Origin: Isurus oxyrinchus
Lineage: Eukaryota
Direction of reading: 5' to 3'
Length of the DNA stretch: 53,196 bases
Assembly (NCBI GenBank): GCA_026770705.1
Contig: JANJGN010000033.1
Location: forward strand, 9,310,805 to 9,364,000
This document shows positions 1 to 53,196 of this stretch, piece after piece (positions within the stretch are counted from its first letter, which is position 1; each line of letters starts with the position of its first letter). Position numbers and translations under genes: made by a program. The notes under the pieces were generated by a model. It saw only the letters and a list, made by a program, of their open reading frames with translations. It did not search any database and was not told the DNA's origin.

Positions 1-99
1 GCTCTTCAAATACAATAAGCATTAAATGTACGAGATATTGTGTGGGATACTGAGTTGTACAATTTTAAAACACTTCTCCAACTAAGGTTCCTCCCGCCC

Positions 100-720
100 A
101 CTGGAGTATACAGGGGCCGAATCGGGCAGTGGTCGTTGGCCCGGGAAGATGGCCGCCGCCCGCGATCCGGCCCCGCCCGCGATTTCGGCCAATCGACGGC
201 CAGCCAGCGTAAAACGCACGCCGTGGGCGCTCAGCGCTGCCGGGATGGAGGCGAGGCTGTGGGGGGTGGAGGGGGGGGTGGGTGGGGGGGGGGGGGGAGT
301 GGGGGAGTGGGGGAAGGGGGGAGGAGGGCGAGCGCTGATGCTCGGGGGCCGGGTAACAGCCCCCTGAAGGCATGGAGCTCCTTCGGGGAGCCCAGGATTT
401 TCAGCGGTCAAAATAAAGGAGCGGAAAGCGGTGTAAAGACGTCCCCTGGCGGCGTGACCCGGTCCCATCAGCGAGAGGTGGGGGGGGGGGGGGGGGGGCG
501 TGGGGGGGGGTGGGGGGAGGGGTGCAAAACGCTCTCGTTTTTAACAAAATAAAAAAATAAAAATCGCTGACCTGCCCGTGAATGAGGTTTGGCCAAAAAT
601 TGCAAAGGCTGCTGGGACTTTTCACCCAGCCGGATGGGCAGCAAAAGGTTTCCGACCCAGGAGTTGACTCAGGGACTCAGTAGCGCCGCTTAATTGTCGG
701 GAAACCAGAGGCTGGAGACC
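100..720. other. CpG/GC-rich segment (CpG-island-like or GC-rich transposon end)
   Basis: High CpG density, G-runs, AAGATGGCCGCC (YY1-like), CCCCGCCC and CCAAT motifs. No convincing coding signal. Confidence 0.35.
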
Positions 721-721
721 C

Positions 722-934
722 GAAACGAAAACAGAAGCAGGAAATACCTGGAAAGACTCAGCAGGTCTGGCGGCAACGGCGGAGCGGGACACAGTTAACG
801 TTTGGAGTCCTCATGACCCTTCAACTGGAGTTGTTGAAGGGTCACGAGGACTCGAAACGTCAGCTGTGCTCTCCTCCGCCGGTACTGCCAGACCTGCTGA
901 GTTTTTCCAGGTATTTCTGTTTCTGTTTTTGTTT
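722..934. repeat. Palindromic short interspersed element (probably Penelope-derived)
   Basis: Arms are reverse complements (gaaatacctggaaa..ctcagcaggtctggc / gccagacctgctgagtttttccaggtatttc), centred near 828. Same family as 3091-3281. Confidence 0.7.
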
Positions 935-1451
935 CCCATAGGGAAGCAGTTTCTCTTTACAAACCTGGGGCTGGAGTTTTGGGTGTATCGCACCTCGTCT
1001 TTAGGCTGCAAAGTCTTTTTTTTTAATAGGTTGAGTATTATTTGCAAAGGGCTATTTGTGGAGTGTGGCGAATTTTATAGCTGATACGTTATCCTTAACA
1101 ACATTGTTTACACCCAGCTCTTGCATCTCCCTTTCCTCAAACCAATTCGCATGTTGAATGTTTGGAACTCTTCCCCGTTCTCAGTGTCTATTCCAGTCTC
1201 CATTTCAAGAGCTTGAGACCGGAGTTGCAAGAACGTTTCAGGTGAAACTGACCTGAAATCCTTTCCTTCCGCAAGTTCCTCACAGCCCTCAATTTGCCCC
1301 AGAATCAGTTGGCACCAACCTTTTGCCAAAAATGAGTTTTGCTTTAAAACCTTTGCACCCTGTCCATCCCCCCATTGGACCCATTCACTGTCAGACTCCC
1401 TAACCCACTGCTTTTGACACTCATTGTTGCTGTGCGGTACTTTACCTTTAT

Positions 1452-2292
1452 TCATTCACGGGCATGTAGGCATCGCTGGCCAGGCCAGCATTTATTGCCC
1501 ATCCCTAATTGCCCCTTGAGAAGGTGGTGGTGAGCTGCCTTCTTGAGCCGCTGCAGTCCCTGTGGTGTAGGAACACCCACCGCGCTGTTAGGGAGGGAGT
1601 TCCAGGATTTTGGCCCAGCGGCAGTGAAGGAACGGCCAATATATTTCCAAGGCAGGCTGGTGAGTGGCTTGGAGGGGAACTTCAAGGTGGGGGTGTTCCC
1701 CATGTGTCTGCTGCCCTTGTCCTTCTATATGGTAGTGGTCGTGGGTTTGGAAGGTGCTACCGAAAGGGCCTTGGTGAGTGTCTGCAGTGCATCTTGTAGA
1801 TGGTACACACACTGCTGCTACTGTGTGTCGGTGGTGGAGGGAGTGAATGTTTGTGGATGGGGTGCCAATCAAGCGGGCTGCTTTGTCCTGGACAGTGTCG
1901 AGCTTCTTGAGTGTTGTGGGAGCTGCACTCATCCAGGCAAGTGGGGAGTATTCCATCACACTCCTGACTTGTGTCTTGTAGATGGTGGACAGGTTTTGGG
2001 GAATCAGGGGGCGAGTTACTCATCACAGGATTCCTACTCTCTGACCTGCTCCAGTAGCCGCATATATGGCTAGTCCAGTTCATTTTCTGGTTAATGGTAA
2101 CCCCCAGGATGTTGATAGTGGGGGATTCAGTGATGTTAATGCCATTGAACATAAAGGGGCGAAGGTTGGATTCTCTCTTTTTGGAGATGGTCATTGCCTG
2201 GCACTTGTGTGGCACAAATGTTACTTGCCATTTGTCAGCCCAAGCCCGGGTATTGTCCAGGTCTTGCTGCATTTGGACATGGACTGCTTCAA
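1452..2292 (-). mobile_element. CR1-clade LINE 3' fragment (RT C-terminus and tail)
   Basis: Minus-strand frames give QQDLDNTRAWADKWQVTFVPHKCQ, TINILGVTI and MEYSPLAWMSAAPTTLKKLD; family 3' tail at 1452. Confidence 0.85.
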
Positions 2293-3327
2293 GTCTCGCT
2301 TGGTAGCTGAATTAAAACTGATGGCAGTATAGATGAGAAGTAGCTGGGTGTGTTTGTATACAGCTGCAACTTTGCAAATATAAGAGAAGTATTAGGAAAT
2401 AAAAATAGCTTAAGTAAGTTATATTTGTATTTTGTGGCTGTTAGGCATGAACTTTTGGGTTGTTTTTCTGTATTTGTGTGTAAGGTAGCTTGAGTTTCAC
2501 GTTTTAATGAGATTTTTAGACTATTGAAGGGAAGTTAAAACAAACAAGGTGGAAGGAAAAAATGGTGCTGTTGCCTCACCACAGGTGTCTAAAGAGGAAG
2601 GGCCAACAAAAATTCCAAAGGGAGAATGGAGATTGGAAACCCTCATGTGAAAGATGGATTTCAGTGAGACCGGTTGGCTCACCGTGTGACAAGCGTCGGG
2701 TGGGGGGGGGGGAGTTGATGAGGGATCCGTTTGGATCTGTTTGGGGTGGTGTCTGTCACCTGGTTTCAGAGGGTGGCGTGTCTGACCGCAGGTCACCTGT
2801 TGGTTTACATGGAGTGTGCACTTACTGTGAACATTAAAGTATAAGATAGCTTTTGTAGCTTGTGCTATCCTTACTAATCTGTATATATCTGTAAAAGTGT
2901 AGTTGTGGGTGAAGGAGTGTTGTATTATAGTTCATCTTTTCTTGTTTTCTTGTTTAATAAATGTTTTATTCTTTTGTTGAAAGTTCATGGGCTGACTCCT
3001 GTGACTCTGCTCAATAGCCATTCTCCATGCTGCTAAATGAAAAATAAATGTTTGGGTCTATCAGGCCAGGTTCGAACCTGAGATCAGGATAGAAACAAAA
3101 AAACTGCGGATGCTGGATATACAAAACAAAAACAGAAATACCTGGAAAAACTCAGCAGGTCTGGCAGCATTGGCGGAGAAGAGCAAAGTTGACGTTTGAT
3201 GAGGACTCGAAATGTCAACTTTGCTCTTCTCCGCTGATGTTGCCAGACCTGCTGAGTTTTTCTAGGTATTTCTGCTTTTGTCTGAGATCAGGATGCCCAG
3301 TGGTAACATCAGCGCGGAACATAGCAA
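2293..3327 (+). mobile_element. Possible solo LTR (boundaries approximate)
   Basis: Non-coding, AATAAA at ~2956 and ~3043, LTR-like composition; interrupted by the element at 3091-3281. Confidence 0.3.
3091..3281. mobile_element. Palindromic element with 13-bp target-site duplication
   Basis: Inverted arms; direct repeat ctgagatcaggat at 3078-3090 and 3282-3294. Confidence 0.8.
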
Positions 3328-4307
3328 AAGTTTAATCACTCTCGGCAGTGAGATCTATAAACAAGTGTTTCAACAGATTACTTTTCAATTATACTTGGCA
3401 ATGTTCCAGTAATCCCACTCAAATGTTCTGTATTAGTGAAACAAAATATGTGAGAGAAGCAGAATCCAAAAGAATTGTCCTTAACATAAATGATATTCAA
3501 TTTTTAGGGATTTAATTTACCTTAGAACACCTCTAAATGTATATTCAGGTAGAGTAATAAATTAGCCTGTGTGCAGAGTGAAAGGGGATTGAGTAAAGGG
3601 GACACAAATATGGACAGGGAGTAAAGACGTTTGTTCCGTCAATCAATATCTAATCCTATAACATGCTCTGGTGCATCATGTTAACGTACCGCTGGACAAC
3701 ATTTTCCAAAAAAGCGTTGTGGTGCCACCAGCCCTAATTCATTCATTCATGGCGTGATATAGAGGGAAGGTTACGGGTGTGGTCATGTGGGTGGTGTCAA
3801 ATGTCACGGGGTCAGGGTGGAAGATTACGTTTCGGACAAGGGTTCGCTGCTCCCCGTGCAACAAGGTTCCCCGTCCTAGCCCGACGCTCTCTCTCCCTTT
3901 CAGCCTGGGCCTTCAGAGCTCTTGGGAGGTTGTTATTAGGGTTGGGGAGGGGGGTGGGCGGCAGCTGCTCCCAGGGAGCCCAAGTAGGTGGCCAGTTTTG
4001 TTTGAACTAGGAATAGGTCCATCGTGCAGATTGTGCTGCTTGTTTTAAAAATGTTCAAGACGGCTAATGCCACATTAACCGCCCAGGTTGATCTATAACA
4101 GGCCGAAAGCAGGCTGGGGGTCCGGGCCACAGTTCTGAGACAGGACTTCAGTACAGACACACCGATAGCGTCCTGCTCTGGTGCTAAGACTAGTTCCCGA
4201 TGACTGTACACAGGTATGTTTTCACAAGCGAAGAAACACTGATCAACTAGGCTGAGCACAGGACTCGACAAACTGTAACTCCGAATACAGAAGATTAAGG
4301 GGTGATG

Positions 4308-5260
4308 GAAACATAGAAACATAGAAAAATAGGAGCATGAGTAGGCCATTCGGCCCTTCGAGCCTGCTCCGCCATTCATTATGACCATGGCTGACCCTCT
4401 CTCTCAACGTCAAACTCCCGCTCTCTCCCCATAACCCTTGACACCTTTAGAGTCTAGAAATCTATCTATTTCCTGCTTAACTATATTCAATGACTTGGCC
4501 CCCACAGCCTCTGTGATTGAGAATTCCACAGGTTCACCCCCTCTGAGTGAAGAAGTTCCTCCTCATCTCAACCCTAAATGGCCAACCCCGTATCCTGAGG
4601 CTGTGACATCCTTGTTCTAGCCACCCGCCTCCCCATCCCCCCACCCCAGCCAGAGGAAACATCATCCCTGCATCTGTTCTGTCTGGCCCTGTCAGAATTT
4701 TATATGATTCAATGAGATCCCCTTTAATTCTTCTAAACTCCAGTGGATACAGGCCTAGTCAACCCAATATCTCCTCATACAACAGTCCTGCTTGAACCTA
4801 TTCCTCTTGTTTGTAGAGAGCGCGTCCCTGTGTATGAATATATATCACTTCTAGCAAGCATAAGTGAGCCGCATTGAAAGCTCGACTGATTATCTTAAAT
4901 TGGTTGTTAGTGTAGTTAGTAGCGCAGTCAAGATCAAAAAATATGACCCTTTGGTTCTTCATAATAGGCAGAGTACAGATCGTACTCAACCAGCCCGTGT
5001 TGTCAGAATTTTATACACTTCAACAAGATTCCCTCTCATTCTTCTAAACTCCAGTAAACACAGGCCTAGTCGGCCCAATCTCTCCTCATATGACAATCCT
5101 GCCGTCTCAGGAATCAGTCTGGTGAACATTCGCTGCACTCCCTCTATGGTAAGTATATCCTTTCGCAGGTAAGGAGACCAAAACTGCACACAATACTCCA
5201 GGTGTGGTCTCACCAAGGCCCTGTACAGCTGCAGTAAGACATCCTTCCTCCTGTACTCAA
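4308..5260 (-). mobile_element. CR1 LINE 3' end fragments (two pieces, 4308-4790 and 5001-5260)
   Basis: VRPHLEYCVQFWSPYLRKDI..YEERLGRLGL in the minus frame; (catagaaa)n tail at ~4310. Confidence 0.85.
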
Positions 5261-6574
5261 GTGGTTAACATAATTCAAAGATTTGACAGGGTACTTTTCT
5301 GGTGGGAAGGGGGCTAGGCCGTTCGGGGGCGATGTCAGAAAAAGGGCATTGGGAATCTGGAACTCTCTCCCTGCAAAAGCGCTGTCTGGGCCGGGGGTGG
5401 GGGGGGGGGGGGGGTGCTGGTGGGGTGGGGGGTGGTCAACTGCAAATTTTGAGGCTGAAGTTGGTGAGAGTTTTGTTGAGCAAAGGGACTAAGGCTTATG
5501 GAACCAAGGTGATAAAGACGCAGATAACCCATGATCTGACTGAACAGGCTGAATGCTGTTTACAGGTGGCATCATGAAGGCTTTATGGAATGGGTGGGCC
5601 AGTTTCATGGAACTTCAGTCACGAGTTGATATTAAGGGAAGATTAAGGGCGTGGCCAAAGGTCATGTGGTGCAGTTAAATGTCATGGGGTCAGAGTCAAG
5701 GGTTATGTTTTGGGCAAGGGTTTGCTGCTCCTCTAGCAACAAGGTTCTCCATTTTGGTCCGCTTCTCTCTCCCTTTCATCCATTATTCTAGAAGTAGCTT
5801 TTTAGTCCATGTTTGACCTCCATAGCCTCTCTTTCATTTCCCCTTGTTGATAGGTGGTGGCCATTTTGGATCTTGGCCCCAAATTTCTTCTCAAAATGGG
5901 CACCCCGTTAAAGATTCTTCCTGTACAATCATAGGCAAATCACAGGCCAGGATATTAAGGTTCAGACCCCGTGACAGCAGCATCAACTGAATTGCTATAG
6001 CACCGGGAAACTAGCAAAACATCCCAGAGCTTCAAGGGAGCGTTACCGGGCACAGTTTGACATCGAGCCACTTTTGTAGATGTCAGGGCCAAGGGGTCGG
6101 ATTTAAGCTGTGTCTTAAAGGAGCCGTTCAAGGAGGGAATTCCAGAGCTTAGGGTCCAGGCAGCTGAAGGCATGACTGTCGATGGTGGAGTAATAGAAAT
6201 CAGGAGTGCTCAAGAGGCCAAAGTTCAGAGGTGCAGACATCTCAAAGGGTTCTGTGGCTAGAAGCGGTGAGTAGATAGCAGGAGGGGGTTGAAGGGGGTG
6301 GGTGGGGGGTGGAGAGGGTTGGGGAAGGTGGGTGGAGGGAGTTGGAAGAGGTTGGGGAAGGGGGTGGGTGGGGGGTGGGGGAGAGGGTTGGAAGGGGGGT
6401 TTGGGGGAGGGGGTTGAAAAGGGGATTGGTGGGGAGCAGGGATCAGGTCAGTTGAAAACCTGGAGAAGAATTTTAAATATGAGGCATTGCTGAACCACAA
6501 TTTAAGAACGAAATGAGAGAGGAATTTATCAAAAGTTCACAGAGAGAAATGCAAAGATCCAACTGAGTGTTTAC

Positions 6575-6943
6575 CTTGTACAGTGAGGAATGTTCCAGTG
6601 ATGCTTTGCCACCGCTCGTTATAATTTCCTGTTATATCCACACGACAGAAATACCTGTTCTGGTCACGTTGTTTCAGGTTGTTTATCCGGATGGTTCCAG
6701 TGTTTTTCTGATATGGATTTCCCAGGAAATCAATCCGGCCGTGGTAAAGAGGGTGAGTGTAATTCCGTGAGACGTTGAATATAAATTCTCCGTGAAAATT
6801 ATTTCTTCTCCAGTAAATGTTAATCTTTCTGGGTTTGTGTGCTTCTGGGTAAGTGAATGAACAGGGGATATCGATCGATTTCCCTATCAGCCCGTCCAGG
6901 CGCTCAGGCTGGGACACAGTGAAACCATCTCCATTTATCATCA
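6575..6943 (-). CDS. Gene 1 Ig V-set exon, PILR/Siglec-like receptor
   Basis: Acceptor ctctctcccccAG|TG and donor G|GTaaac; 369 bp, phase 1-1; Ig V motifs DIPCSF, YWRR, D-x-x-x-YFCRV, WQSITGTFLTV. Confidence 0.92.
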
Positions 6944-7063
6944 CTGGGGGAGAGAGAAACAGTAAGTGGTTATTTCGGAATCGCCAATAAATCTCATCCA
7001 ATAGAAACCCAGTCCCGGAATGCTCTCAGGAACAGGGAAACTCCGAATCCGAAAGTGCAGCCG

Positions 7064-7600
7064 GTAAATCTGTAAATCTGTTATTCTATATATAAACCAC
7101 ACGAAACCTGAGATTAGATTCCAGTCTGTAACTCTGTAAATCTGTTATTCTATATATAAACCACACGAACCCTGAGATTAGATTCCAGTCTGTAAATCAG
7201 TAAATCTGTTATTCTATATATAAACCACACGAACCCTGAGATTGGATTCCAGTCTGTGACTCAGTAAATCTGTTATTCTATATATAAACCACACGGACAC
7301 TGAGATTAGATTCCAGTCTGTAACTCAGTAGATCTGTTATTCTATATATAAACCACACGAACACTGAGATTAGATTCCAGTCTGTAAATCAGTAAATCTG
7401 TTATTCTATATATAAACCACACGAACCCTGAGATTAGGTTCCAGCCTGTGACTCTCTGCTGGATATCTGTTATCCTATGTATAAACCACCCGAGTCCCTC
7501 GATTGGATTCCAGTCTGTAACTCACCCCTGGGTATCTGTTATTCAATACATAATCCCCCTAAACCCAAGATTAGATTCCAGCCTGTAATTCACTCCTGGG
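7064..7600. repeat. 64-bp minisatellite, intron upstream of V exon 1
   Basis: Unit gtaaatctgttattctatatataaaccacacgaaccctgagattagattccagtctgtaactct; 6 clean units plus degenerate ones. Confidence 0.9.
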
Positions 7601-7603
7601 TAT

Positions 7604-10600
7604 CGGTGGTGGTCAGCACCAACACCCTTCAGAAGAGAAAAGACATCCAGTGCCACAAGAGGATGAATGATCTCCTCTGTTCCACCAGGGTAAGTCACTC
7701 TACTCATCACTCACAACTCACACACTCACAAACCCATCACACACCCACAGGGCCCTCACCCACTGCCAGTTTAAGGGACATCACCATTCACTCTCTCACA
7801 CTCACCGTCATTGTCCTCACCCTGTCCATGGGACCACTCACCACCCACACAGGCCGGGCATACTTATCATCTGGCCCGGCAGGTGTCCTGTTTACACCTT
7901 CTCCATATGTATCCATGCAGGACAAGCTGGCACACAACAAGAGGGAGAGGTCACAGACCAGTGGCAGAATGCCCGAAATCAAGGTCCTCATGGATTTTCA
8001 AACAGAGCCATCCAGCTGGCTGGCGAGGATCTGGAGCGTTCCTGTGCTGACAGTGAGGTCAGTGCTGCTCCACCATGTGAGGATCCAGCAGTGCAACATC
8101 CATCAGACAGCCGGGCCGTGAGTGATGTGTCCTCGTTCACAGGCCACTTCCATTCTCTCATTATCTCTCCTCTCTTCCACAGGCACATCTGCTAAACAGC
8201 CGACAGAGTCCGTGACCCAGGGACTCCAGTCAAACCCCGAAGAGACCTCTGGAGTGGAATCTGGAGGCCCCCTCCCTGAACTCCCATCACAGCCTCACCC
8301 AGACCCTCCACCAGCGCAGAGACACACACCTCGGTGGGTCCTGGCTTTAGAGTAGCTCCTGGTGAGCACAAGCTGCTGTGCACATCTCACTTTCTGATCC
8401 ACAGCAGGTGGAGGCGGGGACTTCCCAGGTCCCCGGCACTCACAGGACTGCTGGAGGCCAGAACGTTGCTGAGTCCGAGTCAGATGATAAGCCTCTGGTC
8501 TCAGTCATTGCACTGTCGCTGGAGCTGCACAGGCAAGCTGGGGAACATCAGGAAGGGATGTCTGATGCACTCCTCAGATTGCAAGGCACGATGGAGGAGT
8601 CTCCGTCTTCAGTCTGAGGTGATAACGCGGCATTGCCAACGCACCGAGGTCAACACTGGCAGGGTGGCAGCCACCATGGAGACCTTGGTCCAGGACATCA
8701 CTCCTGCCCTGCTGCGTGGGCTGAACTCCATCACTGATACCATTGTTGGCCTCCAACAGTGTGTATGTGAGAGGGTGCTGGGCAGCTCGGTCTCACTCCA
8801 ACCACCCCTGCTCCACATGGAGTCAGCCTGGGGCCCTCGGGCACCCATAGGGAGGAGGATCAGCAGGTGTACACTCCGAGCCCACCCACCCAGGGGTCTC
8901 CAGGAGTGTCCGGCCCATCGACCGGCTGTTCCTGTGACCTCCGTAGCTCCAGCTCCACAGGCCAAGGAGGGAGTCACTGCCACACAGCAGGACCTCGAAA
9001 GCAGGCCGGGGCCTTCCAAGTCTCAGCCCTCCAGAGGACTCCCGCCAGGGTCATCACAGACAGGGCTTCACAGTGAGCTGGCTGTCTCCACCTCCACTGT
9101 GGATGTCTGGGTAGCGGCAGGATTAGGAAGGTTAAGGGGAATTAGTTACACAGCCTGGACACGGGTGTTGATCACTTGTACATAATGTTCACTATTGTCA
9201 ATAAACTCCCAAGAATGTCTCCCTGCCTATGGCTCCTTGTTCTGATGAGCAGTGCTCTTGTCACTCAGATGTGAAACCTTTCTGCACAAGATAAAGGCAG
9301 GTGTCTCAGTCCAGGGCCTCTTCCCTGTGTCTGTGCAGCTTTCAGACCACAGTGATGGTCCAGCCTCACACTCCCTGGAAACATTACTGATACCTGCACC
9401 TCGGTGGTGCTGGTCATTGCTGCCAGAATGTAATGGGCAGGGCCACAGGGTTCTCCCATTCTCTCAATGTGTTCTCAGTGCCTGTAAAGTGAAGCTGGCC
9501 CCATCTCTTCAGCGTCTGTGACCACTGATGCTGTTCCCCAGCTCCTGAAGGGCTCAGGTGCTGAAGGTGGACAAAGCATCAGATACTTCTAAAGTTTCAT
9601 GGCTGTGTCTCTATGATATGACCCTGATCATGGAACGCAAGCGAGCTGCCCTCGGCCAGACAGACATTCTCAGAGACCATGTGAAGATCTATGGAGTGTC
9701 CTCACTGCATCATCATCTCCCTGTGTTTGAGTGACTATTAGGGCCTCCACTGCATCTCCACGACAGGAGCATTCTCACAGAGGCTGTTTGTGCTGCCATA
9801 AGCCAGACTGGAATCAAACGTTCACAACTGGGATGTGAGGGTCTACGGAGACACCTCATTGCATCTGGTCATCATCCACCACAAATCTAGCAGCTATGAG
9901 GGACTCCTGAGTGTGCCATCCTCGTCTGGCCAGTACGAGGGCCTCATCCTCCTCATTGTCACCTCCAAGGACCTCCTCACCCTCAAGTTCCTCATCAGAG
10001 GAGATGCGCAGCTACACCAACTCCTCCTCAGCCAGCTCCTCTCCCTGTTGCAGTGTCAGGTTGTAAAGGGCGCAGCAGACGACGATGTGTGAGACTCTCT
10101 GTGGACTGTGTTGCAGGGCTCCACCAGACCGGTCCAGGCACCGGAACCTCCATATCCAACATCCCGATGGTCTGCTTCACCAAGTTGGGAGTTGCTGCAT
10201 GAGCCTCATTATAGCGTCGCTCTGCTGCAGTCTGAGGCTGCTGCACGGGTGTCATCAGCCACAGTCTCTGTGGGTAACCCTTGTCCCTGAGGAGCCATCC
10301 CTGCAGCCTCTGTGGATGGATGATCTGGCGGGGGTGGAGGGGGGGTGGGCTGCAAGAACCTGTCGGGATGGCTTTTTAATGAGATGCTGGTGTATTACGA
10401 TGCGCTCCCTGACAACCGTTGGCGGGAATCTCGTCCCACCATTGGTGGGCTGAGCGAGCGATTGTGACCTGCCTTCCTGTTGTCGTGAAGCTGATGGCGC
10501 CATATTGACCACACACGCCACCCATCATGCCCGCTGCCCGCCAGGAAACTCCACCCAAAGCTGCTGATTTTTGGGAGCAGAGGCAGTGACTGGGGTGGGG

Positions 10601-10700
10601 GGGTGTGGGGGGGATGGTGTTGATCTTTAACTGGTTCCTGGGCCACCCTCTCTTGTGTAACTGAAACACCTCCCACCCCCTCAGCCATCAGCGTCAGAGA
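7604..10700. mobile_element. Degenerate PIF/Harbinger DNA transposon (Myb/SANT gene on +, DDE transposase on -)
   Basis: Plus-strand exons KRKDIQCHKRMNDLL and DKLAHNKRERSQT joined by a GT-AG intron (7690-7920). Minus strand gives DKGY..LMTPV..AERRYNEAH..QTIGML (HARBI1-like). Confidence 0.82.
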
Positions 10701-10711
10701 TACGACACCAG

Positions 10712-13700
10712 GTCGTGCTTGCAGACCAGCAGGGGCGAGACCTCATCCTGAGCGAGACACAGCCAGAGCGAGTGTGGGTATTGGTAATTTGGTGCCCACT
10801 GGGAATTCAGCGCAGAGGGGAAGAGGTGCTCTTTGTGTTTTTTCTTTGCTTTCCAACTTCTTAAATCTTCAGAGAGTGGTCTTGCCCAGCTGCAGCAGTA
10901 GAGGCTACAAGGGAGAGGAATGGCTGGTAAGTAGTGGGTAAGGTCAGGTAAGTATTGACTACTTTTATTGCTTATAGTTTAAGGTATTATTGTGGGTTTC
11001 AGTTTGTATATTCTGTAGTATCGAGGATCAGGAAAGAAGGTCCCTAGAGTAATTGATTTAAAAGTTTTAATTTAAAGGGATAAGTCATGGCAGGAGAGCT
11101 CAAAGCCGTGGTGTGCTCCTCGTGCTCCATGTGGACCATCCGTGAGCCTGAGAGCATCGTGGGTAGCATGTTTAGAGAGGTGGCCACACCGCAGCTGAAG
11201 GGACTTGAGGAAGGAAGGGACTGGGTGACCACCAGGCAGTCCAAGAGAAACAGGCAGGTAGTTCAGGAATCCCCTGGGGTCCCGCTCGCAAATCGGTATT
11301 CCATTTTGGAGGCTGATAAAGGTGCTGGTTCCTCTAGGGATGCAGCAGAGCCAAGCTTCTGGCACCACAAGCAACCTGTCTGTACAGGAGGGGAGGAAGG
11401 GAGGAAGAGCAATAGTAATAGAGGATTCTATAGTCAGGGGAACAGATAGGCTCTACTGTGGCCGTCAACGTGACTCCAGGATGGTATGTTGCCTCCCTGG
11501 TGCCAGGGTCCGGGATGTCACTGAACGTCTGCAGGGCATCCTGAAGGGGGAGGGTGATAAGGCAGCGGTCATGGTACATGTTGGTACCTACGACATAGAA
11601 AGAGGGATGAGGTCTTGCATCAAGAATTCAGGGAGTTTGGCAGTGGACTAAAAAACAGGACCTCTCGTGTTGTAATCTCTGGATTACTCCCAGTGCCATA
11701 TGCTAGAGAGCTCAGAAATAGGAGAATAGCGCAGATGAATATGTGGCTTAAGAGTTGGTACAGGAGGGAGGGTTTTGGATTCCTGGATCACTGGGACCGT
11801 TTCTGGGGAAGGTGGGTGCTGTACAATCAGGACGGTCTACATCTGAACCAGAGCGGGCGGGTTTGCTAGTGCTGTTTGGAGGAGTTTAAACTTATTCGAC
11901 AGAGGGAGGGGACACAGAATGTTAGCAAGATAGGGGCACATCAAAATACAGCAAAACAATCATGTCAGAGGGAGTACAGCTGCATTAAGATTCAAGGGGG
12001 TAAGGCAAAGCTGGATGGCCTCTATTTTAATGCCAGGAGTATTACAGGATGAGTTAAGGGTGAGTATTGACATGTGGAATTGTGATATAGTAGTCATCAG
12101 AGAGATGTGGTTGAGAGAGCAGCAGAATTGGCAGCTCAATTGGGATAGACATAGTGTTAAAGGCTTGGATGGAGTGGATTTCTTGAAATGTGTACAGGAG
12201 AACTTTTTAGGTCAATATGTAGAGGGTCCAACAAGGGCCAGTGCAGTGCTGGACCTAATTCTGGGGAATGAAGCCAGACAGGTGGCTGAGGTGGTGGTGG
12301 GGGAGCATTTTAGTGATAGCGAACACAACATGGTACAGTTTAAGCTTGTTATGGACAAAGAAATAGACAAGTTGCAAAAAAATGTTTTGGATTGGGAGGG
12401 AGGGAATTTTAGTAAAATAAGGCAGAATCTGGGAAAGGTAGACTAGGAACAGCTACTTGTGGGGAAATCTGCAGAAGAACAGTGACGGTAGGGGGAGGGT
12501 ATGGTTCAAAAAGGAAATGGGGAGGGTACAGGCTCAACATGTTCCCTCTAGGGTGATAGGAAGGAGTAACAAGCCCAGAGAGCCATGGATGACCAGAGAT
12601 ATTCAGGATACGATGAGAAGGAAAAGAGAGGCTTTTAGCAGGTACAAGGGAAGCAAATCAGTGGAGGCATTAGTGGAGTACAGAAAGTGGAGGGTGGAGC
12701 TTAAGAAAGCAATTAGGAGAGCAAAGAGGGGATATGAGAAAACTCTGGCTGGTAAAAGTAGGGAAAATCCCAAAATATTCTATAAGTATATCACTGGGAA
12801 GAGGATAACCAGGGGAAGAGTAGGGCCCATTAGGGACCATGTGGGCAATCTATGGGTGGAGCCAGAGGACATCACTAGAGTGTTGAACGAATACTTCACA
12901 TCCATCTTCACCCAAGAGAATGAAGATGAAGATATTGAACTCGGGGAGTGAGACTGTGAAGTTCTTGAGCAAATTGATATAGGGAGTGACAAGGTATTGG
13001 AGGTGTTAGCCAGCTTAAAAGTGGACAAATCCCCAGGTTTGGATGATTTGTGTCCCAGACTGCTGAGGGAGGCAAGGGAGGAGACAACAGGGGATCTGAC
13101 CCAAATTTTTAATTCCTCTCTGGCCACCGGGGAGGTGCCAGAGGAATAGAGAACAGCTAATGTGGTTCCGCTATTTAAGAAGGGTTGTAGAGATAACCCA
13201 GGAAACTACAGAGCACTGAATCTCACATCAGTGGTAGGGAAACTATTGGAGAAAGTTCTGAAGGAGAGAATCTATCTCCACTTGGAGAGGCAAGGTTTGA
13301 TCAGGGATAGTCAGCATGGCTTTGTCAGAGGGAGGTCATGCCTAACAAATTTGATTGAATTTTTTGAGGAGGTGACCAGGTGTGTCGATGAGGGTAGTGC
13401 AGTTGATGTAGTTTATATGGATTTCAGCAAAACCTTTGACAAGGTCCCACATGGGAGACTTATAAAGAAGGCAAATGCGCATGGGATACAGGGTAATTTG
13501 CTAAGGTGGATTCAAAATTGGCTTAGTTGTAGGAGACAGAGGATGATGACAGAAGGATGCTTTAGTGACTGGAAGCCAGTGTCCAGTGGCGTACCACAGG
13601 GATCTGTGCTGGGTCCCCGATCATTCGTCATTTATAAAACAACATAGATGACTATGTGGAAGGTAGGATTAGTAAGTTTGCGGATGACACAAAGATTGGC

Positions 13701-14610
13701 CGGGTGGTTAACAGTGAGGTTGATTGTCTTGGGCTACAGAAAGATATAGATGGGATGGTTAAATGGGCAGATAAATGGCAGATGGAATTTAACCCTGAAA
13801 AAACGTGAGGTGATACACTTTGGAAGGAGTGCTTTGACAAGGAAGTGTTCAATGAACGGCATGACACTAGGAAGTTCTGAGGAACAAAGGGACCTTGGCG
13901 TGTGTGTCCATAGATCTCTGAAGGCAGAGGGGCATGTTAGTGGGGTGGTGAAAAAGGCATATGGGACACTTGCCTTTATCAATCGAGGCATCGATTACAA
14001 AAGTAGGGAAGTCATGTTGGAGTTGTATAGAACCTTGGTGAGGCCACAGCTGGAGTACTGTGTGCAGTTCTGGTCACCACATTATAGGAAGGATGTGATT
14101 GCACTGGAGAGGGTGCAGAGGATATTCACCAGGATGTTACCTGGGATGAAACATTTAAGTTATGAAGAGAGGTTGGATAGACTTGGGTTGTTTTTGTTGG
14201 AGCAGAGAAGACTGAGGGGCGACCTGATCGAGGTGTACAAGATTATGAGGGGCATGGACAGGGTGGATAGGGAGCAGCTGTTCCCCTTAGTTGAAGGGTC
14301 AGTCATGAGGGGACATAAGTTCAAGGTGAAGGGCAGGAGGTTTGGGGGGATGTGAGGAAAAACTTTTTTACCCAGAGGGTGGTGACGGACCAGAATGTGC
14401 TGCCTGGGAGGGTGGTGGAGGCGGGTTGCCTCACATCCTTTAAAAAGTACCTGGATGAGCACTGGGCACGTCATAACATTCAAGGCTTTGGGACAAGTGC
14501 TGGTAAATGGGATTAGGGAGGTAGGGCAGGTGTTTCTCACTTGTCGGTGCAGACTTGATGGGTCGAAGGGCCTCTTCTGCACTGTGTGATTATGTGATTC
14601 TGTAATTCTG
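10712..14610 (+). mobile_element. Near full-length but inactive CR1 LINE (ORF1 zinc finger/SGNH esterase, ORF2 RT)
   Basis: MAGELKAVVCSSCSMW; IEDSIVRG..CLPGAR..HVGT; RT motifs QHGFVRGRSCLTNL, YMDFSKTFDKVPH, GVPQGSVLGP, FADDTKI; (gtgattct)-like tail. Stops, frameshifts and a partly deleted endonuclease. Empty site at 50121-50125. Confidence 0.93.
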
Positions 14611-15528
14611 TCACTGCAGTGTTAAACAGACCATTTCCACCCGGAGTCTGTAATAAGCAGTTCCCAGCACTGTCTCTATTTTTGTCTTTTACTTTGTAAA
14701 ACCACAGCTCAGTCTACATTGACAACCATTTCCTGATCTCCCCCATCGATCGCTTCCAGCTCACTCTCCCTCCTCCACACTCCTCAACTCATCCTCCAAA
14801 TCCCTACTGCCCAGTATCCTATCCCACTCTAACTCTTGCTCGCCCACCTTCACACTCTGCCTCCCCCTCATTTTCACTGACCCCCACCGGCTCCCAGTCC
14901 ACCAACACCTCCTGTTTAAAGTTCTCACCCTGCTTCTTAAATCCATCCATTGCCTCCACCACACCCACCCCACCCTTTCAAACGAACCTCCTCCAGCTCT
15001 ATAACCCTCCAAGAATTCTGCCTTCCCACAGGTCCAGCATCCGGCGTGTCTTTCATTCCCTTTGTCCCAACATTGGGTGTTGTGCTTTTAACTATCTGAA
15101 TCCTTAGCTTTGGAATTCCCTCCCTAAATCTCCCTGTCTCTCTCTCCCTTTCCTTCAAGACTCTCCTTAAAATCCATATCTTTGACCGATCATTGGGTCT
15201 CTCCTCATAATATCTCCTTTGGCTCTGAGTCCCTATGATGAAGACGCTTCTGGTGAGCACCTTGGGAAATTTTCCTTTGTTAAAGGAGCTTCTTCAGCTG
15301 TTGTTGTTGTGGTCCCTCCTTAACTCTTCAACCTGAGTAGGCATCACATCAGTGCCAATTGGGTTGACCATCCCTCCGTCAAATGGAAAGCCAGGAAAAG
15401 CTTTGGGATGTTCCACAAGGCTCTGTGCCTTTGGGAGGATCTGGGTGGGTGGTGAGGAGCTGCAGGGGAGGCTGGTGATGTGGAAGGTACAAAGCAAGAG
15501 GCAGGGATATCAGATAGGGTTTACTCAC

Positions 15529-15571
15529 CAACAGAGAGGTAGAGAAGGATCAGGCAGAGAGCAGAGTCCAT
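15529..15571 (-). CDS. Gene 1 proximal leader (signal peptide) exon, MDSALCLILLYLSV
   Basis: ATG start, 43 bp, G|GTGAGT phase-1 donor in frame with the V exon; hydrophobic; homologous copies in all units. Confidence 0.85.
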
Positions 15572-16039
15572 TGCAGCTCCTCAACTCACTCTGTGGGTCT
15601 GGGAGAGGCTTCAGTGATGACAGAACGATGAGATGGGACTTTGTCACACACATCAGTACATCTGAATAGTTAGTTCTGCTATTCTCCTTCCTGTTTCTCT
15701 AATCTCACAACTTCCTCTGGTTTGGAAGTGAACTGGTCTCATCAAATGCTGGTGACCAAGGCTGATTATTGTGCCCAGGACCAGCCTGAGGATCGACAGT
15801 GGATCCCGTGATATTGGTTAGTAGGGGCAGGTTGGAGGGTTTCAGAGAGAGGGGGATCACCGGGGATCAGGGGGCGTGGAGGGGCACTGTGGGGGTACAA
15901 TGGTGGTAACATTCAGCAGTACACTCTCTTCCTGAGGTCAGGTCCCCAGAGAAGGCACTCGGTGTCTGTGAACGAGGGTCACCCACCCATTCTTCAGCCA
16001 GAAGTCCCGAGCGGATGATCCATCTCAGCCTCCTCCGCA

Positions 16040-16600
16040 GGTCCCAGCTTCACGGATACCAGTCTTCAGCCAATTTGATTCACTCCACATGATCTCAAGA
16101 AACAGCTGAAGGCACCGGATGGAGCAGAGGCAATGGCAATAGTACTGAAGACTTGTTTCCCAGAACTAGCCATGCCCCAAGCCAAGTTGTCCGAGTACAG
16201 CTATAACACGGGCATCTACCCGACAAACTAACATTCACACCACACAAGTGCCAGGCAATGGCCATCTCCAACAAGAGAGAATCCAACCATCGCCCCTTGG
16301 TGATCAATGGCATTGCCATCACTGAAACTCCCACTATCAACATCCTGGGGGTTACCATTGACCTGAAACTGAACTGGACCAGCCGTATAAATACTTTGGC
16401 TACAAGAGCAGGTCAGAGGCTGGGAATCCAGCGGAGAGTAACTCACCTCCTGACTCCCTAAAACCCGTCCACCATCCACAAGGCACAAGTCAGGAGTGTG
16501 GTGGAATGCTCCCCACTTTCCTGGAGGAGTGCAGCTCCCACAACACTCAAAAACTCAACACAGTTCAAGACAAATAAGGATCAGCACCACATCCACCACT
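16040..16600 (+). mobile_element. CR1 LINE fragments
   Basis: PHKCQAMAISNKRES..TINILGVTIDLKLNWTS. The copies at ~33020-33270 and ~51540-51800 lack about 300 bp of this segment. Confidence 0.75.
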
Positions 16601-16748
16601 TTAAAAGTTGACCTTCCGCACCATTGGCGCATCGTAACAGTGACTTCAATAAGATCATGGCTGGCCTGATTATCACCTTAATTATATTTTCTTACCTCAT
16701 AACGCATAACTCTCCTAGGGATTAAGCTTATCACAGTCCGTTGGTAAA

Positions 16749-17763
16749 CAAGAGTGTCAGTGTGGGAGACCCTGGGGGAGACAGGAGTGTCAGTGTGGGA
16801 GACCCTGGGGGAGACAGGAGTGTCAGTGTGGGAGACCCTGGGGGAGACAGGAGTGTCAGTTTGGGAGACCCTGGGAGAGACAGGAGTGCCAGTTTGGGAG
16901 ACCCTGGGGGAGACAGGAGTGTCAGTGTGGGAGGCCCTGGGGAGACAGGAGTGTCAGTGTGGGAGACCCTGGGGGAGACAGGAGAGTCAGTGTGGGAGGC
17001 CCTGGGGAGACAGGAGTGTCAGTTTGGGAGACCCTGGGAGAGACAGGAGTGTCAGTTTGGGAGACCCTGGGGGAGACAGGAGTGTCAGTGTGGGAAGCCC
17101 TGGGGAGACAGGAGTGTCAGTGTGGGAGACCCTGGGGGAGACAGGAGTGTCAGTGTGGGAGACCCTGGGGGAGACAGGAGTGTCAGTGTGGGAGACCCTG
17201 GGGGAGACAGGAGTGTCAGTGTGGGAGACCCTGGGGGAGACAGGAGAGTCAGTGTGGGAGGCCCTGGGGAGACAGGAGTGTCAGTGTGGGAGACCCTGGG
17301 GGAGACAGGAGTGTCAGTGTGGGAGGCCCTGGGGAGACAGGAGTGTCAGTGTGGGAGACCCTGGGGGAGACAGGAGTGTCAGTGTGGGAGACCCTGGGGG
17401 AGACAGGAGTGTCAGTGTGGGAGACCCTGGGGGAGACAGGAGTGTCAGTGTGGGAGACCCTGGGGGAGACAGAAGTGTCAGTGTCGGAGACCCTGGGGGA
17501 GACAGGAGTGTCAGTGTGGGAGACCCTGGGGGAGACAGGAGTGTCAGTGTGGGAGACTTTGGGAGAGACAGAAGTGTCAGTGTGGGAGACCCTGGGGGAG
17601 ACAGGAGTGTCAGTGTGGGAGACCCTGGGGGAGACAGGAGTGTCAGTGTGGGAGACCCTGGGGGAGACAGGAGTGTCAGTGTGGGAGACCCTGGGGGAGA
17701 CAGGAGTGTCAGTGTGGGAGACCCTGGGGAGACAGGAGTGTCAGTGTGGGAGACCCTGGGGAG
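16749..17763. repeat. 33-bp minisatellite array (~31 units)
   Basis: Unit gacaggagtgtcagtgtgggagaccctggggga, with 32-bp variants. Confidence 0.95.
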
Positions 17764-17769
17764 AGGCCT

Positions 17770-18060
17770 GTGGGACAAGGTGAATTTGAATCCAATCAGT
17801 GGTGGTCGGTATAACTTCAGTAGTTTCCGGGTGTACAGGGCAGAGACAATGTGAATTCAAAAGGCAGCTGCAAACCTCCAACTGGCTCCACAGTGAAAAT
17901 AACTTCATTTTCAATCTGTAAGGTGAAAAGCCTTTGCCTGGTGTTTGGTTTAGTCTATGGGTTGCTGCTGCATTGATTGAGATAGTAGTAATCTGCAGCA
18001 ATGTCTATATATTTTACCCTGTGTAAATTAATAAACTGTTCTAATAGTTTACTGTAGAAC
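17770..18060 (+). mobile_element. LTR fragment (same family as 19604-20372, opposite orientation)
   Basis: Reverse-complement similarity to 19860-20075. Copies also at ~34250-34560 and ~52306-52615. Confidence 0.6.
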
Positions 18061-18067
18061 CTCGAGA

Positions 18068-18275
18068 ACCTCTCCTCTCCTGTCATCTCTTATCTCCTCT
18101 TTTTTCCTCTCTGCTCCCATCTCCTCTCCTCTCCACTCCTCCCATCTCCTCTCCTCCCCTCCCCTCTCATTCCCTCTATTTGCCTCTCCTCACCTCGCCA
18201 TGCATCTCTTTGACTCCCCACTCCTCTACTCTCCTCCTCCGCTTCCCTCTCCTCTCCAGCTCGAATCTCTCTCTG
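18068..18275. repeat. CT-rich polypyrimidine tract
   Basis: Almost purely C/T; short counterpart of the arrays at 34597 and 52651. Confidence 0.8.
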
Positions 18276-18838
18276 TTTATCTGTAAATGACCCCCTCCCA
18301 CCCCTCCCCCATTACAAACAGGGTCACAACACTGGATAATTGATGGGGTTTCCCAGCAGTTTCCTCTCTGTGGTCACAGTGCAGAGCCAGTCAGCTCCGT
18401 TCTCCACCCCACATGCCCGTACTGCTCAGTCTCAATTTCTCTGACAGTTTGATTCAGTTTTAGAAACCGCAGTTTTGTGTATCCCTAACCAAGGTTTCCA
18501 GATGTTCCCCATCGATCACTCCGGATTCACTGTCCATCCTCCACCCACAATGGCCTGGCTCCCTCCCTATCTCTGTAACCTCCTCCAGCCCTATCACCCT
18601 CTGAGATCTCTGCACTCCTCCAATACCTGTCACTTGGACATCCCCGATTTTAATCGCTCCACCATTGGCGGCAGTGCCTTCCCTTTGGAATTCCCTCCTT
18701 AATCCGCTCCACCTCTCTCCCCTTCATTCTCAAAGCAATTCCTCACAGCTCCTGATATTTCCTTTGGCACCGTGATCCTTTGGTGAAGGTGGTGGGGCAC
18801 GAAGTTAGGGACAGGACAATAAGATAGGTTTTACTCAC

Positions 18839-18881
18839 CGGCGGAGAGGCACAGAATGATCAGAGAGAGAGCAGAGTCCAT
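18839..18881 (-). CDS. Unit 1 distal (second) leader exon, MDSALSLIILCLSA
   Basis: 43 bp, ATG, G|GTGAGT phase-1 donor; paralogue of 15529-15571. Confidence 0.72.
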
Positions 18882-19603
18882 TGGGGAGCCACACCTCACT
18901 CTGTGTGCCTGGAGGAGGCGCCACTGATCACAGGCTGATGAGACGATGTGTATAACACACAACCCACGAGCAGTTAGTTCTGTTTTTCTCAACTTCCTTC
19001 CATTTCTGTCTCTGGGGAAAAACTATCTGCCAAATCATTTCCAACTTCCCTTTCAAAGTCCCAGCTGTCAAGCCTTTCGCCCTCTGCTGGCCGTGACATT
19101 TCTATAGACTCACACTTGAAATCTTAGGACACGAGCTTCTCAAGAATTGTAAAATGGGGAATTCTATGTACTGAGTGTGTTTGACTCAAAGGAGTCAATT
19201 CGATGACAGTTTACCGACTAAGTATATTTTATTCTGAGATACCTTTGTTTAGCCTAAATATTCCTGCGAGAGAGGACATTTTATTGTAAGACGAAGGCTA
19301 CGGATAGTATAACTGACTGAGCTCTACTAATGATTTAAAATGATCCCTAGTCAAGGAGTAAGACTAAAAACTGATTAAATTTACCATCCCAGGAGGGTAA
19401 AAGTAGTAGAATCATTGCAGCCCATCCTAATTGCTCTTGAACTGAATGGCTTGCTCAGCCATTAAGAGCCAAACACATTGGTGTGGACTGGAGTCTCATA
19501 TTGGCCAGACAGGGTGATGTTGGCAGATTTCCTTTCCTAAAGGACATGAGTGAAATCCGATTGGATTTTATGACAATCAATGATAGTTCATGGTTAACAT
19601 CAC

Positions 19604-20372
19604 TGTTATGGACGATGCAGTTGGTAAAGGCTGAGTGGTTTAAAAATCCCAGAGGGAAACTTAAAACAACTGTCATAACCTGTAATTTTGCTGTTATGTT
19701 TGAGATGCGACTCTCAATTCAGGAATCAGACCCCCAGTTCTCAAGGTTTTACATTAGACTAAATGAAACATTTTATTAACTTATACAAATATATGTACGC
19801 ATGGCTACAAATTACTACTGTCATAACTTTTAACAAATTCCCAAAGTAATCCCCATTAAAGCAACTGCAAACCATAGACTTAATGAGAAACCAAGCAAAG
19901 CATTTTCACCTTAGGAATTCACAATGAGGTTCTTTCAATTTTGGTTCCTGTGGAGCCAGTTGGAGGCTTGCAGCTGCGTTTTGATTTTACATTACCTCTG
20001 CTCTGCACACCCGAAAACTACTGAAGTTATACCTACCATCACTGATTGAATTCAAATTCTCATTGCCTCACCAGCCTCTTTGAACTTCACCTTTTAACAA
20101 TGAAAACCCTTTCAAAGTGCCAATTTTATTAGTAATATAAACATATTGCTTGGTAGCTGCTAGATAGGCATCAGTTTTCACCCCACTTCTTGAATGCTCG
20201 AATCAAAAAATTGCAAATGCACGCTATCTCTCTTACATATTCAAAACTAGTACCCATCAAAGTAACCAGACTGGCTGGCTTTAATCTAATTAAGACATGC
20301 CCGCAAACTAAACCTCTATTTTGAAAGAAAAATGGTTTCCAAAATATTATGTACTTTAATAGCTTCATGACA
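19604..20372 (-). mobile_element. Solo LTR inserted in a SINE
   Basis: TGTTATG...CATGACA termini, 5-bp TSD atcac/attac with one mismatch; SINE sequence on both flanks. Confidence 0.65.
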
Positions 20373-20519
20373 ATTACTGAGACTTGCTTTTATTTCCAGA
20401 TCTTATTGATTTTAAACTGCATCACCTCTGGAATTGAACTCATGTCCACTGGGAATTAGCCTGGGACTCTAGATTACTAGCCCAGTGACATTAGCATGAT
20501 GCCACCATCACCCACAGAC

Positions 20520-21750
20520 TGGGTCACATGGGCCTTACAAACTACCATCCCATTTGAAACCTCCCTTTCCTGTCCAAAGTCCTTGAACATGTTGTCAGCT
20601 CCCAAACCATGTCCCTTTTCCAGCAAATCCATGTTTGAATCCCTCCAATCAGGCTTCAGTTTCTGAGACTGTACCTAAGCAGCTCTTATCAAAGTCACCA
20701 ATGACATCCTGTGTGAGGGTGACTGAGGTAAACTTTCCCTCCTCCTCCTCCTCGGCCTGTCTGCAGCCTTTGACACGGTCGACCATACCATCCTCCTCCA
20801 ACACCTCTCCACAGCCTGGACGGGGTGGGATTGCTCTCCCCTGGTTCCACTCTCATCTCTCCAATCGCAGCCAGAGATTCACTTGCAATGTCTCCCGTTC
20901 CTGTCCTCACACCGTGACCTCAGGTTTTCCCCAAGGATCTATCCTTGGCCCCCTCCTATTCCTCATCTTCATTCTGCACCTTGGCAACATCACTTGAAAG
21001 CCCAGCGTTAGTCTTCATGTGACCACTGATGACAGCCTGATCAACCTCGCCACCACCTCTCTCGACCCCTCCACTGTCTGTAAATTATCATGCTCACCCG
21101 ATAAACAGGAATTTCCTCCAAATCAATATTGGGAAGACTGAAACCATTGTTTTTGGTTCACGCTCCAATCTTTATTCCCTCGCTATCAATCCCATCCCTC
21201 TCCCTGGAAACCGTCACATTGACCCAGAGATGAGCTTCCAATGACAAGTCACTAAGACCACCTATTTTCACCTCCATAACACCACCCAATTCCACCCCGT
21301 ATCAGCTTATCGGCCGCTGAGACCCTCACTGATGCCTCTTTACCTTGAGGCTTGACACTTCCAAGTCATTCCTGGCTGGTCTCCCACATTGCACTGTCTG
21401 TAAATTTGAGGCTATACAAGTCTCTGTTGCCTTTACTCACAGCACTGTTCACCCTTCAGACCTGTGCCCTCTGACCTACACTGGCTCCTGGTTAAGCAAT
21501 GCCTCAGTTTTAAAATGTTCATCCTCGTTTACAAATCCTCATTCCCCCCCACCCCCGTGCCTGTAAACTCCACAACCCTACAGCCCTTTGAGATCTCTCT
21601 GCTCCTCTAATTCAGGCTACCCCAATTTTAACAGTTCCACCTTTGTCAGCCATCCCTTCAGCTGGCTGGGTCCTAAACTCTGGAATTGAGTCCCTCAATC
21701 TCTCCCCCTTTCTGTCCTTCTTTAAGAAACTCTGGAAATTCCTCTTCTTT
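20520..21750 (+). mobile_element. L2-clade LINE RT fragment
   Basis: Degenerate RT motifs LIKVTNDIL, LSAAFDTVDHTILLQ, GFPQGSILGPLLF. Confidence 0.75.
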
Positions 21751-21839
21751 GACCAATGTTCACTGGAGGTCATTTACACCGTGTGACTGTGTGAGGAGGT
21801 GTTGCCATTGTGGTAGAATCACAGGACTCGCATTCCCAC

Positions 21840-22140
21840 AACCCAGACTAATTCCTTGTGGATCCTGGTTTGAATCCCAACACGGCAGATGGTAACATTT
21901 GAATCCAATAGGAATCTTGAATTAAAAGTCTGATGATGACCATGAAACCCTTGTTGATTGTTGTAAAAACCCATCTGGTTTATTCATGGGCCTTTAGGGA
22001 AGGGAATGTGCTACCCTCACCTGACCTGGCCCACATGTGAGTCCAGGCCCACAGCAATGTGTCTGATGAATGGAAGAATGGGCAATAAATGCTGGCCTAG
22101 CCAATGATGCCCACATCCCATGAACCAATAAAAAAAAATC
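21840..22140 (+). mobile_element. SINE with CR1-type 3' tail
   Basis: B-box-like ggtttgaatccc and tail ..gggcaataaatgctggcc..catcccatgaa; related copy at ~39300-39640. Confidence 0.55.
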
Positions 22141-22894
22141 CTTTGATTATAAATGCTCCTGTGAAGCTCTTTTGGATGTTTTTTATGTTAAAGTCGCTAT
22201 GTAAATGCAAGTTGTTATTGAATTGGGAAACGAGGCTGTATTTCATCACAAGGGATGGTTTCTTAGAATGTCCTTCATGTCCGTTCGGCTGCGTTTGTAA
22301 CACAGGATGATCCTCAGCTGTGTGGAGAGGGCTGGAGCCAGTCAACGGCTTGGCTCGATGACCTCACACTGGCACAGGTGGGATGGGCTGAATGGCCTGC
22401 ATTGCGCGGAGCCATTCACTCCAGCTGTTCACCTGAGCTGGGTCTTGATGTCAAGCTCGGGGATTTGTAAGGTCAGCTCATTTCCAAGTCCTTCCCCAAA
22501 GTGTCAATTGACACGGTGACAGCCAATGATATGGATGCAGACGGGGTCTGGGGGAGGGGTGTGCAGACAGTGTGAAACGCCCGGGTCTGGGGGCTATTGA
22601 GGGCCATGCTCGGTGTTGTAACAGTGTCCAGAGTGAGGGACCAGGCCTGAAACAAACAAACATCAAAACCGACAGCATGAAAGTTCCGATTATTAAAATA
22701 AAGTTTTTCAGCTTAGTTTGAGTGAGCAGCTGCTTCTGACGTTCAGGCAGCTTTGTGGTTCCCATTTTTGCAAAGCTCCCTCAAAAAACCATGGAGTGTC
22801 GAAATGTCAGAAACTGCAACCGAGGATGTTCTTGATTGAAAATATTTTCGAAAAATGGTGACTCCCTTAATCATTTTAACGCTAACTGAATGTT

Positions 22895-23670
22895 GGTGAG
22901 TGGGGGGAGGTAAGGTGAGGGGGCTGAGGTGTGTGGAGGGCGCGATGAGGGGTTGGGTGTTTGTGGGAGTGGGAGGTGTTGGGGGGCTGATGGTCAGATG
23001 AGCGGTTTGAGCTGGGGGTGTGGGGTTGAGTTGGGGTGTGGAGGTGTGTGGGGATGGAGGGAAGGTGAGGTGAGGGTTTAGGCATGTGCGGAGGTGGGGT
23101 GCTGAGTTGTGGGGTGGGGGGTGTCTGGAGTTGGGGGGATGAAGTGATGGTTAGGGGTTTTGTTGGATTTGGGGGGGTTGAGGTAAGAGTGTGGGGATGA
23201 GGGTGGGAGATGAAGGTGAGGCTGGGGGATGAGATGAGTGGGGTACGGAGAGGAGGTGGGGGCATGTGGGGGTGATAGCCTGAGGGGTGGGGTAGTTGGG
23301 TGAGTTGGGAAGGATGGGGATGGGGGGATTCGGTGGAGATAGAGGGTGTTTCGGGCTGGGTTCAATTGAGGGGTTGTAGTTGGTGGTGGTGGGGTATGTG
23401 GTTGTGGATGTGGGTGAGTTAAGGAAATTAGGGTAGGGGAATGAAGAGTGGGTGTGTGAGTGGGAGGGGTGAGTGAGGAGGTATGGGTGCTGTCCTGAGG
23501 TGAGCGTGCGTGGGCAGGGGCTGAGTGAAGGGATTGGTGTGGGGGGGTGAGATGACGGAGATGTGGGGTGGTGGGATGAGTAAATTTGTAGGTGTGGGAG
23601 GTGGGTGAGTTCAGGGGCCCAGTGTGTGTGTAGGGATGGAGGGCTGGGTGGGTGTGGGGGGAGGGAGGAA
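22895..23670. repeat. G/T-rich low-complexity tract
   Basis: Dense GGG runs without a stable period. Confidence 0.75.
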
Positions 23671-24759
23671 CTTTTATGGTTTAGTGCCACAAAATTGAAT
23701 AATTTACGTGTGCCAACATTCCCCTTGAATGTAACCCAGCAAATAGCAAGCAGACTGAAGTTTCATTCTGCTCTAAAGTAGAGGCAAATTCTGACGACAT
23801 GTTGTATTGATGTACCAGAGAATTGAGAACATTGGGTCTCATCAAAATAAATGTAAAAACTAAAGACCAGGATTGATGCAAAACAGGGTTCTGACTCACT
23901 ATCGCCCATCTCAATAACCTTGAATACTGTATTAATAAAATCCCTATGTGTCACTAAGAGATTGCTTAAAGAAAGACCTTGCAAATCTCTACTCCATCCT
24001 GGGTTCACCCCAGAGAGGTAAAAGGGGCAGATGCCATTTATGGTATATGTTGGGTTGGTGCCAGAGAAGTTAGGATGTTAAGGTTGTATTAGTTACAGAG
24101 TTGAAATGTTTGGTAAATGTAACGATTTCTTTCTGGCCATTTCCCTCACATCAGTTGATTGCCCTGTGATTGGTTATCCTTAGAGAATCAGAACTGGGCC
24201 TCCAATTTCAACATTGCTACAGTCACCCTGCAACTACATGTGGGAGTAATGAAAGACAGACAAAACTTCATTTATTTAGCACCTTTCACAATGTCTCAAG
24301 TTGCTTTAGCACCAATGAAGCATTTAAGTTGTGATAGTCACTGGCATAAGGTAAGCAGAGCAGGCTCGAGGGGCCGAATGGCCCACTCCTGCTCCTAATA
24401 CATTCATGTATGCATCATTCAGATGGATGAAATGAGCTGTGCTAGAGGCCTTTTGTTATCCGTAATCATGTTGTGAACAGAGGGTGGAATCATGGCTGGA
24501 GTTCTGTTGATTTAGTTGCAAATGGAGGTTTACTGAGTAGGCTGTGTGGGGTGAGATTGCCAGGACAGGAGTGTGTAATGGTCTCAGAGTGAATCAGTAA
24601 CCTGTTTCACTGCACATGATTCTCAAGAGGCTTTTCCATTGATTTAATTTTGTCCATTTGCCTAATTACCCAGTAGCCCACAGTATCTTGGTGCTGTCAT
24701 GAGTTTTTTGAGCTGTTTAAATATGTGATAAAGACGTGTTACATAGTAAATATTGAAAA

Positions 24760-24765
24760 TTTATT
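24760..24765 (-). terminator. Putative polyadenylation signal, gene 2
   Basis: AATAAA on the minus strand ~180 nt after the stop; same position in gene 3. Confidence 0.5.
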
Positions 24766-24944
24766 GCAGAGAGAAGCAGCAAACAGCAGTGTCTTCAGAC
24801 TTGCTGATCAAGAAAGCACAGGGACAATTGTGAACCATTTAGTCTTTGTCCTGAGGACCCTTAAAAATTGTGCTGCACAGAGACACCAGAGGGCTCCAAT
24901 TCTTCTCACTGACCCAAGTTGTTCAATCATCCCACATATGCTGC

Positions 24945-24980
24945 TCAGGGGTCGTTTGATTTTTCTACCGTGTGAGATAC
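24945..24980 (-). CDS. Gene 2 terminal cytoplasmic exon, VSHTVEKSNDP*
   Basis: Acceptor ttctattttaacAG|GTA; phase 0 matches the TM-exon donor; identical coding sequence in gene 3. Confidence 0.7.
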   Translation of the reverse strand, partial: VSHTVEKSNDP

Positions 24981-25044
24981 CTGTTAAAATAGAATCCAAT
25001 TACATCCCTTCTATGAAATAATTATATTGAATAAAATTTATTTT

Positions 25045-26180
25045 ATTCATCTCTGGGATGTGAGCTTCACTGGCTGCGCCAACATTTACTGCCCATCCCT
25101 AGTTGCCCTTGAGAAGGTGCTGATGAGCTGCCTTCTTGAGCTGCCGCAGTACATTATGTAGATGCACCCGCCGGGCTGCTCAGGAGGGAGTTCCGGGATT
25201 TTAACCCAGCGGCAGTGAAAGAATGACGATATATTTCCGAGTCAGGATGATGAGTGACTTGGAGGGGGACTGGTGGTGTTCCCATGCAGCTGCTGCCCTT
25301 GTTTTTTTCGGTGGTTCAGGTTTCCTGTTTAGAACTTCACTCAAAAGACCTTGGTGAGTTGCAGCAGTGCACCTTGTAGTGTTTCAGTGGTCGTCCTAAT
25401 GTTTAGGGTGAGAGATGGGGTGCCAATCATGAGGGCTGCTTTGTACTGGAGGCTGTGGAGCTTCTTGAGTGTTGTGGGAGCTGAGCTCATCCAGGCAAGT
25501 GGAGAGTATTCCATTACACTCCTGACTTGTAGATGGTGTGCTGCCTTTGGGGAGTCAGAAGGTGAGTTACTCGTTGCAGAATTCCTAACCTGCTCTTGTA
25601 GCCACAGTGTTTATATGGCTGGGTCACTTTAATTCTCAACATTGGTAACTTCCAGGATTTTGATAGTGAGGGATTCAGCGATCGCAATGACATTGAATGT
25701 CAAGGGGGTGCTGCTTAGACTCTATCTTATTTGAGATGGTCATTGCCTGGCACTGGTGTGGCATGAACGTTACTTGCCACTCACCAGCCCAAGCCTGAAT
25801 GGTCTCCATGTCTTGCACCATGCAGGTGTCATCAGCATCTGTACCTGAGGAGTTGTGAATGGTGCTGACCATTGTACAGTCACCAGTGACCATCCCCACC
25901 TCTGACTTCTGGATGGAAGGAAGGTCATTGAAGAAGCAGATGAAGATGTTTGGCCCTCGGACACATCCCTGTGGAATGCCTGCATCGAGGCCCTGGGATT
26001 GGGAACCACCACCACCTTCCTTTGTGTTCGATGAGACTCTATCCAGTGGAGACTTTCCCCAGTGCTCCTTGATGTCACACTCGGTCAAATGTTACCCTGA
26101 TCTCAAGAGCAGTCACTCTCATCTCACCTCTGGAATTCAGCTCTGTTATCCAGGTTTGGAGCAAGGCTGGAATGAGGACA
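25045..26180 (-). mobile_element. CR1 LINE fragment
   Basis: GIPQGCVRGPNIFICFFNDLP..IQAWAGEWQVTF and family 3' tail. Confidence 0.8.
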
Positions 26181-26324
26181 GGAACTCAGTTATACAGAGA
26201 CTCTGACTGTCCACTGGGGTGGGCTCCAGATTGATTGAGAGGCCATGTCTCATTTTCTTTTAAGCAAACATTATGTTTATCTACATCACGGGAAATATTG
26301 ATGATATCACAGAACTCAGATTAC

Positions 26325-26515
26325 CGTAACTTCTCTGCTCTTCATCAGATAAATTCCGACCAGCCAGACAATCGCCAGCATTCCCAGAGCGAGAACGGAC
26401 CGGATGATCAGGATTACACCCTGGCCCAGTTTGTCTTCATCTTCCCCAGTGAGCTCTGATGTTGCTGCAGTCACTGAGGGGGTTAACGGGGCTGGTGAGG
26501 GTGTGGGTCCCTGTC
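26325..26515 (-). CDS. Gene 2 stalk and transmembrane exon (Arg in TM)
   Basis: Acceptor tatttcacAG|GA (phase 1); GQGPTPSPAPLTPSVTAATSELTGEDEDKLGQGVILIIRSVLALGMLAIVWLVGIYLMKSREVT; donor G|GTaatc. Confidence 0.88.
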
Positions 26516-26608
26516 CTGTGAAATACAGGAATGGAAAGCAATGATGTGGAAACAGGAACATGAACACAAACCAGGAACAGAGTGTGATGGGAAACAGGGG
26601 AAATAGTC

Positions 26609-29353
26609 CCAGTGTCAGAAATCCTGGGAGACAGGAGTGTCAGTGTGGGACACCCTGGGGGAGACAGGAGTCTCAGTGTGGGAGACCCTGGGGGAGACAG
26701 GAGTGTCAGTGTGGGAGTCCCTGGGGGAGACAGGAGTCTCAGTGTGGCAGGCCCTGGGGGAGACAGGAGTCTCAGTGTGGGAGACCCTGGGGAAGACAGG
26801 AGTGTCAGTGTGGGAGACCCTGGTGAGACAGGAGTGTCAGTGTGGGAGACCCTGGGGGAGACAGGAGTGACAGTGTGGGAGACCCAGGGGAGACAGGAGT
26901 GTCAGTGTGGGAGACCCTGGTGAGACAGGAGTGTCAGTGTGGGAGACCCTGGGGGAGACAGGAGTGACAGTGTGGGAGACCCAGGGGAGACAGGAGTGTC
27001 AGTGTGGGAGACACTGGGGGAGACAGGAGTGTCAGTGTGGGAGACCCTGGGGGAGACAGGAGTGACATTGTGGCAGACCCTGGGAGAGACAGGAGTGTCA
27101 GTGTGGGAGACCCTGGGAGAGCCAGGAGTGTCAGTGTGGGAGACTCTGGGGGAGACAGGAGAGTCAGTGTGGGAGACCCTTGGGAGACAGGAGTGTCAGT
27201 GTGGGAGACTCTGAGGGAGACAGGAGTGTCAGTGTGGGAGAACCTGGGGGAGACAGGAGTGTCATTGAGGGAGACCCTGGGGAGACAGGAGTGTCAGTGT
27301 GGGAGCCCCTGGGGGAGACAGGAGTGTCAGTGTGGAAGACCCTGGGGGAGACAGGAGTGTCAGTGTGGGAGACACTGGGGAGACAGGAGTGTCAGTGTGG
27401 GAACCCCTGGGAGAGACAGGAGTGTCAGTGTGGGAGACCCTGGGGGAGACAGGAGTGTCAGTGTGGGAGACCCTGGGGAGACAGGAGTGTCAGTGTGGCA
27501 GACCCTGGGGAGACAGGAGAGTCAGTGTGGGAGACCGTGGGGAGACAGGAGTGTCAGTGTGGGAGACCCTGGGGAGACAGGAGTGTCAGTGTGGGAGACA
27601 CTGGCGGAGACAGGAGTGTCAGTGTGGGAGACCCTGGGGGAGACAGGAGTGTCAGTGTGGGAGACCCTGGGGGAGACAGAATTGTCAGTGTGGGAGACAC
27701 TGGGGGAGACAGGAGTGTCAGTGTGGGAGACACTGGCGGAGACAGGAGTGTCAGTGTGGGAGACACTGGCGGAGACAGGAGTGTCAGTGTGGGAGACACT
27801 GGCGGAGACAGGAGTGTCAGTGTGGGAGACCCTGGGGGATACAGGAGTGTCAGTGTGGGAGACCCTGGGGGAGACAGGATTGTCAGTGTGGGAGACCCTG
27901 GGGGAGACAGGAGTGTCAGTGTGGGAGACCCTGGGGGAGACAGGAGTGTCAGTTTGGGAGACCCTGGGGGAGACCCTGGGGGAGACAGGAGTGTCATTGA
28001 GGGATACCCTGGGGAGACAGGAGTGTCAGTGTGGGAGCCCCTGGGGGAGACAGGAGTGTCGGTGTGGAAGACCCTGGGGGAGACAGGAGTGTCAGTGTGG
28101 GAGACCCTGGGGAGACAGGAGTGTCAGTGTGGGAGACACTGGGGAGACAGGAGTGTCAGTGTGGGAACCCCTGGGGGAGACAGGAGTGTCAGTGTGGGAG
28201 ACCCTGGGGGAGACAGGAGTGTCAGTGTGGCAGACCCTGGGGAGACAGGAGAGTCAGTGTGGGAGACCGTGGGGAGACAGGAGTGTCAGTGTGGGAGACC
28301 CTGGGGGAGACAGGAGTGTCAGTGTGGGAGACACTGGCGGAGACAGGAGTGTCAGTGTGGGAGACCCTGGGGGAGACAGAATTGTCAGTGTGGGAGACCC
28401 TGGGGGAGACAGGAGTGTCAGTGTGGGAGACCCTGGGGGATACAGGAGTGTCAGTGTGGGAGACACTGGCGGAGACAGGAGTGTCAGTGTGGGAGACCCT
28501 GGGGGATACAGGAGTGTCAGTGTGGGAGACCCTGGGGGAGACAGGATTGTCAGTGTGGGAGACCCTGGGGGAGACAGGAGTGTCGGTGTGGGAGACCCTG
28601 GGGGAGACAGGAGTGTCAGTTTGGGAGACCCTGGGGGAGACCCTGGGGGAGACAGGAGTGTCAGTGTGGGACACCCTGGGGGAGACAGGAGTGTCAATGT
28701 GGGAGACCCTGGGGGAGACAGGAGTGTCAGTGTGGGAGTCCCTGGGGAGACAGGAGTGTCAGTGTGGGAGTCCCTGGAGAGACAGGAGTGTCAGTGTGGG
28801 AGACCCTGGGGGAGACAGGAGTGTCAGTGTGGGAGACCCTGGGGGATAGAGGAGTGTCAGTGTGGGAGACACTGGCGGAGACAGGAGTGTCAGTGTGGGA
28901 GACCCTGGGGGATACAGGAGTGTCAGTGTGGGAGACCCTGGGGGAGACAGGATTGTCAGTGTGGGAGACCCTGGGGGAGACAGGAGTGTCGGTGTGGGAG
29001 ACCCTGGGGGAGACAGGAGTGTCAGTTTGGGAGACCCTGGGGGAGACCCTGGGGGAGACAGGAGTGTCAGTGTGGGACACCCTGGGGGAGACAGGAGTGT
29101 CAATGTGGGAGACCCTGGGGGAGACAGGAGTGTCAGTGTGGGAGTCCCTGGGGAGACAGGAGTGTCAGTGTGGGAGACCCTGGGGAGACAGGAGTGTCAG
29201 TGTGGGAGACCCTGGGGGAGACGGGAGTGTCAGTGTGGGAGACCATGGGGAGACAGGAGTGTCAGTGTGGGAGTCCCTGGGGAGACAGGAGTGTCAGTGT
29301 GGGAGTCCCTGGAGAGACAGGAGTGTCAGTGTGGGAGACCCTGGGGGAGACAG
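26609..29353. repeat. 33-bp minisatellite array (~84 units), V-TM intron of gene 2
   Basis: Same unit as 16749; internal block duplications at offsets 732 and 406. Confidence 0.95.
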
Positions 29354-29403
29354 GGTCTCAAAATGTTAGAGAGAGAAATGGAAAGATCCAACTGAGTGTT
29401 TAC

Positions 29404-29772
29404 CTTGTACAGTGAGGAATGTTCCAGTGATGCTTTGCCACTGCTCGTTATAATTTCCTGTTATATTCACACGACAGAAATACCTGTTCTGGTCACGTTG
29501 TTTCAGGTTGTTTATCCGGATGGTTCCAGTGTTTTCCTGATATGGATTTCCCAGGAAATCAATCCGGCCTCGGTAATGAGGGTGAATGTAACTCCGTGAG
29601 ACGTTGAATATAAATTCTCCGTGATAATTATTTCTTCTCCAGTAAATGTTTATCTTTCTGGGTTTGTGTGTTTCTGGGTAAGTGAATGAACAGGGGATAT
29701 CGATCGATTTCCCTATCAGCCCGTCCAGGCGCTCAGGCTGGGACACAGTGAAACCATCTCCATTTATCATCA
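29404..29772 (-). CDS. Gene 2 Ig V-set exon, PILR/Siglec-like
   Basis: 369 bp, phase 1-1, same splice sites as gene 1; 9 aa differences from V1. Confidence 0.92.
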
Positions 29773-29892
29773 CTGGGGGAGAGAGAAACAGTAAGTGGTT
29801 ATTTCGGAATCGCCAATAAATCTCATCCAATAGAAACCCAGTCCCGGAATGCTCTCAGGAACAGGGAAACTCCGAATCCGAAAGTGCAGCCG

Positions 29893-30535
29893 GTAAATCT
29901 GTAAATCTGTTATTCTATATATAAACCACACGAACCCTGAGATTAGATTCCAGTCTGTAACTCTGTAAATCTGTTATTCTATATATAAACCACACGAAAC
30001 CTGAGATTAGATTCCAGTCTGTAACTCTGTAAATCTGTTATTCTATATATAAACCACACGGACCCTGAGATTAGATTCCAGTCTGTAACTCTGTAAGTCT
30101 GTTATTCTATATATAAACCACACGAACCCTGAGATTAGATTCCAGTCTGTAACTCTGTAAATCTGTTATTCTATATATAAACCACACGAACCCTGAGATT
30201 AGATTCCAGTCTGTAACTCTGTAAATCTGTTATTCTATATATAAACCACACGCACCCTGAGATTAGATTCCAGACTGTAACTCTGTAAATCTGTTATTCT
30301 ATATATAAACCACACGAAACCTGAGATTAGATTCCGGTCTGAAACAATGTAAATCTGTTATTCTAGATTTAAACCACACGAACCCTGAGATTAGATTCCA
30401 GTCTGTAACTCTGTAAATCTGTTATTCTATAGTTAAACCACACGAACCCTGAGATTAGACCCCACTCTGTAACTCACTCCCGGGTATCTTCTAATCTATG
30501 CATTAACCCCCTCAATCCCTCGATCAGACTCCAGT
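29893..30535. repeat. 64-bp minisatellite (9 clean units)
   Basis: Same unit as 7064. Confidence 0.9.
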
Positions 30536-30625
30536 TTTTAATGTGTCTCTAACACTTCTCGGTTTTGATTGACGGTGACTGTGGGGCCTTGATGATTGAC
30601 ACTTTTCCTCTCCTAATGTTTCTGT

Positions 30626-31096
30626 GAGTGGAATTTTCCCAAATTGGCACCAAGCAAACCGAGATTTTACCCGTCGGGTGCGATGGTGGGATTTCACCCT
30701 GCATTGTCCCAAACCTGCCTCATTATTTACACGCTCCCGGGAAACACACCGATTCCACCGTGGGCAGGCTCTCATTCGCCCGCCTGTCATCGATCCACCG
30801 TCGCATCACGCTGGCCGCCATGTTTGAAATCCAGTCACAAGCACATCGCTCATTGCTTCCAGCTCACCACCCAGTGCCCAGGAGTCATGGCCAGCAATGG
30901 AAATAAGACTGGAGACCCCACCCCCTGCTTCAATAACGGCTCCCTCAAGTGACTGTGCATGTGGTGGGGCTGACCTGGATGTCCTGTATCCCCCGCTCTG
31001 GCCACAGGATGGGCAGCAATGTGACCAATCCAGCTTGGGAGGTATTGGCAGTGGTGGTCAGCGCCAACGCCCTTCAGATCAGGACAACCACCCAGG
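30626..31096 (+). mobile_element. Harbinger left end and 5' part of the Myb/SANT gene
   Basis: MASNGNKTGDPTPCF..DVLYP..AWEVLAVVVSANALQ; overlaps the start of the 7604 copy. Confidence 0.65.
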
Positions 31097-31654
31097 GCCT
31101 AACAAGTTTGACTGAATTTATTGAGGAGGTGCCCAGGTGTGTAGATGAGGGTAGAGTAGTTGATGTAGTTTACATGAATTTCAGCAAAGCCTTTGACAAG
31201 GTCCCACATGGGAGACTTATAAATAAGGCAAAGAAGCAGAGAAGACTGAGGGGTGACCTGATCGAGGTGTACAAGATGATAAGGGGCATAGACAGGGTGG
31301 ATAGGGAACAGCTGATCACCTTAGTTGAAGGGCCATTCACAAGGGGACACAAGTTCATGGAGAGGGGCAGGAGGTTTAGGGGGGATGTGAGGGAAAACTT
31401 TTTTTACCCAGAGGGTGGTGACGGTTTGGAATGCGTTGCCTGGGAGGGTGGTGGAGGCGGGTTGCCTCACATCCTTTAAAAAGTACCTGGATGAGCAATT
31501 GGCACGTGATAACATGTAAGGCTATGGGACAAGTGCTGGTAAATGGGATTAGGGAGGTAGGGCAGGTGTTTCTCACTTATCGGTGCTGACTCGATGGGCC
31601 GATGGGCCGAAGGGCCTCTTTTGCACTGTGTGACTCTGTGATTCTGTAATTCTG
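31097..31654 (+). mobile_element. Internally deleted CR1 remnant, same insertion as 10712-14610
   Basis: LTEFIEEV..YMNFSKAFDKVPH fused to QRRLRGDLIEVYK; identical 3' junction attctg|tcactgcagtgttaaac. Confidence 0.85.
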
Positions 31655-32535
31655 TCACTGCAGTGTTAAACAGACCATTTCCACCTGGAGTCTGTAATGA
31701 GCAGCTCCCAGCACTGTCTCTATTTTTGTCTTTTACTTAGTAAAACCACAGCTCAGTGTTCCCTGACAACCATTTAGTGACCTCCCCCATCGATTACTGC
31801 CAGCTCATTTTCCCTCCTCCACACTCCTCAACTCATCCTCCAAATCCTATCCCACTCTAACTCCTGCTCACCCAACTTCACCCTCCGCCCTCCCCGTTCT
31901 CACTCAACCCCACAGGCTCCCAGTCCATCAACACCTCCTGCACTTTAAATCCTTCCATTGCTTCCAGCACACCCACCCCACCCTTTCACTCTAACCTGCT
32001 CCAGCCCTACAGCCCTCCAATACGTCTGCTTTCTCCCAGGTCCAGCATTCCGTGTGTCTTTCACTCCCTTTGTGCCAACATAGTGGTTTGTGCTTTTAAC
32101 TATCTGAATCCCTAGCTCTGCTATTCATTATCTAAGCCTCTCTGCCTCTCTCCTCCTTTCCTTCAAGACCGTCCTTAAAATCCATATCTTTGACCGATCA
32201 TTGGGTCTCTCCTCATAATATCTCCTTTGGCTCTGAGTCCCTATGATGAAGACGCTTCTGGTGAGCACCTTGGGAACATTTCCTTTGTTAAAGGGGCTTC
32301 TCCAGCTGTTGTTGTTGTGGTCCCTCCTTAACTCTTCAACCTGAGTGGGCATCACATCAGCGCCAATTGGATTGAACATCCCTCCGTCAAATGGAAAGCA
32401 AGGAAAAGCTTTGGGAGGTTCCACAAGGCTCTGTGCCTTTGGGAGGATCTGGGTGGGTGGTGAGGAGCTGCAGGGGAGGCTGGTGATGTGGTGGGTACAA
32501 AGCAAAGGGAGGGATATCAGATAGGGTTTACTCAC

Positions 32536-32578
32536 CGACGGAATGGTAGAGAAGGATCAGGCAGAGAGCAGAGTCCAT
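32536..32578 (-). CDS. Gene 2 proximal leader exon, MDSALCLILLYHSV
   Basis: 43 bp, ATG, G|GTGAGT. Confidence 0.85.
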
Positions 32579-33407
32579 TGCAGCTCCTCAACTCACTCTG
32601 CGGGTGTGGGAGAGGCTTCGATGATGACGGAACGTTGAGATGGGACTTTGTCACACACATCTGAGCAGTTAGTTCTGCTTTTCATTTTCCCGTTTCAGTA
32701 ATATCCTGTTTAGAAAATCCACTCCCCTCATCCGTGGCTGAGGCCGATTTATTGTGCCCAGGACCAGCCTGAGGATAGACAGTGAATCCTGGGACACTGG
32801 TAAGTGGGGGCAGGATGGACGTTCAGTGAAAGGGGGATCGCTGAGGGTCAGGGGACGTGGAGGGGCGCTGTGGGGGAACACTGGTTGTAACATTCAGCAG
32901 TACACTCTCCTGAGGTCAGGTCCCTAGAGAAGGCACTCGGTGTCTGTGAATGAGGGTCACCCACCCATTCTTCAGCCAGAAGTCCCAAGTGGATGATCCA
33001 ACTCAGCCTCCTCCGCAGGTCCCAGCTTCACAGATACCAGTCTTCAGCCAATTTGATTCACCCCACGTGATCTCAAGCAACAGCTGAAGGCACCGGATAG
33101 AGCAGAGGGTATGACAATAGTACTGAAGACTTGTTTTCCAGAACTAGCCATGCCCCTAGCCAAGTTGTCTGAGTACAGCTATATCACTACCCGACAATCT
33201 AACATTCACACCACACAAGTGCCAGGCAATGGCCATCTCCAACAAGAGAGAATCCAGCCACATCCACCACATTAAAAGTTGACCTTCTGCACATTTGGAG
33301 CATCGTAACAGTGACTTCAATAAGATCATGGCTGGCCTGATTATCACCTTAATTATACTTTCATTCCGCATATCGTGTGGATCTCCTCAGGATTAAGCTT
33401 GTCGTAG

Positions 33408-34250
33408 TCCCTGGGGAGACAGAGGGAGACAGGAGTGTCAGTGTGGGAGACCCTGGGGGAGACAGGAGTGTCAGTGTGGGAGACCCTGGGGGAGACAGGA
33501 GTGTCAGTGTGGGAGACCCTGGGGGAGACAGGAGTGTCAGTGTGGGAGACCCTGGGGGAGTCAGGAGTGTCATTTTGGGAGACCCTGGGGAGACAGGACA
33601 GTCAGTGTGGGAGGCCCTGGGGGAGACAGGAGTGTCAGTGTGGGAGGCCCTGGGGGAGACAGGAGTGTCAGTGTGGGAGACCCTGGGGGAGACAGGAGAG
33701 TCAGTGTGGGAGTCCCTGGGGGAGACAGGGTTTTCTGTGTGGGAGACCCTGGGGGAGACTGAAGTGTCAGTGTGGGAGACCCTGGGGGTGACAGGAGTGT
33801 CAATGTGGGAGACCCTGGGGGAGACAGGAGTGTCAGTGTGGGAGACCCTGGGGGAGACAGGATTTTCAGTGTGGGAGACCCTGGGGGAGACAGAAGTGTC
33901 AGTGTGGGAGACCCTGGAGGTGACAGGAGTGTCAATGTGGGAGACCCTGGGGGAGACAGGAGTGTCAGTGTGGGAGACCCTGGGGGAGACAGGAGAGTCA
34001 GTGTGGGAGACCCTGGGGGAGACAGGAGTGTCAGTGTGGGAGACCCTGGGGGAGACAGGAGTTTCAGTGTGGGAGACCCTGGGGGAGACAGGAGTGTCAG
34101 TGTGGGAGACCCTGGGGGAGACAGGAGTGTCAGTGTGGGAGACCCTGGGGGAGTCAGGAGTGTCAGTGTGGGAGGCCCTGGGCGAGACAGGAGTGTCAGT
34201 GTGGGAGACCCTGGGGGAGACAGGAGTGTCAGTGTGGGAGACCCTGTGGA
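33408..34250. repeat. 33-bp minisatellite array (~25 units)
   Basis: Same unit; lies between the two leader exons of unit 2. Confidence 0.95.
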
Positions 34251-34596
34251 GAGGCCGCTGAGACAATGCCAATTTGCATCCAATCAGTGGTGGTCGGTAT
34301 AACTGCAGTAGTTTCCGGGTGTACAGGGCAGAGACAATGTAAATTCAAAAGGCAGCTGCAAACCTCCAACTGGCTCCACAGTGAAAATAACTTCATTTTC
34401 AATCTGTAAAGTGAAAAGGCTTTGCCTGGTGTTTGGTTTAGTCTATGGGTTGCTGCTGCCAGAATGGAGATAGCTGTAATCTGTAGCCCTGCTGATATAT
34501 TTTACCGTGTGTAAATTAATGTAATGTTCGATTAGTTTAACGTAAAACCTCGAGAACTGAAGGTGTCATTCCTGAATTTAGATTCACATCTCAAAC

Positions 34597-35860
34597 ATCT
34601 CCTCCCGTCTCACCTCCTCTCATCTTCCCTCCTCTCCCCTCATCACTCCTCACTCTGCCCTCCTCTCCCCTCACCTCTCCTCCCTCTGCCCTCCTCTCCC
34701 CTCACCTCTCCTCCCTCTGCCCTCCTCTCCCCTCACCTCTCCTCCCTCTGCCCTCCTCTCCCCTCACCTCTCCTCCCTCTGCCCTCCTCTCCCCTCACCT
34801 CATCTCCCTCTGTCCTCCTCTCCCCTCACCTCTCCTCCCTCTGTCCTCCTCTCCCCTCACCTCTCCTCCCTCTGCCCTCCTCTCCCCTCACCTCTCCTCC
34901 CTCTGCCCTCCTCTCCCCTCACATCACCTCCATCTGCCCTCCTCTCTCCTCACATCACCTCCATCTTCCCTCCTCTCCCCTCATCACTCCTCACTCTGCC
35001 CTCCTCTCCCCTCACCTCTCCTCCCTCTGCTTTCCTCTCCCCTCACCTCTCCTCCCTCTGCCCTCCTCTCCCCTCACCTCATCTCCCTCTGTCCTCCTCT
35101 CCCCTCACCTCTCCTCCCTCTGTCCTCCTCTCCCCTCACCTCTCCTCCCTCTGCCCTCCTCTCCCCTCACCTCTCCTCCCTCTGCCCTCCTTTCCCCTCA
35201 CATCACCTCCATCTGCCCTCCTCTCTCCTCACATCACCTCCATCTTCCCTCCTCTCCCCTCATCACTCCTCACTCTGCCCTCCTCTCCCCTCACCTCTCC
35301 TCCCTCTGCTTTCCTCTCCCCTCACCTCTCCTCCCTCTGTCCTCCTCTCCCCTCACCTCTCCTCCCTCTGTCCTCCTCGCTCCTCACCTCTCCTCCCTCT
35401 CCCCTCACCTCTCCTCCCTCTCTCCTCCTCTCTCCTCACCTCTCCTCCCTCTCCCCTCACCTCTCCTCCCTCTGCCCTCCTCTCCCCTCACCTCTCCTCC
35501 CTCTGCCCTCCTCTCTCCTCACCTCTCCTCACCTCTTCTCCCTCTCCTCTCCTCCCTCTGCCCTCCTCTCCCCTCACCTCTCCTCCCTCTGCCCTCCTCT
35601 ATGTTCTCTTCTACACTCCTCTTATCTCCTCTCCTCTTTTCTACTTTCCTCTCTTCTCCTTTCGCCTCATCCTGTCTTGACTCGCCTCCTCGCCTCCTAT
35701 CTTGTCTCATACCCTCTCCTCTTATCTCATCTTCTCCCCTCTCCTCCCCTCTCTACTCCTTTCCTTTCTTCCACTCTCCTCTCACCTCCTCTCCTCTTAT
35801 CTCCCCTCAAACCCACACCTCTCCTCTCCTCCTCCGCTTCCCTCTCCAGCTCGAATCTCT
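34597..35860. repeat. CT-rich ~31-bp tandem repeat
   Basis: Unit cctctcccctcacctctcctccctctgccct. Confidence 0.9.
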
Positions 35861-36310
35861 CTCTGTTTATCTGTAAATGACCCCCTCCCACCCCTCACCC
35901 ATTACAAACAGGGTCACAACACTGGATAATTGATGGGGTTTCCCAACAGTTTCATTCTAACCCAGGTTTCCAGATGTTCCCCATCGATCGCTCCAGATTC
36001 ACTGTCCATCCTCCACCCACAATGGCCTTGCTCCCTCCCTATCTCTGTAACCTCCTCCAGCCCTATCACCCTCTGAGATCTCTGCACTCCTCCAATACCT
36101 GTCACTTGGACATCCCCGAGTATAATCGCTCCATCATTGGCGGCAGTGCCTTCACTTTGGAATTCCCTCCTTAATCCGCTCCACCTCTCTCCCCTTCATC
36201 CTCAAAGCAATTCCTCACACTTCCTGATATTTGCTTTGGCACCGTGATCCTTTGGTGAAGGTGGTGGGGCACGAAGACAGGGACAGGACAATAAGATAGG
36301 TTTTACTCAC

Positions 36311-36353
36311 CGGCGGAGAGGCACAGAACGATCAGAGAGAGAGCAGAGTCCAT
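36311..36353 (-). CDS. Unit 2 distal leader exon, MDSALSLIVLCLSA
   Basis: 43 bp, ATG, G|GTGAGT; near-identical to 18839-18881. Confidence 0.72.
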
Positions 36354-36619
36354 TGGGGAGCCACACCTCACTCTGTGTGCCTGGAGGAGGCGCCACTGAT
36401 CACAGGCTGATGAGACGATGTGTATAACACACAACCCACGAGCAGTTAGTTCTGTTTTTCTCAACTTCCTTCCATTTCTGTCTCTGGGAAAATCTATCTG
36501 CCAAATCATTTCCAATTTCCCTTTCAAAGTCCCAGCTGTCAAGCCTTTCGCCCTCTGCTGGCCGTGACATTTCTATAGACTCACACTTGAAACCTCAGGA
36601 CACGAGCTTCTCAAGAATT

Positions 36620-37390
36620 CTGACACTGTATCGCAACAGCCCTTATCAAAGTCACCAATGACATCCTGTGTGAGGGTGACTGAGGTAAACTTTCCCTCCT
36701 CCTCCTCCTCGGCCTGTCTGCAGCCTTTGACACGGTCGACCACACCATCCTCCTCCAACACCTCTCCACAGCCTGGATGGGGTGGGACTGGTCTCCCCTG
36801 GTTCCAGTCTCACCTCTCCAATCACAGCCAGAGATTCACTTGCAATGTCGCCCGTTCCTGTCCTCACACCGTGACCTCAGGTTTTCCCCAAGGATCTATC
36901 CTTGGCCCCTCCTATTCCTCATCTTCATTCTGCACCTTGGCAACATCATCTGAAAGCCCAGCGTTAGTCTTCATGTGACCACTGATGACAGCCTGATCAA
37001 CCTCGCCACCAGCTAACTCGACCACCCCACTGTCTGTAAATTATCATGCTCACCCGATAAACAGGAATTTCATCCAGTTCAATATTGGGAAGTGTGAAAC
37101 CACTGTTTTTGGTTCTGGTTACAATCTCCAGTCCCTAGCTACCAATCCCATCCCTCTCCCTGGAAACCGTCACATTGACCCAGAGATGAGCTTCCAATGA
37201 CAAGTCACTAAGACCACCTATTTTCACCTCCGTAACACCACCCAATTCCACCCCATATCAGCTCATCGGCTGCTGAGACCCTCACTGATGCCTCTTTACC
37301 TTGAGGCTTGAGTATTCCAAGTCATTCCTGGCTGGTCTCCCACATTGCACTGTCTGTAAATTTGAGGCTATATCCAATCTCTGCTGTCCA
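36620..37390 (+). mobile_element. L2 LINE fragment (duplicate of 20660-21430)
   Basis: Near-identical to the unit-1 copy. Confidence 0.75.
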
Positions 37391-38344
37391 TAGTCACAGC
37401 ACTGGTGAACCTTGGGTCTAACCAAAATAAATGTAAAAAGCTAAAGACCAGGATTGATGCAAAACAGGGTTTTGACTCACGATCGCCCATTTTATTACTC
37501 TTGAAAACTGTGGTAACAAAATCCCTATGTGTCACTAAGAGATTGCTTAAAAAAAGACCTTACAAATCTCTACTCCATCCTGGGTTCACCCCAGAGATGC
37601 TGTAAAAGGGGCAGATGACATTTATGGTATATGTTGGGTAGGTGCCAGAGAAGTTAGGATGTTAAGGATGTAATAGTTACACAGTTGAAGTGTTTGGTAA
37701 ATGTAGCGATTTCTTTCAGGCCATTTCCCTCACATCAGTTGATTGCCCTGTGATTGGTTATCCTTAGAGAATCAGAATCAGGACTCCAATTTCAACATTG
37801 CTACAGTCACCCTGCAACTACATGTGGGTGTAAAGAAAGACAGATAAAAGCTTCATTTATGTAGCACCTTTCACAATGTCTCAAGTTGCATTAGCGCCAA
37901 TGAAGCCTTTAAGTTGTGAAAGTCACTGGCATAAGGTAAGCAGAGCAGGCTCGAGGGGCCGAATGGCCCACTCCTGCTCCTAATACATTCATGTGTGCAT
38001 CATTCAGATGAATGAAATGAGCTGTGCTAGAGGCCTTTTGTTATCCGTAATCATGTTGTGAACAGAGGGTGGAATCATGGCTGGAGTTCTGTTGATTTAG
38101 TTGCAAATGGAGGTTTACTGAGTAGGCTGTGTGGGGTGAGATTGCCAGGACAGGAGTGTGTAATGGTCTCAGAGTGAATCAGTATCCTGTTTCACTGCAC
38201 ATGATTCTCAAGAGGCTTTTCCATTGATTTAATTTTGTCCATTTGTCTAATTACCCAGTAGCCCACAGTATCTTGGTGCTGTCATGAGTTTTTTGAGCTG
38301 TTGAAATATGTGATAAAGTTGTGTTACATAGTAAATATTGAAAC

Positions 38345-38350
38345 TTTATT
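38345..38350 (-). terminator. Putative polyadenylation signal, gene 3
   Basis: AATAAA on the minus strand at the same distance from the stop as in gene 2. Confidence 0.5.
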
Positions 38351-38529
38351 GAAGAGAGAAGCAGCAAACAGCAGTGTCTTCAGATTTGCTGATCAAGAAA
38401 GCACAGGGACAATTGTGAACCACTTACTCTTTGCCCTGAGGCCCCTTAAATGTTGTGCTGCGCAGAGACACCAGAGGGCTCCAATTCTTCTCACTGACCC
38501 AAGTTGTTCAATCATCCCACATATCCTGC

Positions 38530-38565
38530 TCAGGGGTCGTTTGATTTTTCTACCGTGTGAGATAC
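38530..38565 (-). CDS. Gene 3 terminal cytoplasmic exon, VSHTVEKSNDP*
   Basis: Identical to the gene 2 exon and acceptor. Confidence 0.65.
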   Translation of the reverse strand, partial: VSHTVEKSNDP

Positions 38566-38629
38566 CTGTTAAAATAGAATCCAATTACATCCCTTCTATG
38601 AAATAATTATATTGAATAAAATCGATTTT

Positions 38630-41530
38630 ATTCATCTCTGGGATGTGAGCTTCAGTGGTTGCACCAGCATTTATTGCCCATCCCTAGTTGCCCTTGAGAA
38701 GGTGGTGATGAGCTGCCTTCTTGAGCTGCCGCAGTACATTGTGTAGATGCACCCGCCGGGCTGTTCAGGAGGGAGTTCCGGGATTTTGACCCAGCGACAG
38801 TGAAGGAACGGTGATATATTTACAAGTCAGGATGGAGAGTGGACTTGGAGGGGAGCTCCCAGTGGTGATGTTCCCCATTTGTCTGCTGCCCTTGTCCTTC
38901 AAGATGATAGTGCTCGTGGGTTTGGAAGGTGCTGTCGAAGGAGCCACTGGGATATTTTCCTGTCAAATTAATAAAATTGCATGATGCTGTTGAAGTAAAA
39001 TTTGTACACTCTGCTTAATAGTCATGGTGGGATCACCTATACGATGTACTCAAACTAACACAGCGCTATGTTGCTGCTACTCTCAATATTAAGTAGCCTT
39101 GCTGCATAGATATCGAGCGGCATTTTTAACCCGATGCCAACAATGGGCTTTATCATTTTGCTAGCACCTTCCTGTCATTGTTTGGTGACTTGGTCGGTGA
39201 ATCTCGGAAGGGGGATAAAATATCAGGAATAGTGAGAGGAGAGGGTTAAAGAGGTGGCAGGGTGTTTTGGGGGAGGTGGGTGGAATGAAAATGCAAACAC
39301 TCTGGGAAACAGGTTCGAATCCCATCTGGGCAGGTGGTGGAATTCGAATTCAATTAATTAATGAAGTCTGGAATCTAAATCTAGTCTCGGGAATGGTGAC
39401 CATGAATTTGTCATCAATTATTGTAAAAACCCCTCTGGGTCACTAATGCCCCTAAGGGAAGGAAATCTGCCATCCTTACCGGGTCTGGCCTTCCTGTGAC
39501 TCCAGACCCACAATAAGCAGTTGAATTTTAACTGCCCTCTGCATTGGCTGAGCAAGCCCCTCCTTTGAAGGGGCAATTAGGGATGGGCAACAAATGCTGA
39601 CCTTCCCAGTGAAGACCACATCCTGTGAAAGAGTGAAAAATAAACAAATAAGGGGCCTGCAAACAGGAGAAGAGCCGTGGCCCGTGACTTTTCTCTCTGG
39701 CTCTGGGTTCATGGCAGAGCTGACACTCCACAGAATTTAAATTACCACAAAAAAAAATTTAGCAGCAAACAGAGACTATTTCACCACAGAAATGTACAGC
39801 ATTAGAGTTTATTTACTCAGCGAACAGGGTCTGTTATTTATATTCTTTTACAGCATGTGGGCATTGCTGTCTAGGCCAGCATTTATTGCCCATCACTAAT
39901 TGCCCCTTGAGAAGGTGCTGGTGAGATGCTTTCTTGTGACGCTGAACCCTATGGGGTGGAGGTACACCCACACTGCTGTTAGGGACGGAGCTCCAGGATT
40001 TTGACCCAGTTGGTTTCAATTCTGCACTAAAGCAAGTCTTCACCAGCGTCTGCTTCAAAAGGAGGTTATAATTAGTTCAGAAAAGTGTCGTCTGCTAAGG
40101 ATGTGGCTCCTTCATTTGATAATGAGTGATCCGGCAAAATTGCAGGGCCCAGCACATCAGGACATATGGCCCTCAGTCACAGATTCTGACTGGTGACTTC
40201 AGTTTGATCCACTCGTCTCTCGTTTGGTCTGTTCCCAGAACCTTCGATCGGGAGAATCTGAAATTGATAACACAGGTTTATAGCAGCGAAACTCCCATGT
40301 GAAAGGACTGAGGCAACAACCAGGAATTCCAATTGACCAGAAGGAGGGACACTCAATGCTTGCAACTTTCACTCATGAGATGTTAGCATTACTGGCTCAG
40401 CCAATCTTTATTGCCCATCCCTAATTGCCCTTGAGAAGGTGGTGGCGAAGCTCCTTCTTGAACCACTGCAGTCCGTGTGGTGTAGGTACACCCACAGTGC
40501 TGTTAGGGAGGGAATACCAGGATTTTAACCCAGAGAGAGTGAAAGAATGGTGATATATTTCCAAGGCAGAATGGTGAGTGACTTGGAAGGGAACAGGCAA
40601 TTGGTGGTGTTCCCATGCATCTGCTGCTCTTGTCTATTTTGGTGGTTGAGGTTTCCTGTTTCGAACTTCAGTTAAAGGGACCTTGGGGAGTTGCTGCAGT
40701 GCATCTTGTAGATGGTACACACTGATGTCTCTGTGTGTCAGTGGTGGAGGCATTCAATGTTTTTGGATATGGTGCCAATCAAGCAGGGCTGCTTTGTACT
40801 GGATGGTGTGGAGCTTCTTGAGTGTTGTGGGAGCTGAGCTCATCCAGGCAAGTGGGGAGTATTCCATCACACTCCTGACTTGTAGATGGTGTGCTGCCTT
40901 CGAGGAGTCAGAAGGTGAGTTACTTGTTGCAGAATTCCTATCCTGCTCTTGTAGCCACAGTGTTTATATGGCAGGGTCAGTTTAATTCTCATCAATAATA
41001 ACACCCAGGAAGTTGATAGTGGGGGACTCAGCAATGGAAACTTCGTTAAAGGTCAAGGGGGTGCTGCTTAGACTCTATCTTATTTGAGATGGTCATTGCC
41101 TGGCACTGGTGTGGCACGAATGTTACTTGCCACACACCAGCCCAAGCCTGAATGGTCTCCATGTCTTGCACCATGAAGGTGTCATCAGCATCTGTACCTG
41201 AGGAGTTGTGAATGGTGCTGACCATTGTACAGTCACCAGAGACCATCCCCACTTCTGACTTCTGGATGGAAGAAAGGTCATTGAAGAAGCAGATGAAGAT
41301 GTTTGGCCCTCGGGCACATCCCTGTGGAATGCCCACATCGAGGACCTGGGATTGGGAACCACAACCACCTTCCTTTGTGCTTGATGAGACTCTATTCAGT
41401 GGAGAGATTCCCTAGTGCTCCTTGATGTCACACTCGGTCAAATGTTACCCTGATCTCAAGAGCAGTCACTCTCACCTCAGCTCTGGAATTCAGCTCTGTT
41501 ATCCAGGTTTGGAGCAAGGCTGGAATGAGG
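38630..41530 (-). mobile_element. Cluster of CR1 3' fragments (38630-38945, 39835-40010, 40385-41530) plus a SINE
   Basis: Repeated family tails and RT motif GIPQGCARGPNIFICFFNDL. Confidence 0.75.
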
Positions 41531-41677
41531 ACAGGAACTCAGTTATACAGAGACTCTGACTGTCCACTGGCGTGGGCTCCAGATTGATTGAGAGGCCATG
41601 TCTCATTATCTTTAAAACAAACATTATGTTTACATACATCACGGGAAATATTGATGATATCACAGAACTCAGATTAC

Positions 41678-41867
41678 CGTAACTTCTCTGCTCTTCATCA
41701 GATAAATTCCGATCAGCCAGACAATCGCCAGCATTCCCAGAGCGAGAACGGACCGGATGATCAGGATTACACCCTGGCCCGGTGTGTCTTCATCTTCCCC
41801 AGTGAGCTCTGATGTTGCTGCAGTCACTGAGGGGTTAACGGGGCTGGTGAGGGTGTGGGTCCCTGTC
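41678..41867 (-). CDS. Gene 3 stalk/TM exon carrying a 1-bp deletion (stop at 41824-41826 from the usual acceptor)
   Basis: 190 bp vs 191 bp in gene 2; G-run 41831-41834 has 4 G vs 5 G at 26478-26482. TM VILIIRSVLALGMLAIVWLIGIYLM is otherwise intact. Confidence 0.8.
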
Positions 41868-41959
41868 CTGTGAAATACAGGAATGGAAAGCAATGATGTG
41901 GAAAGAGGAACACGGACACAAGCCAGGAACAGAGTGTGATGGGAAACAGGTGAAATAGT

Positions 41960-44900
41960 CCCAGTGCCAGAAAACTTGGGAAACAGGAGTGACAGTGTTG
42001 GAGAATCTGGGGGAGACAGGAGTGTCAGTGTGGGAGAACCTGGGGGAGACAGGAGTGTCAGTGTGGGAGACCCTGGGGGAGACAGGATTGTCAGTGTGGG
42101 AGACCCTGGGGGAGACAGGAGTGTCAGTGTGGGAGACCCTGGGGGAGACAGGAGTGTCAGTGTGGGAGACCCTGGGGTAGACAGGAGTGTCAGTGTGGGA
42201 GACCCTGGGGGAGACAGGAGTGTCAGTGTGGGAGACCCCTGGGTAGACAGGAGTGTCAGTGTGGGAGACCCTGGGGGAGCCAGGAGTGTCAGTGTGGGAG
42301 ACTTTGGGGGAGACAGGAGAGTCAGTGTGGGAGACCCTGGGGGAGACATGAGTGTCAGTTTGGGAGACCCTGGGGACACAGGAGTGTCAGTGTGGGAGAC
42401 CCTGGGGGAGACAGGAGTGTCAGTGTGGAAGACTCTTGGGAAGACAGGAGTGTCAGTTTGGGAGACCCTGGGGGAGACAGGAGTGTCAGTATGGGAGACA
42501 CTGGGGAGTCAGGAGTGTCAGTGTGGGAGACCATGGGGGAGACAGGAGTGTCAGTGTGGGAGACCCTGGGGGAGACAGGAGTGTCAGTGTGGGAGACCCT
42601 GGGGGAGACAGGAGTGTCAGTGTGGGAGACCCTGGGGGAGAAAGGAGTGTCAGTTTGGGAGACCCTGGGGACACAGGAGTGTCAGTGTGGGAGACCCTGG
42701 GGGACACAGGAGTGTCAGTGTGGGAGACCCTGGGGGACACAGGAGTGTCAGTGTGGAAGACTCTTGGGGAGACACGAGTGTCAGTGTGGGAGACCCTGGG
42801 GGAGACAGGAGTGTCAGTGTGGGAGACTCTGGGGGAGACAGGAGTGTCAGTGTAGGAGACCCTGGGGGAGACAGGAGTGTCAGTGTAGGAGACCCTGGGG
42901 GAGACAGGAGTGTCAGTGTGGGAGACCCTGGGGGAGACAGGAGTGTCAGTGTAGGAGACCCTGGGGGAGACAGGAGTGTCAGTGTGGGAGACCCTGGGGG
43001 AGACAGGAGTGTCAGTGTGGGAGACCCTGGGGGAGACAGGAGTGTCAGTGTGGGAGACCCTGGGGGAGACAGGAGTGTCAGTGTGGGAGACTTTGGGGGA
43101 GACAGGAGTGTCAGTTTGGGAGACCCTGGGGACACAGGAGTGTCAGTGTGGGAGACCCTGGGGGAGACAGGAGTGTCAGTGTGGAAGACTCTTGGGAGGA
43201 CAGGAGTGTCAGTTTGGGAGACCCTGGGGGAGACAGGAGTGTCAGTATGGGAGACACTGGGGAGTCAGGAGTGTCAGTGTGGGAGACCATGGGGGAGACA
43301 GGAGTGTCGCTGTGGGAGACCCTGGGGGAGACAGGAGTGTCAGTGTGGGAGAGTTTGGGGGAGACAGGAGTGTCAGTGTGGGAGACCCTGGGGGAGACAG
43401 GAGTGTCAGTGTGGGAGACCCTGGGGAGTCAGGAGTGTCAGTGTGGGAGACTTTGGGGGAGACAGGAGTGTCAGTGTGGGCGACCCTGGGGGAGACAGGA
43501 GTGTCAGTGTGGGAGGCCCTGGGGAGACAGGAGTGTCAGTGTGGGAGACCCTGGGGGACACAGGAGTGTCAGTGTGGGAGACCCTGGGGGAGACAGGAGT
43601 GTCAGTGTGGAAGACTCTTGGGGAGACACGAGTGTCAGTGTGGGAGACCCTGGGGGAGACAGGAGTGTCAGTGTGGGAGACTTTGGGGGAGACAGGAGTG
43701 TCAGTGTGGGAGATCCTGGGGGAGACAGGAGTGTCAGTGTGGGAGACCCTGGGGGAGACAGGAGTGTCAGTGTGGGAGACCCTGGGGGAGACAGGAGTGT
43801 CAGTGTGAGAGACCCTGGGGGAGACAGGAATGTCAGTGTGGGAGACCCTGGGGGAGACAGGAGTGTCAGTCTGGGAGACCCTGGGGGAGACAGGAGTGTC
43901 AGTGTGGGAGACCCTGGGGGAGACAGGAGTGTCAGTGTGGGAGACCCTGGGGGAGACAGGAGTGTCAGTGTGGGAGATCCTGGGGGAGACAGGAGTGTCA
44001 GTCTGGGAGACCCTGGGGGAGACAGGAGTGTCAGTGTGGGAGACCCTGGGGGAGACAGGAGTGTCAGTGTGGGAGACCCAGGGGAGACAGGAGTGTCAGT
44101 GTGGGAGACCCTGGGGGAGACAGGAGTGTCAGTGTGGGAGACCCTGGGGGAGACAGGAGTGTCAGTGTGGGAGACCCTGGGGTAGACAGGAGTGTCATTG
44201 TGGGAGACCCTGGGGGAGACAGGAGTGTCAGTGTGGGAGACCCCTGGGTAGACAGGAGTGTCAGTGTGGGAGACCCTGGGGGAGCCAGGAGTGTCAGTGT
44301 GGGAGACTTTGGGGGAGACAGGAGAGTCAGTGTGGGAGACCCTGGGGGAGACATGAGTGTCAGTTTGGGAGACCCTGGGGACACAGGAGTGTCAGTGTGG
44401 GAGACCCTGGGGGAGACAGGAGTGTCAGTGTGGAAGACTCTTGGGAAGACAGGAGTGTCAGTTTGGGAGACCCTGGGGGAGACAGGAGTGTCAGTATGGG
44501 AGACACTGGGGAGTCAGGAGTGTCAGTGTGGGAGACCATGGGGGAGACAGGAGTGTCAGTGTGGGAGACCCTGGGGGAGACAGGAGTGTCAGTGTGGGAG
44601 ACCCTGGGGGAGACAGGAGTGTCAGTTTGGGAGACCCTGGGGGAGACAGGAGTGTCAGTTTGGGAGACCCTGGGGACACAGGAGTGTCAGTTTGGGAGAC
44701 CCTGGGGGACACAGGAGTGTCAGTGTGGGAGACCCTGGGGGAGACAGGAGTGTCAGTGTGGAAGACTCTTGGGGAGACACGAGTGTCAGTGTGGGAGACC
44801 CTGGGGGAGACAGGAGTGTCAGTGTGGGAGACTCTGGGGGAGACAGGAGTGTCAGTGTAGGAGACCCTGGGGGAGACAGGAGTGTCAGTGTAGGAGACCC

Positions 44901-46155
44901 TGGGGGAGACAGGAGTGTCAGTGTGGGAGACCCTGGGGGAGACAGGAGTGTCAGTGTAGGAGACCCTGGGGGAGACAGGAGTGTCAGTGTGGGAGACCCT
45001 GGGGGAGACAGGAGTGTCAGTGTGGGAGACCCTGGGGGAGACAGGAGTGTCAGTGTGGGAGACCCTGGGGGAGACAGGAGTGTCAGTGTGGGAGACTTTG
45101 GGGGAGACAGGAGTGTCAGTTTGGGAGACCCTGGGGACACAGGAGTGTCAGTGTGGGAGACCCTGGGGGAGACAGGAGTGTCAGTGTGGAAGACTCTTGG
45201 GAGGACAGGAGTGTCAGTTTGGGAGACCCTGGGGGAGACAGGAGTGTCAGTATGGGAGACACTGGGGAGTCAGGAGTGTCAGTGTGGGAGACCATGGGGG
45301 AGACAGGAGTGTCGCTGTGGGAGACCCTGGGGGAGACAGGAGTGTCAGTGTGGGAGAGTTTGGGGGAGACAGGAGTGTCAGTGTGGGAGACCCTGGGGGA
45401 GACAGGAGTGTCAGTGTGGGAGACCCTGGGGAGTCAGGAGTGTCAGTGTGGGAGACTTTGGGGGAGACAGGAGTGTCAGTGTGGGCGACCCTGGGGGAGA
45501 CAGGAGTGTCAGTGTGGGAGGCCCTGGGGAGACAGGAGTGTCAGTGTGGGAGACCCTGGGGGACACAGGAGTGTCAGTGTGGGAGACCCTGGGGGAGACA
45601 GGAGTGTCAGTGTGGAAGACTCTTGGGGAGACACGAGTGTCAGTGTGGGAGACCCTGGGGGAGACAGGAGTGTCAGTGTGGGAGACTTTGGGGGAGACAG
45701 GAGTGTCAGTGTGGGAGACCCTGGGGGAGACAGGAGTGTCAGTGTGGGAGACCCTGGGGGAGACAGGAGTGTCAGTGTGGGAGACCCTGGGGGAGACAGG
45801 AGTGTCAGTGTGAGAGACCCTGGGGGAGACAGGAATGTCAGTGTGGGAGACCCTGGGGGAGACAGGAGTGTCAGTCTGGGAGACCCTGGGGGAGACAGGA
45901 GTGTCAGTGTGGGAGACCCTGGGGGAGACAGGAGTGTCAGTGTGGGAGACCCTGGGGGAGACAGGAGTGTCAGTGTGGGAGACCCTGGGGGAGACAGGAG
46001 TGTCAGTGTGGGAGATCCTGGGGGAGACAGGAGTGTCAGTCTGGGAGACCCTGGGGGAGACAGGAGTGTCAGTGTGGGAGACCCTGGGGGAGACAGGAGT
46101 GTCAGTGTGGGAGACCCTGGGGGAGACAGCAGTGTCAGTGTGGGAGTCCCTGGGG
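41960..46155. repeat. 33-bp minisatellite array (~127 units) with 2005-bp higher-order duplication
   Basis: Same unit; diagnostic variants recur at +2005 bp. Confidence 0.95.
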
Positions 46156-46369
46156 AGGGAGGGGAAAGGCTGGAATTGGAGGAGAGCAGGTAATTTGGAG
46201 AGTTGTGGGTTTGGAGGAGATCACTCAGACAGGGTTAAAGGGATGCGAGGAAATTTAAAAAAAGACATTTGAAAATGAGTCAAACCTGAACCACCAACTG
46301 AGAAGTAAATAAAACGAGTTTATCCAATTGTTGTGAGAGAGAAATTCAAAGATCCAAATGAGTGTTTAC

Positions 46370-46735
46370 CTCGTACAATGAGGAGTGTCCCATTGATGCT
46401 TTGCCAGATCTCTCTGTTATCTCCTGTTGTCTCCACACGACAGTAATACCTGTTGTGGTCACTGAGTTTCAAGTGGTTTATCCGGATGGTTCCGTCGTTC
46501 CGAAATGGATTTCCCAGGAAATCAATCCGGCCGTGGTAATGGTAGTGAGTGTAATTCTCTGAGACGCTGAATATAAATTCTCCGTCAAACTGATATCTTC
46601 TCCAGTAAATGTTAATCTTTCTGGGTTTGTGTGTTTCTGGGTAAGTGAATGAACAGGGGATATCGATCGATTTCCCTATCAGCCCGTCCAGGCGCTCAGG
46701 CTGGGACACAGTGTAACCATCTCCTTTTATCATCA
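46370..46735 (-). CDS. Gene 3 Ig V-set exon, PILR/Siglec-like
   Basis: 366 bp, phase 1-1; DIPCSF, YWRR, YYCRV, WQSINGTLLIV. Confidence 0.92.
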
Positions 46736-46856
46736 CTGGGGGAGAGAGAAACAGTAAGTGGTTATTTCGGAATCGCCAATAAATCTCACCCAATAGAAAC
46801 CCAGTCCCGGAATGCTCTCAGGAACAGGGAAACTCCGAATCCGAAAGTGCAGCTGG

Positions 46857-47080
46857 TAACTCTCTAAATCTGTTATTCTATATATAAACCACACGCACCC
46901 TGAGATTAGATTCCAGTCTGTAACTCTGTAAATCTGTTATTCTATATATAAACCACACGCACCCTGAGATTAGATTCCAGTCTGTAACTCTGTAAATCTG
47001 TTATTCTATATATAAACCACACGAACCCTGAGATTAGATTCCAGTCTGTAACTCTGTAAATCTATTATTCTATATATAAA
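46857..47080. repeat. 64-bp minisatellite (3 clean units)
   Basis: Same unit as 7064. Confidence 0.9.
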
Positions 47081-47082
47081 TT

Positions 47083-50000
47083 CCATCAGCCTGAGCCTCC
47101 AGTCAAGTCCTGAGGAAACCTCAGAAGTGGAATCTGGAGGCAGCCCCTCTGAACTCCCATCACAGCGCTCCCGCACACCCTCTACCAGCGCAGAGACACT
47201 CACCTCAGTAAGACCTAGATTTAGAGTTGCCTCAGAGTCACAAGCAGCTGAACACATCGCACTTTCTGATCCACAGCAGGTGGAGGCAGGGACTTCCCAG
47301 TTCCCCGGAACTCGCAGGACTGCTGGAGGCCAGAACGTTGCTGCGTCCAAGTCAGATGATGAGCCTCTGGTCTCAGTCATTGCACTGTCGCTGGAGCTGC
47401 ACAGACAAGCTGGGGAACATCAGGAAGGGATGTCTGCTGCACTCCTCAGATTGCAAGGCACGATGGAGGAGTCTCCGTCTTCAGTCTGAGGTGATAGCGC
47501 CGGCATTGCCAACGCAGCGAGGTCAACACTGGCAGGGTGGCAGCCACCATGGAGACCTTGGTCCAGGACATCACTCCTGCCCTGCTGCGTGGGCTGAACT
47601 CCATCACTGATACCATTGTTGGCCTCCAAAAGTGTGTATGTGAGAGGGGTGCTGGGCAGCTCGGTCTCACTCCAACCACCCCTGCTCCACATGGAGTCAG
47701 ACTGGGGCACTCAGGCACCCATAGGGAGGAGGATCAGCAGCTGTACACTCCGAGCCCACCCACCCAGGGGTCTCCGGTAGTGTCCGGCCCATCAACCGCC
47801 TATTCCTGTTACCTCCGTAGCTCCAGCTCCACAGGCCAAGGAGGGAGTCACTGCCACACAGCAGGACCTCGAAAGCAGGCCGGGGCCCTCCAAGTCTCAG
47901 CCCTCCAGAGGACTCCCGCCAGGGTCATTACAGACAGGGCTTCACAGTCAGCAGGCTGTCTCCACCTCCACTGTGGATGTCTGGGGAGCACCAAGACGTA
48001 GTGGCAGGATTAGGAAGGTTAAGGGGAATTAGTTACACAGCCTGGACACTGTTGATCACTTGTACATAATGTTCACTATTGTCAATAAACTCCCAAGAAT
48101 GTCTCCCTGCCTGTGGCACCTTGTTCTGATGAGCAGTGTTCTTGTCACTCAGATGTGAAACCTTTCTGCACAAGATAAAGGCAGGTGTCTCTGTCCAGGG
48201 CCTCTTTCCTGTGTCTGTGCAGCCTTCAGACCACAGTGATGGTCCAGCCTCACACTCCCTGGAAACATTACTGATGCCTGCACCTCGGTGGTGCTGGTCA
48301 TTGCTGCCAGAATGTAGTGAGCAGGGCCACAGAGTTCTCCCATTCTCTCAATGTGCTCTCAGTGTCTGTAAAGTGAGGCTGGCCCCATCTCTTCAGTATC
48401 TGTGACCACTGATGCTGTTCCCCAGCTCCTGAAGGGCTCAGGTGCTGAAGGTGGACAAAGCATCAGATACTTCTAAAGTTTCATGGCTGTGTCTCTATGA
48501 TATGACCCTGATCATGGAACGCAAGCGAGCTGCCTTCGGCTAGACAGGAGTCAGACATTCTCAGAGACCATATGAAGATCTATGGAGTGTCCTCACTGCA
48601 GCATCATCTCCCTGTGATTGAGCGACTATTAGGGCCTCCACTGCATCTTCATGACAGGAGCATTCTCACAAATGTCTGCGGCCACTTTACTGGACTGCGG
48701 AGCAGTTGGACTTCATCAACTTCAAGAGTATCCACTCGCTGAACGTGTAGCTGGTGTGGGACCAACAGAAACACATCCTGCAGAAATGCACATGCTTTCC
48801 AGGGAATGAATGACTTCTACATCCTGAGTCGCTCACATTTGTGCTGCCATAAGCCAGACTGGAGTCAAACGTTCACAACTGGGATGTGAGGGTCTACGGA
48901 GACACTTCACTGCATCTGGTCATCATCCACCTCAAATCTAGCAGCTATGAGGGCCTCCTGAGTGTGCCATCCTCATCTGGCCTCATCCCTGTCATTGTCA
49001 CCTCCATGGACCTCCTCACCCTCAAGTTCCTCATCGGAGTAGACATGCATTTCCTCCAACTCCTCCTCAGCCAGCTCCTCTCCCTGTTGCAGTGCCAGGT
49101 TGTAAAGGGTGCAGCAGACGACAATGTGTGAGACTCTCTGTGGACTGTATTGCAGGGCTCCACCAGACCGGTCCAGGCACCGGAACCTCATCTTCAGCGT
49201 CCCGATGGTCTGCTCCACCAAGTTGTGAGTTGCTGCATGAGCCTCATTATAGCGTCACTCTGCTGCAGTCTGAGGCTGCTGCACGGGTGTCATCAGTCAC
49301 AGTCTCTGTGGGTAACCCTTGTCCCTGAGGAGCCATCCCTGCAGCCTCTGTGGACCCTGGAAGCCTCCAGGGATTTGTGAGCGACTCAGGATGTAGAAGT
49401 CATTCATTCCCTGGAAAGCATGTGCATTCCTGCAGGATGTGTTTCTGTTGGTCCCACACTAGCTACACGTTCAGCGAGTGGAAACTCTTGCGGTTGATGA
49501 AGTCCAACTGCTCCGCAGTCCAGTAAAGTGGCCGCAGACATGCAGCCTGTGTCAGGGTGCTGGGTGGGTAAGGTCTGGAGGGCTTGGTGGCACATTGGTG
49601 CCTCCGCATTGCTTGTGTGGGCGGGCAGGCTAGGAGGCCGACCCGACCATATCACTGTGGCTGTGCCTGACCTGTCCCGGTTGCAGAGGAAAGGTCAGTT
49701 TATACAGGTGTCCCTCCCGTGTGGACAACAGTTGACCCTGGGCGAGCTCTGCAGGATGTTGCTGCTCACTCACCTCCAGTTTGCCCCAGAGTGAAGGCCG
49801 CCAAGTGCACGTGGCCTGTGCGCTGTTGTGAAACACGTTGACGTGCTTTCCCGCCAACGTGGGTGGGTGATCCGGTGGGGAGGGGGGTGTGTGAGAACCT
49901 GCCTTCCTACTGTCGTGAAGCTGATGGCGCCATATTGACCACACACACCACCCATCATGCCAGCTGCCCGCCAGGAAATTCCACCCAAAGCAGCTGATTT

Positions 50001-50120
50001 TTGGGGGCAGAGGCAGTGACTGGGGGCGGGTGTTGATTTTTAACTGGTTCCTGGGCCACCCTCTCTGTATAACTGAATCCCCTCCCACCCCATCAGCCAT
50101 CAGCGTCAGAGATACAACAC
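47083..50120. mobile_element. Degenerate PIF/Harbinger transposon, paralogue of 7604-10700
   Basis: Minus strand gives FINRKSFHSLNV, DKGY and VEQTIGTLKMRFRCLDRSGGALQYSPQRVSHIVVCC; plus strand carries the 3' part of the Myb gene. Confidence 0.85.
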
Positions 50121-51043
50121 CAGCTCACTGCAGTGTTAAACCCATCATTTCCACCCGGTGTCTGTAATGAGCAGCTCCCAGCACCGTCTCCATTTCTGTC
50201 TTTTACTTTGTAAAACCACAGCTCAGTCTATCCTGACAACCATTTCCTGACCTCCCCCATCGATCGCTTCCAGCTCACTCTCCCTCCTCCACACTCCTCA
50301 ACTCATCCTCCAAATCCCTACTGCCCAGTATCCTATCCCACTCTAACTCCTGCTCACCCACCTACACCCTCCGCCCCACATTCTCACTCACCCCCACGGC
50401 CTCTCAGTCCACCAACACCTCCTGTTTAAAATCCTCACCCTGCTCCTTAAATCCTTCCATTGCCTCCACCGCACCCACCCCACCCTTTCACTCGAACCTC
50501 CTCCAGACCTACAACCCTGCAAGATCTCTGCCTCCCCACAGGTCTGGCCTCCTCCAAGTCCAATCTTTCACTCCCTTTGTGCCAACGTTGGAATTTGTGC
50601 TTTTAACTATCTGAATCCCTAGCTCTGCTATTCATTAGCTAAATCTCCCTGCATCTCTTTCCCTTTCTTTCAAGACCGTCCTTAAAATCCATATCTTTGA
50701 CCAATCATTGGGTCTCTCCTCCTAATATCTCCTTTGGCTCTGAGTCCCTTTGATGAAGACACTTCTGGTGAGCACTTTGGGATATTTTCCTTTGTTGAAT
50801 GGGCTTCTCCACCTGTTGTTGTTGTGGTCTCTCCTTAACTCTTCAACCTGGGTGGGCATCACATCAGTGCCAATTGGGTTGACCATCCCTCCGTCAAATG
50901 GAAAGCAAGGAAAAGCTTTGGGAGTTTCCACAAGGCTCTGTGCTTTTGGGAGGGTCTGGGTGGGTGGTGAGGATCTGCAGGGGAGGTTGGTGATGTGGAG
51001 GGTATAAAGCAAGAGCCAGGGAAATCAGATAGGGTTTACTCAC

Positions 51044-51086
51044 CGACGGAGAGGTACAGAAGGATCAGGCAGAGACCAGAGTTCAT
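51044..51086 (-). CDS. Gene 3 proximal leader exon, MNSGLCLILLYLSV
   Basis: 43 bp, ATG, G|GTGAGT. Confidence 0.85.
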
Positions 51087-51936
51087 TGCTGCTCCTCACC
51101 TCACTCTGCGGGTCTGGGAGAGGCTTCGATGTTCACGGAACGATGAGATGGGGCTTTGTTATACACATCTGAGCAGTTAGTTCTGCTTTACAAATTCCTG
51201 TTTCTGTAATCTCACAACCTACTCCAGTTAGGAAATCCCCTCCCCTCATCTGAGGCTGAGGCTGATTATTGTGCCCAGGACCAGCCTGAGTATCGACAGT
51301 GGAACCGGGACACTGGTAAGTGGGGGCAAGATGGGGGTGTTCAGAGAGAGGGGGATCACCGGGGATCAGGGGGCGTGGAGGGGGGCTGTGGGGGTACAAT
51401 GGTGGTAACATTCAGCAGTACACTCTCTTCCTGAGGTCAGGTAGCTAGAGAAGGCACTCGGTGTCTGTGAATGAGGGTTATCCACCCATTCTTCAGCCAG
51501 AAGTGCCGAGTGGATGATCCATCTCAGTCTCCTCCGCAGGTCCCAGCTTCACAGATACCAGTCTTCAGCCAATTTGATTCACCCCACATGATCTCAAGAA
51601 ACAGCTGAAGGCACCGGATGGAGCAGAGGCTATGGCAATAGTACTGAAGACTTGTTTCCCAGAACTAGCCATGCCCCAAGCCAAGTTGTCCGAGTACAGC
51701 TAAAACACGGGCATCGACCCGACAATCTAACATTCACACCACACAAGTGCCAGGCAATGGCCATCTCCAACAAGAGAGAATCGAGCCACATCCACCACAT
51801 TAAAAGTTGACCTTCTGCACCATTGGAGCATCGTAACAGTGACTTCAATAAGATCATGGCTGGCCTGATTATCACCTTAATTATACTTTCATTCCGCATA
51901 TCGTGTGGCTCTCCTCAGGATTAAGCTTGTCGTAGT

Positions 51937-52306
51937 CCCTGGGGGAGACAGGAGTGTCAGTGTGGGAGACCCTGGGGGAGACAGGAGTGTCAGTGTGGGA
52001 GACCCTGGGGAGACAGGAGTGTCAGTGTGGGAGACCCTGGGGAGACAGGAGAGTCAGTGTGGGAGACCCTGGGGGAGTCAGGAGTGTCAGTGTGGGAGAC
52101 CCTGGGGAGACAGGAGTGTCAGTGTGGGAGACCCTGGGGGAGACAGGAGTGTCAGTGTCGGAGACCCTGGGGGAGACAGGAGTGTCAGTGTGGGAGACCC
52201 TGGGGGAGACAGGAGTGTCAGTGTGGGAGACCCTGGGGGAGACAGGAGTGTCAGTGTGGGAGACCCTGGGGGAGACAGAAGTGTCAGTGTGGGAGATCCT
52301 GGGGAG
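51937..52306. repeat. 33-bp minisatellite array (~11 units)
   Basis: Same unit. Confidence 0.95.
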
Positions 52307-52650
52307 AGGCCGCTGAGACAATGCCAATTTGCATCCAATCAGTGGTGGTCGGTATAACTTCAGTAGTTTCCGGGTGTACAGGGCAGAGACAATGTAAATT
52401 CAAAAGGCAGCTGCAAACCTCCAACTGGCTCCACAGTGAAAATAACCTCATTTTCAATCTGTAAGGTGAAAAGCCTTTGCCTGGTGTTTGGTTTAGTCTA
52501 TGGGTTGCTGCTGCCAGAATGGAGATAGCTGTAATCTGTAGCCCTGCTGATATATTTTACCCTGTGTAAATTAATGTAATGTTCGATTAGTTTAACGTAA
52601 AACCTCGAGAACTGAAGGTGTCATTCCTGAATTTAGATTCACATCTCAAA

Positions 52651-53196
52651 CATCTCCTCCTGTCTCACCTCCTCTCATCTTCCCTCCTCTCCCCTCATCA
52701 CTCCTCACTCTGCCCTCCTCTCCCCTCACCTCTCCTCACTCTGCCCTCCTCCCCCTCACCTCTCCTCCCTCTGCTCTCCTCTCCCCTCACCTCTTCTCCC
52801 TCTGCCCTCCTCTCCTCTCACATCACCTCCATCTGCCCTCCTCTCTCCTCACCTCTCCTCCCTCTGCCCTCCTCTCCCCTCACCTCTCCTCCCTCTGCCC
52901 TCCTCTCCCCTCACCTCTCCTCCCTCTGCCCTCCTCTCCCCTCACCTCTCCTCCCTCTGCCCTCCTCTCCCCTCACCTCTTCTCCCTCTGCTCTCCTCTC
53001 CCCTCATCTCTCCTCCCTCTGCCCTCCTCTCCCCTCACCTCTCCTCCCTCTGCCCTCCTCTCCCCTCACCTCTCCACCCTCTGCCCTCCTCTCCCCTCAC
53101 CTCTCCTCCCTCTGCCCTCCTCTATGTTCTCTTCTACACTCCTCTTATCTCCTCTCCTCTTTTCTACTTTCCTCTCTTCTCCTTTCGCCTCATCCT
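52651..53196. repeat. CT-rich ~31-bp tandem repeat
   Basis: Paralogue of 34597-35860. Confidence 0.9.

Follow-up and report, generated by a model that had tools for sequence, protein, structure and literature searches.

Among described systems, the mammalian PILR receptors come closest to the locus analysed here. As set out in the relevant passages of PMC3533184, they consist, like the receptors of the shark cluster, of one V-set domain, a stalk and a transmembrane (TM) segment, with ITIM-bearing and charged-TM members adjoining one another, and PILR beta signals with DAP12. Passages of PMC2077338 describe how duplication and conversion shaped the PILR locus in six mammals, and conversion at the mammalian locus also appears in sections of PMC13358205. 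Those sections present Siglec-5/14 and Siglec-11/16 as inhibitory/activating pairs whose V-sets are kept alike by ongoing conversion, and give the standard argument for paired receptors: a pathogen that binds the inhibitory receptor will set off its activating partner too, and the V domains are therefore kept matched. Our literature search, which reached few subscription journals, found no account of this shark locus.

Here we describe PILR-like genes in a window of 53,196 nt from Isurus oxyrinchus (JANJGN010000033.1, 9310805-9364000), the whole stretch of DNA that was analysed, to which flanks of 40 kb on the left and 100 kb on the right were added; positions outside the window ('extended' positions) carry on the window numbering. 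We put at roughly 0.84 the probability that one of these genes, gene 2, is the predicted activating partner of the ITIM-bearing gene 1 and a patchwork arising from repeated conversion with its tandem neighbours. Conversion likely keeps an old pair matched and does not create it.

A cluster of PILR-like receptor genes

The V exon of gene 2 has six DNA matches in the 4.98-Gb genome, all on one contig and no more than 100 kb apart. The cluster comprises six V exons of PILR-like receptors. There is one inhibitory-type gene together with several activating-type units, some of them broken; the arginine TM exon of gene 2 is found also in genes 3, 4, 5 and 6 (gene 6 being a frameshifted unit) and in an orphan unit. 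A ratio of one inhibitory gene to five activating-type units is unlike that of mammalian PILR.

The earlier note had drawn its model from the Siglecs; named matches and a PDB profile search indicate a PILR-like family instead. With 12 shark sequences, that search places human PILR alpha/beta first (E-values of 8e-29 to 9e-26), all of the top five of 14 matches being PILR alpha/beta, followed by pIgR at 1e-18 and by Siglec-15 at 2e-14, against 8e-29 for PILR. A single-sequence search has pIgR first by summed multi-domain score and PILR best per domain. All three exons tested match the Pfam V-set, and the exon chains and a spliced contig show a single V-set Ig domain followed by a stalk and TM segment. 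Siglecs carry C2-set domains after the V domain, whereas in the shark genes the V exon splices straight to the stalk/TM exon; RNA-type contigs and aligned shark models agree that the two are joined directly, without a C2-set domain. A CD33-related Siglec was rejected for want of a C2-set domain after the V-set, and an NCR3/NKp30-like identity was not supported, since the named matches and the PDB search indicate PILR. An Atlas search with the white shark isoform P0020 returned as its second match a cluster named PILR alpha (0.97), a lead with taxa given only to phylum.

Genes 1-4 share the F-strand motif Y[FY]CRV, aligned to human PILR YFCRV, and gene 5 has leucine in place of the arginine, which we take to be the residue essential for sialic acid. 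The shark V domains differ from their human counterparts in keeping the B-strand cysteine, which is phenylalanine in human PILR, and the activating ones in keeping a tryptophan that is leucine in wild-type human PILR beta. This tryptophan-to-leucine replacement in human PILR beta has an effect on affinity.

The genomic settings can also be compared. Families of the MEPCE, PPP1R35 and ZCWPW1 type are tabulated beside PILRA/B at the human locus in the part of PMC5446752 that covers it. Matches to zf-CW, Bin3 and PPP1R35_C lie at 6.69, 6.77 and 6.81-6.82 Mb of the contig that carries the shark cluster at 9.29-9.42 Mb; the MEPCE-, PPP1R35- and zf-CW-family genes are thus on the same contig but 2.5-2.6 Mb away, and not adjacent as in human PILR. 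None of eight NYAP-family matches is on the cluster's contig.

Gene 2 lies on the minus strand and has an open frame of 212 aa with a short tail. A 43-nt leader exon (32536-32578) runs from ATG to a GT donor, and is followed by an open PILR-like V-set exon (29404-29772), an intact stalk and TM exon of the activating type (26325-26515), whose helix has an arginine close to its outer end, and a terminal coding exon of 11 residues without tyrosine (24945-24980), beyond which contigs extend to 24747. A 33-bp GC-rich minisatellite occupies 26626-29354 in the V-TM intron. A second leader-like exon is present upstream on the same strand (36311-36353), with a copy upstream of gene 1 at 18839-18881, and the basking shark isoform P0022 begins with this second-leader type. 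According to a passage of PMC13107469, CD89, NKp30 and NKp46 show the FcR-gamma/zeta pattern, in which the TM arginine lies close to the outer end of the helix. The position near the helix top in gene 2 fits that pattern, which suggests an FcR-gamma/zeta-type adaptor and not DAP12, in contrast to PILR beta.

Gene 1, also on the minus strand, has its leader exon at 15529-15571 and its V exon at 6575-6943, with five further exons to the left of the window at 9285873-9306160 of the contig. These five were located with P0020 and are predicted from genomic sequence only; they have AG/GT ends and complete a seven-exon open frame of 290 aa, of which 254 residues are identical to P0020. The predicted TM segment, encoded left of the window, is uncharged, and the last exon has two in-frame, ITIM-like motifs fitting [ILVS]xYxx[LVI]. 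A reading of gene 1 as lacking a TM segment was rejected, the left flank encoding both an uncharged TM and the two ITIM-like motifs. Gene 3, on the same strand, has a leader exon at 51044-51086, an open V exon of divergent type at 46370-46735 (white shark counterpart P0018) and a stalk/TM exon at 41678-41867 that has lost 1 bp ahead of the TM segment and is thereby frameshifted.

Genes 1 and 2 are linked genes with near-identical ectodomains (113 of 122 V residues) and opposite TM/tail types and signalling motifs. Beyond V, gene 1 and the activating genes soon cease to be homologous. The TM/tail regions of the two types being non-homologous, we infer that they cannot pair in recombination and that the signalling halves would stay distinct. 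That conversion acts on the ligand-binding exon of paired receptors, as the earlier note supposed, holds and is strengthened by these opposite TM/tail types, although the family is PILR-like and not Siglec.

Layers of divergence along gene 2

The near-identity of the V exons of genes 1 and 2 was correctly noted before: they differ at 11 of 369 nt, against 46 of 366 between genes 2 and 3. The exon lies in a young gene 1/gene 2 conversion tract at 29370-29892, bordered at its 5' side by a 64-bp minisatellite (29893-30475). Divergence in this tract is 2.3% (12 differences in 523), significantly below the 46/546 of the CR1 element discussed below (Fisher p = 9e-6). Elsewhere the two genes differ at 87 of 881 sites over the remaining intron and at 51 of 350 in the proximal promoter. 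The tract includes 120 bp of non-coding intron flank with no difference between the two genes (0/120, p = 1e-4); this flank is also 118/120 identical to genes 3 and 4 and is not pair-specific. At four codons within V, gene 2 goes with gene 5, whereas gene 1 goes with genes 3/4.

An older layer is marked by a retrotransposon. The gene 1 intron contains a near-complete, degenerate CR1 LINE on the plus strand (10713-14610) with RT and GDSL-esterase matches, and gene 2 has a CR1 remnant in the same orientation (31097-31654). Their 3' junctions are identical, between 14610 and 14611 in gene 1 and between 31654 and 31655 in gene 2, and the site is empty in gene 3 (50124-50125), as had been reported, and likewise in gene 4, which lies beyond the window; the intron element of gene 1 is closest to that of gene 5. 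The proposal that the intron is gene-1-like stands for the CR1 insertion and about 75 bp beside it, but identity across the intron is just 90-92% with gene 1, against 89% with genes 3 and 4. Overall, the CR1-bearing intron of gene 2 is 8-10% divergent from gene 1 and about 10% from every paralogue, and it includes a segment (30476-31095) that is present in gene 5 (94%) and absent from genes 1, 3 and 4.

Upstream of the leader the affinities change. The proximal promoter (32657-33007) is an old layer of the activating lineage, grouping with genes 3/4 (90/92) and 12-15% divergent from all (46/350 to gene 4). It gives way to a young gene-4-like tract at 33032-33408, with only two differences in 377 (0.5%) from gene 4, which lies outside the window, and 15/377 from gene 3. 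Here lies the junction, between 33257 and 33258, of the deletion that the earlier note had put at some 300 bp; the deletion measures about 297 bp, and its junction is common to genes 2, 3 (51785-51786) and 4. The corresponding repeat segment is undeleted upstream of gene 1 (16290-16586), and the gene-5-linked copy keeps the long form as well, so that the deletion is the derived state. Two smaller deletions upstream of the leader have the same pattern in genes 2, 3 and 4. Gene 3 was thus rightly seen to share the junction, but the closest partner in this region is gene 4. The characters do conflict on a single tree, since CR1 unites genes 1 and 2 and the deletion unites genes 2, 3 and 4.

The gene-3-like chassis does not survive comparison. 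Genes 2 and 3 do have the TM/tail region in common, but this is no derived character of the two: it is an ancient activating-type exon present in all of the activating units and in other sharks. The TM block of gene 2 matches that of gene 3 at 92.5% and those of three other units at 93.0-93.5%, whereas these four are 97.0-98.9% identical among themselves. Several tracts of different ages can be told apart in gene 2, involving two partners or more (genes 1 and 4), besides small patches within V.

We propose that the ~17-kb tandem units misalign and that tracts would be copied between paralogues wherever these are homologous, namely in the leader, intron, V and upstream regions. An old event would have left the CR1-bearing intron shared between genes 1 and 2, younger events would have re-matched their V exons, and another would have copied the upstream tract between genes 2 and 4, in either direction.

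Recombination tests and transcripts

In the triplet of genes 1, 2 and 4 the maximum chi-square is 73.6 on 230 sites (permutation p = 1e-4). Up to 31689, 51 of 54 sites are gene-1-like; the middle is mixed (60/115), and from 33032 onwards 60 of 61 sites are gene-4-like. The breaks fall at 31689-31699 (p = 2e-4) and at 33007-33032 (p = 1e-4). Simulations without recombination and with even rates never reached the statistic (0/2000 runs). Under increasingly uneven lineage-specific rates it was reached in 0, 1 and 51 of 2000 runs, the most extreme variation corresponding to 2.6% of null runs. The earlier note would have yielded to a single topology fitting throughout, and AU tests reject different groupings in different places: (g2,g3,g4) in the V block (p = 0.017) and (g1,g2) in the upstream block (p = 0.0001), with (g2,g3) not rejected in the TM block (p = 0.14), these p-values being flattered by block borders picked after the triplet scan. 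A low-divergence tract that includes non-coding DNA is accompanied by incongruent trees. In a DNA tree of the V block from six paralogues the (g1,g2) clade has support below 80, and part of the likeness is therefore an ancestral state seen beside the fast-evolving genes 3/4/5.

Those long branches of genes 3/4/5, together with the unresolved (g1,g2) node and an excess of pN over pS in all ten V pairs (a raw comparison), would fit a history without any recombination, with the V domains of genes 1 and 2 kept by selection for a common ligand, genes 3-5 evolving fast and the indels being homoplasies. We regard this as very improbable, because it needs exact CR1 loss or an identical deletion twice, and leaves unexplained the 0/120 in the non-coding flank, the four lineage-derived residues common to genes 1 and 2 (positions 16, 43, 88 and 122) and the species-wise grouping of V domains in four species.

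A single unequal crossover that joined a gene-1-like to a gene-3-like parent is another way to make gene 2. It accords with the ~17-kb tandem arrangement, with a broad switch along the gene from gene-1-like to gene-3/4-like, and with the three deletions upstream of the leader common to genes 2, 3 and 4. One event predicts one level of divergence, however, and we see 2.3%, 8-10%, 12-15% and 0.5%; gene 2 is activating-type again downstream of V, which calls for a second switch; and genes 1/4 and genes 1/3 have identity runs of their own (p = 0.0002 each). To judge from these sequences, exchange extends across the whole cluster. We consider the single crossover improbable as the full account, although an old crossover may be one of the layers of gene 2.

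A haplotype or paralogue switch in the assembly has to be weighed. The V exon sits between long minisatellites, identity to gene 4 is 99.5% in the upstream tract, and the DNA-type contigs cover stretches of gene 2, none spanning the whole gene; in runs X1/X2 a 117-nt piece at 33084-33200 has six other letters. Yet contigs from these same two runs, which may stem from the assembled sample, match 30402-30715, 31861-32116, 32172-32322 and 32545-32953 without a difference, and gene 2 has private features (30476-31095, its own deletions, and ~10% intron divergence from every paralogue) that a switch would not provide. Moreover, spliced contigs connect the gene-2-type V to the arginine TM, and white shark P0001 likewise combines this V type with an arginine TM. 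An artefact is in our estimation extremely improbable. In the X1/X2 contigs gene 1 and gene 2 letters appear swapped at 29442 and 29467, for which shared polymorphism or contig merging are possible sources.

The transcript evidence comes from runs whose RNA origin is shown by spliced joints and not by the run records. A 755-nt contig (run X3) matches the gene 2 terminal and TM exons with no differences in either and the V exon with one, against 11 expected were the V exon that of gene 1, and it is this one spliced contig that covers the gene 2 V exon from end to end. The gene 2 stalk/TM exon is found in spliced contigs of all four runs, from two studies, in each of which the joint from TM to tail leaves out 1344 nt bounded by CT..AC, and run X8 contributes 251 nt of gene-2-type V without a difference. 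Gene 2 is a real, spliced, multi-layer mosaic.

Receptor pairs in other sharks

White shark has counterparts of genes 1, 2, 3/4 and 5, P0001 among them, and the predicted pair arose, by this comparison, before the white shark lineage split off. Conversion was earlier credited with creating the pair; the pair predates that split, and conversion would maintain it. A V protein tree of 23 domains was built from 18 of 19 fetched proteins and five of six local exons, leaving out P0012 (a TM-less isoform) and the frameshifted gene 6. Both receptor types were retrieved, as predicted proteins, from four species, and in every one of them the tree unites the inhibitory with the activating type of the same species: support is 94/92 in Isurus oxyrinchus, 89/87 in white shark, 97/89 in cloudy catshark and 99/96 in epaulette shark, the first two falling below the starred level. 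At the protein level, then, paralogues group by species and not by orthology in the converted part. The V domains of genes 3/4 and 5 join their white shark counterparts instead (100/99 each).

The stalk/TM tree of 22 rows tells the opposite story, dividing nine uncharged from 13 charged segments (100/99), with a charged TM in all 13 short-tail rows; it omits gene 3, gene 6 and the orphan unit, and P0002, trimmed to 25 residues, still joined gene 1. Between Isurus oxyrinchus and white shark, six V residues are species-diagnostic and one is orthologue-diagnostic, and AU tests reject both orthologue pairings (p = 0.0004 and 0.025). Outgroups place four of the six species-diagnostic changes in the Isurus lineage and two in the white shark lineage, and V was therefore presumably re-matched in both after the split.

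NCBI-predicted shark 'PILR alpha/beta' proteins (XP_041034896.1, XP_041034940.1) belong to the same family under automatic names, and these alpha/beta names are reversed relative to predicted function, the ITIM-bearing white shark protein being called 'beta' and the arginine-TM ones 'alpha'. Going by what is known of the family, both V domains would bind sialylated O-glycans via the F-strand arginine, gene 1 would recruit SHP-1/2, and gene 2 would likely signal via an FcR-gamma/zeta-type adaptor.

Conversion between paired receptors is textbook knowledge in the Siglecs and has been documented in mammalian PILR; the shark cluster adds depth, with the same pair logic in cartilaginous fish and repeated in four shark species, and a dated record in which a retrotransposon and deletions within one gene mark successive exchanges. 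We see an even chance that sharks hold an orthologous locus, in which the TM lineages have been apart since before the lamniform, catshark and carpet shark split, V has been re-matched by conversion independently in each lineage, and the activating arm relies on FcR-gamma/zeta and not DAP12. If this is true, the PILR pair is not a mammalian invention, and its activating arm was either rewired or invented twice. The shark cluster also opens two questions to testing: whether paired receptors already recognised sialic acid as self in the earliest jawed vertebrates, and with which adaptor the ancestral activating PILR signalled.

Genes to the right of the window

Genes 4, 5 and 6 lie on the same contig (G000:C33) at positions 9382889, 9396487 and 9416159, and it is genes 4 and 5 that carry the array on; gene 6 is inverted, with a frameshift in its V exon and a stop in its TM exon. 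The F-strand arginine is absent from gene 5 and also from its counterparts in the white shark and basking shark. Approximately 22 kb past gene 6 is a 14-kb tandem repeat (L008-L010; 130306-144702 in window numbering extended rightwards) coding for a mucin-like Ala/Thr/Ser/Pro sequence.

Stalk and tail exons

A 1-bp loss in the stalk is common to gene 3 (window 41678-41867), the orphan TM unit (L001, ~6000-6195; extended 59196-59389) and gene 4 (L002, ~5670-5845; extended 68867-69040). In gene 3 the resulting frame reaches a stop after 150 residues and the predicted product is a secreted V domain; gene 4 has an additional deletion, and its reading frame is in frame. A tail exon of the type in white shark protein P0001 is found 3' of genes 3, 4, 5 and the orphan unit but is missing from gene 2 (window 25054-25302 versus 38895-40376), apparently through deletion between two repeat copies. 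Gene 2 is served instead by a distal exon, which is also present in basking shark models P0017 and P0021.

Mosaicism and homogenised tracts

Genes 1, 3, 4 and 5 carry an intronic Harbinger-like element (window 7612-10316 and 47097-49354) with a weak, below cut-off match to DDE_Tnp_4. The gene 1 copy is 96.6% identical to that of gene 5 and 93% to those of genes 3 and 4, whereas the V exons of genes 1 and 5 share 85% identity, so gene 1 is likewise a mosaic. The gene 3 intron element contains a 166-bp inverted duplicate (97%; window 48672-48837 and 49376-49541), which gene 4 has too.

Upstream of each unit is a second leader-like exon (window 18839-18881 and 36311-36353), a type with which basking shark isoform P0022 starts. 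The 664-bp block containing it is 97-99% identical among five units; gene 1 is one of these, and its flanks show 89-94% identity. The block is thus a further homogenised tract.

Patches and residues within V

At V codons 40, 60, 62 and 67 (window 29570-29651) gene 2 matches gene 5 and gene 1 matches genes 3 and 4, so that small patches shuffle the middle loops of the domain. At residue 49 the inhibitory partner has phenylalanine and the activating one tyrosine, both in this shark and in the white shark; this is the single orthologue-diagnostic residue left after homogenisation.
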